Shown: positions 1 through 64,000 of the stretch, piece by piece
Position numbering within the stretch: the stretch's first letter is position 1
How the letters are laid out: each line of letters opens with the position of its first letter
Assembly: GCA_963848445.1 (NCBI GenBank)
Contig: CAWKDT010000001.1
Location: 842,667-906,666 of the forward strand
DNA length: 64,000 nucleotides
From: Candidatus Dormiibacterota bacterium
GTDB lineage: Bacteria; Chloroflexota; Dormibacteria; Aeolococcales; Aeolococcaceae
Direction of reading: 5' to 3'
Notes under the pieces: model-generated
Seen by the model: the letters and a program-made list of their open reading frames with translations, nothing else
Told to the model about the DNA's origin: nothing
Databases searched by the model: none
Position numbers and translations under genes: made by a program

Positions 1-181
1 GCCGGCGCTGAAGCACCGTTGCGATCCTGTCCGCGAGCGCAGGACGCGCGAGAAACCCCGACGGACGCGCCGGCGGCAGGATCTTCGCGATCGATGTGCG
101 TTCCACGGATGGACCTGGGGGTCGAAGGAGCGTAGCCCTTCGGGATACCGTCCGCGCCTGGCCCCCGCTCGCCGGAGGCTG

Positions 182-766
182 CTACCGCCTCGGGAAGCCC
201 TGCACCGACGACGTCGGCGGTGGCGACGGTGGCGTGCTCGGAGGCAACCCTGCCACCGTGGTGATCTGCGAGTGTCCGCGGCCCTTCCCACGAGGGACGC
301 CGCGATGGAAGGCGGCCCGGAGCAGGATCGGCACCGCTGCCGCCAGCACCCCCGTGAAGAAGGTGAGTCCGTTGGGGAGATCCGCCTTGTTCGAGAGCCC
401 CAGGTAGCAGAAGAGCGCGGTGAGGAACGCCCCGCCGATGATCACCGCCATACCGACGACGAGCACGATCTCCTGATTGCGCTCGTGAACCAGCGCGTGG
501 TCCGGCCGGCGCTGCTGGAGCATCCGGTAGATGTTCAGCCCCGCCCAGGAGTTGAGCATCAGCCCACTCACGAAGGCGAGGATCGCAATTGCCAGACGAA
601 ACGAGTTGAGGTTCTTCTCTATGAAGATCGAAATGTTGACCACGATCAGGGCCGCAGGCGTGATGGCTCCGATGATCGGGATCGTCCAGCGCTTGAGAAA
701 TGCGCCGAGCCCACGGCGTTCTGGCTCGGGCACGTGGTTGACGGATCTGGAGCGGCCAAACGGCAT
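182..766 (-). CDS. hypothetical integral membrane protein (about 4 predicted TM helices, Pro/Ser-rich C-terminal tail)
   Basis: ORF-track translation shows hydrophobic helices (IIGAITPAALIVVNISIF, IAILAFVSGLMLNSWAGL, IVLVVGMAVIIGGAFLTALFCYLGL, FFTGVLAAAVPILL). No family recognised. Start and end uncertain. Confidence 0.4.
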   Translation of the reverse strand: MPFGRSRSVNHVPEPERRGLGAFLKRWTIPIIGAITPAALIVVNISIFIEKNLNSFRLAIAILAFVSGLMLNSWAGLNIYRMLQQRRPDHALVHERNQEIVLVVGMAVIIGGAFLTALFCYLGLSNKADLPNGLTFFTGVLAAAVPILLRAAFHRGVPRGKGRGHSQITTVAGLPPSTPPSPPPTSSVQGFPRR

Positions 767-903
767 GCCATAAGCGTACGGTTCCCAGGCCCTTGGGGAA
801 CACCCGATCCAGATGCCGGCCGAGATCGTTCGTCACGTGGCCGTTTCCGGACTGCGAGCGCTCGCCCGACTCGGCGGGCGCCATCGCCCCATAGGCTCGA
901 TCC

Positions 904-3390
904 ATGCGCGTGCGCGGGTCGGGCGGTCGCTTCATCGTCCGCAGGTTCGGCCTGCGTACGAGCCTGGCGGGCCGCCTGCTCGCGGGCGGGATCATCTTCA
1001 CCGCGATCCTGATCGCGGGCGTCAGCGGCTTCCTCCTGGTCAGCCGTTCCCAGCAGACCAACGCGGGCGCGCTCTCCAACGCCGACAACCGTGCGGGCGT
1101 CGCCGGACAGCTCATCACCCGGGTGATCCAGCCGCAGGCGCAGTTCGCGGCAACCGACGTCGCGTCGCTCACCTCACTGCAGCTCGCGCTGAGCGGCAAT
1201 GACCCTGCAACGCTGGTCGCCGACGAGTTCAGCCAGAAGCGGGTCGTCGATCTCCCCGGCCTTGCGGTTGTCATCCTCGACAGCCACGGCAGCGTGGTGT
1301 ACACGAGCGAGTGCGACACGTCGACGGGTGGTGCGACCGTCCACCCGCCCACCAAAACCTGCGAGCAGACGTCCGAACCGCACGTCACGGGCGGTCTCTC
1401 CTCGGTGAGCAACGCGCTCGCGGTCGCCTCGACCGCAGCCTGCGAGCAACCGGGCAAGGTCATCGCCGCGAGCGCGAGCCTCACCGCGCGCTGCCCTTCG
1501 GGGGTTGAGGGAGTCGAGCTGCTCCCGGGCGGGGTGCCCGCGTTCGACGTCGCGGTTCCGGTGCTCAACGTGCAGGCGGGTTCATACGCGCCGCTGGGGG
1601 TGGTCGTGTACAGCGCCTCGCTGCCGACGCAGTTCTCGCGCTTCGGGCCGGTGATCGGCTACACGCCGGTCTTCCTCGGCGTCGCATCCGGCTCGAAGGT
1701 GATCCGCTTTGCGGCGAAGGCGGGCACCGCCGTCACGGCAGCGGTACCGTCGAGCATCGAGGAGCAGCTCGCGGCGCACGGCTCGAGCGCGGCCGGCGCG
1801 ATCGCAGCGCACGCGATCTATGACGTCGCCGGAGTCGGGACGGTCGCCGGAAGCTTCGTCCCGCTCGCGGCACCGGGGGGCGCTCAGACGGCGGGCTACG
1901 TCGGCGTCGAGGTGCCGGTGTCGATCTTTGCGGCGGGGACGGCGCAGGACGAGGGGACCATCGCGGAGATCGCGTTCACCGCGCTCATCATCGTGTGCAT
2001 CCTCGTGCTGCTCTTCGTCGACCGCTTCGTCCGCCGGCCGGTCGCGCGGCTGGAGCACGGCGTCGAGCGGATCGCTGCCGGCGACTACGCCAGCGACATC
2101 CCCATCACGTCCCGCGACGAGCTGGGACGTCTCGCCGGCGGGGTGAACCGGATGCGTGAGCAGATCGCCGGCTACATCAAGCACATCGACGAATCCGTGA
2201 GCCACCTGCAGGAGGTGTCGCGAGCCCTGACGGCCACGACCGGCGGCATCGAGGAGCTCCAGGACGCGGTGCTCGGCGCTGCCGGCGCCATCGCCGGCGG
2301 GTCGGCGTGCGCGGCGCTGTACGCGAGGAACGGGGCCGACTTCGTCGCCGTGCGCAGCCGCGGGCCCGAGATGACGGGATTCGTCGACCAGATGCCGGTC
2401 GACGAGCTCGCTCAGGGAAGAGCCGTGCGCCTCGAGCTGGGCGAGCGACCCGCGATCGCGGTGCCGATGCTCTTCCAGGGAGCGCTCACGGCGGTCCTCG
2501 TCGTCGCGTCTGATGACCCGGTGGCCGAGGGCGACGAGAGCGCGCTCATCACGCTCGCGAACAATGCGGCGGTGGCCATTGAGAACACACGGACGCTCGA
2601 GCAGGAGCGCGAGGCTGTCCGCCGCCTCAGCGAGCTGAACCAGATGAAGAGCGACTTCCTCAACACCGCGCAACATGAGTTGCGCACCCCGGTCCTCGCC
2701 ATCCAGGGACAGATCGAGCTGCTCAACGTCGCATGGGACAAGTGGGATGACGCGACGCGTCTCGAGATCGTGCGCGACGTCGACATCTCGGTGCGGTTGC
2801 TGGGAGAAACCGTGGAGAACATCGTCGACTTCGCGCTCGTGAACTCCGACACCATCGATCTGCGCAAGGCGTCGGTCGATGTGGCCGAGGCGATCAACGA
2901 CGCGGCGAACGATGTGAGGCGCCATTTCAAGGACGGCCTTCCGCTGGAGCTCACGATCGATGTGCGCGGTTCACCGGCGGTCAACGCCGATCCGTTCCGA
3001 TTCCGTCAGGTGCTTCGCGCGCTCATCGACAACGCGGTCAAGTTCACGCCGGAAGGCGGTCATGTGACGGTGAGCGCCCGGCGCGAGAAGGGGGCCGGAG
3101 CGTGTCGCATCGAGGTCGTCGACGACGGCATCGGCATCAGCCCGGAGGCGATTCCGCGGCTGTTCGACCGCTTCTACCAGGAGGACAACAGCCGCACCCG
3201 GCGCTTCGGCGGACTGGGAATGGGCCTGTCCCTCGTGCGGCGTCTCTGCGAGGCGCACGACGCGACGGTGAAGGTGCAGAGCGATCGGCACAAGGGAAGT
3301 CGCTTCAGCATCCTCTGGCCGCTCGCGGACGTGAAGCCGGAACCGACGCCCAACATGCTGATCTTCGAACCGGTCTCCCGCGTGGGCTGA
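904..3390 (+). CDS. sensor histidine kinase: N-terminal TM, about 300-aa extracytoplasmic sensor domain, HAMP, GAF, HisKA, HATPase_c
   Basis: HisKA motif MKSDFLNTAQHELRTPVLAIQGQIELL. HATPase motifs VIDNAVKFTPEGG, VVDDGIGI, GGLGMGLSLVRRL. HAMP-like LEHGVERIAAGDYASDIPITSRDELGRLAGGVNRMREQI. No adjacent response regulator. Confidence 0.85.
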   Translation: MRVRGSGGRFIVRRFGLRTSLAGRLLAGGIIFTAILIAGVSGFLLVSRSQQTNAGALSNADNRAGVAGQLITRVIQPQAQFAATDVASLTSLQLALSGNDPATLVADEFSQKRVVDLPGLAVVILDSHGSVVYTSECDTSTGGATVHPPTKTCEQTSEPHVTGGLSSVSNALAVASTAACEQPGKVIAASASLTARCPSGVEGVELLPGGVPAFDVAVPVLNVQAGSYAPLGVVVYSASLPTQFSRFGPVIGYTPVFLGVASGSKVIRFAAKAGTAVTAAVPSSIEEQLAAHGSSAAGAIAAHAIYDVAGVGTVAGSFVPLAAPGGAQTAGYVGVEVPVSIFAAGTAQDEGTIAEIAFTALIIVCILVLLFVDRFVRRPVARLEHGVERIAAGDYASDIPITSRDELGRLAGGVNRMREQIAGYIKHIDESVSHLQEVSRALTATTGGIEELQDAVLGAAGAIAGGSACAALYARNGADFVAVRSRGPEMTGFVDQMPVDELAQGRAVRLELGERPAIAVPMLFQGALTAVLVVASDDPVAEGDESALITLANNAAVAIENTRTLEQEREAVRRLSELNQMKSDFLNTAQHELRTPVLAIQGQIELLNVAWDKWDDATRLEIVRDVDISVRLLGETVENIVDFALVNSDTIDLRKASVDVAEAINDAANDVRRHFKDGLPLELTIDVRGSPAVNADPFRFRQVLRALIDNAVKFTPEGGHVTVSARREKGAGACRIEVVDDGIGISPEAIPRLFDRFYQEDNSRTRRFGGLGMGLSLVRRLCEAHDATVKVQSDRHKGSRFSILWPLADVKPEPTPNMLIFEPVSRVG

Positions 3391-3399
3391 ACGCCGGCC

Positions 3400-6300
3400 T
3401 CAGCGCGCGGCGAACGATGAGAACGCGGCAGCCGCACTCACCGCCGGGAGTCCATCCTGGAACACGACGTTGTTGGTCCGCACCGACGTGATGCGCGGCC
3501 CGGGGAGCAGGATGCCCGCGAGGTTCAGCGGATCGGTCGCGGAGATGCGGACCAGCTCGGACGAACGCTCCCGGCGTCGCACGCCGCGCAGCTGATCGAC
3601 CGCCTCGGCCAGCGCGTACTGCTCGCCGGCGAATCCGGTGACGAAGCGCCCACCGCGCGCGGTGCCCCGCGCCTCCATGCGGCGCAGCGCCCAGACCACG
3701 TCACGCCAGGGCAGCGCGATCGTCTCCCGCGCGACGACGTCGCGGAACACGACTCCCCACCGCACCAGGAGCTGCTCGGCAACCGCTTCGGCAAGGGCGT
3801 CTCGATCCGGCGTGTGCAGCACCCGGGGAACGAGCGACCAGCGTCCCTCGCCCGACGCGTATCCGCTCACCCCGTGTCGCAGTCCACGGTGGCTCGGACG
3901 TGAGCGGCCGAGGCGGCGGCTCACCAGGAGACGCCGCACGGCGCTGAAGCCGTCGGCGGTGAGCAGGCCGCGAGCGACGCCGTCCCAGAGCGCGGTCTCG
4001 ACCTCGCTGGGGAGCCGGCGGGTGAGCGTGACGATGTCGCTCGTGAAGAGCGCACCGTGCTCGCGCAGCGCCGCGAGCACGTCGAGTGTCGCGCCGGACA
4101 CGGGCTCGAGCGGCTGCGCGTCGCCACGCACAGACTGGAGCAGCCAGGGAAGATCCGAGCGCATCACCAGCGTCACCGGGGTGGCGCGCGACGCGGTCGC
4201 GCTGCTGCGCTGCGACGCCCCCGGGTCGGCGTCCTCGCGGACCCGCAGGCGACCCCAGGCGACCTCGCCCGACATGCAGAGCTCGTCGAGCCAGGCGCTG
4301 CGATACCCGGTGACGCGGCTGGGCAGGATCAACTCCTCCCACACCGCGGCGGGAATCTCGAACCCCTGGAGCTGCGCGACGGTGGCGGCGACGCCCGCGC
4401 GCCCCTCCCGCTGCGTCCCCGGAGCGACGCGCTGCCAGCGCAGCAGAAAGCGCATGAAGTCCTGCGCGCTGACCGGCTCGATCTCCTGACGCAGGCGCTG
4501 CTGCGTGTAGCTGTGAATGCGCGCGAGCAGGCGGCGCGCACACCACTGCTCGTCGTCGATCCCCGGATCGAAATGACCGCGAATCGCAAATCCCTCACCC
4601 TCGAGCATCGCGAGACCGACGGCGATCTCGGTCGCGCCCAGCCCGGTGATCTGCGCGAGGTCGCCGGTGGCCAGGGGTCCGCTCACCTCGAGACGGCCGC
4701 GGAGGATGGACGTGACCACCGCATCGTGCTCGGACGGCGCCGCCGACAGCGACGGCGGCAACGCGCGCGGGCGCGGCTCCAGCGTCGCGTGCGGCCACAG
4801 CACGGCGACGCTCGGCACGCGTTCCGCCGCGCACCAGAAGGAGTCCGTGCCGCTGGTGACCGTCAGCGCCCTGCCGCGCCCCACGAGCTCATCGAACCAC
4901 TCACGCCATGCCGCAACCGGCCGCGTCATCACGAGCGACACCAGCAGGTCGTGCAGCTCGTCCTGATCGCGTGGCTCGGGGCTTGCCTCCCCGCGCACGC
5001 GAGCGATGGCATCCGGGTCGAGCGCGGCGAGGTCGCGCGCCTCCACCGGAAGACCACGTCGCAGCGTGATCGCCCGGCTCCGCCGCTCCTCGAGCGGCGC
5101 ATCGTCGAGGAACGTGTACGGACGTCCGTTGACGATCTCGTGCGCCAGCGGTGAGGGCTCGACCGTGTCCTTGTACGTGATGGTCACGACTCCCTGCTCG
5201 AGGCGCACGACGAGCTCGCGGAGCGAGTCGACGTCCATCACCTCGTGCAGGCAGTCGTACATCGTCTGGTTGACGAGCGGATGGTCGGGGGGTTCGACCG
5301 GTCCCGTCGGGTTCTCGTTCTGACAGGCGACGAGCTGCGGAAAGATCGCCGCCATGATGTCGTCGGACTCGAGCCGCTGGATCGGCGCGGGATGCTTGCG
5401 GCCTCCCTTGAACCGGAGCACCGTGAGCGCCCGGTTGAGATTCCACCGCCAGCGCACCGCCCACATCGGCGCGAAGATCGCCGCCTTGCGGAGCACCTCC
5501 TCCACCGTGTTGGACGACAGGAACTTGGGAATGTCCTCGAGCGGGAAGCTGTGCTGCGGGCCGAGCGACAGCAGCACGCAGTCGTCGCTTGCGGCGGCCT
5601 GCAGCTCGAAATCGAAGGTCGCGCAGAACCGCTTCCGCAATGCCAGACCGAGCGCACGATTCACGCGGCCGCCGAAGGGCGCGTGTACGACCAGCTGCAT
5701 CCCGCCGCTGTCATCGAAGAAGCGCTCCAGGACGATGTGCTCGAGCGTCGGGACCACACCGAGCGCGGTGCGCCCGGCCGCCAGGTACCGGACCACCATC
5801 GCGGCGACGTCGTTGTCGACACCCGTGCGCTGCTCCACCCACGTGATCGCCTCGTCGGCGCCGCCCTCCGCGAGCAGCGCGTCGACCCCGCTGCGCAGCT
5901 CGGACACCTCGCGCGAGAGCTCCTCGGTGCGGGCCGGCGCCTCGCCAAGCCAGAACGGGACCGACGGCGGGGCGCCGTGGGCATCCACCACGCGCACGGT
6001 CCCGGCGACCACGCGCCGGATCTTCCACGAGGTGCTGCCGAGCAGGAAGATGTCGCCCGCCGATGACTCGATCGCCCAGTCCTCGTTGACCGTGCCGATG
6101 AACGTGTCGTCGGGTTCGGCGATCACCCTGTAGTCACCTGTCTCGGGGATCGCGCCACCAGACGTCAGCGCCGCGAGCCGCGCGCCTCGGCGCGCCCGCA
6201 CCTCTCCGTTGATCTGATCGCGGTGGAGATATGCGGCGACCCGGCCGCGGCCGGTGGGGATGCCCTCGGCCACGAGCTCGATGATCCGGTCGAAGTCCTC

Positions 6301-7659
6301 GCGGGTCAGGTCCGCGAAGGGCGCCGCCCTCCGCATCAGCTGGTAGAGGTCGTCCTCCTTCCAGCTCTCCGCGGCGCATTCGGCGACGATCTGCTGCGCG
6401 AGGATGTCCAGCGGCAGCACCGGCGGATGCACCGCATCGAGCGCGCCGCTTCGCACACCGGCGAGCAGCGCGGTGCACTCGACGAGCTCGTCCCGGGTCA
6501 TCGGGTAGAGACGGCCCTTGGGAGTCCCGCCGCGGCTGTGCCCTGAACGGCCAACTCGCTGCAGGAAGGTGGCGATGCTGCGCGGCGAGGCGATCTGACA
6601 CACCATCTCGATCGGGCCGATGTCGATGCCGAGCTCGAGCGATGCGGTCGCGACGAGCGCGCGCAGCTCGCCGGCACGAAGCTGTGACTCGACACGCTGC
6701 CGTCGCTCTTTCGACAGACTGCCGTGGTGGGCCGCGACTGCGTCATCACCGAGCCGCTCGGCGAGCAGATGGGCGACACGCTCGGCCATGCGGCGCGTGT
6801 TGACGAACACCAGCGTCGTACGGTGCGCGCGCACGTGCGCGGCGATGGCGTCGAGCACCTCGCCCAGCTGCTCGCGAGATGCCACCGCCTCGAGCTCCCC
6901 CGACGGCAGCTCGATGCCGACGTCGAGCGCGCGCCGATGGCCGACATCGACGATGGCGCAGCGCGGCGTTCCGTCTGCACGGCTGCGCCCCTCCCCCGCG
7001 CCGACCAGCAACCGCGCGACCGTCTCGATCGGGCGCTGCGTCGCCGACAGCCCGATACGGACCGGGCGTCTCGCGCAGAGCCGCTCGAGGCGCTCGAGCG
7101 AGATCGCGAGGTGTGCGCCGCGCTTGTCGCGCGCAACGGCGTGAATCTCGTCGACGATGATCGTCGTGACTGCGCTCAGGGCGGCCCGGCTGCGCTGCGC
7201 GGTCACCAGGAGATACAGCGACTCCGGCGTCGTCACGAGGAAGTTGGGTGGCCGCTTGATCATCGCGGCGCGCATCGAGGGGGTGGTGTCGCCGGTCCGC
7301 ACCTCGGCGCGGAGGTTCGGCAATGTCAACCCCATCGCCGCACCGATCTCGGCGATCTCGCGCAGGGGAACCTCGAGGTTCTGGTGCACGTCGACCGCGA
7401 GCGCTTTCAACGGCGACACATACACGACCTGCGTGACACCCTCGATGTCCTCGCCGCGCTCCGCGGCCCGATACAGCGCGTCGATGCACACGAGGAACCC
7501 GGCGAGCGTCTTGCCGGAACCCGTCGGCGCGGCGATGAGCGTGTCGTTCCCGGCGGCGATCTGCGGCCAGCCCTCGGATTGCGCCGGCGTCGGCCCCTCC
7601 GGGAAGCGCTGCTCGAACCAGGCTCTGACCGCGGGATGAAAGGCGCTCATGTCGCTCAT
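3400..7659 (-). CDS. lhr: Lhr-family large ATP-dependent DNA helicase (DEAD/DEAH superfamily 2, about 1420 aa)
   Basis: Walker A LIAAPTGSGKTLAGF, DEIH box IIVDEIHAVARDKRGAHL, helicase C motifs. Total length about 1430 aa, typical of actinobacterial Lhr. Start chosen at MSDMSAFHPAVRAWF by homology to Lhr N-termini; the track ORF begins 17 codons further upstream. Confidence 0.85.
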   Translation of the reverse strand: MSDMSAFHPAVRAWFEQRFPEGPTPAQSEGWPQIAAGNDTLIAAPTGSGKTLAGFLVCIDALYRAAERGEDIEGVTQVVYVSPLKALAVDVHQNLEVPLREIAEIGAAMGLTLPNLRAEVRTGDTTPSMRAAMIKRPPNFLVTTPESLYLLVTAQRSRAALSAVTTIIVDEIHAVARDKRGAHLAISLERLERLCARRPVRIGLSATQRPIETVARLLVGAGEGRSRADGTPRCAIVDVGHRRALDVGIELPSGELEAVASREQLGEVLDAIAAHVRAHRTTLVFVNTRRMAERVAHLLAERLGDDAVAAHHGSLSKERRQRVESQLRAGELRALVATASLELGIDIGPIEMVCQIASPRSIATFLQRVGRSGHSRGGTPKGRLYPMTRDELVECTALLAGVRSGALDAVHPPVLPLDILAQQIVAECAAESWKEDDLYQLMRRAAPFADLTREDFDRIIELVAEGIPTGRGRVAAYLHRDQINGEVRARRGARLAALTSGGAIPETGDYRVIAEPDDTFIGTVNEDWAIESSAGDIFLLGSTSWKIRRVVAGTVRVVDAHGAPPSVPFWLGEAPARTEELSREVSELRSGVDALLAEGGADEAITWVEQRTGVDNDVAAMVVRYLAAGRTALGVVPTLEHIVLERFFDDSGGMQLVVHAPFGGRVNRALGLALRKRFCATFDFELQAAASDDCVLLSLGPQHSFPLEDIPKFLSSNTVEEVLRKAAIFAPMWAVRWRWNLNRALTVLRFKGGRKHPAPIQRLESDDIMAAIFPQLVACQNENPTGPVEPPDHPLVNQTMYDCLHEVMDVDSLRELVVRLEQGVVTITYKDTVEPSPLAHEIVNGRPYTFLDDAPLEERRSRAITLRRGLPVEARDLAALDPDAIARVRGEASPEPRDQDELHDLLVSLVMTRPVAAWREWFDELVGRGRALTVTSGTDSFWCAAERVPSVAVLWPHATLEPRPRALPPSLSAAPSEHDAVVTSILRGRLEVSGPLATGDLAQITGLGATEIAVGLAMLEGEGFAIRGHFDPGIDDEQWCARRLLARIHSYTQQRLRQEIEPVSAQDFMRFLLRWQRVAPGTQREGRAGVAATVAQLQGFEIPAAVWEELILPSRVTGYRSAWLDELCMSGEVAWGRLRVREDADPGASQRSSATASRATPVTLVMRSDLPWLLQSVRGDAQPLEPVSGATLDVLAALREHGALFTSDIVTLTRRLPSEVETALWDGVARGLLTADGFSAVRRLLVSRRLGRSRPSHRGLRHGVSGYASGEGRWSLVPRVLHTPDRDALAEAVAEQLLVRWGVVFRDVVARETIALPWRDVVWALRRMEARGTARGGRFVTGFAGEQYALAEAVDQLRGVRRRERSSELVRISATDPLNLAGILLPGPRITSVRTNNVVFQDGLPAVSAAAAFSSFAAR

Positions 7660-7845
7660 CGGGACCTTAGATCCTATCACCAACCGAACAGATGTTCTGT
7701 CACTGTCCACCCTCGCGGGTTGCTGGTGACCGCATCGTCCTCGCCGCTCTCCCCTCGCCGCTGCGACGATCCTCGCGGTGAGGGCGAGGACGACGCTCGC
7801 ACCTCAAAGGGTAGAAACCAAGAATGGTGATGGTAGACTTCTTCC

Positions 7846-8109
7846 ATGGGATTGAACATCAAGAACGAGGAGACTGAGCGTTCGGCCCGACAACTCGCCG
7901 CGGCGACAGGTGAGAGCCTGACGAAGGCGATCAGCGTCGCCGTCAGTGAACGGCTCAGTCGGCTACATGGGCACGACGATGCCGGCGCCGCAGAGCGGAT
8001 CAGCCGCCTGCGAGCGGTCGCGGCAGACGCTGCCAACCGATGGATCGAGCCGTACCGGAGCAGCGACCACGGCGACCTGTTGTATGACGACGCCGGGCTT
8101 CCGCGTTGA
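7846..8109 (+). CDS. vapB: type II antitoxin VapB-like
   Basis: 87-aa ORF immediately upstream of a PIN-domain gene, overlapping it by 4 nt (ATGA). Sequence resembles actinobacterial VapB antitoxins. Confidence 0.7.
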   Translation: MGLNIKNEETERSARQLAAATGESLTKAISVAVSERLSRLHGHDDAGAAERISRLRAVAADAANRWIEPYRSSDHGDLLYDDAGLPR

Positions 8110-8504
8110 TCATCGATACGTCGGCGGTGATCGCCGTCCTCCGTGGCGAGCCGGACGCTGATCGGTACATAGAGGCTCTCGGCCGAGCGGCTGCTCCTGC
8201 GATCTCCGCGGGGACATACCTCGAGACGGGGATCGTCGTCGACGCGAACCGGGATCCAGTGCTGAGCGGACGGTTGGACGATCTGATGACGATCGCGCGC
8301 ATCCGAGTTGCGCCCGTGACTGAGCGGCAGGCGGTGATCGCGCGCCACGCGTATCGGAATTTCGGAAGAGGGAGCGGGCACCCCGCCGGCCTCAACTTCG
8401 GTGACTGCTTCGCTTACGCGCTGTCCCGCGACAGCGGTGAACCCCTGCTCTTCAAGGGTGACGATCTCGCCGAGACGGACGTCGCGTCCGCACTGGACGC
8501 CTGA
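8106..8504 (+). CDS. vapC: type II toxin VapC, PIN-domain ribonuclease
   Basis: MIIDTSAVIAVL (first acidic residue). Conserved GDCFAYALS motif and further acidic residues typical of PIN/VapC. Confidence 0.8.
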   Translation: MIIDTSAVIAVLRGEPDADRYIEALGRAAAPAISAGTYLETGIVVDANRDPVLSGRLDDLMTIARIRVAPVTERQAVIARHAYRNFGRGSGHPAGLNFGDCFAYALSRDSGEPLLFKGDDLAETDVASALDA

Positions 8505-8575
8505 CACCAGCGTCGACGCGAACTGCTGCACGCGCAGACGCGCTTCGAGATCACGCCACCGGCTTGCCACTGGCG

Positions 8576-8949
8576 TGGTGGAGGCGCCGGGGATCGAACC
8601 CGGGTCCGAAGCCGCGTTCCATGCGACATCTACGAGCGTAGTCCCGGTTTTGTTCTCACCAGATCCGCGCCCTGGGACCAGGCTCGGATCCGGCCAGCCT
8701 CGGTGAATGTCCCGCCCGGCGCCGAGGCGCCACCGGGCGGCGAGGCTGCTTGCATTAACGTCGGATCCGGTTCCCACAGCCGAAGAACCGGTCGACGTCA
8801 GGCCGAAGCCTGAGCTTTTTCGTCTCTGCTACTTACGCAGCGAGGGCGAGAGGTGCGTTATTCGCACGTATATTTTTCCCGGTTTTACGAGCCCGGGGCT
8901 CGGCCCGCATTCGCACGACCCACGACCCCGTCGAAACCAGTACGCCCCC
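8576..8949 (-). ncRNA. ssrA: tmRNA (transfer-messenger RNA, SsrA)
   Basis: On the minus strand the 5' end reads GGGGGCGTACTGGTTTCGACGGGG. The 3' end reads GGGTTCGATCCCCGGCGCCTCCACCA (T-arm, acceptor stem and CCA). The internal tag frame GCG AAT AAC GCA CCT CTC GCC CTC GCT GCG TAA encodes ANNAPLALAA followed by a stop. Ends approximate. Confidence 0.85.
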
Positions 8950-9113
8950 ATGGGAACGCAGCGATCCGAGATCAGCGTGCCGTTCCATGATACCCGGTTT
9001 CGTGGAGCACCGAGAACCCCACGTGATGCCAGGACCGCATTCGGAGACTGCTTGGTAGGCTTGGACGATGCTCATGGGACATGCGCGTGCGCGGATGCGC
9101 TCGCCCGCACGTG

Positions 9114-10370
9114 ATGCCGCGACCATCCGCTGACGTCGACCGCACCGCAGCACCGCGCGAATCCCCCGAGCCCGCCACATACCGGCGCCTCCTGCGCGTC
9201 CGCGGACTGCTGCCGCTGCTGCTCAGCTCGCTCCTGACCAGGACCGCGACGCAGATGTGGACGGTCGGGATCGTTCTGTTCACGCTGGAGCGGTATCACT
9301 CGCCGAGCGTCGCGGGCATCAGCATCTTCGTGCTCATCTTCCCGGGCCTGACGGTGAGCCCGATCGCGGGAGCGCTGCTCGACCGTCACGGCCGCAAGCG
9401 CCTCATGCGCCTCGACTTCACTGTTGCGGCGACGTGCCTCACGACGATCGTCACGCTCGCCGCCACCGGCCACCTGCCCGTCTGGGGCCTGCTGCTGCTG
9501 CTCGGATTCGGCTCCCTGACGAGCACGCTGAGCAACGCCGGCGCTCGGTCGCTGTACCCGCTGATCATCCCCACCGACCTGTGGGACCGCGGCAATGCCG
9601 CGGACAGCACCATCTTCGGCATCGCCGCGATCCTCGGCCCGGGTCTCGCCGGCACGCTCATCGCCGCATTCGGCAGCGAGGCCGCCCTCGCGGGCGCCGC
9701 CGCCGCATATGTCGTCGGCGCGGTGGCGCTGCAGGGGGTGCCCGAGCCCGTGCGCACGGGCAAGGTGTCGGCACGCATCCTCACCGAGGCGTGGCGGGGC
9801 CTCCACTACGTCGTGACCAACGCCACCCTGCGGTGGATCGCGATCGCGGTGTCCATCCTGAACATCGGGTGGGGCATGATCATCGTCGCGCTGCCGGTCG
9901 TGGTCCTCCGGCTCCACGGCAGCGCCGCACTGGTCGGCACGCTCCTCGCGATCGAGGGGGGCATCGGCATCCCGGCGGCGCTCATCGCCGGACGTCTGCG
10001 GACCCAGGGACGCGAGCGGCACATCATGGCCGCCACGAGCGTGATCATGGGCCTGGCGGTGCTCACGCTACTGGTCCCCTCGATCGCGGTGATCGCGCTC
10101 GGCATCGCGATCGTCGGCGCGGCCGACGGTCCCTCGAACATCTCCATGTTCTCCCTGCGCCAGCGACGGACCAACCGCGCCTGGTACGGCCGTGCGTTCG
10201 CGGTGTCCATGAGCCTCAACTTCGCGGGCGTCCCGATCGGCTCGGCCGTCGCCGGGACGCTGCTCGGCGTGTCGATCCCCTTCACGATCGTGCTGTCGGC
10301 CGCTCTGGCGGTCGGAGCGGGCGTGCTGATGCTCGTGATGATCCCCGCCGCGGCACCGCGTCCGGCCTGA
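9114..10370 (+). CDS. MFS transporter (12-TM, EntS/MFS_1-like)
   Basis: Repeated hydrophobic helices. Motif DRHGRKRLMRLD resembles the MFS loop 2-3 signature. Start chosen at the MPRPSAD Met. Confidence 0.75.
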   Translation: MPRPSADVDRTAAPRESPEPATYRRLLRVRGLLPLLLSSLLTRTATQMWTVGIVLFTLERYHSPSVAGISIFVLIFPGLTVSPIAGALLDRHGRKRLMRLDFTVAATCLTTIVTLAATGHLPVWGLLLLLGFGSLTSTLSNAGARSLYPLIIPTDLWDRGNAADSTIFGIAAILGPGLAGTLIAAFGSEAALAGAAAAYVVGAVALQGVPEPVRTGKVSARILTEAWRGLHYVVTNATLRWIAIAVSILNIGWGMIIVALPVVVLRLHGSAALVGTLLAIEGGIGIPAALIAGRLRTQGRERHIMAATSVIMGLAVLTLLVPSIAVIALGIAIVGAADGPSNISMFSLRQRRTNRAWYGRAFAVSMSLNFAGVPIGSAVAGTLLGVSIPFTIVLSAALAVGAGVLMLVMIPAAAPRPA

Positions 10371-10491
10371 CCCGCCCGGGCTTCGATCCCCGCTGCAACG
10401 CGCCCGCCTCATTGCTAGGCTGATCGGGATGCTGCAAGCCTCACCCGCCGTCGCCGCGCCGCCCGCGCTCGCCAACGTGCCGAGCCGCTAG

Positions 10492-11715
10492 TTGCCCCAC
10501 TTCGACGCGCCGTCCGGCGCCGATCCCGGCGTGGGCACGCAGCTGAAACGGGTCGTGGTGGTGGGGACCGCGACCCGGCGCGACGAGCGGGAACAGCGCG
10601 ACATCGAGCTCGACGAGCTCGAGGAGCTGGCCCGCACGCTCGGCACCGAGGTGATCGAGCGGAGCCTGATCTCGCTCCGCGAGCCGCATCCCGCCACGTT
10701 CTTCCGCTCCGGCGTGGTCGAGGCGTTCACCGCGCATCTCGCCGAGCTCGGCAGCCCGGCGGTGCTCTGCAACGACCAGCTGACCCCGCGCCAGCAACGC
10801 AACCTCCAGGAGGCGTGGGACGTCCCGGTGCTCGACCGCACCGAGGTCATCCTCGCCATCTTCGCGCGCCGGGCGACCACCGCCGAGGGGCGCGTCCAGG
10901 TCGAAATGGCCCAGCTCGAGCACCTGCTACCGCGCCTCGCGGGCGGCTGGTCGCACCTCGAACGTCAGCGCGGCGGGGTCGGGCTTCGTGGTGGACCCGG
11001 TGAGAAGCAGATCGAGGTCGACCGGCGGCTCATCCGCCAGCGCCTCAAGCGCCTCCGCGAGCGACTCGTCGTCATCGAGCGCCAGCGCCAGACGCGCCGC
11101 ACCGCGCGCACGGATGTCCCGCTCGCATCGTGCGCGCTCGTCGGCTACACCAACGCGGGCAAGTCGACGCTCCTCAACGTGCTCACCCACAGCGAGGTGC
11201 TCGCGGACGACCTGCTCTTCGCCACGCTGGATCCGACCTCGCGCCGCCTCGAGTTGCCCTCCGGAAAGCTCGTGATCCTCACCGACACCGTCGGGTTCAT
11301 CCAGCAGCTGCCCACCGAGCTCGTCGAGGCCTTCGCCGCGACGCTCGAGGAGGTGCGCCAGGCGCACATGCTCTGCGTCGTCGTCGACGCCTCGCATCCT
11401 GATGCCGAGCAGCAGCTCGCAACCGTGCTCGAGACCCTCCGCTCCATGGAGTGCGAGCAGCCGATCATCCTCGCGCTGAGCAAGTGCGACCGGCTCACCG
11501 CGTCGGAGGTGCGCGCTGCGCGTCTCCGGCTCGGCGACATCGCCGGCGTGTCGGCGCTCGCGATCAGCGCGACGAAGGGCACCGGCCTGCGTGAGTTGCG
11601 CCAGCGCATCGACGGGCTCGCCGCACGGCTCGTCCCGAACATCAAGGCGAACCGTCCGACCGAGGCGTCGCAGGCGGTGACGCCCGAGCCCGAGGTGCGT
11701 GCCGCGGCGGGCTGA
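10492..11715 (+). CDS. hflX: GTPase HflX
   Basis: HflX N-domain followed by G-domain motifs: GYTNAGKSTLLN (G1), DTVGF (G3), SKCD (G4). Start codon uncertain by about 15 codons. Confidence 0.85.
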   Translation: MPHFDAPSGADPGVGTQLKRVVVVGTATRRDEREQRDIELDELEELARTLGTEVIERSLISLREPHPATFFRSGVVEAFTAHLAELGSPAVLCNDQLTPRQQRNLQEAWDVPVLDRTEVILAIFARRATTAEGRVQVEMAQLEHLLPRLAGGWSHLERQRGGVGLRGGPGEKQIEVDRRLIRQRLKRLRERLVVIERQRQTRRTARTDVPLASCALVGYTNAGKSTLLNVLTHSEVLADDLLFATLDPTSRRLELPSGKLVILTDTVGFIQQLPTELVEAFAATLEEVRQAHMLCVVVDASHPDAEQQLATVLETLRSMECEQPIILALSKCDRLTASEVRAARLRLGDIAGVSALAISATKGTGLRELRQRIDGLAARLVPNIKANRPTEASQAVTPEPEVRAAAG

Positions 11716-11729
11716 CGCCGCTGGTGCCG

Positions 11730-12194
11730 TCAGCGCCGGATCGCGCGCTCCATGTCGCGCTGGGCGTCCCGTTTGGCGACGTCCTGGCGCTTGTCCCACA
11801 GCTTCTTGCCCCGCGCGAGACCGATCTCCACCTTGACACGGTTGCGGACCAGGTAGAGGCGCAGCGGGATGATGGTGAGCCCCTGGGTGCGGACCCGCCC
11901 ATCCAGGTACTCGATCTCCCGCTTGTGAAGGAGCAGGCGGCGGCGGCGCTCGGGCTCCGGGTTGTGCCGGTTGCCCTGCTGGTAGCCGGAGATGTTCACC
12001 TGCATCAGCCACGCCTGGCCGCCCTCGATGCGGACGTACCCGTCGCGCAGCTGCACGCGGCCGGTCCGGAGGGATTTCACCTCGGTCCCCGTGAGCTCGA
12101 TGCCGGCCTCGAGGCTCTCGACGATGCTGTACTCGTAGTGGGCGCGCCGGTTGCGGGCGAGCAGGCTGTCGCCGGGCTGGCGTGCGGCGCTCAT
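11730..12194 (-). CDS. smpB: SsrA-binding protein SmpB
   Basis: Full-length match to SmpB (NRRAHYEYSI, GTEVKSLR, LLLHKREI). Lies 3 kb from ssrA. Confidence 0.9.
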   Translation of the reverse strand: MSAARQPGDSLLARNRRAHYEYSIVESLEAGIELTGTEVKSLRTGRVQLRDGYVRIEGGQAWLMQVNISGYQQGNRHNPEPERRRRLLLHKREIEYLDGRVRTQGLTIIPLRLYLVRNRVKVEIGLARGKKLWDKRQDVAKRDAQRDMERAIRR

Positions 12195-13115
12195 CGCCCC
12201 GCCGTCCCACCGCTGCGCCGGCCGCGGAGGAACGCCGCCGGAGTCATCACCCGCCTGCCGGGCGGTGTGATCAGATCGAGGCGGTACCCACCCTCGCGCG
12301 TGGCGATCACCACCAACTCACCTTCGCGAGCGACCACGGTGCCCGGCTCATCGCCACCGGCGACGTCCGCCACCGCCCCCGCGACGATCTGCACCTCCGC
12401 GCCGGCCAGCGACGCGACGACACCCGGCCACGGCTGCAGCGCCCGGACCATGCGATCGATCTCGATCGCGCTCCGCTCTCCCCAGGACACCCGCCCGTCG
12501 TCCCGGCCGAGCCGCGGAGCGTGGGTGACCCCGACCTCAGGCTGGGGCCGGGCCCGCGCCTCGCCACGCTCGAGCGCGCCGAGCACCTCGAGGAGCTGAG
12601 CGGCGCCGAGCACGGCGAGCCGGTCGGTGAGCGCCGGGGTGGTCGCGTCAGGTTCGATCGCGACACGGGCCTGCGCGTAGACCGGCCCGGTGTCGAGCCC
12701 TGGGTCCACGCGCATGATCGACACCCCGGTCTCCTCGTCGCCGGCGAGGATCGCATGTGCCACCGGCGAGGCGCCGCGCCAGCGCGGCAGCAGCGAGGCG
12801 TGGACGTTGACCGAGCCGTGGGGCGGGGCATCGATGAGCTCGGCCGGCAGGATCTGCCCGTACGCGGCGACGACGAGGCAGTCCGGGCGACGATCGAGCA
12901 CCTCCGCGACGGCCTCCGGAGCCCTGATCCTCAGCGGGGTGAGGACCTCGATCCCTCGTGCGCGGGCGGTCTCGGCAACCGGGCGCGGCGCCGGACTTCC
13001 CCCGGCTCCCCGGCCGGTCCGCTCTCGTGACGACCGCGACGACCTCGTGCCGCTCGGCGCACGCCTCCAGCGGCGGCACCGCGAACGCCGCGGTGCCACA
13101 GAAGATCAGCCTCAC
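12191..13115 (-). CDS. fmt: methionyl-tRNA formyltransferase, with an apparent +1 frameshift near 13000
   Basis: N-terminus MRLIFCGTAAFAVPPLEA...HEVVAVVTRADRP is in one frame (ORF 12648..13115). The rest, SPAPRPVAETARARGIEVLTP...SLLPRWRGASP, is in another frame (ORF 12191..13099). The switch falls in a CCCCC run at about 12997-13001. Confidence 0.75.
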
Positions 13116-13621
13116 ACAGCGCTGACGACGCCGGGCTCCTCAGCCTCCGTTGCGGGTTCGACCTCGCGCAGCGTCCCCTCGTTCACCCTGGTCGTGAAGA
13201 GGATGCCGTCGAGATGATCGATCTCGTGCTGGATGGCGCGGGCCAGCAACCCGTCACCCTTGACGCGGATCTCCTTGCCGTGGCGGTTGATGCCCTTGGC
13301 CACCACCCGCTGGCACCTGGTCACCTCACCGACCCACCCGGGCACCGACAGGCACCCCTCGAGCCCGGTCTGGTCGCCCTCGCAGCGGACCATCTCCGGG
13401 TTGGCGACCTGGTAGATCTGGTTGTCGACGCGCAGCACGATGACGCGAAGCGACACGCCCACCTGCGGTGCGGCGAGTCCCACGCCATTGGCCTCGAACA
13501 TGGTCTCGACCATGTCGTCCATGAGCCGGCGGATCGCGTCATCGACCCGCGGCACCCGGGTTGCCTTGGTGGTCAGCACGTCGTTGTGGTCCGACGTGAG
13601 GACGATGGGGAGGATTGCCAC
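13112..13621 (-). CDS. def: peptide deformylase
   Basis: Motifs GVGLAAPQVG, EGCLSVPG and HEIDHLDG, which are the three Def signature motifs. Confidence 0.9.
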   Translation of the reverse strand: MAILPIVLTSDHNDVLTTKATRVPRVDDAIRRLMDDMVETMFEANGVGLAAPQVGVSLRVIVLRVDNQIYQVANPEMVRCEGDQTGLEGCLSVPGWVGEVTRCQRVVAKGINRHGKEIRVKGDGLLARAIQHEIDHLDGILFTTRVNEGTLREVEPATEAEEPGVVSAV

Positions 13622-13636
13622 GCTGTGTGTCTCCGT

Positions 13637-15630
13637 TCACGGTCCGGGGTCGACGTCGATGCTCCAACCCCGGGCCTTGGGAAGATGGGGAAACGCCCTC
13701 TCGATGTCGATGCCGCGGATGGTCATCTGCCAGCGGTATTCACCGCGCAGCCGGTGCAGGAACGCCGGTGTCGGACCGAGGACGTCGAGCCCGGCACTTG
13801 ATCCGAGTGTACCAGACACCCGTTCGGCCTCCCGGCAAGCCTCGGCCTCCGCCTCGGCATCGTCACGGTGCGTGTAGGTGCACACGCAGAGCCGCGCGTA
13901 CGGTGGGAATCGCAATGCCTTGCGCACCCGGATCTCGTCGCGCGCGAACCCGAGGTAGTCGTGCGTCGTCGCGTGACGCACGGCGTAGTGTCCCGGGCTG
14001 TACGTCTGCAAGACCACGCGCGCCGGCTCGTCGCCGCGCCCCGCGCGGCCGGCGACCTGGGTGAGCAGCGAGAAGGTCAGCTCGCCGCTTCGATAGTCGG
14101 GAAAGTGCAGCGACGTGTCGGCGTTGACGATGCCGACGAGACGCACGTTGCCGAGGTCCCATCCCTTCGCCACCATCTGGGTGCCGATGAGGCAATCGGC
14201 CTCGTGCCGGCGGAAGCGGTCGTAGATGTCGAAGTAGGCGTCGCGCGAGCGGGTCGTGTCCCGATCCATGCGGATAAGTCGCAGCGCGGGAAACCGTTCG
14301 TGCACGTCACGCTCGAGCCGCTCGGTGCCCATCCCCAAAGCCCGGATCGCCCGCGAGCCGCACGACGGGCACGCGACCGGCAGCGGCGTCGAGAGCCCGC
14401 AGTAGTGGCAGTCGCAGCTGGCCCGGTCCACGTGGTGCACGAGCGACACGCTGCAGTTGCTGCAGGTGAGCGCCTCTCCGCAAGCGCGGCACAGCACCAC
14501 CGTCGACGTGCCGCGCCGGTTGAGAAAGAGGATCGACTGGCCGCCGTCCTCGTGACACGCCTGCATCGCCTGATCGAGTCGCATCGACAGTGGACCAGTG
14601 TTGCCGGCGCGCAGCTCGTCGCGGAGGTCGACGACCTCGACCGGTGGCAGCGCGCGCCCGCTCACGCGCTCCGGGAGCGTCGCCAGCTCGAAGTCACCGG
14701 TGTGCGCGCGAAAGAAGCTCTCCACGCGGGGTGTCGCGCTGCCCATCACCACCGGCGCCTCGCAGAGCGCGCCGAGCATCAGCGCCACGTCGACCGCGTG
14801 GTATCGAGGGACGCGATCCTGCTTGTACGCGGGGGCATCCTCCTCGTCGATCACGATGATCCCGAGGTCGGCGACCGGCGCGAAGATGGCGCTCCGCGAG
14901 CCGATCACGACCGGATGCGCACCGCTGCGGATCTGCCGCCATTCGACGGCGCGCTCGGCGTCGGTGAGCGCCGAGTGGATCACCGCGATGCGTCCCGGGA
15001 AGCGCGCGGTGAACCGCCGGATCATCTGCGGGGTGAGCGCGATCTCGGGAACCAGGACGATCGCGCCGCGGCCCGCCGCGATGGCGCCGTCGATGGCGGC
15101 GAGGTAGACCTCGGTCTTGCCGCTTCCGGTGACACCGTGCAGGAGCACGCGCCGATGGACGCGGCCGGCGATCGCCTCGAGCAGCGGAGCGACCGCAGCG
15201 CGCTGGGCGTCGTTGAGCACGGGCGGCGGCAGCTGGCGGCCCCGCAGCGCCCGCCTCGGCGACCGCGCGCGACATCGATCGGGGCCCCGCTCTGCGCGAC
15301 GGACGGCTGCGCACGCCCTTGGGGAGCATCGCGCGCAGCACCTCGCCGAGCGGCGCGCAGTAGCGATCAGCGACCTGTCGCGCCAGTGCCAGATGGTGGC
15401 CGAGGATGAGCGGCGGCTCGTCGATGACGCGGTCGATGGCGCGGACGTCGGCGTGGTCGGTGCTGCTCCGACCGCTCGACGACGTACCCGAGGATCGAAC
15501 GCTTGCCGAACGGGATCTCGACGCGCATCCCGGGGAGGACGAGCTCGCTGAGATCGTCGGGGATCGAGTACGTGTAGGAGTCGCGAGGCAGGAGCGATCG
15601 CGTTTCCGGCACAACGGACGCGTACGTCAC
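13637..15630 (-). CDS. priA: primosomal protein N' (PriA helicase), apparently interrupted by two frameshifts
   Basis: N-terminus (MRVEIPFGKRSILGYVV) is in ORF 15367..15630. The middle (ALARQVADRYCAPLGEVLRAMLP) is in ORF 14694..15614. The helicase core and Zn-finger (LLHGVTGSGKTEVY, DEEDA, CRACGEALTCSNCSVSLVHH...CHYCG) are in ORF 13637..15220. Confidence 0.75.
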
Positions 15631-16855
15631 GACAGCTCGCTCGCGATGATCCGCACGATGGCGTCGGCGACGATCGACTTCGGCGCTCGTTCGATGACGC
15701 GCGCGCCGCCGTCGCGGGCGATGACGGTCACCTCGTTGTCGTCGGCGCCCATCCCGATCCCGGGCTTCGACACGTCGTTGACGACGATGAGGTCGAGGTC
15801 CTTCTCCACGAGCTTCGCGCGCGCGTGCTCGACGACGTGCTCGGTCTCCGCCGCGAAGCCGACTCGCAGCACGCCGGCGGCCGCACCGTCGTCGCGGAGC
15901 GCGCGCAGGATGTCGACCGTCGGCACCAGCTCCAGGGTGAAGGTGGCTGCGCCCTTCTTGAGCTTTCCCACCGCCGCCTCACGCGGGCGCCAGTCGGCGA
16001 CCGCCGCGGCCATGACGAGCACGCGCGCGCCGGGAAGCGCGGCCCGCACCGCCCGGTGCATCTCCTCGGCGGTCTCCACCTGCACGACGTCGAGCCCCGG
16101 CTGCGGCGGCGGCGCCGGCGCCGCGGTGACCAGCGTGACGGTCGCGCCCCGACGGATCGCGGCAAGCGCGATCTCGTTGCCCATCTTGCCGCTCGACCGA
16201 TTGCCGACGAAGCGCACCGCGTCGATCGGTTCCCGGGTGCCGCCCGCGGTCACCACGAAGCGAACGACCGTTGATCGACGGGTCAGGCTCCGGCGGCGCC
16301 AAGGATCTCCCCCACCACGGCGACGATCTGGTCGGGTTCGACCATCCGGCCGGTGCTCTCGTGCCCGCTCGCGAGCCGTCCGTGCACCGGTCCGACGATG
16401 CGCACGCCCCGGGCGGTGAGCGTCGCCACGTTGCCCTGCGTCGCGGGGTGCTCCCACATCGCGGCCTCCATCGCGGGAGCGACGATCATCGGGGCACGCG
16501 ACGCGAGTGCGGTCGCCGTGACGGGATCGGACGCCAGCCCGAGCGCGAGCCGCGCGATGAGGTCGGCGGACGCCGCCACGACCGCCTGCACCTCGCACCA
16601 CGAGGCGAGCTCGATGTGGCTCATCCCGTGCCCGGCGTCGGCGGATTCGTCATCCCACATGTTCGAGGCGACGCGGTGCCCGCTCAACGCGCGCAGCAGG
16701 GTTGGCGTCACGAAGCGCACCGCCGCCTCGGTCATCGCCACGCGCACATCGGCGCCGCCACGACGGAGCTCGGTGACCACCTGGCACGCCTTGTAGGCGG
16801 CGACGCTGCCGCCAACGCCCACGAGGACCCGGCGACCGTCGAGCTCGAGCGTCAT
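15627..16855 (-). CDS. coaBC: bifunctional phosphopantothenoylcysteine decarboxylase / phosphopantothenate-cysteine ligase. Either a frameshift or a coaC/coaB stop-start overlap lies near 16285.
   Basis: The CoaC flavoprotein part (RVLVGVGGSVAAYKA...PAMEAAMWEHPATQGNVATL) ends EILGAAGA* at 16283. The CoaB part (VVRFVVTAGGTREPIDAVRFVGNRSSGKMG) continues in the +1 frame with no ATG. Confidence 0.75.
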
Positions 16856-17439
16856 GCCGGTTCCTCCGTGTGGCGTGCCCGATCGGACTCGATGATCTCG
16901 AGGATCTCGCGTGCGGCGCGGCGCGCATCGTCGTTCACGACCTGGTGATCGTACGTGTCCTTGACGGCCAGCTCGGCGGCGACCTGCTCCCGGCGCGCCC
17001 TGAGGCTCGCCGCATCCTCGGTGCCGCGAGCCACCAGGCGCCGCTCCAGGATCTCGTCGCTCGGCGGCAGCAGGAAGATGTACGTGGCGTCGTCGCCGAT
17101 CCGCTCGCGGATCTTGGCCGCACCCTGGACGTCGATCTTGATCACGGTGTCCCGTCCCGACGCGATCGCGTCGTCGATGCTCTTGAAGGATCGCCCCTTG
17201 AGCTCCCCGTAGACCGTCGACCACTCGAAGAGCTCGTCGCGATCGATCATCGCCCGGAAGGCCGGCTCGTCGACGAACCAGTACGCGACACCGTCGGCCT
17301 CGCCGGGACGCGGCCGGCGGGTGGTGTAGGAGACGCAGTACCCGATCGCGGGATCGAGATCCATGAGCTCGCGAATCACGGTGTCCTTGCCGACCCCGCT
17401 CGGGCCGGTCAGCACGATGAGCCTGCCCCGCGCGCTCAC
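16852..17439 (-). CDS. gmk: guanylate kinase
   Basis: LIVLTGPSGVGKDT P-loop. About 196 aa, full Gmk length. GTG start overlaps the rluD stop (GTGA). Confidence 0.85.
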   Translation of the reverse strand: MSARGRLIVLTGPSGVGKDTVIRELMDLDPAIGYCVSYTTRRPRPGEADGVAYWFVDEPAFRAMIDRDELFEWSTVYGELKGRSFKSIDDAIASGRDTVIKIDVQGAAKIRERIGDDATYIFLLPPSDEILERRLVARGTEDAASLRARREQVAAELAVKDTYDHQVVNDDARRAAREILEIIESDRARHTEEPA

Positions 17440-18344
17440 GAGCGGGGGCGGCGCCGCTCGGCGGCGGCGAGCAGCTCGCCGGGAACGGGGGCGACGAAGG
17501 TGCGCTCCGTGCCGTCCCCCGGGTGGCGGAACCGCAGCCGCATCGCGTGGAGCGCCGGGCGTCCGAGCGCCGCGTCGGGGTGCCCGTAGACCGCGTCGCC
17601 GACGACCGGGTGACCGATCGAGGCGAGGTGCACGCGGATCTGGTGGGTGCGCCCGGTGCGCAGCGTCACCTCGAGCACCGTCGCGCCGCCGAGACGCTCC
17701 ACGACGCGGAAGTCGGTGATCGCCTCGCGGCCGCCCTCGACGATCGCCATCCGCCTGCGGTCCCGGGGGTGGCGGGCGATCGGCGCGTCGATGGTCCCGG
17801 TCTCCTCGCGAAACCCGCCCTCCACGAGCGCCCAGTACGTGCGACCGAGGGTGCGATCGCTGAGCTGCCTGGCCAGGCTGCGGTGCGCCGCCTCGGTCTT
17901 GGCGACCACGAGCAACCCGCTCGTGTCGCGGTCGAGGCGGTGCACGATCCCGGCGCGTTCCCGTCCGCCGAGCAGCGACCATGTCGTCCCGCGCGCCGTC
18001 AGCGCGTCGGCGAGCGTGCCCGTCGGATGGCCGGGCGCCGGGTGCACCACCATGCCCGAGGGTTTGTCGACCACCGCGAGCCAGTCGTCCTCGTGAACGA
18101 TCGAGAGCTCGGGTGCCGGCACGCCCGGCAGATCGGACACGGGGTGGTCGATCCTCGCCTCCGCGGGCGCCAGGGCGACCTCGGCGGTGTCGCGGACGCG
18201 CTGGCCGGGCCGGCCGGGGCGTCCGTCGACGGTGACCAGCCCGGCGTCGATCAGGGTCCGGGCTGCATGGCGGGTGATGTTGCGGTGCTCGGCGAGCCAC
18301 ACGTCGAGGCGGGGCTGCGCCTCCGCGGTGCCGGCCGGGCTCAC
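17436..18344 (-). CDS. rluD: RluA/RluD-family 23S rRNA pseudouridine synthase with N-terminal S4 domain
   Basis: S4-like RLDVWLAEH...RHAARTLIDAGLVTVDG. Catalytic motif HRLDRDTSGLLVVAKT. GTG start overlaps the lspA stop (GTGA). Confidence 0.8.
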   Translation of the reverse strand: MSPAGTAEAQPRLDVWLAEHRNITRHAARTLIDAGLVTVDGRPGRPGQRVRDTAEVALAPAEARIDHPVSDLPGVPAPELSIVHEDDWLAVVDKPSGMVVHPAPGHPTGTLADALTARGTTWSLLGGRERAGIVHRLDRDTSGLLVVAKTEAAHRSLARQLSDRTLGRTYWALVEGGFREETGTIDAPIARHPRDRRRMAIVEGGREAITDFRVVERLGGATVLEVTLRTGRTHQIRVHLASIGHPVVGDAVYGHPDAALGRPALHAMRLRFRHPGDGTERTFVAPVPGELLAAAERRRPRS

Positions 18345-18838
18345 GACGGCTTTCGCGCCGGGACGAGCGAGAGGACGAGGAGCAGGGCGATCGCGACGAC
18401 GATGCAGCTGTCGGCGACGTTGAAGACCGGCCACCAGTGCACGTCGATGAAGTCCACGACGTACCCCTGCACGAGGCGGTCGACCCCGTTGGAGAGCGCC
18501 CCGCCGAGGATCATCCCGATGAGGACCTGCCGGTACCACGTCGTGCCGTACCGCCAGCCCGCGAACACGATATACGCGCTCACCACGAGCGCCACCGCGA
18601 GATAGAGCCAGTGCAGCTGCGGGAGCACGCTGAATGCGGCGCCGCTGTTCTCCACGTGATCGATCGACACGATGGCGTTCGGCCAGATCTGCTCACCGAG
18701 CGAGAGCCGCGAGCTGACCAGCCACTTGGTGACGTGATCGATCGCGGCGACGATCGCCGCGGTGCTGAGCATGACCGCGTAGATCCGCCTTCGCGACAGG
18801 CCTCGCGCGACGGCTACCGCTTGACTCCCAGCCAGCAT
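18341..18838 (-). CDS. lspA: lipoprotein signal peptidase II
   Basis: Four TM helices. Conserved VDFIDV and FNVADS aspartyl-protease motifs. Confidence 0.85.
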   Translation of the reverse strand: MLAGSQAVAVARGLSRRRIYAVMLSTAAIVAAIDHVTKWLVSSRLSLGEQIWPNAIVSIDHVENSGAAFSVLPQLHWLYLAVALVVSAYIVFAGWRYGTTWYRQVLIGMILGGALSNGVDRLVQGYVVDFIDVHWWPVFNVADSCIVVAIALLLVLSLVPARKPS

Positions 18839-21712
18839 GTGGCGCCTCCGAGATCACCGTCCCAGTGCGCAAGCGCGTCGCCACGCTGCGCCTCGAATCC
18901 CACCGCGAGGGTCTCCGCCTCGAGCCAGTCACGGTGCGCGTCGACCGCACGGCGCAGGTCGCCGTCGGCGTCGAACATCAGGGTGATGCGGTCCTCCACG
19001 CGCAGGCCCGCCTGCTTGCGCAGCTCATTCACCTTGCGGCTGATCTCGCGCGCCAGCCACTCGAGGCGGAGATCGTCGGTGATCGTCGTGTCGAGCACGA
19101 CACCGCCAGGCCCGCCCGCGGGGTCGGTGTAGCGCAGGCCCTTCACGTTGAGCTCCTCGGCGAAGATCGCCTCGAGCTCGGCGCTCAGGGGCGCGCTCGC
19201 AATGGTCGCGGTCGCCAGCGGCTGGCGCACCCTGACCCCCGCGGTGGTCCGGGCCGCGAGACCTTCCTCGACGAGCCTGCGCAGCCGGCTCATCTCGACG
19301 AGCACGTCCGGGTCACGCCACGCCCCCGCGACCTTCGGATAGTCGGTGAGGTGCACCGAGTTCGGGCACACCCGGCGTCAGCGGTGGATCGCCGTTGAAC
19401 CCGGTGAGATTCCGGTACATCCGCTCCGCGATGAACGGCATGAACGGCGCAACCAGACCGGCCAGCGTGACCAGCACCGTGTACAGGGTCGCGAACGCCG
19501 CCTGCGTGTCCTCGCCGGTCCCGGCGCTCTTCCAGAACCGTCGCCGCGAGCGGCGCACGTACCACTTCGACAGGTCCTCGACGAACGCCTCAACGATCTT
19601 GCATGCGTCCGATGCGTCGTACCGCTCCATCGCCTCGCGAACCCCGTCGACCGTCTCCGCGAGCCGCGACAGGCACCAGCGGTCAAGGACGGGACGCTCG
19701 AGGACCGCGGGCGCCGCCGACGCCGGGTCGTAGTCCTCGGTGAGCGCGTACGTCACGAAGAACGAGTACACGTTCCAGAGCGTCAGCATGAACAGGCGGA
19801 CGACATCCTGGAACGACGCGGGGCTCACGCGCAGCTCGGCGTTCTCCACGCCCTGCGCGTAGAAGTACCAGCGCGCGGCATCGGCGCCGAACTGATCGAA
19901 GATCGAGCCCGGCTCGATGACGTTCTTCCGCGACTTCGACATCTTCTTGCCCTGGCGGTCGAGGAGGGTGCCCACCACCACGCAGTTCCTGTACGCCGGC
20001 GAGTCGAAGAGCAGCGTCGACTCGGCGAGCAGCGAGAAGAACCAACCGCGTGTCTGATCGACGCCCTCGCAGATGAAGTCCGCGGGGTGCGTGCTCTCGA
20101 AGAGCTCCTTGTTCTCGAAGGGATAATGCTTCTGCGCGAATGGCATCGCGCCGGAGTCGTACCAGGCGTCGATGACGTCGGGCACTCGCCGCATCACGCC
20201 CTTGCACGCGGTGCAGGGCAATGTCACCGCGTCGATGAACGGACGGTGCAGGTCGTCGTCTGTCGTGAGCCCGACGTCGGCCGCGCTCCCCGCGCACACG
20301 CGCAGGTCGCATTCCTCGCACACCCAGATCGGCAACGGGGTGCCCCAGTACCGGCTCCGCGAGAGGTTCCAGTCGATCAGGCTCTCGAGCCAGTTGCCCA
20401 TCCGGCCGTCGCGGATGTGCGCCGGCTGCCAGTGCACGCTCCGGTTGTGCGCGATAAGACGGTCCTTGACGGCGGTGGTGCGGATGAACCACGACGTCAC
20501 CGCGTAGTAGAGCAAGGGTGTGTCACAGCGCCAGCAGAACGGATACGTGTGCAGGATCCGCTCCGCGCGATAGAGGTTTCCCTGCTCCCGAAGGTCGTCG
20601 ATGATCTTCGAGTCCGCGTCCTTCACGAACATGCCCCGGTACCGTGTCATGCCGTCGAGGAACCGTCCATCGAGGCCGACGACATGGCGGACCGTGACCC
20701 CCTTCCGCTGGCACAGCTCGAGGTCCGCGACGCCGTACGCGGCGGCGGTGTGGACGATGCCGGTGCCCTCGTCCATGCTGACGAGCTCCGGTGCGTCGAG
20801 CACGACGAACGCGAGCCCGTCGGGCAGCATGTCGGTGAACAGCGGCTCGTACGTGCGGTCGACGAGGTCCGAGCCCTGCATCTCGTCGAGGATCTCGTAG
20901 TCGCCCTCGAGCACCTCGAGCCGCTGCTTCGCGAGGATGTACAACTCGTCCCCCTGCGCGACGCGCACGTACGTCTTCCCCGGGTGCACCGCGAGGGCCA
21001 CGTTGCCGGGCAGCGTCCACGGCGTCGTGGTCCATGCGAGCAGGAAGGTCCTGCCGTCGGAGTCGTTGAGGCGGAACTTCACGTACACGGAGGGATCGGG
21101 CGTGTCCTCGCGGTAGCCCTGGCTGAGCTCGTGTGATGACAGGGTCGTCTGGCAGCGCGGGCAGTACGGCGTGACCTTGTAGCCCTGATAGAGCAGATCG
21201 TCGTCCCACAGCTCTTTGAGGCTCCACCAGACCGACTCGATGTACGTCCCGTCGTAGGTTCGGTACGGATGGTCGAAGTCGAGCCAGAACCCGAGACGCT
21301 CGCTCATCTCCCGCCACTGGTCGATGTACTCGTTCACCGATGCCTTGCAACGCGCGTTGAACTCGGCAATCCCGTATTCCTCGATCTGCTGCTTGCCGCT
21401 GATCTTCAGCGCGCGCTCGATCTCGAGCTCAACCGGGAGACCGTGCGTGTCCCAGCCCGCTTTGCGGGCCACCGAGAAGCCGGTCATCTGCTTGTACCGC
21501 GCGAACACGTCCTTGTACGAGCGGGCGAGCACGTGGTGCAGACCGGGCAGACCGTTGGCCGTCGGCGGTCCCTCGTAGAACACGTAGGGGGGTGCGGAGC
21601 GACGCATCTCGAGGCTGCGCTCGAACACGCGGGTGCGCTGCCAGAGGTCGAGGATCTCGAGCTCCGCGTCGGGGAATCCGGCGCGCGCGCTGACCGCTGA
21701 GTACCTGGGCAT
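18814..21712 (-). CDS. ileS: isoleucine--tRNA ligase, with an apparent frameshift near 19370-19410
   Basis: HIGH-class motif PPTANGLPGLHH and KMSKS motif KMSKSRKN. The C-terminal Zn-binding region (SVHLTDYP...) sits in a separate frame (ORF 18814..19371). Confidence 0.85.
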
Positions 21713-22445
21713 CAGCCAAGGATACCGGCAGACCGTTCGGGCTCGGACACGGGCGTGCGGTCAGCCGCGCGGGGTCGGCGAAGATCGCGCGGCCGACGCG
21801 AACCATGGTCGCGCCCTCCTCGATCGCGACCTCGAAGTCGTCGCTCATCCCCATGCTCAGCTCCGGCAGCGCCCATCCGGAGACGTGCTGCATGTGGTCG
21901 CGCAGGTGCCGCAGCCGCGCGAAGTACGGCCGCGCGCCCTCCGGGTCCTCCACCTGCGGTGCGATGGTCATCAAGCCCATGAGGTGCATCGAGGGAACGT
22001 TGACGAGCTCGTGCACGAGTTCCTCGACATCGGCCTCGGCGACTCCGTGCCGCGTCGGCAGCCCGGTCAAGTCGACCTCCACGAGCACGATCAGTGGATC
22101 GCGTCCCGCCGCCCGGTGGGTGGCGAGCGCCTCGGCGACGCGCTTGCTGTCGACGGAGTGCACGACGTCGAACAGGTGCGCGGCACGTCCGGCCTTGTTG
22201 GTCTGCAGATGGCCGATGAGGTGCCAGCGCGCAGCACCGGTCACCGCGTGCTGCTTCTCCTCCGCCTCCTGGACGCGGTTCTCGCCGATGTCGGTCGCAC
22301 CCGCGGCGATCGCCTCGTCAATGCGGTTCGCCGGCGTGCCCTTGGTCACGGCGACGAGCCGCACGCTGTCCGGCTCACGGCCCGACCGTTCCGCGGCGGC
22401 GGCCATCCGGGCCCGGACGGCCTCGAGCCGGCCTGCTACAGCCGC
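21429..22445 (-). CDS. yggS: YggS-family pyridoxal-5'-phosphate homeostasis protein. Homology ends near 21740, but the ORF runs on to 21429.
   Basis: VRLVAVTKG...ENRVQE...WHLIGHLQTNK...MGMSDDFEVAIEEGATMVRVGRAIF is the YggS/UPF0001 fold. The expected stop after ...AIFA is absent, and the ORF overlaps ileS by about 280 nt. This could be an indel artefact. Confidence 0.65.
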   Translation of the reverse strand, partial: AAVAGRLEAVRARMAAAAERSGREPDSVRLVAVTKGTPANRIDEAIAAGATDIGENRVQEAEEKQHAVTGAARWHLIGHLQTNKAGRAAHLFDVVHSVDSKRVAEALATHRAAGRDPLIVLVEVDLTGLPTRHGVAEADVEELVHELVNVPSMHLMGLMTIAPQVEDPEGARPYFARLRHLRDHMQHVSGWALPELSMGMSDDFEVAIEEGATMVRVGRAIFADPARLTARPCPSPNGLPVSLADAQVLSGQRARRIPRRGARDPRPLAAHPRVRAQPRDASLRTPLRVLRGTADGQRSARSAPRARPLVQGRVRAVQADDRLLGGPQSGLGHARSPG

Positions 22446-22449
22446 CACG

Positions 22450-22989
22450 TCACTTGCCCAGGTCGAGGGGCAGCTCGCGTCCGCTCGTGTCGCGGCGCTT
22501 GCGCGGCCTGCGGACGGTGTCGGGACGGGTCCCGGGCGGATGCGCGAGCACATCCTCGATGGTGGCGCGCATCTCCTGCGCGTCCTTGAACGAGCGGTAC
22601 ACCGACGCGAACCGGATGTACGCGATCTCGTCGAGCTCGCGAAGCCGCGACATCACGATGCCACCGAGCTCGCGGCTCGGCACCTCGGACACGTTCTGGC
22701 TGCGCAGCGTGTTCTCGATCTCCGCGACCATCAGCTCGAGCGTCGTCGGCGCGAGCCGCGTCTTCTTCGCCGCCATGACGAGCCCCGAGAGCAGCTTGGC
22801 ACGGCTGAACTCCTCGCGCCGTCCGTCCTTCTTGACGACGTACAGCGGCGGCACCTCGACGCGCTCGTACGTGGTGAACCGCTTGCCGCACGCAAGGCAT
22901 TCACGGCGTCGCCGTATCGCCTCGCCGGTCTCCGAGTCCCGCGAGTTGACGACCTTGATGTCCGTCTCACCACAGAACGGGCACTTCAT
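22450..22989 (-). CDS. nrdR: transcriptional repressor NrdR
   Basis: MKCPFCG...ECLACGKRFTTYE Zn-ribbon followed by an ATP-cone domain. Confidence 0.9.
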   Translation of the reverse strand: MKCPFCGETDIKVVNSRDSETGEAIRRRRECLACGKRFTTYERVEVPPLYVVKKDGRREEFSRAKLLSGLVMAAKKTRLAPTTLELMVAEIENTLRSQNVSEVPSRELGGIVMSRLRELDEIAYIRFASVYRSFKDAQEMRATIEDVLAHPPGTRPDTVRRPRKRRDTSGRELPLDLGK

Positions 22990-23019
22990 GGGCTCAGCCC
23001 CGGATATCCGGGTGCGGTG

Positions 23020-24126
23020 CTATCGACGGTCCCTGAGAAACGCCGGGATGTCCAGGTCGTCCACGTTGTAGGGGCCGGTCGGGCGCCCTCCGACGTTGAA
23101 CGCGGGCTGACGCTGCTCGGTCACCACCGGGCGAGCGGACGGCTCGTAGCTGAGGGTGCCGATGACATCGATCTGCCCGGTGAACCCGGTCGCGATGACC
23201 GTGATCTTCACCTCGCCCTTCATGTGCTCGTCGATGACGGTTCCGAAGATGATCTGGGCGTCGGGATCCGCCGACTCGCTGACCAGCTGGGCCGCCTCGT
23301 TCACCTCGTAGAGGGTGAGGTCCGGACCGCCCGTCACGTTGAGCAGGATGCCCTTGGCGCCGGCGATGGTGGTCTCGAGGAGCGGGCTCGCCACCGCATC
23401 CTTGGCGGCGTCGGCCGCACGGGTGTCACCGCTGCCGAACCCGATCCCCATGAGCGCCTGGCCCTGGCCCTGCATGATCGTCTTCACGTCGGCGAAGTCG
23501 AGGTTGATGAGGCCGGGGAAGACGATGAGGTCGCTGATGCCCTGCACGCCCTGCCGGAGCACGTCATCGGCAACCTTGAACGCGTCGCCGATCGGGGTCT
23601 TCTTGTCCACCACCTGCATGAGCCGCTCGTTCGGGATGGTGATCAACGTGTCGACGCGGCCCTGCAGGTTCGCGATCCCTTCCTCGGCGGACTTCTGGCG
23701 GCGCAGCCCCTCGAAGCGGAACGGCTTCGTGACCACACCGATTGTCAGCGCCCCCAACTCCTTGGCGATCTCCGCGATGATCGGCGCCGCTCCGGTGCCC
23801 GTGCCACCGCCCATGCCAGCGGTGATGAACACCATGTCGCTGTCGGCGAGCGCCTTGGTGAGCTCGTCGCGCGACTCCTCCGCGGCCTCCCTGCCCTTCT
23901 GAGGATCGCCACCGGCCCCGAGCCCGCGAGTCAGCTTGCCCCCGATGCGGAGCTTGAGGTGCGCCGACGACGCGGTGAGCGCCTGATGGTCGGTGTTGAT
24001 CGCGATGAACTCAACACCTTTGAGATTGCTCCGGATCATGCGATTCACGGCATTGCTGCCGCCGCCGCCGACCCCCACGACGCGGATGCGGGCGTTGCCT
24101 TCGAGTGTCCGGTCGAGGTCTGGCAT
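23020..24126 (-). CDS. ftsZ: cell division GTPase FtsZ
   Basis: [10 protein letters not shown] tubulin signature, [17 protein letters not shown]. Start chosen at MPDLDRT. Confidence 0.9.
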
Positions 24127-24238
24127 GGCTATCTCCTCGCGTTGCCTGGGCGTTTCTCGGGTTGGGGGCGTGTGCGATGTCGTCCTGTGCCGGGCCAGCG
24201 CGTCACCCGGTTGATCGAGTCCGTGGGTGCGCAGATGG

Positions 24239-25477
24239 TCAAAAGAGCTCACGGAACCACCTCGAGAACTTGGCTCCGGTGGCGGCGGTGCCCTCCGAGC
24301 CCTTGGGGCTGGAGCGCGCCGGTTTGCGGCCGAGGTTGCTCCGTGCTCCCCAGCGCAGCAGGCCGACCACGGTCGCGTGGCTCGGTCCGCGGATCTCGTC
24401 GTTCATGCCGTGCAGCCCCTGGGGCGCGGCGACGCGCGCCGGCAGGTTGGTCTGCTGCTGCACCACCTCGGCGAAGCCGCGCAGGAGCGCCCCGCCGCCC
24501 GTGATCACGATGCCGCCCGGGAACATCCCGAGCGGTCCCGCCCGCTCGACCTCGTTGGCGATCAGCGACGCCATCTCGCGTGCGCGCGGACCGATGATCT
24601 CCGCGAGGTAGCGCTGCGGCACACCGACCGGTTCGTCGTACCCCATCGGGGTGAGGGTCACCTCGGCGTCGGCGGGCAGCGTCAGCTGCAGGCAGTGTCC
24701 GAAGTTGCGCTTCACCGTCTCAGCCGTCTCGAGATCGCAGCGGAGACCGACCGCGAGGTCCGCGGTGACGTGGTTGCCGCCGACCGGGATGACGCTCGTG
24801 TGCACGATGCTGCCGCGCGCGAACACCGCGATGTCGCTGGTGCCACCACCGACATCGACGACCACGACGCCACGCTCGATCTCGTCCTCGGTGACGACCG
24901 CCTCGGCGGAGGCGAGGATCTGCAGCACCATGTCATCGACGTTGAGCCCGGCCTTGTGCACGACCTTGACGACGTTCTGGATCGCCGTGTTCGCGCCGGT
25001 GATGATGTGCGCGTCGACCTCGAGGCGGATGCCCGCCATGCCGATCGCGTCGCGCACGCCTTCCTGACCGTCGATGGTGAACTGCTGGGGCAGGACGTGG
25101 ACGATGCGCCGCTCCGACGGCACGCTCACCGCGCGTGCGGCGTCGATGGCACGGTGCACGTCCTGGTCGCGCACCTCACGGTGACCGGCAGCGACCGCGA
25201 CGACGCCGCGGCTGTTCTGCGAGGTGATGTGCCCGCCGGCGATGCCGACCACCGCGGAGTCGATGGGCACTCCCGACATCTGCTCGGCCATGTCGACCGC
25301 CTCGGCGACCGCTTCGGCCGCGCGGTCGATCTCCACCACCGCGCCCTTGCGAACCCCCCTGGAAGCGACCATGCCGACGCCCAAGACACGGAGACCGGTG
25401 CTCTCAAGGTCGGCTGCGGCACAGCAAACCTTGGTGGTTCCGAGATCGAGTGCAAAGACGCGGCGGGGACGAGTCAC
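24239..25477 (-). CDS. ftsA: cell division protein FtsA
   Basis: Actin-like ATPase motifs ([27 protein letters not shown]). GTG start. Confidence 0.85.
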
Positions 25478-25777
25478 TGTGTCGGTCTCCGAGTGTAGCC
25501 GTCGCGGGTGTGCCCTACAAGCGTTTTGGGCGCAAAACCGCAAGATGCTGGGTTCGCGCGCCCAGTATGCCACAACATGTTGGTTGCCCCAAAGAGGCGG
25601 AACGTGCCTGTCCGGCCCATTCCGGCAAAGGGTGGCCGGAGGCCTCGCGCCTGCTCGCGCGAGGCCCAGACACGAGAACAGGGCCTCGCCACTGCACCTG
25701 GACGACGAGACCCTGTACGCCGCGGTCCCACGGGACCGGCGAGGCTGCGCAACCGTAGCACCGGTCGGCCGCGGCGT

Positions 25778-26824
25778 CTACGGTGCCTCGAGCACTATCT
25801 TCCCGCGCAGCTCTCCGCGCGCCATCTCGCCGAAGGCCGCACGCGCATCGTCGAGGCGATGCGTGGAACCGATGAGGGGGCGCAGCGCTCCTGTCGCGCA
25901 GAGATCGACGAGCCGGCGAAGCTCGCCACGGGTCCCCATCGTGCTCCCGGCGACCGTGATGTTGCGGAAGAAGATGCGGTTGAGCTGCGCCGGCGGATTC
26001 GGCCCCCCGGTCGATCCCGGCACCACGACGGTGCCGCCGGGGCGCACGGCGCGGAGGCTCAGGTCCCAGGTCGGCTCGCCGACGGTGTCGATCACCGCGT
26101 CGACGCCGATGCCGCCGGTGGCGCCGACGACGGCGCGAGCCGTCTCGCGCTCGACCGGATACGCGGCCTCGGCGCCGAGGTCCACTGCAAACGCTCGCTT
26201 GGCCTCGTCCCGCGAGGTCGCGTACACCGTGACCCCCGCGAGCCGGCAGAGCAGGATGCAGGCGGTCGCGACACCGCCGCTCGCACCCTGGACGAGCACG
26301 CTCATCCCGGGGCGGAGGCCGGCGCGCGTGAAGAGCCCGCGGTACGCGGTCAGGTACGCCGTGGGCAGGCACGCGGCCTCGGCGAAGCTCACCTGGTCGG
26401 GGATCGCGACGAGGTTCGCGGCGGGGACCTCGACGAACTCGGCAAAGCCGCCGGCCAGCGGGGGCTCGCTCAGCATGCGGAAGGAGCGGCACCCGAGCGG
26501 ATCGTCGCTGAGGCATGCCGGGCAGTGCCCGCAGGTCGAGATCGGGTACACGACGACCCTGGCTCCCACCGGCGGCGCTCCGGCCGGGGGATCGCCGCCA
26601 TAGCCGGCGACCTCGCCGGCGGCGTCGCAGCCGAGGATCTGAGGCGGGGTCACGGTCGCCGACGACACCCCCCGCAGCGTCCAGAGGTCGTGATGGTTGA
26701 GCGACGCGGCGCGCATCTTGACCAGCGCCCACCCGGGACGCGTCTCGGGCGCCGGCATCTCTCCGATGGCGAGGTTCGCGAGCGGGTCCTCGCCACCCAC
26801 CGCCGCCGCATACACCGCCAGCAT
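25778..26824 (-). CDS. zinc-binding alcohol dehydrogenase / quinone oxidoreductase family (MDR superfamily)
   Basis: GroES-like N-domain with CGHCPAC. Rossmann motif GASGGVATACILLCRLAG. Lies divergent to metF. Confidence 0.75.
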   Translation of the reverse strand: MLAVYAAAVGGEDPLANLAIGEMPAPETRPGWALVKMRAASLNHHDLWTLRGVSSATVTPPQILGCDAAGEVAGYGGDPPAGAPPVGARVVVYPISTCGHCPACLSDDPLGCRSFRMLSEPPLAGGFAEFVEVPAANLVAIPDQVSFAEAACLPTAYLTAYRGLFTRAGLRPGMSVLVQGASGGVATACILLCRLAGVTVYATSRDEAKRAFAVDLGAEAAYPVERETARAVVGATGGIGVDAVIDTVGEPTWDLSLRAVRPGGTVVVPGSTGGPNPPAQLNRIFFRNITVAGSTMGTRGELRRLVDLCATGALRPLIGSTHRLDDARAAFGEMARGELRGKIVLEAP

Positions 26825-26848
26825 TGGCGGACCGTAGCATGGTGCGCG

Positions 26849-27739
26849 ATGCGTCTCGATACCGTGCTTGAACGACGGCAGCAGCCGGTGTTCTCGTTCG
26901 AGTTCTTCCCCCCGAAGACCGACGACGGGGTGCGTCAACTGTTCGAGACGCTCTCGCATCTGCGCGAGCTCGAGCCGACCTTCGTGTCGGTCACGTACGG
27001 CGCCGGCGGATCGGTGCGTACACGTACCGTCGAGCTGGTCACTCGAATCCGGCGTGAGCTCGACATCGAACCGGTGGCGCACCTCACGTGCGTCGAGGCG
27101 ACCGTCGACGACCTCTGCGAGGTCCTCGACCGGCTCCGCGATTCGGGGATCGACAACGTGCTCGCGCTCCGTGGAGATCCACCCGACGGCGTCGAACGGT
27201 TCGTCGCCCCCGAGGGAGGGCTGGCGCACGGTAGCGACCTCATCGAGCTGATCGCGTCCAGGTACGGCTTCTGCGTCGGCAGCGCGTGCTATCCGGAGAA
27301 GCATCCCGAGTCGGCTGACGCTCAGGAGGATGTGCGCTCAGCGAAGCGCAAGGCCGATATGGGCGCGAGCTACCTCATCACCAACCTGTTCTTCGACAAC
27401 CGCCCGTACTTCGAATTCGTCGCGCGGGCGCGCGCCGCCGGCATCACCGTGCCGATCATCCCCGGCATCATGCCGGTGACCAACGTGAGCCAGATCAAGC
27501 GGTTCACGTTGAAGATCGGCGCGACGATCCCCGATGCCCTGCTCGAGGCGCTGCACTCGCGTCAGGATGATCCCGACGCCGTCCTGCAGCTCGGTGTGGC
27601 GTGGGCGACGCTGCAGTGCGCCGAGCTCCTGGCCGGGGGCGCCCCCGGCATCCACTTCTTCACGATGAACCGCTCGCCGGCGACGCGCGCCATCCTTTCG
27701 GCGCTGCGTGCCGCGCGGCCCTGGGATCGGGTGCGTTAG
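26849..27739 (+). CDS. metF: 5,10-methylenetetrahydrofolate reductase
   Basis: FSFEFFPPKT...VTYGAGGS...LTC...NVLALRGDPP...GIHFFTMN signatures of MetF. Confidence 0.85.
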   Translation: MRLDTVLERRQQPVFSFEFFPPKTDDGVRQLFETLSHLRELEPTFVSVTYGAGGSVRTRTVELVTRIRRELDIEPVAHLTCVEATVDDLCEVLDRLRDSGIDNVLALRGDPPDGVERFVAPEGGLAHGSDLIELIASRYGFCVGSACYPEKHPESADAQEDVRSAKRKADMGASYLITNLFFDNRPYFEFVARARAAGITVPIIPGIMPVTNVSQIKRFTLKIGATIPDALLEALHSRQDDPDAVLQLGVAWATLQCAELLAGGAPGIHFFTMNRSPATRAILSALRAARPWDRVR

Positions 27740-27755
27740 GTCCCGGGTCGAGCCG

Positions 27756-28883
27756 TCACGGGGATGGCGACGGAGAGGGGGACGCGGAGGGTGACGGCGA
27801 CGGGCTGACCGTGACGGTGCCCGCCGTCGGGCTTGCAGCGGGTGACGGTGAGGGCGTCGGACTGGGCGCGGGTGTCGGCGGCGGGACCGCCGAGGCTGCC
27901 GGCGACGGCTGCACCGCGGGAGCGATCGGCAGGAGCGCTGCGACCACCTCGGCGGGGAGCCCGGGAAGCCCGCCGCTCACCGGGTCGGCCGGGGCCTCGA
28001 CGTCGATGTACCCGAAGGACGGCTTCGCGAAGTCCAGACGGCCCTTGAGGGCGGCGAGCGTCTCGATCTGCGCCGGCAGGCCCGCGAGGGCAGCATCGGT
28101 GTCGAGGTGGCCGAGGACCACGCGCCACCCCGCGCTCGTCCAGAGGCTCACGACGTCGTCCGCACCCCAGAGATACGCCGCGACCGAGCACCCGAACACC
28201 CCGTGGAACCGCTGGGCGATCGTCCCGAGCAGCTGCACGAGCCGGGGGTCGAGCGCCTGGGGAGTCCCGGTGCGATCGTCGATGAGCACCGGGATGCCCC
28301 GCCGCGCCGCCGGCGTCGCATCGCTCCCCGGGAGGGTCGCGCCATCCGATGCGACCAGGGTGTCGGTCCCGTCACGGCGGATGCGCAGCATCGGGGCCCG
28401 CTCGACGACCGAGATGCGGACGGTGGCCGGCAGCTGCATGCTGACGACGGCGTTCTCGACCCACGGCAGGGCCAGGACGCGGCTCTGGATCGCCTCGCCG
28501 TTGACGGTGAAGATGCTCTCTTCGGGAACCTCGGCCGCTGCCACCACCGCGCCGGTGGTGAGCAGGTGGGTGCCGGTCACCGTCACCGAGCGGACCTGGA
28601 AGGTCGGCAGCGTCAGCGCGAGCCCCAGGAGCGTGAGCTGCACGACGAGCGCGGTGACCGCGACCACCCGCCGCCGCCAGGAGGTCCGCCGCCTCGCCGG
28701 CTGAGGCGTGGGCGGGGGCTGGACTCCCCGTCCGTGGCGTCGCCTGCGCTGCGATGGGTTGAGCCGCACGCCGGGGCTGACGGCCAACCGCCGAACCGGA
28801 CGCGACGCGTCGGCGATGAGCGCCGCCTGCGCGCGGACGAGGGCGACGTGGCGCGCCTCCTCGTCGAGCATGTCGCTGCTCAC
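27756..28883 (-). CDS. ftsQ: cell division protein FtsQ/DivIB with a low-complexity Pro/Ser/Ala C-terminal tail
   Basis: Single TM followed by POTRA-like and FtsQ-type domains (VRSVTVTG...PWVENAVV). Position is between ddl and ftsA. C-terminus is PSPSPSASPSPSPSP. Confidence 0.75.
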   Translation of the reverse strand: MSSDMLDEEARHVALVRAQAALIADASRPVRRLAVSPGVRLNPSQRRRRHGRGVQPPPTPQPARRRTSWRRRVVAVTALVVQLTLLGLALTLPTFQVRSVTVTGTHLLTTGAVVAAAEVPEESIFTVNGEAIQSRVLALPWVENAVVSMQLPATVRISVVERAPMLRIRRDGTDTLVASDGATLPGSDATPAARRGIPVLIDDRTGTPQALDPRLVQLLGTIAQRFHGVFGCSVAAYLWGADDVVSLWTSAGWRVVLGHLDTDAALAGLPAQIETLAALKGRLDFAKPSFGYIDVEAPADPVSGGLPGLPAEVVAALLPIAPAVQPSPAASAVPPPTPAPSPTPSPSPAASPTAGTVTVSPSPSPSASPSPSPSP

Positions 28884-28969
28884 GAGGCGCGGTCAGTACG
28901 GGAGGGACGGTGCATGGACGCAGGCTGAGATGTGTGGTGGAACGTCGCGGCCGCACGCGGCCCGCTCGA

Positions 28970-30664
28970 TTATCCCCCAGGCGGAGCCGGCGTGACCGGC
29001 CTCGCACGGGCGCCCCGGGCGGCGGGGAGATACGTGTCGGGCAGGTCGTTGGCGAACAGGACGACGTCGCCGGGGCGGGCAAAGGTCTGGAGCACGGCCG
29101 TCGCCTCGTCGAGCGTGTCGACCAAGTGGACGCGGTCGTCGCCCAGGCCGCCCTCACGCAATCCGCCGCGAAGCGCGCCGCTCGTCCTCGCCGACATCAC
29201 GATCACGTGGTCGCAGACCTGTGCGGCGTGGGCCCCGTAGCGGCGGTTCTCCTCGTCCTCGACGCTGCCGAGCTCGACGAGCCCCGGGGTCACGAGGAAC
29301 TTCGCGCCACCCGTCATCGCCGCGAGCACCTCGAGCCCGTTGTGCACGCCGACCGGGTTCGCGTTGTACGAGTCGTCGATGACCGTCAGCGGCCCGGTGG
29401 TCGCCATCAGCTGCAGGCGGTGCTCGACCGGCGCCAGCGATGCCGCCGCGGCGATGGCGGCGTCGATCGAGTAGCCGAGCACGTGCACCGCGGCGAGCGC
29501 GGCGCTGGCGTTGGCGACCTGATGGCGGCCGAGCAGCGGCACCGTCACCGCCCGATCCAGACCCTCCGCCGCCCAGCGCCATCGAAACGCGCAGCCGTGG
29601 GAATCGATGCGCACCGACGAGGCGACCACCTCGGCATCGACAGCATCGGCGCCGCCGTCGATCGCGTATCGGATGAGCCGTCGGTGCGCTCCAGCCCCGC
29701 GCCGGGCGAGCGCCGCACCCGCATCGTCGCCCGTGTAGACGATCCAGGCGCCGTCGTCGGGAAGCGCGGCCACGACCTCGTACATCGCGTCCGCGATGCG
29801 ATCCAGCGTGCCGAAGCGCTCCATGTGCTGCGGGCCGACGGCGGTCGTGATCGCGACACGCGGGTGCACCAGCGCGCTCATGGCGGCGATCTCCCCCAGC
29901 GCGTAGGCATCCATCTCGACGACGAAGACGCGATGCTCCGGCAGGAGATCCTCGTTGATCACGCGGCTCACGCCCATCAGCGTGTTGAAGCTCTTGCGGG
30001 TCGGCAGCGTCGTGACGCTCGGTTCCAGAAGGTGCGCCAGGATGTGCTTCGTGCTGGTCTTGCCGAAGCTGCCCGCCACGGCGACGACGAGCGGATCGAC
30101 CGCGGTCAGGCGCCGCTGTGCGAGCGTGAGGTAGTGACGGCGGATCCGAGCCTCGGCGGGCTTCGTGACAACATTGGCAGCAACGAGGAGGACCTCGCTG
30201 AGCGACGTCACGAGCCCTGCCGCGATGAGCACGAGCACGACCGACACCACCGGGTGCAGTGCCACGATGCCGAGCGCGAGGCCCGCGGCGAGGATCACCG
30301 CGAGGAACCCACCGGCGACCAGCAGGCGCCGCATCCTGGCCGTCATCACGAGCGGCCGCTTGGCCGCGGTCCAGCGCCAGGTCACCTGCGCCGCCGCGGC
30401 GGACGCCAGCCACGCAACGGCGATCGCGACCGGTCGCGCCGCCGGGAAGACCGCCGCGACGGCGAACGCGATCACCGCAACACCGAGCCCGAGCCACACC
30501 GCCCGATGGGCGAGCCACTCGCGGGTCAGCCCCCAGCGCAGGAACCGGATCGACTCGTACTCCTCGATCTGGAACATGCGCGCGGCGACGAGCACGATGC
30601 GCGCGACGAGGATGAGCCACATCACCGCCGCGATCGCGACGAGCGGGCCGAGCAGCGGGCTCAC
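28970..30664 (-). CDS. murF: MurF-like UDP-MurNAc-tripeptide--D-Ala-D-Ala ligase. Central and C-terminal domains are fused to an N-terminal membrane domain of about 190 aa (about 5 TM helices).
   Basis: P-loop VAVAGSFGKTSTK. MurF-specific DDSYNANP motif. The distance from P-loop to C-terminus matches E. coli MurF. The N-terminal 190 aa are hydrophobic helices (LLGPLVAIAAVMWLILVARIVLV, AVWLGLGVAVIAFAVAAVF, LLVAGGFLAVILAAGLALGIVAL, VVSVVLVLIAAGLVTSL) with strong GC3 coding signal. GTG start overlaps the upstream hydrolase stop (GTGA). Confidence 0.75.
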   Translation of the reverse strand: MSPLLGPLVAIAAVMWLILVARIVLVAARMFQIEEYESIRFLRWGLTREWLAHRAVWLGLGVAVIAFAVAAVFPAARPVAIAVAWLASAAAAQVTWRWTAAKRPLVMTARMRRLLVAGGFLAVILAAGLALGIVALHPVVSVVLVLIAAGLVTSLSEVLLVAANVVTKPAEARIRRHYLTLAQRRLTAVDPLVVAVAGSFGKTSTKHILAHLLEPSVTTLPTRKSFNTLMGVSRVINEDLLPEHRVFVVEMDAYALGEIAAMSALVHPRVAITTAVGPQHMERFGTLDRIADAMYEVVAALPDDGAWIVYTGDDAGAALARRGAGAHRRLIRYAIDGGADAVDAEVVASSVRIDSHGCAFRWRWAAEGLDRAVTVPLLGRHQVANASAALAAVHVLGYSIDAAIAAAASLAPVEHRLQLMATTGPLTVIDDSYNANPVGVHNGLEVLAAMTGGAKFLVTPGLVELGSVEDEENRRYGAHAAQVCDHVIVMSARTSGALRGGLREGGLGDDRVHLVDTLDEATAVLQTFARPGDVVLFANDLPDTYLPAARGARARPVTPAPPGG

Positions 30665-31446
30665 GACACCGCTCCGGTCGCCTGATCGCGGAGGAAGACG
30701 TCGACGATCGTGCAGAAGCGGACGGGTTGCTCCAGGTACGCGTAGTGACCCGCGCCCTCGAACACCACGAGGCCGGCATCGGGGATGAGGCGCTCCATCA
30801 GCCGGCCGTCGGCCAGCGGCGTCTCGGTGTCCTGCTCGCCCCAGATCAACAGCGTCGGCACGCGCACCTCCGGGAGCAGCGAGCGGAGGTCCTCGTTGAC
30901 GAGCCGGACGAGCGTGCCCCGCATCGTCCCCGACGCCGCGCGATAGTCGACCGAGCCGCGCATGTCCGCGCGGCGCCCCGCGCCGCGACGGAGCGCGCCG
31001 GGCAGCGCGCCGGTGCGCTCCACCGCACGGAGCGCCTTGTACGAGCGGACGCGCACGGTGTCGCGGACGGTTCGGCGCGGACGGATCCCGGCGCTGCCGG
31101 TCAGCACCAACCTGCGGATCCGCTCCGGGTGCGAGGCGGCCATCACGATCCCGATGCGGCCGCCGTTGGAGTGGCCGATGACGTCGCAACGCTCGATCCC
31201 GAGACGCTGGAGCAGCGCGAAGCACCACGCCGCGTACTCGTGCGCCGACCACGGGACGTCGGGCTCCGGAGTGCCGCCGAAGCCGGGGACGTCCGGAACG
31301 ATGAGCTCCCGCCCCGGCTGCAGCGCATCGAGGATCGGCACGAAGAGCTCCCCGCTGACCCCCCAGCCGTGCAGCAGCAGCAGGGGCAGTCCGGCGCCGC
31401 GGACCCGCACCTGTGCGGCCGGGACCTCCGAAACGCGTTCGCTCAT
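30661..31446 (-). CDS. alpha/beta-fold hydrolase (Ser-Asp-His triad; BioH/MenH-like)
   Basis: HGWGVSGELF oxyanion region. Nucleophile elbow GHSNGG. Asp in WGEQDTETP. His in GAGHYAYLEQP. Confidence 0.8.
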   Translation of the reverse strand: MSERVSEVPAAQVRVRGAGLPLLLLHGWGVSGELFVPILDALQPGRELIVPDVPGFGGTPEPDVPWSAHEYAAWCFALLQRLGIERCDVIGHSNGGRIGIVMAASHPERIRRLVLTGSAGIRPRRTVRDTVRVRSYKALRAVERTGALPGALRRGAGRRADMRGSVDYRAASGTMRGTLVRLVNEDLRSLLPEVRVPTLLIWGEQDTETPLADGRLMERLIPDAGLVVFEGAGHYAYLEQPVRFCTIVDVFLRDQATGAVS

Positions 31447-31474
31447 GCCGGCGACACTCCGCCCCGGGCGGCGC

Positions 31475-32679
31475 TCAGGCCGGCTTGCCGGTGAGCAGCC
31501 ACGTGTCGATGGAGAAGGTCGTCTCCTGCCGCTCGTGATGCCGCGCCATGCCGAGATCGACCAGCCGGAGCAGCAGGTCCTCGAAGGGCAGTCCCGACGC
31601 CTCCCAGAGATAGAACGCGAGGGAGCCGGGCACCGTGTTCAGCTCGTTGACGACAAACGAATCCCGCTCCAGGTCGACGAGGAAGTCGACGCGCGTCACC
31701 CCCGCGGCGCCGATCGCGCGAAAGGCGGCGACCGCCGCGTCCTGGATGCGCGTGGCAAGTGCTTCGGGTATGGGCGCAGGGATGATCCGCTGCGCGCTCT
31801 TCATGCCCGTCGCGGGCCCTTTCGCGGCGGCTTTCCCCTTGCCACCGCTCAGGTACTTGTCGGCATAGCTCAGCGTGCCGCTGCTCACGGGCTGCTCGCA
31901 CACCGAGACGCGCACGTCTTCCCCGGAGCCGAGGACCGAGCAGTTGATCTCGACGATCCCCTCGAGCGCGGGCTCGGCGAGGACGTCGGCGTCGTACCGG
32001 AACGCGAGGTCGAGGGCGTCGAGCAGCTGCCGGCGATCGATGACGTGCACCACGCCGATGCTCGAGCCGAGGGTTCGCGGCTTCACGTACATCGGATAGC
32101 CGGGATGCGTCTCGAGCTCCGCGCACATCACCTCGGCGCCATCGCGCCAGCGGGCGCGCGACACGGCGACGTCATCGAGCACGGGGACTCCCGCGCCGCG
32201 GAGCGTCGTCCGCGCCAGCCGTTTGTCCATGCTCACCGCCGCCGCGGCCACACCGCACCCGCAGTACGCGACACCCGCCAGCTCGAGGAGACCCTGCAGC
32301 GTGCCGTCCTCCCCGTTCGACCCGTGGATGAGGGGCAGCGCAATGTCGAACTGTGCGGCCGCGCGCGGCGCGCCGCCGAGCAGCCCCCGGCGAGAGGCGG
32401 CGTCGACGAGCTCCCCGCCGGCCCCGGGCTCCGGATGCATGGTGACCCGGGTCGACGCGGCGATGAGCCGGTCGATGTCGCGATAGCGCTCGAGGTCGAG
32501 GAGCGGCGTTCCCGTGTACCAGGCGCCGGATTTGGCGATGTAGACGGGCACCGGCGTCATCCGGTCGGCGGGCATCGCCGCCATCGCCTGCTGGGCCGTG
32601 ATCACCGAGACCTCGTGCTCGACCGACCGTCCGCCGAAGAAGACGCCGACCCTGATCGCGCCGCTCACGGGACACCGCT
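31475..32679 (-). CDS. ddl: D-alanine--D-alanine ligase
   Basis: ATP-grasp fold. Omega-loop YADKYL keeps the Tyr typical of D-Ala-D-Ala ligases (not D-Ala-D-Lac). GTG start overlaps the murB end. Confidence 0.85.
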
Positions 32680-33597
32680 CGCGATCGGCTGCAACTCCTG
32701 CCGCCCGACCACGATGATCTCGCGCTCGAGGTCGATCCCGAACCGCGTGCGCACCTCCGCGTGGGCGAGTGCTACGAGCTCGAGCACATCCGCGGCGGTC
32801 GCGTGATCGACGTTCACGATGAAGTTGGCGTGCTTCGGCGAGATCTGCGCGCCACCGAGGCGGCGTCCCTTGAGCCCCGCCGCTTCCACGAGGCGTCCCG
32901 CCTTGTCGTCGGGCGGGTTCTTGAAGACGCTGCCGAGGCTCCGGATGCCATACGGCTGCGAGGCTTTGCGCTGGCTCTGGATCGCATCCGTGCGCGCGCG
33001 GACGGCCGCGGCGTCCTCGCGATGCACGCGCAGCCTGGCGCTCACCACAACATGGTCGCGGAGGTCGTCCTTGAAACGCGAATGGCGGTACGCGAAACCA
33101 CACTCCGCGGCGGTGAGCGTCAGCGGATGGCCGGCCGGATCGAGGGCCGTGCAGTCGATGACGACGTCCGCCATCTCGGTGCCGAAGGCGCCCGCGTTGC
33201 CATACACGCTCGCCCCGCAGGTGCCGGGCACCCCGATGCCGAACTCGAGCCCCGCGATGCCCCGCGAAGCGCAGTCGAGCGCCACGCGCGGCATCATGCA
33301 ACCGCCGCCGAGCTCGACGCTGCCGTCATCGATCACCCGCAGCGTCCGGTCGTCGTGGCGGATCACCAGCCCGTCGATGCCGCCGTCGCCGATGAGCGTG
33401 TTGCTCCCGGCCCCCAGCATGGTCACGACAACTCCCGTGTCGTGGCAGCGCGCGAGCAACCGGCCCAGCGCGGCCGCGTCGTGCGTGGTGGTGAACCACC
33501 GCGCGGGACCGCCGACGCCGAACTGGCTGTGGCGCGCGAGGGACTCGTCGCGCCGCACGCCGGGGACCGTGTCGAGCCAGTCACCGCCGGACACCAT
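32665..33597 (-). CDS. murB: UDP-N-acetylenolpyruvoylglucosamine reductase
   Basis: FAD-binding domain (GVGGPA...LGAGSN) and MurB C-terminal domain. Confidence 0.85.
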   Translation of the reverse strand: MVSGGDWLDTVPGVRRDESLARHSQFGVGGPARWFTTTHDAAALGRLLARCHDTGVVVTMLGAGSNTLIGDGGIDGLVIRHDDRTLRVIDDGSVELGGGCMMPRVALDCASRGIAGLEFGIGVPGTCGASVYGNAGAFGTEMADVVIDCTALDPAGHPLTLTAAECGFAYRHSRFKDDLRDHVVVSARLRVHREDAAAVRARTDAIQSQRKASQPYGIRSLGSVFKNPPDDKAGRLVEAAGLKGRRLGGAQISPKHANFIVNVDHATAADVLELVALAHAEVRTRFGIDLEREIIVVGRQELQPIASGVP

Positions 33598-34987
33598 GCG
33601 CCTCCAGGGCGCCGCGCAGCCGCGGCGCCAGCTTGTCGAAGCCACCGAGGGAGAGCACGAGCACGACGTCTCCCGGACGGGTCATCCGGGTGACCACGTC
33701 GAGTGCCTCCTCACTCGACGCGACAACATGGACCTCCGCGTGCGCGCCGACCCGTGCCGCGACATCATCGCTCGACACGATCTTCGGCATCCCCCGCTCG
33801 CGCGCCTCCTCGATGGGGCCGATCACCACGACGTCGGCTCCCGCGAAGCTGGTGCGGTAGTCCTCGAGGAGACGGCTCACCCGGGAGTACGTGTGCGGCG
33901 TGTGGATCGCGATCAGCCGGTGTCCCGCATATCGCTGGCGGGCGGCGTCGATCGCAGCGGCAACCTCGGTCGGGTGGTGCGCATAGTCGTCGACCACGGT
34001 CACCCCGTTGATGTCACCGAGGATCTGGAAGCGGCGCGCCGGCCCTCGGAAGTCGGCGCACGATGCGGCGGCGACCTCGGCGCCGACGCCCACCTGCTCC
34101 GCGAGGATCAGCGCCGCGCACGCGTTCTGCGCGTTGTGGATCCCGGGAAACGTGAGGCGGACCTCCAGCGGTGCGACCCCCTCGCGCTGCACCGCGAAGC
34201 GCTGCAGGCCGTGCTGCTCGCGCGCGTCGAGGATGCGCCAGTCGCTCTCCGGATTCGTGCCATAGGTGACTGCAACGCAGCTGGCGGCGGAGCGCAGCGC
34301 AAGGCACTCCGGGTCATCGGCGCAGAGCGCGAGCATGCCCGATGCCGGCATCGTCGAGGCGAGTTCGATGAACGGCGCGCGATACGCGTCGAGATCGGCG
34401 TACACGTCGGGATGGTCCAGCTCGAGGCGGGTGACGCACGCGGCGTGCGGCCGCGTGTGGAGGAACTTCGGACGCCGATCCCAGGGCGCCGACGTGTACT
34501 CGTCGCCCTCGAAGACGAACGGCCCGGTGCCGAGCCGCGAGGTGCCGCCCAGGTCGAGCGATGTGGAGCCCAGCCGGAACCCGGGGTCGAGGCCGGCGCG
34601 CTCGAGGATGTGGACGAGAAGCGCCGACGTGGTGGTCTTGCCATGGGTGCCACAGACGGTGAGCCGGGTCCGCTGCCCGGCGAGGCTGACATAGAACTCG
34701 ATCTCGCTCACGCACGGGAGGCCGCGCTCTCGTACGGCCGCAAGCTCCGGGTTGGACGGACGAGTCTGGTTCCCGACGACGACCAGATCGGGCACCCCCC
34801 AGCGGTCGAGATTCGCAGGATCGCTCCGGTTCTCCCACCGGATGCCCGCCGCGGTGACGGCGTCGCTCATCGGCGGATACGCGTGGTCGTCCGAGCCCGT
34901 GACCCGATCCCCGCGATCCAGCGCCAGCTGCGCGGCGCCGAAGGTCGCGTAGCCGCAGATGCCCAGCACATGGACGTGTCTGCTCAC
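33581..34987 (-). CDS. murC: UDP-N-acetylmuramate--L-alanine ligase
   Basis: VCGTHGKTTTSAL P-loop. DDYAHHP MurC signature. Confidence 0.85.
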   Translation of the reverse strand: MSRHVHVLGICGYATFGAAQLALDRGDRVTGSDDHAYPPMSDAVTAAGIRWENRSDPANLDRWGVPDLVVVGNQTRPSNPELAAVRERGLPCVSEIEFYVSLAGQRTRLTVCGTHGKTTTSALLVHILERAGLDPGFRLGSTSLDLGGTSRLGTGPFVFEGDEYTSAPWDRRPKFLHTRPHAACVTRLELDHPDVYADLDAYRAPFIELASTMPASGMLALCADDPECLALRSAASCVAVTYGTNPESDWRILDAREQHGLQRFAVQREGVAPLEVRLTFPGIHNAQNACAALILAEQVGVGAEVAAASCADFRGPARRFQILGDINGVTVVDDYAHHPTEVAAAIDAARQRYAGHRLIAIHTPHTYSRVSRLLEDYRTSFAGADVVVIGPIEEARERGMPKIVSSDDVAARVGAHAEVHVVASSEEALDVVTRMTRPGDVVLVLSLGGFDKLAPRLRGALEAHGVRR

Positions 34988-36090
34988 GCCGCTCTGCTCC
35001 GCCGGCCCGCTCCCGCCGCCTCGACGATGAGGCGCACCACCGATTCGGTCGCGTCCGGGAGGCCGAGGGCGGCGCTCGCCGCGGCCATGCGCCGCCAGCG
35101 CGGAGGATCGGCGATCAGCGCGCCGATCTCGGCGCCGAGCCGGGCGGGGGTGCACTCGGCGTCATCGATGATCAGCGCCGCGCCCGCGTCGGCGTAGGGC
35201 GCCGCGTTGTGCCGCTGGTGGCCGCCGGCGTGCGGGTACGGCACCACGATCATCGGTCGTCCGAGGACCGCGCACTCGGCGATGGACGATCCTCCGGCGC
35301 GCATGACCACGAGATCGCTGGCCGCCATGCGAGCCGCCATGTCGTCGAAGAACGCATCCTCCGTGTACCGGGCGGCGAGCGCGGGCGGCAGGGCCGCCGC
35401 GGCGATGGCGACCGCCTCGTGATCGAGGCTGCCGCACTGATGCACGATGCGAAGCTCCGGGTCGTCGCTCAGCAGCTTCACCATGGAGCCGGTCACCGCC
35501 CGGTTGAGGCGCCGCGCACCCTGCGACCCCCCGGTCACCAGGATCGAGCGGAGGCGGTCGCCGATCGGACGCGGGCGCACGGACCGCACCTCCGCGCGGA
35601 TCGGGTTGCCGGTGTGGACCACTCGGGCGTGGGGCAGGTACCGGGCGGTCTCGGCGAACGAGGCGGCGACAACCCGCGCTCGCCGGGCGAGCAGCCGGGT
35701 CGCCCTGCCCGGGACGGCGTTCTGCTCGAGCAGCACCACGGGAATCTGCTGGGCGAGCGCGGCGACGACCACGGGCACCGAGACGTAGCCACCCGAGCCG
35801 ACCACGACGTCGGGTCGCATCCGCCGCACCAGGCGTCGGGCCTCGAGGGTGGCCCGGGTCAGCTGGCTTGCCGCCCGAGCCATGCCGCCCGGGGTGCCCG
35901 CGTGCACGCCGCTCACGTCCAGGGTCTCCAGGCGAAGTCCCGCCGCGACCACCAGGCGCTCGGCCACCCCGTCGCGGCGGCCGACCACGGCCACCTCCGC
36001 GTCAGGTCGTGCGTCGCGCAGCGCCAGGGCGACCGCCAGTGCCGGGGTCAGGTGGCCCCCAGTACCCCCCCCGGCGATCAACGTGCGCAC
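34984..36090 (-). CDS. murG: undecaprenyldiphospho-muramoylpentapeptide beta-N-acetylglucosaminyltransferase
   Basis: IAGGGTGGH N-terminal motif. GT-B fold. GTG start inferred. Confidence 0.85.
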   Translation of the reverse strand: MRTLIAGGGTGGHLTPALAVALALRDARPDAEVAVVGRRDGVAERLVVAAGLRLETLDVSGVHAGTPGGMARAASQLTRATLEARRLVRRMRPDVVVGSGGYVSVPVVVAALAQQIPVVLLEQNAVPGRATRLLARRARVVAASFAETARYLPHARVVHTGNPIRAEVRSVRPRPIGDRLRSILVTGGSQGARRLNRAVTGSMVKLLSDDPELRIVHQCGSLDHEAVAIAAAALPPALAARYTEDAFFDDMAARMAASDLVVMRAGGSSIAECAVLGRPMIVVPYPHAGGHQRHNAAPYADAGAALIIDDAECTPARLGAEIGALIADPPRWRRMAAASAALGLPDATESVVRLIVEAAGAGRRSRAA

Positions 36091-37288
36091 GATTCGTCGC
36101 TCCCTGCCGGCGGCCCTGGGCGGAGATGTTGAGCAGAATGCCCATGCCCACGAGGGAGGTCGCCAGCGAGGTGCCACCGTAGCTGATGAAGGGCAGCGGG
36201 ATGCCCGTCGTCGGGATGACCCCGGTCACGGCGCTCACGTTGATGAACGCCTGCATGCAGATCCACGATGTGATGCCTCCCGCGAGCAGGGCGCCGAATC
36301 GGTCCGGCGCGCGCAGCGAGGCGCGCACACCGCGCCACGCCAGGAAGAGAAACGCCCCGAGCACCGCGACGGTTCCGATCAGCCCGAGCTCCTCGCCGAT
36401 GATCGCGAAGATGAAGTCGGTGTGCGCCTCGGGCAGCCACTCGTACTTCTGCACCGAGTTGCCGAGGCCGACCCCGAAGATCCCGCCGGAGCCGAAGGCG
36501 TAGAGCGCCTGGCAGTTCTGGAACCCCGACCCGAGGGCGTCCGCGCACGGGTTGAGGAAGTGGGCGAGCCGATCCGCGCGATAGGAGACGAGCCCGACGA
36601 GGGCGACGCCCGCCACGCCGAACATCGCGACGATGAGGACGAGGTGCCGCTTCCGGGCGCCGGCGAGCGCCAGCAGGATCAGGGCGGTCGTGGCGATGAC
36701 GATCGAGCTGCCGAGGTCGCGTTCGGCCAGGACGAGCGCGAGGAGCATCCCGAGCACGATGAGGTAGTCGCGAACCCCCCGAAGGCTGCGCACCGAGCCC
36801 TCGCGGTCGGTGAGCCAGCGGGCGAAGAAGACCACCGCGACGCCGACCGCGATCGCGGACGGCTGCACGGACAGCGGGCCTATCTGGAACCACCGCTGCG
36901 CCCCGAAGTGCTGGGCGCCGACGTGCGGGACGAGCACCACCAGGAGGAGCAGGAGCACGAGGAACATGACCGGGCGAGCCAGCCTCGAGAGGCGGTGGTA
37001 GTCGAAGCGCGCGGCCACGACGAGCCCGACTCCCCCCATCACCGCGCCGAGGAGCTGGTGGGCGAAGAAGTAGTTGGGGTCGTTGTACCAGAGGTAGCCG
37101 AGCGCCTCGGACGCGCTGTAGACCATGACGAGACCGAATCCGACGAGCCCGACCACGACGATCATCAGCCACCCGTCGACCCCCGCTGCCGCGGCGACAC
37201 GATCGGCGGCGGCGAAGGCACCGGCGACCCGGCCGCCGGCGCGCCAGCGTCCGGCCAGCCCGGTGAGCCTGCCCGCGCGCGCTGCCAT
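36002..37288 (-). CDS. ftsW: peptidoglycan glycosyltransferase FtsW (SEDS family)
   Basis: 10-TM SEDS protein with the conserved PEAHTDFIFA and FISYGGTSL motifs. The C-terminal tail overlaps the murG start by about 88 nt. Confidence 0.8.
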   Translation of the reverse strand: MAARAGRLTGLAGRWRAGGRVAGAFAAADRVAAAAGVDGWLMIVVVGLVGFGLVMVYSASEALGYLWYNDPNYFFAHQLLGAVMGGVGLVVAARFDYHRLSRLARPVMFLVLLLLLVVLVPHVGAQHFGAQRWFQIGPLSVQPSAIAVGVAVVFFARWLTDREGSVRSLRGVRDYLIVLGMLLALVLAERDLGSSIVIATTALILLALAGARKRHLVLIVAMFGVAGVALVGLVSYRADRLAHFLNPCADALGSGFQNCQALYAFGSGGIFGVGLGNSVQKYEWLPEAHTDFIFAIIGEELGLIGTVAVLGAFLFLAWRGVRASLRAPDRFGALLAGGITSWICMQAFINVSAVTGVIPTTGIPLPFISYGGTSLATSLVGMGILLNISAQGRRQGATNRAHVDRRGGYWGPPDPGTGGRPGAARRTT

Positions 37289-38652
37289 CAGGCGTTGCTC
37301 ACGGGATGTGCGGCGAGCCCGCGGACCGCGCCGGCGAACGCGTCGCCCCGTTCCTCGAAGTTGTGGAACTGGTCGAAGCTCTTGTATCCAGGAGCGAGGA
37401 GCACCACGTCGCCCTGCTGCGCCACCCCCGCCGCCGCGATCACCGCGTCGGCAAGCGTCGCCACGACGATCCGGGCGGCGAACCCTCGTGCGGCGAGCGC
37501 CGCATCGAGCTCCATCGCGCTCGCGCCGTTGAGCACGGCGAGCCGCGCGTGGCGCACGACCTCGTCCGCAAGCGGCTCGATCGAGGTTCCGGCGCCCTTG
37601 CCGCCTCCGATCCACACGATCGTGCGCCCCGGAAAGGAGCGGAGCGCCGCGACCGCGGCGTCGACGTTGGTCGCCTTGCTGTCGTTCACCCAGAGGATGC
37701 CGCCGTCGTCCCGAACCGCCTGGAGGCGGTGGGCCACCGGCTGAAAGTCCCGCACGGCGCCGGCGATCGGCGAGCCCTCGACGCCGGCCGCGCGGGCGAC
37801 CGCCACCGCCGCGAGCACGTTCTCGAGGTTGTGCTCCCCGAAGAGGGGGATGTCGGCAACGGGGAACATGCGCGCGGCGACACCCGCCTCGACGCCGACC
37901 ACGTCACCGCCGTGCCGGGTCGCCCCATCCTCGATGCCGGGCTGCAGGCCGAAGTAGCGAACGCGGGAGCGTGCGACGCTCGCCATCTCCCTCGTGACCG
38001 GATCGTCGAAGCCGAGCACGGCATCGTCGAGCGCGAACCGCACCAGCCTGCGTTTGGTCTCCGCGTACGCGGCGAAGTCGCCGTGCCGGTCCAGGTGATC
38101 GGGGGTGACGTTGAGCACGCAGGCGATCGCGCAGCGGGGCTCGCGCACCGATTCGATCTGGAAGGAGGAGAGCTCGAGCACCACCCAGTCGCCGGGCGCC
38201 ACCGCGTCGAGCCGGTCCAGCATCGGCACCCCGATGTTGCCGCCCAGGTGCACGCGCTCCCCCGCGCGCTCGAGGATCGCCGCGACGAGCGCTGTGGTGG
38301 TCGTCTTGCCGTTGGTGCCGGTGATCCCGCAGATCCGCGCGCGGCAGCGTTCGAAGACCAGGTCCATCTCGCTGCGCACCGGGACGCCGTGGGCGCGTGC
38401 CGCCTCGAGCTCCGGTGCGTCCCAGGGCACCCCCGGGCTCGGGCAGACCATGAGCGCGTCCACCGCAACGTCCACCCCGTAGCCGCCGAGGCGAACCTCC
38501 ACCGATTCCGGCAGCATCGCGGTGCGCTCCCGGAGCTCGGGAGTGTCGGCGCGATCGACGAGCACCACGTGATGGCCCTCGCGTGCCAGCGTCGCCGCGC
38601 ACGCGAAGCCGCTCCGTCCCGCGCCGATCACCACGACCGGGTGGTCCGTCAC
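37288..38652 (-). CDS. murD: UDP-N-acetylmuramoylalanine--D-glutamate ligase
   Basis: ICGITGTNGKTTTT P-loop. NDSKATN MurD signature. GTG start overlaps the mraY stop (GTGA). Confidence 0.85.
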   Translation of the reverse strand: MTDHPVVVIGAGRSGFACAATLAREGHHVVLVDRADTPELRERTAMLPESVEVRLGGYGVDVAVDALMVCPSPGVPWDAPELEAARAHGVPVRSEMDLVFERCRARICGITGTNGKTTTTALVAAILERAGERVHLGGNIGVPMLDRLDAVAPGDWVVLELSSFQIESVREPRCAIACVLNVTPDHLDRHGDFAAYAETKRRLVRFALDDAVLGFDDPVTREMASVARSRVRYFGLQPGIEDGATRHGGDVVGVEAGVAARMFPVADIPLFGEHNLENVLAAVAVARAAGVEGSPIAGAVRDFQPVAHRLQAVRDDGGILWVNDSKATNVDAAVAALRSFPGRTIVWIGGGKGAGTSIEPLADEVVRHARLAVLNGASAMELDAALAARGFAARIVVATLADAVIAAAGVAQQGDVVLLAPGYKSFDQFHNFEERGDAFAGAVRGLAAHPVSNA

Positions 38653-39607
38653 GAGGCCACGCCGGCAACCCGGGCGAACAGCACGGTCACCGCGGTGCCG
38701 AGCGCGGCGGCGGCGGCGAAGCATGCGACGAGCCGCTGCTCGCGAAGCCCGAGCTCCTCGAAGTGATGATGGATCGGGCTTGCTCGAAGGACGCGACGGC
38801 CGAAGCGCCGGATGGCGGTCACGTTGATGACGACGCTCGCCGCCTCGACCACGAACACGATGCCGATCACGGGGAGCAGCCAGATCAGGTGGAGCTCCGC
38901 GGTGAGCGCCACCAGGGCGCAACCGAGGGCGAGCGACCCGGCGTCCCCCATGAAGACGCGCGCCGGGAACCAGTTGAAGATGAGGAACGCCACGACCGCG
39001 CCCGCGAGCGCCGCGGCGATGATCGCCACCGGCAGGTCGTCGCGGCTGACCGCGATGATCGAGATCCCGACGAGCACGAGCGCCATGCACGAGGCCGCGA
39101 GCCCGTCGACACCGTCGGTGAGGTTGACGGCGTTGCTGCTCGCCACCACCGCGATCGCCGCGACCACCGCAAGCCCCCAGCCGAGATCGGGCGCGCCGAG
39201 CCCCGGGAAGAACTGCTGCGTGAAGCCGGCGATCGTGAGGCCCACGCCGACGAGCACGCCGATGACGGCCTGCAGGCTCAGCTTCTGCCACACGGAGAGC
39301 CCCATCCTGGAGATGTCCCGGATGTTGATGACATCGTCGAGCCCGCCGGCGATCGCCCCGGCCGCGAGCGCGAAGACGACGAGGAACCCGGCCCTCGAGC
39401 GGTCGACGGCAAGCCAGGCGACGATCGCCACCAGGCAGAAGAGCGCCCCGCCCATGGTCGGCGTCCCCTCCTTGGCCCGGTGCGTGGCGGGGCTGTACGA
39501 CGCGACGTGCTGACGCGCCCTCGAGCGCACCAGCAGCCCGATGAACGCCGGGTACAGGATCACCCCCACGGCGAACGCGATCACGCCGACGACGATCGCC
39601 TGCCTCA
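38649..39607 (-). CDS. mraY: phospho-N-acetylmuramoyl-pentapeptide transferase
   Basis: GTPTMGG, NAVNLTDGVDGLAA, FMGDAGSLALG and SPIHHHFE motifs. GTG start overlaps the ftsI stop. Confidence 0.85.
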
Positions 39608-41377
39608 CGGCTCGATCCGCCACTGGTCGATCATCATCTCGGCCATCTGCTTCCAGATCGGCGCGGCGAGCAGCGATCCGAACCGGACCGAGAGCGGGGT
39701 CTGCGGATCGTTGAGGATCACCATCATCGTGAACTGGGGGTTCGTGGCAGGCATGAATCCGACGAAGGATGCCACGACGTTGGACCCGTAGCCCTTCCCG
39801 CCCGGGAGCGCCACCTGCGCGGTCCCGGTCTTGCCGGCGATCTCGGTGCTGTATCCGGGGATCTTCGCCTTGAACCCCTCGCCGTGCGGGTCGTTGACCA
39901 CGCCGACCATCATGTGCTCGAGCGTCGCAGCCGCCGCCGGCGCCATCACCCTCCGGGTGACCGGCGTGACCGGTGTTGTCGTCCCCGTGTTGGGGTTGAC
40001 GATCGCGTCGACGGCGTGCGGCTGCACCCACACGCCCCCATTGGCGACCGCGTTGATGGCGGCGAGCATCTCCACGGGGGTGGCGACGACGCCCTGACCG
40101 AACGAGGCGGTCGCGTACTTCAACTCGTTCCACTTCGACTGCGGCGGCAACGGGTCGTTCACCTCGCCCGCAAGGTCGACGCCGGTCGGCGCGCCGATGC
40201 CGAACGCGAGGAGGTTGGAGTAGAAGGCGTTGGCCCCCTCCATGCGCTGAGCGTCGATCGCACCGTTGTTGAGGGAGTCGTCGAGGACGAACTGCATCGT
40301 GACCTTGCCGTGCGAGTGGCCGTCCCAGTCGTGGATGAGGAACCCGTCGATGCGCTGCTGGCGCTCGTCGATGACGGTGGCCGGGGTGAAGGCGTTGTTG
40401 TTGAGGCCGCCGGCGAAGGTCACCACCTTCATGACGGATCCGGGCTCGTAGGGTTGTGAGACGGCGAGGTCACGGAAGTCCGCGACGTCGGCGTTGCCGA
40501 AGGCGTCGGCGTTGTACGACGGATACTGCGCCCACGCTCGGATCGCCCCGGTCTTCGTGTCCATGACCATCAGCGTCCCCGATGTCGCCTTCGTCGAGTT
40601 GACCCCGTCGGCGATGGCGATCTCGGCGTCGTACTGGATCTGCGAATCGAGGCCCAGCTCCAGGTTATCGCCATTCTTGGCAGGTACCTTCTGCTGGCGC
40701 CCCAAAACGATGGCGTTGCCGTTGACGTCGGTCAGCGTCGACTCGTGCCCGTTGATCCCCGAGAGGATCGAGTTGTAGTAGCCCTCGAGCCCGTACTGAC
40801 CGGTGCCGTTCGCATTGACGAAGCCGAGCAGGTTGGCTGCGAACGAGTCGCCCGGCACCGGCGACGGATCGTACAGGCTCTCCTCTGACGGCACCGTCCC
40901 GATGCCGCTGAGCCGGAGCGCCTGGAGCTTCTCGTTCACGTCCTGCGAGACGCCCTTGGCGAGATAGTCGAATTGATTGTTCTGGTCGATCGCCTTGAGC
41001 ACCTGCGCCGTGCTCACCTGGAGGATCGGCGCGATCATCCCCGCAACCGAATCGCGATCCCCGGCACTGATGAGGGCCGGGTCGGCAAAGACGTCGAACA
41101 CCTGGACGTTGCTCACGAGGACCCGTCCGTTGCGATCCAGGATGATCCCGCGGGTGGCGTGGAGCGTGACCGAGGTGGTGTGCGTCGACGCCGCCTCCGA
41201 CGCGAGCGCCTTGCCCTGGATCACCTGGATCTGGATGAGCCGCCCGAAGACCGCGGTGGCCATCGCCAGGAATGCCAGCACCAGCCAGAGGCCGCGCCGC
41301 CTGACGTCAGGCGAGTCGGCGAAGACGCGTACGCCGTTGGTTCCCGCCGTCCGCGGGGAACGACGGCGTGTGCTCAT
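39605..41377 (-). CDS. ftsI: penicillin-binding protein (class B transpeptidase, FtsI/PBP3-like)
   Basis: N-terminal TM and dimerisation domain. Transpeptidase motifs SVMK (SxxK) and KTGTA (KTG). By my count the stop codon is at 39604-39606; the ORF track lists 39605. Confidence 0.85.
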   Translation of the reverse strand: MSTRRRSPRTAGTNGVRVFADSPDVRRRGLWLVLAFLAMATAVFGRLIQIQVIQGKALASEAASTHTTSVTLHATRGIILDRNGRVLVSNVQVFDVFADPALISAGDRDSVAGMIAPILQVSTAQVLKAIDQNNQFDYLAKGVSQDVNEKLQALRLSGIGTVPSEESLYDPSPVPGDSFAANLLGFVNANGTGQYGLEGYYNSILSGINGHESTLTDVNGNAIVLGRQQKVPAKNGDNLELGLDSQIQYDAEIAIADGVNSTKATSGTLMVMDTKTGAIRAWAQYPSYNADAFGNADVADFRDLAVSQPYEPGSVMKVVTFAGGLNNNAFTPATVIDERQQRIDGFLIHDWDGHSHGKVTMQFVLDDSLNNGAIDAQRMEGANAFYSNLLAFGIGAPTGVDLAGEVNDPLPPQSKWNELKYATASFGQGVVATPVEMLAAINAVANGGVWVQPHAVDAIVNPNTGTTTPVTPVTRRVMAPAAAATLEHMMVGVVNDPHGEGFKAKIPGYSTEIAGKTGTAQVALPGGKGYGSNVVASFVGFMPATNPQFTMMVILNDPQTPLSVRFGSLLAAPIWKQMAEMMIDQWRIEP

Positions 41378-41868
41378 CGACCGGAGGTGCCGCCGCCGAA
41401 GGCTCCGGCGAGGCCGGCGACCAGCTGCTCGAGGGTGCTCGAGCTCTGGCTCGCGGTGAGCTGGTCACCGGGCGCGGTGATCACATGCGAGGGACCGGCT
41501 TCGACGAATGCCCAGCGTGCCGCCGGGTGCATGCCGAGGTGCTGTGCCGCCGCGATGATCCGCTCCGACGACTGGAGCCGCGCGAGCTCGTCGTTGAGCT
41601 GCCCCGCCTGCGCGGCCAGCTGCTGCTGCTCCGCCGCGAGACGGGTCGCCTGGTAGGTCGCGGTGGTGACGTGGGCAGTCTGGTTGACGTACGCGATGCC
41701 GATCCCCGCGGCGATCGCGATCACGGGGAGCAGCGGCAGCGGCGTGCGCGGCCCGCCGCGCCGGATGCGAAATCGACGCACGGATGGCTCGAACGGGACG
41801 TCGTCGACACCGTCCGATGCGGGGGCGGTGGAACGGTCGGCGCCGTGCGCGGGATGTCGATGGGGCAC
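41374..41868 (-). CDS. ftsL: FtsL-like cell division protein (single TM plus coiled coil)
   Basis: Position between rsmH and ftsI. TM helix LPLLPVIAIAAGIGIAYV followed by a Leu/Ala/Gln-rich coiled coil. Confidence 0.6.
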   Translation of the reverse strand: MPHRHPAHGADRSTAPASDGVDDVPFEPSVRRFRIRRGGPRTPLPLLPVIAIAAGIGIAYVNQTAHVTTATYQATRLAAEQQQLAAQAGQLNDELARLQSSERIIAAAQHLGMHPAARWAFVEAGPSHVITAPGDQLTASQSSSTLEQLVAGLAGAFGGGTSGR

Positions 41869-42008
41869 TGCCCTGGTCTCCAGTGGTGAGGCGTTGAGAT
41901 GGACGATGGAGCTGGCACCGACGGTGCCGGGACGGCGAAGGGGTGGCGGGGGAAGCCGCGTCGAGCACGGCTTCCCCCTGGGGGGACGGTGAGATTCGAA
42001 AGAGTTGG

Positions 42009-43028
42009 TCAGCCTTGCGGCGCGAGCTTCTCAGCCACTCGCAGGCGAGCGGAGCGCGACCTCGGATTGGAGGCCAGCTCGGCCGCATCCGGCCGGATCA
42101 CCTTGCGGGTGAGGAGAAAAAGGGTGGCCCGGTGGACGCAGGTGCAGTGGGGCTGTTGGGGCGGACATACACAGTTCTGTGCTGCGACGTGGAGTGCGTT
42201 CTTGACAATGGTGTCCTCGAGGGAGTGGAAGGAGATGACCCCAAGACGCCCACCGGGCCGGAGGATGCTGATTGCTGCCTGCAGACCTCGCTCGAGGCTT
42301 TCGAGCTCGTGGTTCACGGCGATGCGAAGCGCCTGGAACGTGCGCGTCGCCGGGTGAATCCGCTTCGGCCAGAACCGCCGCGGCACCACCTGCTCGACGA
42401 GCTCGCGGAGCTGCGTCGTGGTGGTGAGCGGCACGAGCTCCCGGGACCTGGCGATCCGATTCGCGATCGGACGGGCGAAACGCTCGTCCCCGTAGTCGCG
42501 GATCAGCGACGCCAGCTCGTCGGCGGTCAGCGAATCGACCAACTGCGCGGCCGTCATGCCGGAGCTTGGATTCATTCGCATGTCGAGCGGACCGTCGAGA
42601 CGGAAGCTGAAACCTCTGGCCGGGTCGTCGAGCTGGATCGAGGAGATCCCGAGGTCGAAGACGACGACATCCGCGCCGGCCACGCCCTGCGCGTGGACGA
42701 GCGCCTCGAGGTCGGCGAAATCGCCCTGGACGATCTGGATCGCGTCGCCGCGTCCGCTGAAGCGGAGGCGTCCCGCCTCGACCGCGCGCTGATCGCGATC
42801 GATGGCGATCACGCGGCCGCCTGGGGAGACGCGCTCGAGGAGCGCGGCCGTGACCCCGCCGGCGCCGAGCGTGGCGTCGACGGCGATCTGCCCCGGCCGG
42901 GGCTGCAGGCTCTCTATGAGGGGTGTGAGAAGGACCGGCCGGTGGCCCGCGCCGTCAGGCGCCGGGACACCGGGCGTGGCGCCGTTCAACATCTCCATGT
43001 CGGCCACGATCGGCAAGGGGATGGTCAT
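42009..43028 (-). CDS. rsmH: 16S rRNA (cytosine1402-N4)-methyltransferase
   Basis: SAM-binding DATLGAGG, conserved HSLED and PATRTFQALRIAVN. Confidence 0.9.
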   Translation of the reverse strand: MTIPLPIVADMEMLNGATPGVPAPDGAGHRPVLLTPLIESLQPRPGQIAVDATLGAGGVTAALLERVSPGGRVIAIDRDQRAVEAGRLRFSGRGDAIQIVQGDFADLEALVHAQGVAGADVVVFDLGISSIQLDDPARGFSFRLDGPLDMRMNPSSGMTAAQLVDSLTADELASLIRDYGDERFARPIANRIARSRELVPLTTTTQLRELVEQVVPRRFWPKRIHPATRTFQALRIAVNHELESLERGLQAAISILRPGGRLGVISFHSLEDTIVKNALHVAAQNCVCPPQQPHCTCVHRATLFLLTRKVIRPDAAELASNPRSRSARLRVAEKLAPQG

Positions 43029-43055
43029 ATGTCGAGTCGGCTCCGTCTGGGGCGC

Positions 43056-43562
43056 TCACGCCGGCGACGGTGAGGCGGACGTTCCGCGCTGATGGACGAG
43101 GTCCCAGACCCGCGTGTACTCGTCGGGGTCCGGATCGGAGTGCTCCGACTGCCAGAGCACGTCGGCGGTGATCTCGACCCCGTCGCCGAGCCCGACGAAC
43201 ACCACCGTGTCGGTGATCCCGGCGAAGGCCCGCTGCCGCGCGGACAGGAGAAGCCGCCCCTGGGCGTCGACCTCGAACGGGTAGGCGTTCCCGCTGAGCC
43301 GGCGCATGAAGTGCCGTTCCTGGGCGGGGGTCTCGGCGGTGCGCCGGAAGAGCTCCTTCTGCATCGCCCAGGCGGCGGGTGGCCAGATCATGAGGCGGGC
43401 GTCGGGACCCGGGGAGACGACGCTGCCCTCGGGGAGGTGACGCCGGAGCTGGGCGGGGATGGCCACCCGGCCTTTCTCGTCGACGTGATGGCGATACGTG
43501 CCGCAGAGTTCAGGGGTAACCTGAACTTCGCTCTGCGTTTGCTCGTTCACCACCGCCGACAC
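43056..43562 (-). CDS. mraZ: transcriptional regulator MraZ
   Basis: Two DXXXR-like repeats (VDEKGRVAIP and VDAQGRLLL). It is the first gene of the dcw cluster. About 20 extra N-terminal residues; start is uncertain. Confidence 0.85.
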   Translation of the reverse strand: MSAVVNEQTQSEVQVTPELCGTYRHHVDEKGRVAIPAQLRRHLPEGSVVSPGPDARLMIWPPAAWAMQKELFRRTAETPAQERHFMRRLSGNAYPFEVDAQGRLLLSARQRAFAGITDTVVFVGLGDGVEITADVLWQSEHSDPDPDEYTRVWDLVHQRGTSASPSPA

Positions 43563-43640
43563 CTCGATTCCCCACTACTCACCACTTTTCTCCACCAGCG
43601 GGCCGAACCCTAACAGGTGTGTGGTGAGGCGTCAACGCAA
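43563..43640 (-). promoter_or_regulatory. putative dcw (mra) promoter with GTGG-type direct repeats that may form a MraZ operator
   Basis: Minus-strand reading: TTGACG, then 17 nt, then TAGGGT. Downstream, GTGGTGAGTAGTGGGGAATCGAGGTG sits immediately before the mraZ start. Confidence 0.4.
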
Positions 43641-43672
43641 ACAAATGTACGCTTGAGTCGTCGGGGGCGGCG

Positions 43673-44380
43673 TCAGGCGTCGAAGCGGGGCATTCCGGCC
43701 AGCAGGTGGGAGAGGTTGGCCCCGCCGCGGAGCTGCTCCGGATCCGCGCCGCGCCGGAACAGGACCGCCCCTCCGGTGCCGCGCAGCGTCATCGAGGAGC
43801 CCGCGACGGCGAGCCAGCTCTGCTCCCGCAGCGCGACGACGTCGACATCGTTCTCCTCGAGGAACTCCGCCAGGCGCTCCGCGCGTGTCTCGCCCACCCG
43901 CGCCTCCGGTGGCGGCGGGTCGATGTAGTGCGGGTTGATCTGGAATGGCACGAGGCCGAAGGCCGTGAAGCTCGGCGGCTGCACGATCGGCATGTCGTTG
44001 GTGGTGCGAAGCGAGGGGCATGCGACGTTCGCTCCCGCACTCGCGCCGAAGTACGGCACGCCGCGCGCGATCGCCTGCCGCACCGGCTCGATCAGCGCCA
44101 GACGGTGCAGCGCGTTCACCAGGCGGAACGTGTTGCCGCCGCTCACGATGATCGCCCCGGCCTCGGCGATCTCCGCCACAGGATCGGCAACCGTGTGCAG
44201 CCCCGTGAGGCCGACGCCGATCGAGCTCAGCAGGTCGCCGACGCGGTCGGTGACGCGGTCGTGGTCGCTCACCGCGTAGGGGATCATCACCGCGCGCTGC
44301 GCGCCCCGGAAGTGCTCGAGCATCTCGGGCACCGCCGAGCTGATGTCGCCGCCGGCGTGCAGCATCAGACGTCGGTCCAC
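43673..44380 (-). CDS. pepE: S51-family peptidase E-like dipeptidase (class I glutamine amidotransferase-like fold)
   Basis: Homology to PepE/cyanophycinase S51 (IIVSGGNTFRL...YFGASAG). Confidence 0.75.
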   Translation of the reverse strand: MDRRLMLHAGGDISSAVPEMLEHFRGAQRAVMIPYAVSDHDRVTDRVGDLLSSIGVGLTGLHTVADPVAEIAEAGAIIVSGGNTFRLVNALHRLALIEPVRQAIARGVPYFGASAGANVACPSLRTTNDMPIVQPPSFTAFGLVPFQINPHYIDPPPPEARVGETRAERLAEFLEENDVDVVALREQSWLAVAGSSMTLRGTGGAVLFRRGADPEQLRGGANLSHLLAGMPRFDA

Positions 44381-44431
44381 GTCTTCGTTGCCTCCTGTCC
44401 TGTGATCCGCAGCGACAGAGGATAGACTCGT

Positions 44432-44816
44432 CGTGCAAGCCGGCCAGACGGTCGCGAGCGCTCAACACGCTCGAGGAAAGTCCGGGCTCCGCAGAGCAGG
44501 GCGCTGGGTAACGCCCAGTCGGGGTGACCCGAAGGAGAGTGCCACAGAAAAGACACAGCCCCGGATTCGTCCGAGGCAACGGTGAAATGGTGGGGCAAGA
44601 GCCCACCGGCGGCCGGGTGACCGGCCGACCAGGTAAACCCCGCCCGGAGCAAGGCCGAACAGAGACCGAGCGCCTCGGCGCCCAGGAGTTGCTCGCTCCC
44701 CGTGTCTCAGGTGGGCCGCTCGAGGCGCCGGGCAACCGGCGTCCCAGATGGATGACCGTCCCCCGCCCGCCGTGCGGACGGGGACAGAACCCGGCTTATC
44801 GGCCGGCTTGCACTCG
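44432..44816 (+). ncRNA. rnpB: RNase P RNA (bacterial type A)
   Basis: The P4 sequence GAGGAAAGTCCGGGCTCC is universally conserved, and ACAGAACCCGGCTTA is present too. The 5' GTGCAAGCCGGCC pairs with the 3' GGCCGGCTTGCAC as helix P1. Confidence 0.85.
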
Positions 44817-44821
44817 TTTCT

Positions 44822-45259
44822 TCAGGGCCCGCCGGCTCGCACGGCGATCATTCGCTGCGTCTCCTCCACCGCGAGGGTGTCGACGCGCTCGTTGCCCGGG
44901 ATCCCGCTGTGACCGCGAACGTGCTCGAACCGCACCCTGGGGTCGATCAGCGGATCGATCGACGGGTAGAGGTCGAGGTTCTTCGTGCGCTTCCACGCTC
45001 TCGTGAGCCAGTTGATGACCCCGAGGCTGTCGGTGCGGATGATGATCCGCCAGCCGGGATCGTCACCGATGCGCGCGCGGATCATCAGCAACGCTTCGCG
45101 CACCGCCTTCAGCTCCTCGCGATTGTTGGTGGTGGCGAGGTCGCCGCCGGCGGCCTCATCGATGCGCCCGTCCGGCCATTCCAGACGGTATGCCCACGCC
45201 CCGACACCCGGGTTTCCGGAGCACGCGCCGTCGGTGTACGCGATCACGGTGCCGCTCAT
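44822..45259 (-). CDS. rnhA: ribonuclease HI
   Basis: VIAYTDGAC...TNNREEL...IRTDS...HSGIPGNERVD catalytic DEDD residues. Confidence 0.85.
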   Translation of the reverse strand: MSGTVIAYTDGACSGNPGVGAWAYRLEWPDGRIDEAAGGDLATTNNREELKAVREALLMIRARIGDDPGWRIIIRTDSLGVINWLTRAWKRTKNLDLYPSIDPLIDPRVRFEHVRGHSGIPGNERVDTLAVEETQRMIAVRAGGP

Positions 45260-45952
45260 GGCGCGAGGATCCTGTCGCAGTTCGCGCATTGCGTGAGGCC
45301 GGTGCCCGTCCGCACCGCGCGGCGTTCCTCGTTCGACACTGGGAGATGGCAGCCGCCACACGAGTTATCCACGAGACCGGTGACCGCCGGGCGCCGGTGC
45401 GAGGCGATGCGCTCATAGAGCGACAGGTCACCCGGCTCAGCCTCGGCTCGCAGCGAGTCGCGTTCGCCGTTCGCGGAGTCCAGCTCCGCGACGAGTTTGG
45501 CGTGACGCGCTCGGAGTGGCTCCATGACGCTGCCACGGTGCGTCTCGCGCGCGGTGACGTCCGCCGACGTGCTGTGCACGACTCCGAGCGCCGAGTTCGA
45601 CCTGCTCCATGCGCTCGAGCAGGTCGTCCTCCGCAGTCGACAGACGTCCCCGGAGCGCCTCGAGCTCACGCTGCATCTCCATCAGCTCGGCGGGATTGCG
45701 CACCGATCCGCCGTAGAGCCGCCGATCCAGCTCGCGCGCGCGCGCCTGGAGCGTCGCAGCCTCTCGCTCAGCGGATTCGGCACGCGCGGTGCTCGCGCGA
45801 TGCGCCTCCTGCGCGGCGGCCCCCGCGGCGCGGAGGCGGTCGAGCTCGGGATCGCCGCGGATCGACGCATCGACGGTGTTGATCTCGGAACGGAGCGATG
45901 CGATGCGATCGTCGACCTGCTGCAGCCGGAGCAGGACCGACGCACGGCTCAC
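45256..45952 (-). CDS. COG1579-family coiled-coil plus C4 zinc-ribbon protein, with an apparent frameshift near 45570-45600
   Basis: N-terminal coiled coil is in ORF 45437..45952. C-terminal CGGCH...CANCDRIL zinc ribbon is in ORF 45256..45669. This gene family is commonly found beside rnhA in Actinobacteria. Confidence 0.6.
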
Positions 45953-46977
45953 GCGGCGGCCCCGTTGGACACGCGCGCCAGGTTCTCGAGCGACCGCATG
46001 GCCGCGCCCGAATCGATGGATTCCGCGGCGACCGCCACCCCGTCGCGCAACGTGGACACACGGTCGGCGGCCACCAGCACGGCGGCGGTGTTGAGCAGCA
46101 CGACATCACGCCGCGGCCCCGTCTCACCCTTGAGCACCGCCGTGATGATCGCCGCGTTGGTGGCGGCGTCACCGCCTCGGACCGTGTCGAGCGGCGCGAC
46201 GTCGAGACCGGCGTCACGCGGATCGACCATCGATTCGCGCACTCCGTCTTCCGTCACCTCGTAGCAGTGCGCGGGCCCGGCAACGCCGAGCTCGTCGATG
46301 CCGTCGGGTCCGGTGAACACGAGCGCGTGGACATGCCCGAGACGGTGCAGCACCTCGGCCATCATCGGCGCCAGGCGCCCGTTCGCAACGCCGACTGCCT
46401 GGTGGCGCACCTCCGCCGGATTGGCAAGCGGACCGAGCACGTTGAACACCGTCCGGATCCCGAGTTCGCGACGCACCGGGGCGACGTGGCGGAGCGCGGG
46501 ATGGTAGTCGGGTGCGTAGAGAAACCCGATGCCGGCCTCCTCGACGCAGCGCCGCACGCCGTCGGGCGGAAGCGAGATCGCCACGCCGAGCGCTTCGAAG
46601 ACGTCGGCGCTCCCGCAGCGCGACGACGCGGCCCGGTTGCCGTGCTTGGCGACCGGACATCCGGCGCCCGCGGCGACGAGCGCGGCGGCGGTCGAGATGT
46701 TGAACGTCAACGCACCGTCGCCGCCGGTGCCGCAGGTGTCCACGGCGTCGACCGCAAGCGGCACCCGGGTCGCGTGCGCTCGCATGGACTCGACCATGCC
46801 CGCAAGCTCGTCGACGGTCTCGCCTTTCGTGCGCAGGGCCGCGACCAATGCCCCCACCTGGGCCGGTGAGGCGCGCCCTTCCATGATCGTGTCCATCACC
46901 GAGCGCGCGGTCGCGGCATCGAGCCCGCGGCAGGCGACGACCGCTTCGAGGGCCTGCCGCATCACCTCCTCGTCCAC
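45949..46977 (-). CDS. trpD: anthranilate phosphoribosyltransferase
   Basis: DTCGTGGDG, KHGNRA, GIGFLYAP. Confidence 0.9.
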   Translation of the reverse strand: MDEEVMRQALEAVVACRGLDAATARSVMDTIMEGRASPAQVGALVAALRTKGETVDELAGMVESMRAHATRVPLAVDAVDTCGTGGDGALTFNISTAAALVAAGAGCPVAKHGNRAASSRCGSADVFEALGVAISLPPDGVRRCVEEAGIGFLYAPDYHPALRHVAPVRRELGIRTVFNVLGPLANPAEVRHQAVGVANGRLAPMMAEVLHRLGHVHALVFTGPDGIDELGVAGPAHCYEVTEDGVRESMVDPRDAGLDVAPLDTVRGGDAATNAAIITAVLKGETGPRRDVVLLNTAAVLVAADRVSTLRDGVAVAAESIDSGAAMRSLENLARVSNGAAA

Positions 46978-47028
46978 CGGGCGACGGTATCACCGAGCGC
47001 GACGAGGACGATCCATATACTCGGAGCG

Positions 47029-47835
47029 ATGACCGCTCGCACCCTCGAACCGTTCGACCCGGAGGCGGTACGACCCTGGCGCCTCGGCGACGGATCGAGG
47101 GGCGCGCTGCTCATCCACGGGTTCGCCGGCACGCCGCCCGAGCTGCGCCTCCTCGGCGAATCGCTCGCGGCGCACGGATTTCGCTGCTACGCCCCGGTGC
47201 TGCCCGGCCATGGCACGACCCCGCACGAGCTCGAGCGAACCCGTTGGCAGGATTGGGCGGCGTGCGTCGCCGCCGCGTTCGATGAGCTCGCACGTGAATG
47301 TCCGGATGTCGTGGTCGCCGGCCAGTCGATGGGCGGCGCGCTCGCGCTCAACCTGGCCGAGCGTGACCTCCGGGTCCGGGCCGTCGCCAGCCTCGCCGCG
47401 CCGGTCTGGCTGAGCGGGCCGCTGCCACCACTGCTCCCCCTCATCAAGCGTGTGGTCCGATGGCACCGCGCGGGCGACGACATCGATCTCTGGCACCCGG
47501 GCGCCGTCGAGGAGCTGTACAGCTACGGGCTGCGCCCGACGCGCAGCATCGACGAGCTCCGCCGTCTCTGCGCCGTCGTTCGGGACGGCCTGCCGCAGGT
47601 GCGGGCACCGGTGCTGGTCATCCATGGGGAGCGCGATCGATCGATCGACCCCCGCTGCGCGCGAGAGATCGCCCGCCGGCTCATCGCCAGCGAGGACGTC
47701 CGCCTCCTCATGCTCCCGCGAAGCGGCCACGCGATCTCGGTCGACGTCGACCGAGACACGGTGAACGCCGGCATTCTCGAGTGGTTCGAGCGATTCGCCC
47801 CGGCGCCGAGCGCAGCCGCCGCGGCGGCGGGATGA
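47029..47835 (+). CDS. alpha/beta hydrolase (carboxylesterase/lipase, Est-like)
   Basis: HGFAGT followed by GQSMGG nucleophile elbow. Asp and His in the C-terminal part (HGERDRSID, SGHAI). Confidence 0.75.
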   Translation: MTARTLEPFDPEAVRPWRLGDGSRGALLIHGFAGTPPELRLLGESLAAHGFRCYAPVLPGHGTTPHELERTRWQDWAACVAAAFDELARECPDVVVAGQSMGGALALNLAERDLRVRAVASLAAPVWLSGPLPPLLPLIKRVVRWHRAGDDIDLWHPGAVEELYSYGLRPTRSIDELRRLCAVVRDGLPQVRAPVLVIHGERDRSIDPRCAREIARRLIASEDVRLLMLPRSGHAISVDVDRDTVNAGILEWFERFAPAPSAAAAAAG

Positions 47836-47836
47836 T

Positions 47837-48127
47837 TCAGCTCGAGTTGCGCGTGGATTCGAGAAGCCGCGCGGCGATGCTCGGGTCGAGCACCGGGTTC
47901 GCTGGGGGGCCGGCCTCGAGGTCGCGATGACGCTTGGACGTATGGCGTTGCGTCGCCTGCACCGCCTCGCGTGCGGCGTCACGAACGACGTCCCCGCACG
48001 CCGCGCAGCGCAGCACGGCGGCAGACGTTCCCTTCCCCGCATACTCGCGGTGCGAGAAGCGCAGCTCACCGCCGCAGCGTGCGCAGCGCCGGCGTGGCTT
48101 CGCCCCGCCGGCGGACTCGCTGTTCAT
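47837..48127 (-). CDS. small zinc-ribbon protein (CxxC...CxxC), hypothetical
   Basis: 97-aa ORF with CARCGG...CAACGD. Confidence 0.4.
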   Translation of the reverse strand: MNSESAGGAKPRRRCARCGGELRFSHREYAGKGTSAAVLRCAACGDVVRDAAREAVQATQRHTSKRHRDLEAGPPANPVLDPSIAARLLESTRNSS

Positions 48128-48164
48128 CGCCACAAGCCTACGACGCCGCCCGCCGCTCGGCGGG

Positions 48165-48750
48165 TCACCACGTGACCGGAGGCTCGGTGATCGACCGCCT
48201 GCGCGTGGCGGTGCACATGCCCGGCTCCGCGTTGCCGCTTGCACCCGCGACCTTGCGTCCGGCATCGGTCCTCCTGCTCTGCGACCCGACGACTCCCGGG
48301 GTCCCGCTGCTCTTCGTGCTGCGCTCCACCGAGCTGCGCCATCACCCGGGTCAGATCGCTTTCCCAGGTGGGAGCTTCGAGCCCGGCGACGCCGATGTCG
48401 TGGCGACCGCGCTGCGCGAGGCAAACGAGGAGGTCGGCGTCGAGCCCGGTGACGTCGAGGTCATCGGGGTCCTCTCCCCGTTCAACACCGCGGTTTCGCA
48501 GCGCTGGTTGACGCCGGTGGTCGGCATCGAGCGGGCGCCGTCCCGGTTGCGCATCGACGATATCGAGGTCGTCGAGTGCTTTCGCATCGACATCGCGGAT
48601 CTGCTCGTCGCGCCGCACGAGGTGCGCGAGCTCGAACGTGACGGGTTGCGACGGCAGGTGCACTTCTATGAGGCGGAGGGGCGGGTCATCTGGGGCGTCA
48701 CCGGCGCGATCCTGCACGAGCTGCTGACGCTGCTCGGCCGGACCGACTGA
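48165..48750 (+). CDS. NUDIX hydrolase, CoA pyrophosphatase (NudL)-like
   Basis: Nudix box GQIAFPGGSFEPGDADVVATALREANEEVGV. Start uncertain (GTG at 48165 or ATG near 48217). Confidence 0.7.
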
Positions 48751-48752
48751 GC

Positions 48753-49346
48753 TCAGCGCGCAGCCGCGATCTTCTGATCCTGCGCGTGCGCGACCGCCTC
48801 GGCGAACGTCGTGTCGACGGTCCCGGTCGAGTTGACGATCAGCAGGACCGCGATGACCGCGCCTTCCTGGAACGTGATGCCGACCTCGCTGTATCCGTTC
48901 GACGTCTCACCCACATACTCGTCGGCCTGGGATCCGAGCCCCGACAGCGTCGTCGAGCTCGTGAGCGTGACGACCTGACCCTTGGTCGCATCGCGCAGCT
49001 GCGAATAGTCGGTCATCGCAGACTGCGTGGAGGCGTCGATCACGACGTCGTCCTCGACGCGATACGTATTGTCGGTACTGGCGAATCCACGCTGATCGGT
49101 GTTGGCGATGCTGTTCATCTCGCCGTCGCTGATCTGGGCGAGCGCCGGTCCGCCGCTCGGGAGATCGGCCACGGTGAGCGCCATGGCCACCGCGGCAGCG
49201 GTCCCGGAGCTCGGCGATACGGTCGCCACGGGGCTGCTCGGCGAAGGGGTGTCCGCGGATGTCGCGGGTGAGCGCGTCGCCGCGCTGCCGCACGCAGTTG
49301 CTGCGACGGCACCGATGCATGCGATTGCGAATGCCGCCACCGGCAT
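48753..49346 (-). CDS. secreted lipoprotein, hypothetical
   Basis: Signal peptide with lipobox AATACGS. Thr/Ser-rich mature region. No family recognised. Confidence 0.5.
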   Translation of the reverse strand: MPVAAFAIACIGAVAATACGSAATRSPATSADTPSPSSPVATVSPSSGTAAAVAMALTVADLPSGGPALAQISDGEMNSIANTDQRGFASTDNTYRVEDDVVIDASTQSAMTDYSQLRDATKGQVVTLTSSTTLSGLGSQADEYVGETSNGYSEVGITFQEGAVIAVLLIVNSTGTVDTTFAEAVAHAQDQKIAAAR

Positions 49347-49402
49347 CGCTCTTCTCGTGCTGATCTCTCCCACGTCAGGGACCGTAGCACAGGGTTCCGG
49401 GA

Positions 49403-50056
49403 TCAGCGGTAGCGCGGGTGCACCACAAACGGGTTGTGGCGCATCTCCTCCTCCACCACCGTCTTCTGGCCGTGTCCCGGATACACCACCGTGTCGGGGG
49501 GGAGTGTGTAGATGCGGTGTTCGATCGAGAAGATGAGCGCGGGCCACGAGCCACCGGGCAGGTCGCAGCGACCGACTCCGCGATGGAACAGCGTGTCGCC
49601 GGAGAGCAGGTCCGGGCCGATGCGGAAACACACGGAGCCGCGCGTGTGTCCCGGGGTGTGCACCACCTCGATGTCGAGCTCGTGCCATCGCAGCATCTCC
49701 CCATCGCGCAGGTCCTCCTCGCACACGATCTCGGGAAGGTCGAGCGGAACGCCCGGCAGGTGGTGCACGGCCTCGAGCTGCTCACGGTCGTCCGGATGGA
49801 TCGCCGCGGAGCAACCGTGCGCGGCCTTGACGGCGGGCACACCGCTCACGTGATCGGGATGGCCGTGCGTGAGCAGGATGCGATCACAGTGGAGTCCGCG
49901 CTGCTCGAGGAACGTGAGCGTCTGAGGATGCTGCAGGCCCGGATCGACGATGAGGACATCGCCGGTGTCGCGCCGGTGAAGCACGTAGCAGTTCTGGTCG
50001 AACATCGGATCGACGACGATTGCAAGCTCGACCAGGTCGCGCAGCGTGTCGCTCAC
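49403..50056 (-). CDS. MBL-fold metallo-hydrolase (glyoxalase II-like)
   Basis: THGHPDH metal-binding motif, HTPGHTRGS, and HxHxDH-type ligands. Confidence 0.7.
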   Translation of the reverse strand: MSDTLRDLVELAIVVDPMFDQNCYVLHRRDTGDVLIVDPGLQHPQTLTFLEQRGLHCDRILLTHGHPDHVSGVPAVKAAHGCSAAIHPDDREQLEAVHHLPGVPLDLPEIVCEEDLRDGEMLRWHELDIEVVHTPGHTRGSVCFRIGPDLLSGDTLFHRGVGRCDLPGGSWPALIFSIEHRIYTLPPDTVVYPGHGQKTVVEEEMRHNPFVVHPRYR

Positions 50057-50066
50057 GGCGGCAAGG

Positions 50067-52778
50067 TTACGCGCGGCGGGCGTTGATCGGTCCGATGACG
50101 TCCGCTGTCGAGATGGGCAGCACGAATCCGGCGCCACGCCGTTCGCGACGGCGGGGGCCGTCGGACTCGACGAGCGCGCGGTCGAGGACCTCGCCGACGC
50201 TCTCCACCGGCACGACCTCGATCGCGTCGAGAATCTCCTTGTCGACCTCGAACAGATCGCGCACGTTCTTTGCGGGGAGGATGAAGGTCTTCAGGCCCGA
50301 TCGGTGCGCGGCGAGCAGCTTGTCCTTGACGCCGCCGATGGGAAGCACCTTGCCCCGCAGCGTCACCTCGCCGGTCATGGCCAGGTCGCGGCGCACCCGG
50401 CGTCCTGTTGCAACGGACACCATCGCGGTCGCAATGGTCACGCCCGCTGACGGGCCATCCTTGGGTATCGCTCCGGCGGGGACGTGCACATGGATCGCAT
50501 GGGTGTCGAAGAAATCGCGAGGTGCTCCGTACTCGACGGCGTGCACCTTCGCCCATGACAGCGCAGCGCGTGCCGACTCCTCCATCACGCTGCCGAGCTG
50601 GCCGGTCAGGACGAGGTCGGGCTTGGTCTCGATGGCCAGCGCTTCGACGGTGACGATGTCGCCGCCGACCTCGCTGACGACGACGCCCGTCACGGCGCCG
50701 ATCTCGTCCTGTTCCTGCGTCTCGCCGTAATCGTGGCGGCGCGGTCCGAGCAGGTCGGTCAGATCGTCCGGTGTGATCACGACGGGCGGCGTCGCGCCGG
50801 CGGCGAGCTTGCGCGGCACCTTGCGCGCCACCTCCGCGATGGTGCGATCCAGCTGGCGAACGCCCGCCTCGCGCGTGTAGCCGTGCAGCATTGCGATCAC
50901 GGTCTCGCGCGGAATCTGCAGCTCGTTCGTTTCGAGCGAGTGCTGATCAAGTTGACGCGGCACGAGGTGACGCTCGGCGATCTGCACCTTCTCCTGCTCG
51001 GTGTACCCGGTGATCCGGATGATCTCCATGCGATCACGCAGGGGCGGGCTGATGGTCTCGGCGATGTTGGCGGTCGTGATGAACAGGACCTGCGACAGGT
51101 CGTACGGGACCTCGAGGTAGTGGTCGCTGAACTCCCAGTTCTGCTCCGGATCGAGCACCTCGAGCAGGGCCGCCGAAGGATCGCCGCGAAAGTCCGCCCC
51201 CACCTTGTCGATCTCGTCGAGCATGATCACCGCGTTGCGCGTGCCCGCGGTGCGCATCGACTGGATGATCCTGCCCGGCAGCGCGCCGATGTACGTGCGC
51301 CGGTGCCCGCGAATCTCGGCCTCGTCGCGAATGCCACCAAGGGACATCCGCACGAACTTCCGATCCAAGGCGCGCGCGATGCTGCGTCCAAGCGACGTCT
51401 TGCCGACGCCAGGCGGTCCGACGAAACACAAGATGGGCGTCTGGAGCGTACGGCGCTTCGTCAGAGTGCGCGGCGACTCCCGCTGTGCAGGCGATTCAGG
51501 GGCGGGTGTCGTCGCGGGGACCCCTCGCCGCTCTCCAGCCGGGTCTGACCCGTCCTTCGTGACTGGGGTATCTTGTGGCTTGCCCGGCCTGCGATCGGCG
51601 CTGCCCCCCGCGCCGCCACCCGCTACGGAGTTGATCACTTCGCTTCCCGAAGCGCCGAGCACTTCCGCCTGAATCTTCAGACGGATGCGCTCGCGAACGG
51701 CCAGCCATTCGAGGATGCGGTCCTTCACCTTGGTGAGGCCGTAGTGGTCCTCGTCGAGGATCGCGGCGGCGCGTTCGATGTCGAGGGTCTCCGCGGGGGG
51801 ATCGGCCCATGGCAGGTCGAGCAGCCAGTCGACCCAGGTGCGCACCATGCCCATCTCGGGGGAGGCGCTGGGGATCTGCTCCAGGCGGTGCACCTCCTTG
51901 AGGACGCGCTGCTTCACGTTGTCGGGCATGCCGGCCTTCTCGACGCGCGCGCTGAGGTCCTCGTCGTCCTCGCCTCCATCCTCGAGCTCGACGAGCTCCT
52001 TGCGGATGGCGCGCAGCTGCTCGCGAAGGATGTGCTCGCGCTGGGAGTTGTTGATCGTCTTCTGGACGTCCTCGTGAATCTTGCTGCGCAGCTGCGCGAC
52101 CTCGCCCTCACGCGCGAGCAGCGGGATCAGCGTGCGCAGGCGCGCGACGGTCTCGGTTTCCTGGAGGAGCGCGACACGGTCGTCAAAGCCGAAATCGGGA
52201 CAGGTGCTGGCGATGTCGGCGATGAGCCCCGGCTGCGCAGCTCGCGCCATCGCCACCGCGGTGTCGGCGGCAACCTGCGCACCGGCGTTCACGTAGTCGG
52301 CGAACAGCGTTCGCACCGATCCGGACAGAGCGTCGACCTCGGTCCCTGCCGGCACATCGACGGGCACCGGCGTGACCGTCGCGATCCATGCGTCACCCGA
52401 CGCATCGAACGCGTCGATGCGGACCCGCTCCTTCCCCTCGACGAGCGCGTGCGCGCCGCCGCCCGGCAGGCGCCGGAACGCGCCCACGTGCGCGATGACG
52501 GCGATGGTGTGCACATCGTCGATCGACGCCTCATCACGTGCCGCGTCACGCTGGATCGCCAGCACGACCCGGCCGTCGCCGTTGACGGCTGCGTCGAGGG
52601 CGGCGACCGACCGTGGCCGGCCCGCGGCGAGCGGGGCCAGCTGCGACGGGAACACCACGTTGTCACGCAGCGGGACCGCCGGCAGGGTCAGCGACGCAGT
52701 CGGAGCCGGATCGGCCGGTTCGGCGGGCGGGGGCTGCTCCTCGGGCATGAGGCGAGCATAGCCGGGGCTCAGAAGCAT
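50067..52778 (-). CDS. lon: ATP-dependent Lon protease (LonA) with a low-complexity insertion before the Walker A motif
   Basis: Lon N-domain, AAA+ GPPGVGKTS, proteolytic domain PKDGPSAG (Ser) and K in [10 protein letters not shown]. Start ATG overlaps the stop of the upstream PLD-like gene (TGATG). Confidence 0.9.
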
Positions 52779-53806
52779 CAAACGTCGATCCCCAGCCCCT
52801 GCTCCCAGTCGCGCCGCCACGCCGCGGCGTAGTACCCGGCGGCGCGCCGATCGGCGATCCGGAGGGCCACCTCCCAGTTGCCGCCGAGGCCGGCTGTGCT
52901 CCAGTTCGCGGACGAGACGAGGGCCGCGGCGTCGGCGACCACGCCCTTGGCGTGACCCGATGTGGCTCGCGCGGGGTCCATGCGCCGGACCTCGAACGAT
53001 CGTGCCCGCAATCGCCCCGCATCTTCCGGCCGGGGAGGGTCGCCGAGCAACAGCCCGCACATGACGCCTCGAGCGCGTGCATCGTCCATGAGGTCGAGCA
53101 GGCAGCGGACCCGCGGAGCGGCCGCATGTGCGTACGGGACGGTCACGAGGAGGCGCTCGCGGACCTCGCTGATCATCGCCTGCAGCACCGCGCCGACGCG
53201 GGCGCCGCCCGCGATCAGCAGCAGCCGTCGCGAGGCCACCCTGCGCTGGAGCGGGGCCACCTGGGGCACCGGCATCCCGACCTCTGGACCTCGGGCGTCA
53301 GGTGCTGCCGACCAGCGCTCCGGGGGCGGCGTGGCGATCGCCCAGTGCGCATCGAACGCGCGGCGTGCTGCATCGTGCAGCCCCCGCGATCGGGAGGCGC
53401 TCACCCACCACTCCCGCGTCCCGGCCAGCGGGCCCGCGCTGGGCGGAAGACGGAGATGGGGATCACGTGGCGCGTCGCGCCAGATCAGGTTGCCGGTGCC
53501 GACCGCGACCGTGCTGTCGACGATGAGGAGCTTGCCATGCGCGGCATCCGCGCCAACCCCGGCGACCCGGCACTCCCCGCCGGCAGCGGCCAGCTCACGC
53601 GCGGTCGCCGCGTTGCCGTCCGACATGTGCGCATCGACCACGAGGCGCACGTGGAGGCCGCGTCGCGCGGCACGGACCAGCTCCCAGCGGTACGAGGGGC
53701 CGACCTCGTAGATCGCGGCATCGATCCCGTGCCGAGCGCCGCGCAGCAACCTCGACAGCACCGTTCCAGCGGAGTCCGGCCCGAGCGCGCATGTCAGCCT
53801 CGTCAC
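52778..53806 (-). CDS. phospholipase D superfamily protein with two HKD motifs, cytosolic
   Basis: HGKLLIVDSTVAVGTGN and HAKGVVADAAALVSSAN match HxK(x4)D(x6)G(S/T)xN. No TM segment. Confidence 0.7.
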   Translation of the reverse strand: MTRLTCALGPDSAGTVLSRLLRGARHGIDAAIYEVGPSYRWELVRAARRGLHVRLVVDAHMSDGNAATARELAAAGGECRVAGVGADAAHGKLLIVDSTVAVGTGNLIWRDAPRDPHLRLPPSAGPLAGTREWWVSASRSRGLHDAARRAFDAHWAIATPPPERWSAAPDARGPEVGMPVPQVAPLQRRVASRRLLLIAGGARVGAVLQAMISEVRERLLVTVPYAHAAAPRVRCLLDLMDDARARGVMCGLLLGDPPRPEDAGRLRARSFEVRRMDPARATSGHAKGVVADAAALVSSANWSTAGLGGNWEVALRIADRRAAGYYAAAWRRDWEQGLGIDV

Positions 53807-53887
53807 GCCGCCGCAAGACTGCGAGTGACAATGTGGGGAGGGTGCACAGCCCGACGATAGGCGCGGTGCGCACCCACGAGGCGCACC

Positions 53888-55072
53888 ATGGACGAACCCG
53901 AAAAGCCCGACGCTCCCCCGCTCCCCTCGTGGCCCGCGGGCGCTTCCGCTGAGCCTGCCCCGCCGCTGCTCGGCACCGCCGCGACGCCGATCGGGGCGCG
54001 CCGGCGATCGGTGCGGCGCTCAGTCGCGTTGGGTCTCCTCGCGGCCGGGCTCATCGTCGGATCCGGCGCGACCTACGCCGCGGCGCGCCTGACCGGCGGC
54101 GCGGGCACAGTGCAGATCCACGTCGACGACGCCCCTTCGAGCGGCGCCGGAGGATCCGTCGTCACCGTCGCCGCGGAGCTCGGCCCCGCCGTCGGCACGA
54201 TCATCGCCATCCAGACGGGAACGCCGTCGGACCTCGGCAGCGGGTTCGTGATCGGGCATTCGTCGAACGTCAGCTACCTCATCACCAACAACCACGTGGT
54301 TGCCGGGTCGTCGAACCTCCACGTGGTCATGCCCGGCGGCAACTCGTACGCGGCAACGCTCGTCGGCACCGATGCACTCGACGACATCGCGGTCGTGAGC
54401 GTGCCTGACGGGTCGCTCCCTTCCGCGACCTTCGGCAACTCATCGACGCTGAAGGTCGGTGCGGCGGTCGTGGCGATCGGCAGCCCGCTCGGGGATCAGG
54501 GCTCGGTGACCGCGGGGATCATCAGCTCGCTGCATCGCACCATCACCGCGAGCGGAGAGAGCGGCGCATCAAGCGAGACGCTCGAGGATGTGCTGCAGAC
54601 CGACGCGTCGATCAACCCGGGCAACAGCGGCGGGCCGCTCTCCGACATGCAGGGCCGGGTCATCGGCGTCAACGTCGCCGCCGCGAACAACTCCACCAAC
54701 ATCGGGTACAGCATTCCCGCGAATCTCGCACGTGAGGTCGCGACAGAGCTGATCGCGCACACGCCGGTCGGGCATCCGTTTCTCGGGGTGCAGTACCTCG
54801 ATTCCATCAACGCCATCGAGCAGGGGCATGGGTTCAGCGGTCCGGGCGTGCTCGTCACCGCCGTCAGCAGCGGCACTCCGGCCGCTGCCGCGGGGTTCCG
54901 GGGCGGCGACATCCTCGTCGCCGTGGGCGGCGTCGACATCGAGAATGGTCAGACGCTCGGCGGACTCATCCAGAGCAAGCAGGTCGGCGAGCGAGTCCAG
55001 TTCACGGTGCTCCGCGCCGGCAAGACCATCACACTGACCGCGACGCTCGTCGAGCGTCCGTCCGGCACGTAG
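53888..55072 (+). CDS. htrA: trypsin-like serine protease HtrA/DegP with C-terminal PDZ domain
   Basis: Catalytic triad context (HVV, DIAV, GNSGGPL) and a PDZ domain. N-terminal TM anchor. Confidence 0.85.
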   Translation: MDEPEKPDAPPLPSWPAGASAEPAPPLLGTAATPIGARRRSVRRSVALGLLAAGLIVGSGATYAAARLTGGAGTVQIHVDDAPSSGAGGSVVTVAAELGPAVGTIIAIQTGTPSDLGSGFVIGHSSNVSYLITNNHVVAGSSNLHVVMPGGNSYAATLVGTDALDDIAVVSVPDGSLPSATFGNSSTLKVGAAVVAIGSPLGDQGSVTAGIISSLHRTITASGESGASSETLEDVLQTDASINPGNSGGPLSDMQGRVIGVNVAAANNSTNIGYSIPANLAREVATELIAHTPVGHPFLGVQYLDSINAIEQGHGFSGPGVLVTAVSSGTPAAAAGFRGGDILVAVGGVDIENGQTLGGLIQSKQVGERVQFTVLRAGKTITLTATLVERPSGT

Positions 55073-55101
55073 CGTCCTGCCGCCGCGTCAGCGCGCCAGG
55101 C

Positions 55102-55611
55102 TCAAGCGGTCGCCGGTCCCTGCTGCTTCCCGAGTTGGCGGAGCTCCTCGTGATGCGCTCGCACCCGCTCGACGACATCGTCGAGGATCTTGTCCTGCGC
55201 CTGCAGGTGCTGCTGCAGCTGCAGGCATTCGCTGAGGATCGCCTCGGCGTCCTTGTAGGTCTGCTCGGAGCGCTTGTCGGCGGCCTTGCCCTGGATGTTC
55301 TGGCCCACGATGATGATGGGCAGCAGGACCAACTGGATGAAGGTCTGTGCGATCCAGGCGACGATGACGATCGCCTGTCCGCTCGAGATCGCCGAGGGCA
55401 GCGAGATCAGGGCCAGCAGCGTGAAGATGTAGGCGCACCACATCGTTCCGACGACCGCGGTGATGATCAGCGCAACCTTGCCGTTGACACCGACTCGCCC
55501 GTCGTCGGTCTTCACCGGCTGCTCGTTCTTCCGCTGCGCGATGCGCGGGTGCGGCACGTGGTGGAAGAGCTCTGCCACCTTGGGGATCGACGGCATCGGC
55601 TGGTCGGTCAT
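55102..55611 (-). CDS. DUF1003-family membrane protein
   Basis: Two TM helices and conserved VALIITAVVGTMWCAYIFTLLA...LVLLPIIIVGQNIQ, followed by a coiled-coil tail. Confidence 0.6.
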   Translation of the reverse strand: MTDQPMPSIPKVAELFHHVPHPRIAQRKNEQPVKTDDGRVGVNGKVALIITAVVGTMWCAYIFTLLALISLPSAISSGQAIVIVAWIAQTFIQLVLLPIIIVGQNIQGKAADKRSEQTYKDAEAILSECLQLQQHLQAQDKILDDVVERVRAHHEELRQLGKQQGPATA

Positions 55612-55717
55612 GCGAAGCCTCCTCGCAGCGGGCGCATGCGGGTGCACGCCCGGTCGCGGGCTATCGTGAACGATGCGCGCGCGTTTGAGGGAGGCGCGAC
55701 ACGGCGCCTCACGGTGC

Positions 55718-56419
55718 TCAGACTCGACGTCGCAGCATTGCCGGCGGCCGCGACCGCCGGAGGCTCCACGCCGGGCGCCGCTCCACGAACTCGTACAGCG
55801 CGGCCGGCCGCCCCGGACCGCCCTTGGCAAGCGTGCCGGTCGCCCGCACGAGACCCGACTGTTCCAGCTCTCTGCGGAAGTTCGACGGCTCATAGGTCAC
55901 ACCGCTGATCGCCTCGAAGACGCGACGTGCCTGGGGCATGGTGAAACGCTCCGGGAGGAGCCCCACCGCGATGTTCGACCACCAGAGCTTGCCGCGGAGC
56001 CGGTCGACCGCGTCCACCACGATGCGCGCGTGGTCGAAGCCGAGCGGCGGCAGGGCGTCCACCGGCTCCCATCGCGCGCTCGACTCGTCGGCGCGGAGTA
56101 CGGCCGCGTCGATGAGCGCGAGGTACGCGACCGTTGGGATCCAGCCCCGGGGATCGCGATCGGGGTCGCCGTACGTCTCCAGCTGCTCCAGGTACACGGC
56201 GCCGACGCCGGTCTTCTCGGTGAGCTTCCGCTGCGCGGTTTCCTCGGGGCGCTCGTTCGGGCTCATGAAGCCACCCGGGAGCACCCACGTTCCCGCGAAC
56301 GGCGCCTCGCCGCGCTGCACCAGGAGGACGTGCAGGCGCCTCGAGAGCGGGGCGAGCACGACGGGCACCGCGTACATCCCCGCCGGGGCGGGGAAGCCCG
56401 AGGAGTTGACGGCGGTCAT
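55718..56419 (-). CDS. nrtR: NrtR-family regulator (Nudix domain fused to a C-terminal winged-helix domain)
   Basis: Nudix box GTWVLPGGFMSPNERPEETAQRKLTEKTGV. The C-terminal FTMPQARRVFEAISGV...SNFRRELEQSGLV...GRPAALYEF matches the NrtR DNA-binding domain. Confidence 0.75.
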   Translation of the reverse strand: MTAVNSSGFPAPAGMYAVPVVLAPLSRRLHVLLVQRGEAPFAGTWVLPGGFMSPNERPEETAQRKLTEKTGVGAVYLEQLETYGDPDRDPRGWIPTVAYLALIDAAVLRADESSARWEPVDALPPLGFDHARIVVDAVDRLRGKLWWSNIAVGLLPERFTMPQARRVFEAISGVTYEPSNFRRELEQSGLVRATGTLAKGGPGRPAALYEFVERRPAWSLRRSRPPAMLRRRV

Positions 56420-56486
56420 CGCCGTCGGGTGGCCGCGCGCGGCACGAGCTGGCATCGCGACCGATTGTGGCGACGCGTTAGGCTGC

Positions 56487-57320
56487 ATGGCCATGGAGAG
56501 CGGGAATATCGGCACCGCCGCCGGCTTCAGGGCCGCCTACGCGGAGGTCGTCACGAACGTCGACGGCCTGGCCGCCGGGCTGGACGACGACACCGCGCTC
56601 CGCGCCACCGGCTGTCCGGGTTGGTCGGTGCGGGACCACGTGGCCCACATCACCGACCTGGAGAGCATTCTGATCGGCCGAACCCGCCCCGCCCACACCG
56701 TGCCCGAGGGGCTGCCCCACATCCGGAACCAGCCGGGGCAGTTCATGGAGATCGGCGTGGACGCTCGTCGCGGCGTGCCGCTCGCCGACCTCCTTGCCGA
56801 GTACCGCGAGGTGACCGCGGACCGGCTCGCTCGGCTCGACAGCCTCGAGGATTCGCAGCTCGACGAGATGGGCCGCGGGTTCTTCGGCGACTCGAAGGTG
56901 CGTTCGCTGCTTGCCATCAGAGTGTTCGATCTCTGGTCGCACGAGCAGGACATGCGACGCGCGCTCGACCAGCCCGGTGGTCTCGACGGCGTTGCCGCGG
57001 CACACGGCCGCGAGCGGATGCTGATGGGCGCCGGCAATCGCATCCAGGACCGTCTCTCCCCGGCGGCGGGCACGGCGATCGTCTTCGACGTCATCGGTGC
57101 CGGTGGTGCGCGGCGCGCCATCATCTTCGACGGCGATCGCGGCCGGGCGGGGACGTCCATTCCCGAATCGCCGGCGGCCACGCTGCGACTCGATCTTCCG
57201 ACGCTCACCGTGCTCGCCTGCGGCCGCTCCGACGACCCCGGTGCACGCGCGCGTGTTGTTGTCGAAGGTGACCAGAACCTGGGACGGCCCGTCCTGGAGG
57301 ATCTGGCGGTCACCCCATGA
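56487..57320 (+). CDS. DinB/TIGR03083-like protein (mycothiol-dependent maleylpyruvate isomerase N-terminal domain family)
   Basis: WSVRDHVAHITD motif typical of the family. About 277 aa. Overlaps tlpA by ATGA. Confidence 0.65.
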   Translation: MAMESGNIGTAAGFRAAYAEVVTNVDGLAAGLDDDTALRATGCPGWSVRDHVAHITDLESILIGRTRPAHTVPEGLPHIRNQPGQFMEIGVDARRGVPLADLLAEYREVTADRLARLDSLEDSQLDEMGRGFFGDSKVRSLLAIRVFDLWSHEQDMRRALDQPGGLDGVAAAHGRERMLMGAGNRIQDRLSPAAGTAIVFDVIGAGGARRAIIFDGDRGRAGTSIPESPAATLRLDLPTLTVLACGRSDDPGARARVVVEGDQNLGRPVLEDLAVTP

Positions 57321-57841
57321 GAGTCACCATTCGCCGTCTCCTGCCGGTCGCGGTGACCGCGTTGACGCTGCTCGTGCTCTCGGGCTGCGGCCTTCAGCAG
57401 GATCTCGCCCAGGTCCCGACTCTCGGCGCGGGCCCAACGCAGCCGGCAACCCCGATCAGCGCCGCAACCCTGACCGGGACGGCCTTCAACTGGTCGACCA
57501 CCCGCGGGCACGTCGTGGTGCTCGACTTCTGGGGCTCATGGTGCGGCCCGTGCCGGCATGAGCAGCCGAGCCTGAACACGCTCGAGACGCAATGGGCGCC
57601 GAAGGGGGTGGTCTTCCTCGGCGTCGACGTCCGTGACGACAACGTCGACGGCGCGGCGTACGAGCGCGATCTCCACGTCGTCTATCCAAGTGTCAACGAT
57701 GCCGACGAGGTGATCGTCTCCGAGTACAACGTCATCGCGCCGCCGACCGTGGTCGTGATCGACACGCACGGCAACGTCGTCGACCGGTTCATCGGCACCA
57801 CCACCGGGATCAGCAGCGACCTGACGCGGCTCACCTCGTGA
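57317..57841 (+). CDS. TlpA/ResA-like thiol-disulfide oxidoreductase lipoprotein
   Basis: Signal peptide with lipobox LSGCG. Thioredoxin-fold WCGPC active site. Confidence 0.8.
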   Translation: MRVTIRRLLPVAVTALTLLVLSGCGLQQDLAQVPTLGAGPTQPATPISAATLTGTAFNWSTTRGHVVVLDFWGSWCGPCRHEQPSLNTLETQWAPKGVVFLGVDVRDDNVDGAAYERDLHVVYPSVNDADEVIVSEYNVIAPPTVVVIDTHGNVVDRFIGTTTGISSDLTRLTS

Positions 57842-59052
57842 CCCGGGTCACGGTCTACGGGGCACCGTGGTGCCCGGACTGCAAGCGCGCCAAGAAGTTC
57901 CTGGCCGAGCAGCGCGTCCCGTACGACTGGGTCGACGTCGACCGAGATGCCGAGGCGCTGCGCCACATCGAGGAGCTCCAGAAGGGCGGTCGGTCGATCC
58001 CGACGATCGTCTTCGACGGGAGCGACGTCCTCGTCGAGCCCACCAACGAGGAGCTCGCCCGCAAGCTCGGCCTCACGCTCGAGGCCAAGCGCGGCTGCTA
58101 CGACCTCGCGATCATCGGTGGCGGCCCCGCCGGGCTCGCGGCCGCGATCTACGCGGCGCGAGAGGGCATCGATGCCGTGGTCGTCGAGCGAAGCGCGCTC
58201 GGCGGGCAGGCCGGCGTGACCGAGCGCATCGACAACTACCCCGGGTTCCCCGACGGCGTCGGCGGCGCCGATCTCGCCGAGCGATTCATCGCGCAGGCAC
58301 GCCGCTACGAGGTGGAGCTGCTCAGCGCGGTCAGCGTCGAGGGCATCACGGCGGAGGGGGCGGAGACCGGCGACGTGTGCATTCGCCTTGCAAGCGGTCA
58401 GGAGATCGAAGCCCACGCGGCGCTCGTTGCGACCGGGTCGTCGTACCGCCGCCTCGGGGTGCCCGGTGAGGACGATCTCATCGGCGCGGGCGTGCATTTC
58501 TGCGCCACGTGCGACGGCCCGTTCTACCGTGGCGCGGACGAGCTTCTTGTCATCGGCGGCGGTAACTCGGCGCTCGAGGAGGGCCTCTTTCTCACCCGAT
58601 TCGCCAAGCGCATCCGCATCGTGCAGCGCGACCCTGAGCTCACCGCGTCGCGGCTCCTCCAGGACAAGGTCGGCAAGGATCCCCGCTTCGTGATCCATCG
58701 CAACACCGAGGTCGTCGAGCTCGTCGGCAAGGGCCGCCTCGAGGCGGTGCGCATCCGGGACCGCGCCACCGGCGAGGAACAGACCGTGCATCCTCGGGCC
58801 GCGTTCATCTTCATCGGCCTCGATCCCAACACCGGGTTCCTTCGCGGCAGCGTCGATCTCGATGCCCATGGGTTTGTCGAGGACAAGGGCGGCTTCCGCA
58901 CCTCGACCCCGGGGGTGTTCGCCGCGGGCGACGTCCGCGGTGGCTCGACGAAGCAGCTGGGGTCGGCGGTGGGTGACGGCATCGCGGCGCTCATCGCGAT
59001 CCGCGAGTACCTGCAGGAGCACCACGAGGTCGCCCGCCACCCCGAGGATTGA
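57838..59052 (+). CDS. trxB: glutaredoxin-like domain fused to thioredoxin-disulfide reductase
   Basis: N-terminal 80 aa VTVYGAPWCPDCKRAKKFL (CPxC redoxin). Then FAD motif GGGPAGLAAA, redox-active CATCDG and NADPH motif GGGNSALEE. Confidence 0.8.
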   Translation: MTRVTVYGAPWCPDCKRAKKFLAEQRVPYDWVDVDRDAEALRHIEELQKGGRSIPTIVFDGSDVLVEPTNEELARKLGLTLEAKRGCYDLAIIGGGPAGLAAAIYAAREGIDAVVVERSALGGQAGVTERIDNYPGFPDGVGGADLAERFIAQARRYEVELLSAVSVEGITAEGAETGDVCIRLASGQEIEAHAALVATGSSYRRLGVPGEDDLIGAGVHFCATCDGPFYRGADELLVIGGGNSALEEGLFLTRFAKRIRIVQRDPELTASRLLQDKVGKDPRFVIHRNTEVVELVGKGRLEAVRIRDRATGEEQTVHPRAAFIFIGLDPNTGFLRGSVDLDAHGFVEDKGGFRTSTPGVFAAGDVRGGSTKQLGSAVGDGIAALIAIREYLQEHHEVARHPED

Positions 59053-59077
59053 CGCCGGTCGTGCGCGATGCTATAGT
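59050..59077 (+). promoter_or_regulatory. sigma70-like promoter upstream of padR (TTGACG, 17 nt, TATAGT)
   Basis: Near-consensus -35 and -10 with a 17-nt spacer, read directly from the sequence. The -35 overlaps the trxB stop codon. Confidence 0.4.
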
Positions 59078-59089
59078 GCGAAACGCAAT

Positions 59090-59803
59090 ATGGAATCCCG
59101 CACTCGACCCAAGGACATGGTGGCCCTCACCACGCTCGGCCTGCTCAGCGAGCAACCCTGCCACCCGTACGAGATCCAGCGCCTCCTCATCCAACGGCAC
59201 AAGGGCTATGCCGTCGGCAAGACCCGGGCCCTCTACCGGGCCATCGAGGAGTTGGAGGCCCTCGGCTACATCGAGCAGCTCGAGACCAGCCGGGAGGGCA
59301 GGCGCCCGGAGCGAACCGTCTACCGGATCACGGCGGAGGGGCGGGACGAGCTCGAGAACTGGCTCGCGGACCTCCTCGCGTCGCCGGTCGACGAGCACCC
59401 GGTCTTCAACATCGCGGTCGGCCTCCTCGGCTACATCAGCCAGAACCGCGCGGAGAACGCGCTCACGATGCGAGTCCTCAGCCTGCGCGCGCGTCTCGTC
59501 GCGCTCGACGTGTCCCTCAAGCTCGCCCAGGAGGACCTGGGACTGCCCCGGCTCGTCCTGCTCGAACTCGAGCACGCGATGGCGCTCGCCGCAGCCGAGC
59601 TCGAGTGGGTGCGCTCACTCCTCAGTGACATCGAGACCGGCGTCCTCGTGTGGAACGAGGAGTTGCTGCGCGCTCATTTCGAAGCGATGCACGCCGCGGA
59701 TGAGGAGCGCCGGCGCCGGCATCACGGCGGGCATGCAATCGACGCACCGGCCCACAGCGTTCCCACAGCAGACACATCACCCACCGCAGCGGAGGCAACC
59801 TGA
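59090..59803 (+). CDS. PadR-family transcriptional regulator with C-terminal coiled-coil extension
   Basis: Winged-helix motif ALTTLGLLSEQPCHPYEIQRL...RALYRAIEELEALGYIE. An alternative start is at 59117 (MVALTT). Confidence 0.75.
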   Translation: MESRTRPKDMVALTTLGLLSEQPCHPYEIQRLLIQRHKGYAVGKTRALYRAIEELEALGYIEQLETSREGRRPERTVYRITAEGRDELENWLADLLASPVDEHPVFNIAVGLLGYISQNRAENALTMRVLSLRARLVALDVSLKLAQEDLGLPRLVLLELEHAMALAAAELEWVRSLLSDIETGVLVWNEELLRAHFEAMHAADEERRRRHHGGHAIDAPAHSVPTADTSPTAAEAT

Positions 59804-60747
59804 TGATCGAGACCCACAACCTGCGGCGCACGTTCAAGGCCCGCAAAGGCGTCGTCGAAGCGGTCGCCGGCGTGGACCTCAGCGTCAAGCAGGGCGAGAT
59901 CTTCGGATTCCTGGGCCCGAACGGCGCGGGCAAGACGACGACGCTTCGCATGCTCTCGACGCTGCTGCCGATCACGAGCGGCGAGGCCACCGTTGCCGGG
60001 TTCGACCTCCGCCACGAGCCCGCGAAGGTCCGCTACCAGATCGGCTACGTGAGCCAGGAGGGCAGCAGCGCACCCGAGGTGCCGGGGCGCACCGAGCTGG
60101 TCATCCAGGGCCGCCTCTATGGCATGAGCAAGGCGAAGGCCGCCGCACGCGCGGCGGTGCTCATCGAGGCGCTCGAGCTCGCGGACTGCGCCGACCGGCC
60201 GACCAAGAGCTACTCGGGCGGACAGCGGCGGCGACTCGATGTCGGTGTCGGGCTCATGCACCTGCCCCAGCTCCTCTTCCTGGACGAGCCGACGACGGGG
60301 CTCGACCCCCAGAGCCGGGCACGAATGTGGGACGAGGTGCGCAAGCTCCGCGACAGCGGCACCACCGTCTTTTTGACGACGCACTACCTCGAGGAGGCCG
60401 ATGTGCTCTGCGATCGCATCGCCATCATCGATCACGGCAAGATCGTCGCGAACGGCACGCCCGATGAGCTGAAGCGCCAGGTCGCCGGCGACGTCATTGT
60501 CGTCGGCACCGACAACTCGGGGGAGCAGGCGCTCGCGCTGCTGCGCGGTGAGTCGTTCGTTCGCGAGGCGACCGCCGCGAACGGGACTGTCCGGCTCTAC
60601 GTCGACCGCGGAGAGACGGCGATGCCGCAGGTGCTGCGCGTCCTCGACGCCGCGGGCATCGCCCTCGCGTCCCTGTCACTCAACCGCCCAAGCCTCGATG
60701 ACGTGTTCCTGCGTCAGACCGGGCGCTCGCTGCGCGACGCGGCATAA
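59803..60747 (+). CDS. ABC transporter ATP-binding protein (ABC-2/DrrA-like)
   Basis: Walker A GPNGAGKTT, signature YSGGQRRRL, Walker B LLFLDEPTTGLD. Overlaps padR by 1 nt. Confidence 0.85.
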   Translation: MIETHNLRRTFKARKGVVEAVAGVDLSVKQGEIFGFLGPNGAGKTTTLRMLSTLLPITSGEATVAGFDLRHEPAKVRYQIGYVSQEGSSAPEVPGRTELVIQGRLYGMSKAKAAARAAVLIEALELADCADRPTKSYSGGQRRRLDVGVGLMHLPQLLFLDEPTTGLDPQSRARMWDEVRKLRDSGTTVFLTTHYLEEADVLCDRIAIIDHGKIVANGTPDELKRQVAGDVIVVGTDNSGEQALALLRGESFVREATAANGTVRLYVDRGETAMPQVLRVLDAAGIALASLSLNRPSLDDVFLRQTGRSLRDAA

Positions 60748-60759
60748 GGAGGCACGACG

Positions 60760-61521
60760 ATGAAGCTGCTCCAGGACACGTGGCTCATGTTCCAGCGCTA
60801 TCTGATGGTGTTCCTGCGCAACCCGGCGTGGGTGATCATCGGCGTGCTCCAGCCGGTGCTGTACCTCGTGCTGTTCGCGCCACTGCTGAAGTCGCTCACG
60901 CAGACGCCGGGGTTCCCGGCGGGCGGTGCGTACAACGTGTTCGTCCCGGGACTGCTGATCCAGCTCGGGCTGTTCGGCGCGAGTGGTGTCGGGTTCGGAC
61001 TCATCGCCGAGCTTCGCGCCGGGGTCATCGAGCGGTTCCGCGTCACGCCGGTGAGCCGCTTCGCGCTGCTCCTCGGCCGCGCGCTGCGCGACATCGTCAC
61101 GCTCGTCGTGCAGTCGCTGATCCTGCTCGGGCTCGCGATCCCGTTCGGGCTGCAGCCGACCGTGTCGGGCATCTTCGTGATGCTCGGACTGGTGGCGCTG
61201 ATCGGCCTCGGCATGGCCTCGCTCGCCTACGCCGCCGCGCTCGCGCTGAAGAGCGAGGACTCGTACGCGCCGCTCATCTTCACGCTCTCGCTTCCGCTGC
61301 TCCTCCTCAGCGGCGTGCTCCTGCCGTTGCAGCTCGCTCCGGACTGGCTGCAGCACATCGCGCAGGCGAATCCACTCTCCTACGCCGTCACAGCGGCGCG
61401 CGACGTGTTCAACGGCCACGGCGCCGACCCCGACGTCTTCAAGGGCCTCGCGATCATGGCGGCGCTCGCGCTGGTCGGTGTGCTCGTCGGTGCGCGGCGG
61501 TTCAGCCGCGCGATCAGCTGA
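60760..61521 (+). CDS. ABC-2 family transporter permease
   Basis: Six TM helices, ABC-2 type. Confidence 0.8.
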   Translation: MKLLQDTWLMFQRYLMVFLRNPAWVIIGVLQPVLYLVLFAPLLKSLTQTPGFPAGGAYNVFVPGLLIQLGLFGASGVGFGLIAELRAGVIERFRVTPVSRFALLLGRALRDIVTLVVQSLILLGLAIPFGLQPTVSGIFVMLGLVALIGLGMASLAYAAALALKSEDSYAPLIFTLSLPLLLLSGVLLPLQLAPDWLQHIAQANPLSYAVTAARDVFNGHGADPDVFKGLAIMAALALVGVLVGARRFSRAIS

Positions 61522-61925
61522 CCTTTGACGCGGGACCCTGCGCCGCCGCGGGTGCATCTTCAAAGCAGGACCGCACCACGGCGCCGAGTCCCGGAAGGCT
61601 GAACGGCTTGGTGATCAGGTGGTTCGCGCCCGCCATGCGCGCCCGCTCGACATCGGCGTCGGCTGAGAGCGAGGTGAAGACGAGCACCGGCATCGACTGC
61701 GTCTGAGGTTGCGCGCGGATCTGCCTGCACACCTCGATGCCGTCGATGCCCGGCATCATGACGTCGAGGATGGCGAGGTCGAACGGCTCGGACTCGAGCA
61801 TGGACAGCGCCTCGGCGCCGTCCTGGGCCTCCTTCACCTCGAATCCTTCCATGGTGAGGTACAGCCCGACGACGTGCAGCAGGCGTGGTTCGTCATCTGC
61901 GAGCAGGATGCGCTGCTGGGTCAAC
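61514..61925 (-). CDS. single-domain response regulator (CheY-like receiver, no output domain)
   Basis: ILLADDEP...LAILDVMMPGIDG...LVFTS...KPF conserved receiver residues (DD, D, T, K). TTG start inferred. Confidence 0.7.
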
Positions 61926-62108
61926 GGGTGCGACCTCCGGGGCGCGTGGACAGATCCGTCGTCCCAGTATTGAGCGGGGGAGCCAGCCGATCTGGGGGAC
62001 CATCGTTCCGTCACCGGGCAGCGACATCCACAATCGCGTCCGTTGGCGGCCGGACCTCCTGCCCGATGATGTGCGAGATGGTGGCCGCACAGGGTCCGAC
62101 GCGATCCG

Positions 62109-63554
62109 ATGGCGAGAGCATCCATGGCTGATCCCGAAGCGCCGCGCCGAGCCACGCCCAGGCTCCTCACGGAACCGCGGCGTCCCGCTCGTATCCGGAG
62201 CCTTCGCGTGGCACCCTGGCTCGCGGTCGGCACCGTCTGCGTCGGGGCGTTCATGGGCCAGCTCGACGCGAGCATCGTCGCGACCGCACTCCCCGTGCTC
62301 CGATCCAACCTGCATGCGTCGATCGCGGCGGTCGAGTGGGTCGTGCTCATCTACGTGCTGGTGCTCGCCGGTACGGTCGCGGCGGTGGGCAAGATCGCCG
62401 ATCGCATCGGTCGCAAGCTCCTCTACACCTACGGCTTCGGCATCTTCATCGTGGGCTCGGCGGCCTGCGCGCTCGCCCCGTCGCTCGGCATCCTGGTCGG
62501 CGCGCGCTTCGTGCAGGCCGCCGGCGCGGTGCTGCTGCAGGCGAACTCGTATGCCCTCATCCGCGACGTCCTTCCACCGTCGCGCCTCGGGACGGGTCTC
62601 GGCGTGCAGGGGGCCGCGCAGGCGGTCGGCCTGAGCGTGGGCCCGGTGCTCGGCGGGGCGCTCGTCGCGATCGGCGGGTGGCGGTTCATCTTCCTGGTCA
62701 ACGTGCCGATCGGGCTGTGCGGGCTTGCGCTCGGGTGGTTCCTCCTCCCGCGAAGCACGCATCGCGATCCCGAGAGCCGTATCGACCCCGTCGGGACCGC
62801 GCTGCTGGCGGCGATCCCCTCGGTCGTCCTTGCCGCGCTGTCGCTCGCGGCGCAACCGGGAATCTCGATCTGGGTCGAGGTCGGGCTCGGCGTGGTCGCG
62901 CTCCTGCTCGTGATCGCCGCGGTACGCCGCCAGCGCGGCGTGGCGGGTTCGGTCGTGGACGTCGCCCTGGTCCGCCTCCCCGCCTTCGTCGCCGGCATCG
63001 GCGCCGCGCTGCTCTCATACGTCGTGCTCTTCGGCTGCCTCGTCGGCGTTCCCTTCTTCCTCGAGAAGACCAGGCACGTCGGCCCCGCGACCGCGGGGCT
63101 CGAGCTGAGCGTGCTGCCCGTAGCCCTCGCGATCGTGGCCCCGTTCGGCGGCCTGATCCGCGATCGCCTCGGGCCGCGCATCCCCTCCGGCGCCGGGATG
63201 GCCATCACCGCTCTTGGGATGGGGCTGCTTGCCGCGACACCGTCGAGACCGGGGCTGACGATCGCCGCGCTCGCCGTGACCGGCGTGGGCATGGGGCTCT
63301 TCATCCCGGCGAACAACGCCGCGACGATGACCGCCGCCCCAACCGCGCGCACCGGCGCCGCCGGGGGGTTGTTGAACATGTCCCGTGGGCTCGGGACGGC
63401 GCTCGGCGTCTCGGTGACGTCACTCGTCTACGCGACCGGACGCGGGCTCACGACGACGGCCCTCCTGCTGCTGGCGGTGGCGGTGGTCGCCGGTGCCGTC
63501 AGCGTGGCCCGGGGCCGCCGCCCCGACTCAGCGGTCGCCGCCTCCCACCGCTGA
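62109..63554 (+). CDS. MFS transporter, DHA2/EmrB-like (14 TM)
   Basis: DRIGRK motif, about 14 hydrophobic segments, 481 aa. Confidence 0.8.
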   Translation: MARASMADPEAPRRATPRLLTEPRRPARIRSLRVAPWLAVGTVCVGAFMGQLDASIVATALPVLRSNLHASIAAVEWVVLIYVLVLAGTVAAVGKIADRIGRKLLYTYGFGIFIVGSAACALAPSLGILVGARFVQAAGAVLLQANSYALIRDVLPPSRLGTGLGVQGAAQAVGLSVGPVLGGALVAIGGWRFIFLVNVPIGLCGLALGWFLLPRSTHRDPESRIDPVGTALLAAIPSVVLAALSLAAQPGISIWVEVGLGVVALLLVIAAVRRQRGVAGSVVDVALVRLPAFVAGIGAALLSYVVLFGCLVGVPFFLEKTRHVGPATAGLELSVLPVALAIVAPFGGLIRDRLGPRIPSGAGMAITALGMGLLAATPSRPGLTIAALAVTGVGMGLFIPANNAATMTAAPTARTGAAGGLLNMSRGLGTALGVSVTSLVYATGRGLTTTALLLLAVAVVAGAVSVARGRRPDSAVAASHR

Positions 63555-63565
63555 CCGGCCGGGGG

Positions 63566-64000
63566 TCAGGCGGCGGGTCGCGAGGCCGGATACCACCGTA
63601 CCGGCCGCTGCTCCGAGGAGCGGACGCGTCCGGAACGCTCGAGCAGGACGAGGTGCGCGAGCGTCTCGCCCACCGCGGCCCGCCGCATGAACCCATGGAT
63701 CTCCGACCAGTCGCGCGACCAGCGCAGTCGCAGGGTGGTCTCCCAGCAGGTGATGCCGGGCGACGCAACGATCGCCGCCTCGGTCTCATCGAGCCGGCGG
63801 CGGTGATGCTCGAGCAGCTCGTCGACCCGGGTCGCGAGGCCGCGAAACCGCCACTCGTGGGCGGGCAGCACCTCGTCGATGTCCATGTCGCGGACGCGAG
63901 CGAGCGCGTCGAGGAAGTCGGCGAGCGGGTTGTCCGGCTGCTGGACGTGGACGGCGACGCTGGGGCTGATTCGCGGCAGCACGTGATCGCCGCTGAACAG
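63566..64000 (-). CDS. MBL-fold hydrolase, C-terminal fragment (gene runs past the window end)
   Basis: Weak similarity to C-terminal regions of metallo-beta-lactamase-fold proteins. No stop for the N-terminal part within the window. Confidence 0.45.
   Translation of the reverse strand: MFSGDHVLPRISPSVAVHVQQPDNPLADFLDALARVRDMDIDEVLPAHEWRFRGLATRVDELLEHHRRRLDETEAAIVASPGITCWETTLRLRWSRDWSEIHGFMRRAAVGETLAHLVLLERSGRVRSSEQRPVRWYPASRPAA

Follow-up and report, generated by a model that had tools for sequence, protein, structure and literature searches.

The stretch analysed here (the window) is 64 kb of DNA from a soil bacterium, Candidatus Dormibacterota. Its minus strand carries a dcw cluster in the order ftsI, mraY, murD, ftsW, murG, murC, murB, ddl, hydrolase, ligase, ftsQ (Table 1), an order common to other Dormibacterota contigs. 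The ddl-hydrolase-ligase trio occupies the classical ddl position (murB-ddl-...-ftsQ) in Dormibacterota. The GTG start of ddl overlaps the murB stop by a 4-nt GTGA, and a second GTGA is shared by the hydrolase TGA (30663-30661) and the ligase GTG (30664-30662). Third-position GC is 0.84-0.97 in one frame over the whole ligase ORF, its transmembrane (TM) part and its ligase part alike. The murE/murF site between ftsI and mraY is confirmed to be empty, and no murE, second MurF-like gene or second ddl is found within the 64-kb window. A first-pass annotation had read the locus correctly in these respects: the hydrolase-ligase pair between ddl and ftsQ, the overlap of its GTG start with the stop codon of the Ser-Asp-His alpha/beta hydrolase, the strong coding bias of the TM part, and ftsI running directly into mraY with the murE-murF slot vacant.

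Table 1. Coordinates of the features of the locus, with the basis of each assignment
Feature	Position	Strand	Basis
TM-MurF, membrane-anchored MurF-type ligase	28970..30664	(-)	single 564-aa ORF, GTG start
N-terminal membrane domain, residues 1-175, five TM helices	30140..30664	(-)	hydropathy, positive-inside count, AF2
Motif Q-I/L-E-E-Y, residues 32-36, predicted cytoplasmic loop after TM1	30557..30571	(-)	conservation
Basic motif K-(K/R)-P-L-V-x-T-x-R-x-x-R, residues 102-113, predicted cytoplasmic loop after TM3	30326..30361	(-)	conservation
ATP-binding P-loop GSFGKTSTK, residues 198-206	30047..30073	(-)	motif search
Met294, at the E. coli MurF Lys202 position	29783..29785	(-)	pairwise alignment to 1gg4
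MurF-type motif DDSYNANP, residues 430-437	29354..29377	(-)	aligns with P. aeruginosa and E. coli MurF DDSYNAN
EstV-like alpha/beta hydrolase, 261 aa, Ser93-Asp206-His234 triad	30661..31446	(-)	Pfam Abhydrolase_1 and Abhydrolase_6
Module Ddl, DdlA-type D-Ala-D-Ala ligase, 397 aa	31475..32668	(-)	Pfam Dala_Dala_lig_N and Dala_Dala_lig_C
ftsQ (POTRA_1)	27756..28892	(-)	77 nt past ligase stop
mraY	38649-39608	(-)	Pfam; directly after ftsI
ftsI	39605-41377	(-)	Pfam
dcw genes ftsI, mraY, murD, ftsW, murG, murC, murB	32665..41377	(-)	Pfam per ORF

A MurF-type catalytic part joined to a membrane domain

The catalytic part is nearest to MurF rather than to MurC, MurD or MurE. Pfam assigns Mur_ligase_M to residues 196-393 (E 1e-32) and Mur_ligase_C to residues 415-538, and the top NCBIfam family is murF (TIGR01143, E 1.5e-56), whose profile aligns only from its position 58. 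By Foldseek, one of the checks that the first-pass annotation had proposed, the nearest structures are MurF 4qf5, 4cvm, 3zl8 and 1gg4; ranks 1-9 are all MurF (E 1e-26 to 7e-22), MurE and MurC appearing only from 1e-18. A phmmer search of the PDB gave eight matches at E<=1e-10, all to MurF or to the MurF-like part of a fusion protein, and the alignments begin at MurF residue ~96-102. The P-loop and the DDSYNANP motif, already picked out in the first reading, are both in place, and their residues hold across the TM-ligase family: G198, S199, G201, K202, T203 and K206 of the former and D430, N436 and P437 of the latter are invariant, as are E250 and H280 of the Mg-binding Glu and His motifs. The spacing from P-loop to C-terminus had been described as identical to that of E. 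coli MurF; it agrees approximately, residues 189-490 aligning with E. coli residues 98-390, but not exactly, the window protein ending in ~22 residues that are disordered in the AF2 model.

Other properties count against reading the protein as MurF. Its score against TIGR01143, 192.2 bits, lies under the 288.6 cut-off (a Gracilibacillus family member scores 247). Lys202 of E. coli MurF is reported to be carbamylated and functionally required, and the window protein has Met at this position; the family consensus there is Lys (A-K-Y-E-L), and Met, Leu or Ile replaces it in the Dormibacterota/Ktedonobacterales subclade. Finally, domain 1, the UDP-binding domain of solved MurF structures, is missing.

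A five-helix membrane domain stands in for domain 1, as had been surmised at first sight. Residues 1-195 have no Pfam match, hydropathy marks five hydrophobic helices within residues 1-168, and AF2, likewise among the proposed checks, models helices at 5-33, 52-72, 74-95, 109-133 and 138-168 (pLDDT 88-90), with an unbroken helix from 152 to 189 linking TM5 with the ligase domain (pTM 0.85). The loops at 29-54, 96-112 and 166-190 contain 5, 5 and 6 Lys/Arg, those on the opposite side 0, 1 and 0; on this count the N-terminus is predicted to lie outside and the C-terminus inside. In 27 representatives of 30-59% identity, Q32 and Y36 of the loop after TM1 are invariant and W44 nearly so; likewise T108, R110 and R113 of the loop after TM3, with L105 nearly so. 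Conservation within Dormibacterota is 84% for the membrane domain against 77% for the ligase part. Since the loop residues persist at 30% overall identity, and since within the phylum the domain varies less than the ligase part does, it would appear to be functional, and more than an anchor.

A three-gene module in many phyla

An exhaustive search returned 2177 representatives of the TM+ligase family at E<1e-30, with members in Chloroflexota, Poribacteria, Acidobacteriota, Bacillota, Bacteroidota, Nitrospinota, Spirochaetes and others; the TM+ligase architecture is found throughout the top 150, which are mostly full length and spread over more than 10 phyla. The TM-MurF architecture is not peculiar to the window genome or its clade.

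In 70 of 79 loci, drawn from many phyla, the ligase gene is directly preceded by that of the hydrolase, and natural hydrolase-ligase fusions exist in both orders (P0166 and P0136), a coupling that is stronger than the first-pass annotation, which had proposed it, could have known. In P0166 the hydrolase is N-terminal and one extra TM helix is inserted; the predicted topology of the fusions puts the hydrolase in the cytoplasm. The window hydrolase has the motifs HGWG and GHSNGG, the latter with Ser93, as well as Asp206 and His234; the triad and a G-S-x-D-Y cap motif are invariant in all 39 module hydrolases. All 39 match the H. pylori EstV model, NCBIfam NF058580 'EstV family lipase' (best E 2e-47), but their scores of 92-160 bits, 92 for the window protein, all fall short of the 300-bit equivalog cut-off.

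Ddl is no bystander but completes the conserved trio. A DdlA-type ligase of ~395 aa is present in 67 of the 79 loci, usually directly downstream of the ligase, and the motifs EH..S, GEDG, KP..GSS.G, K-Y, R.D and NE.N..PG are conserved across 66 module Ddl members.

What the module may do

We consider it moderately probable that the window protein is a membrane-anchored, D-Ala-D-Ala-adding MurF that works in a conserved module with a long DdlA-type ligase and an EstV-like hydrolase. Ddl would make the D-Ala-D-Ala; TM-MurF, anchored in the inner membrane, its catalytic domains facing the cytoplasm, would use ATP to activate the C-terminal carboxylate of the MurNAc-tripeptide precursor and would join the dipeptide to it at the membrane, beside MraY. 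The loops Q-L-E-E-Y..R..W and K-K-P-L-V-Y-T-x-R-x-x-R could be positioned to bind the diphosphate-sugar end of the acceptor, and the cytoplasmic hydrolase would presumably act in the same substrate stream. That the ligase adds D-Ala-D-Ala to the MurNAc-tripeptide precursor is suggested indirectly by its linkage to Ddl and by its position in Poribacteria (L007), where the order is ftsI-murE-[hydrolase-TM ligase-ddl]-mraY-murD-ftsW-murG-murC and the module fills the exact murF slot, from murE to mraY. In an alphaproteobacterial MAG (L063) the murE-mraY gap holds only a 152-aa ORF, and the module lies beside murB. In Dormibacterota TM-MurF is probably the housekeeping MurF, which would account for the missing murF between ftsI and mraY, and it would be the sole MurF of the cell; since the dcw cluster has no murE, that gene must on this reading lie elsewhere.

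There is a smaller but real possibility that the TM ligase is an accessory paralogue. Its acceptor for the Ddl product would be a membrane-bound carboxylate, such as that of undecaprenyl-PP-MurNAc-tripeptide (a short-stemmed lipid I/II) or of some other lipid-linked precursor of the envelope; preparing or trimming this acceptor would fall to the hydrolase, and the housekeeping to a canonical murE-murF pair elsewhere in the genome. The exchange of the UDP-binding domain for a conserved membrane domain with basic cytoplasmic loops fits such a role, as does the obligatory hydrolase: canonical MurF chemistry requires none, so a near-universal hydrolase partner, without a role in the classical pathway, counts against a housekeeping MurF. 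The absence of murE from the window points the same way, in that murE and murF may have moved together. In Gracilibacillus the module sits amid nar genes and in Sedimentibacter amid H+-PPase and RNase R, away from cell-wall genes; given these unrelated surroundings, it may be an accessory paralogue in Bacillota. Against this reading as a general one stand the exact filling of the murF slot in Poribacteria, the empty slot that the module accompanies in L063 and the MurF of H. pylori, which is reported to be essential, a TM form and an inner membrane protein (PMC9448923, PMC9507126).

It is unlikely, in our estimate, that the module carries out a distinct, membrane-associated finishing of the precursor. 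The TM domain would then bind MurNAc-tripeptide that is linked to undecaprenyl diphosphate or presented by MraY, with the EstV-like hydrolase as an obligatory catalytic partner; the acceptor would not be UDP-linked, the addition of D-Ala-D-Ala would come no earlier than lipid I, and the hydrolase might, for instance, proofread or trim the end of the stem peptide. If true, Helicobacter, Campylobacter and many other phyla would have a step that has gone unrecognised and may be essential.

We think it quite improbable that the module edits precursors in the manner of van clusters, an echo of which the first-pass annotation had speculatively heard in the gene arrangement. An alternative D-Ala-D-X would come from the long Ddl and be installed by TM-MurF, and the hydrolase would strip off the normal terminus or dipeptide; dipeptide ligase, adding enzyme and hydrolase do fit that logic. 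The Ddl omega-loop region is reported to set second-substrate specificity, and in comparison with Xanthomonas DdlA (3r5f) the omega-loop Lys-Tyr is followed by a family-specific insertion of ~14 residues with a conserved Gly-Met. The Lys-Tyr itself, however, is typical of D-Ala-D-Ala enzymes and is kept in at least 90% of module Ddls; the window Ddl passes the cut-off of the D-Ala-D-Ala subfamily NF002528 (291 bits against 262), and every NCBIfam Van ligase model stays far under its own. This agrees with the ordinary D-Ala-D-Ala expected from the outset on the strength of the omega-loop Tyr. No VanH, VanX/VanY-type domain or two-component regulator was seen in the scanned neighbours, none is conserved across loci, and the plasmid collection has no match to the module. 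The Campylobacterota system, moreover, would be a housekeeping one, to judge by the literature and gene order (PMC5530802).

An artefact of assembly or annotation, in which a frameshift or a chimeric join linked an unrelated membrane ORF to a truncated murF, has a negligible chance; an error of this kind had been named in the first-pass annotation as a way to be wrong. Some long contigs (P0288, P0266, P0291, P0292, P0299) do carry short pieces, TM-only or hydrolase+TM, which shows that frameshifted copies exist in some assemblies, but 119 of the 120 Dormibacterota matches listed are near full length (>=540 aa) and 75-99% identical, so that at least 119 such homologues come from independent assemblies, the alignments of most of the diverse top 150 run from residue ~8-30 to 545, and neither the third-position GC nor the modelled helix from TM5 breaks at the junction.

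MurF is a textbook-soluble enzyme and an antibiotic target. Its membrane-embedded form is no one-genome curiosity; it makes up a large family over many phyla, in some lineages sitting in, or replacing, the murF slot, and the trio of TM-MurF, hydrolase and Ddl is poorly studied for all its breadth. If the hydrolase is required, or the acceptor lipid-linked, the last cytoplasmic precursor step would work differently in these organisms and offer a lineage-selective drug target, and the presence of MurF in membrane shape complexes of H. pylori would be explained. For annotation, calls of a 'MurF' without domain 1 and of an adjoining 'lipase/esterase' belong to one module and should be read together.

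Comparison with known systems

Canonical MurF, the UDP-MurNAc-tripeptide:D-Ala-D-Ala ligase (E. coli 1GG4, P. aeruginosa 4CVM, A. baumannii 4QF5), has in common with TM-MurF the central ATP-binding and C-terminal domains, the P-loop, the Glu, His and Asn/Arg catalytic motifs and DDSYNANP, at 26-29% identity over ~370 aligned positions, as well as a ddl-linked gene inside the dcw cluster. It differs in having domain 1 (~85-100 aa) where TM-MurF has its five helices, and GDMxELG where TM-MurF has TPGMVELG; TM-MurF also has a C-terminal ENDLPDxY and nearly always an alpha/beta hydrolase partner, and the window protein departs further in its Met at the Lys202 position and in its sub-cut-off TIGR01143 score.

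MurT/GatD and CapB/PgsB are likewise Mur-ligase-fold enzymes that lack the UDP-binding domain and have a partner enzyme; they act at the membrane or on substrates that are lipid-linked or polymeric, the one on lipid II, the other membrane-anchored. The catalytic motifs of TM-MurF are, in contrast, MurF-type; the MurT model matches it marginally (E 2.5e-4), and no CapB-type match is among the matches listed. The partners differ also: a glutaminase or PgsC/PgsA in those systems, an alpha/beta hydrolase and Ddl here.

Van clusters (VanA-type ligase, VanX/VanY, and MurF paralogues in glycopeptide producers) resemble the module in encoding a dipeptide ligase, an adding enzyme and a hydrolase together. 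The module hydrolase, however, has an alpha/beta fold and not that of an M15 metallopeptidase, its Ddl has retained Tyr and is placed by score among the D-Ala-D-Ala ligases, VanH and a regulator are absent from the scanned neighbours, and the module is chromosomal and in some lineages housekeeping.

The closest likeness in gene order and anchoring is to Helicobacter and Campylobacter. We take HP0738 and HP0739 of H. pylori to be DdlA and EstV, the latter the namesake of the family model that the module hydrolases match, if far under its equivalog cut-off; HP0740, the MurF, has ~494 aa (1485 bp) against 564 aa for the window ligase. No Campylobacterota locus is among the best 80 GTDB loci, and that the trio occurs in these genera would follow from literature and gene order rather than from sequence alignment. 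The first-pass annotation had allowed that the TM extension might be a common and already described variant. Common it is, and described in part: H. pylori MurF is reported to have four predicted N-terminal TM helices, against five in the window protein (PMC9448923, citing Blair 2018), so that a membrane-anchored MurF is already on record. So too is the neighbourhood, in C. jejuni, where Ddl (Cj0798c), an alpha/beta hydrolase (Cj0796c) whose deletion failed and which is possibly essential, and MurF (Cj0795c) are encoded in the order ddl - hydrolase - murF, as in the window (PMC5530802).

The MurF-type ligase and its membrane domain

TM-MurF, the 564-aa ligase with five predicted TM helices, is recognised by Pfam over Mur_ligase_M (residues 196-393) and Mur_ligase_C (415-538). 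Its top NCBIfam family is murF (E 1.5e-56), with a bit score of 192 where the cut-off is 288.6. In the PDB, each of the eight sequence matches reaching E<=1e-10 is to MurF or to a fusion protein matched over its MurF-like part, with alignments starting at about MurF residue 96-102. An AlphaFold model built with 27 diverse homologues (pLDDT 88.3, pTM 0.85) gives MurF structures as the top nine Foldseek hits in the PDB, at 26-29% identity, with MurE and MurC ranking lower. MurT, CapB, cyanophycin synthetase and FolC were rejected as identities because their scores are marginal beside that of murF. The first-pass annotation had read a P-loop and a DDSYNANP motif in the ORF, and both are present with other catalytic motifs; its proposal that a membrane domain replaces the MurF N-terminal domain is borne out by the lack of any Pfam match in residues 1-195, by the start of the murF alignment at profile position 58, and by five hydrophobic helices in residues 1-168.

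The sole exception among the catalytic motifs is Met294 (window 29783-29785), which aligns to Lys202 of E. coli MurF, a residue reportedly carbamylated and functionally required (work of Dementin and colleagues in 2001). Members of the Dormibacterota/Ktedonobacterales subclade carry Met, Leu or Ile here, and usually an Asp two residues before it; in most of the wider TM-MurF family the lysine is kept (A-K-Y-E-L).

Lys and Arg cluster in the loops at 29-54, 96-112 and 166-190 (5, 5 and 6 residues), as against 0, 1 and 0 in the N-terminus and both short hairpin loops. This distribution predicts an external N-terminus and a cytoplasmic ligase. Natural fusions of hydrolase and TM ligase occur in both orders: in P0166 the hydrolase is N-terminal, followed by an Arg-rich linker and then one extra TM helix, an arrangement that supports the predicted topology; in P0136 it is attached behind the cytoplasmic C-terminus. 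At about 30% overall identity, Q32, Y36, T108, R110, R113 and P169 of the cytoplasmic loops are invariant, and W44 and L105 nearly so. Mean identity among 119 Dormibacterota sequences is 84% in the TM domain (window 30140-30664) as against 77% in the ligase part (29030-30139). The invariant loop residues and this higher conservation argue that the membrane domain is not a passive anchor. A profile search with the TM domain only, in a word-indexed protein collection, gave 17 matches, most of them to short pieces of proteins from this family, and no other domain architecture. Six short TM-only or hydrolase-plus-TM products (P0288, P0266, P0291, P0292, P0299, P0300), on contigs of 0.2-3 Mb, are probably assembly frameshift errors rather than stand-alone TM proteins.

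Distribution and the three-gene module

The closest homologues, at least 120 and all from Candidatus Dormibacterota MAGs, are 75-99% identical and have the same surrounding cluster; 119 of the 120 listed are near full length (at least 540 aa). That TM-MurF is an artefact of assembly or annotation was rejected, given how widely full-length homologues occur. One 78%-identical homologue, P0105, carries the source label Candidatus Saccharimonadales; it probably comes from a mis-binned or mislabelled contig, since all its close relatives are Dormibacterota. An exhaustive profile-free search over 1.84 billion cluster representatives returned 2177 proteins at E<1e-30. Among the 150 best-scoring of these, the majority are 520-565 aa long, 31-62% identical and aligned from about residue 8-30 to 545, and the TM domain is therefore common to them. 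The best 80 loci in one-genome-per-species GTDB contigs cover Chloroflexota (Dormibacterota, Ktedonobacterales, Anaerolineae and others), Poribacteria, Acidobacteriota, Nitrospinota, Bacteroidota, Spirochaetes, Balneolales, many Bacillota (including cultured Gracilibacillus, Peptoniphilus and Pseudalkalibacillus), one Alphaproteobacteria MAG and one Bdellovibrionales MAG. A plasmid collection yielded only canonical MurF or 'Mur ligase family' matches, over the ligase part, and no TM form, and on that ground a mobile or resistance-island reading was dropped.

In 70 of 79 of these GTDB loci the gene directly upstream, in the same orientation, encodes an orthologous alpha/beta hydrolase; clustering of all neighbouring ORFs added a DdlA-type ligase of about 395 aa (67/79, usually immediately downstream) and no further conserved neighbour. 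The coupling of hydrolase and ligase suggested from the window sequence thus recurs as adjacency, and as fusion in P0166 and P0136. Invariant in the module hydrolases are the HGWG motif, the GHSxGG nucleophile, a G-S-x-D-Y cap motif and the triad Asp and His. The NCBIfam model 'EstV family lipase' is matched by each of the 39 hydrolases scanned (best E 2e-47), none reaching the equivalog cut-off, and the nearest solved structures are generic esterases. From its sequence the hydrolase appears catalytically intact, and, since fusions to the ligase exist, cytoplasmic and functionally coupled to it.

Two loci differ in detail. In a Ktedonobacterales locus (L006, 8292-9946) the TM ligase is preceded by a tandem pair of alpha/beta hydrolase genes; the one closer to the ligase is the module orthologue (E 2e-91) and the other a distant paralogue (E 3e-18). 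On the 7.3 kb contig bearing the P0166 fusion gene (L085), a YkuD-type L,D-transpeptidase gene (4295-5269) lies about 700 nt downstream of it, and no Ddl was found.

The module Ddl scores above the NCBIfam D-Ala-D-Ala ligase subfamily cut-off. In Dormibacterota the order is ddl-hydrolase-ligase, so that the window ddl is the module's own. Its product retains every ATP-grasp motif as well as the Lys-Tyr of the omega loop, directly after which, within residues 269-300 (window 31769-31864), comes a family-specific insertion of about 14 residues, GKGKAAAKGPATGM. Of 66 family members, at least 90% keep the Gly-Met with which the insertion ends; the insertion is missing from solved DdlA structures.

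The module in the cell wall gene cluster

The window, of about 70% G+C, shows by third-position GC an uninterrupted stretch of minus-strand coding, bounded at about 45.4 kb and 22.4 kb, whose gene order was obtained from Pfam scans of individual ORFs.

Genes of the cluster, in minus-strand order (window coordinates)
Gene	Position	Strand	Source
ftsI	39605-41377	(-)	Pfam
mraY	38649-39608	(-)	Pfam
murD	37288-38649	(-)	Pfam
ftsW	36002-37297	(-)	Pfam
murG	34984-36177	(-)	Pfam
murC	33581-34984	(-)	Pfam
murB	32665-33645	(-)	Pfam
ddl	31475-32668	(-)	Pfam
alpha/beta hydrolase	30661-31446	(-)	Pfam
ligase (TM-MurF)	28970-30664	(-)	Pfam
ftsQ	27756-28892	(-)	Pfam

The murE-murF slot is empty, as first annotated, with mraY directly after ftsI; the GTG start of the ligase does overlap the TGA of the hydrolase (GTGA), and the murB stop is overlapped likewise by the ddl GTG. 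Only three Mur-ligase ORFs occur in the 64 kb: murC, murD and TM-MurF. No murE, canonical murF or second ddl was detected in the 64-kb window by a regular expression for the P-loop or by phmmer searches using the Ddl and three MurE sequences as queries. Nor did the 10 kb that lie past its left end in a related contig (L084) contain any; for the right end, look-ups gave no exact protein match.

Just 3' of ftsQ is a zinc-type alcohol dehydrogenase gene (25778-27337 (-)); ftsA and ftsZ were not located within the window. In a related Dormibacterota locus (L001, 12923-14883) ftsQ is followed by an opposite-strand MTHFR gene, this dehydrogenase, then ftsA and ftsZ. A dehydrogenase/MTHFR insertion would be an unusual interruption of a dcw cluster.

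Three independent contexts indicate that the module can be the cell's MurF. In Poribacteria the module exactly fills the murF slot, in the order rsmH ... ftsI-murE-[hydrolase-TM ligase-ddl]-mraY-murD-ftsW-murG-murC. In the Alphaproteobacteria MAG (L063), the murE-mraY interval holds only a 152-aa ORF (9474-9932 (-)) with no Pfam match, and at the cluster end murB and the module stand tail-to-tail. The third context is the literature on Campylobacterota. In Helicobacter pylori, EstV is HP0739, between ddlA (HP0738) and murF (HP0740). H. pylori MurF (HP0740, 1485 bp) is essential and described as an inner membrane protein (PMC6501431, PMC9448923, PMC9507126), to which one account, citing Blair 2018, assigns four predicted N-terminal TM domains (PMC9448923); EstV is a short-chain carboxylesterase of this species (PMC3741291). 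In Campylobacter jejuni the MurF gene (Cj0795c) is grouped with those for Ddl (Cj0798c) and a hydrolase of the alpha/beta fold (Cj0796c), and attempts to delete Cj0796c failed (PMC5530802). We lean towards the ligase being the MurF-equivalent D-Ala-D-Ala-adding enzyme, judging by sequence and gene context. In Gracilibacillus and Sedimentibacter, where it sits amid unrelated genes, the module may instead be an extra copy.

Proposed role and nearest described systems

The most economical reading is that Ddl would supply D-Ala-D-Ala, which TM-MurF would add, at the inner membrane face, to a MurNAc-tripeptide precursor that may be UDP-linked or undecaprenyl-diphosphate-linked; conserved basic and acidic loops of the TM domain, in place of domain 1, would hold the diphosphate-sugar end of this acceptor. 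While its domain swap, hydrolase coupling and empty slot stand, the first-pass annotation had also raised van-like precursor editing, a possible reading with little in its favour: the Ddl has retained its Tyr and by score is a D-Ala-D-Ala ligase, the neighbours scanned included no Van-type partners, and in some lineages the module has a housekeeping role.

In the literature searched, no paper dealt with the peptidoglycan genes of Dormibacterota or treated TM-MurF as a family, and a published survey of MurE-MurF chimeras does not mention TM forms. Apparently new, in that we found no description there, are the breadth of the family, its conserved loop motifs, hydrolase-ligase fusions in both orders, the three-gene module with its long Ddl, and occupancy of the murF slot. 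A classical antibiotic target has an attached membrane domain and an unexplained, possibly essential partner enzyme, a question open to testing in tractable pathogens.

The window gene belongs to an already known but barely characterised kind. Its catalytic part is MurF-like and its closest relative is MurF, from which it differs in lacking domain 1, in scoring below the curated cut-off and, in this subclade, in lacking the Lys202-equivalent lysine. TM-MurF best fits the membrane-anchored MurF of H. pylori, as far as the published description of that protein goes, and in gene order the ddl/hydrolase/ligase neighbourhood of the window best fits ddl/hydrolase/murF of C. jejuni.
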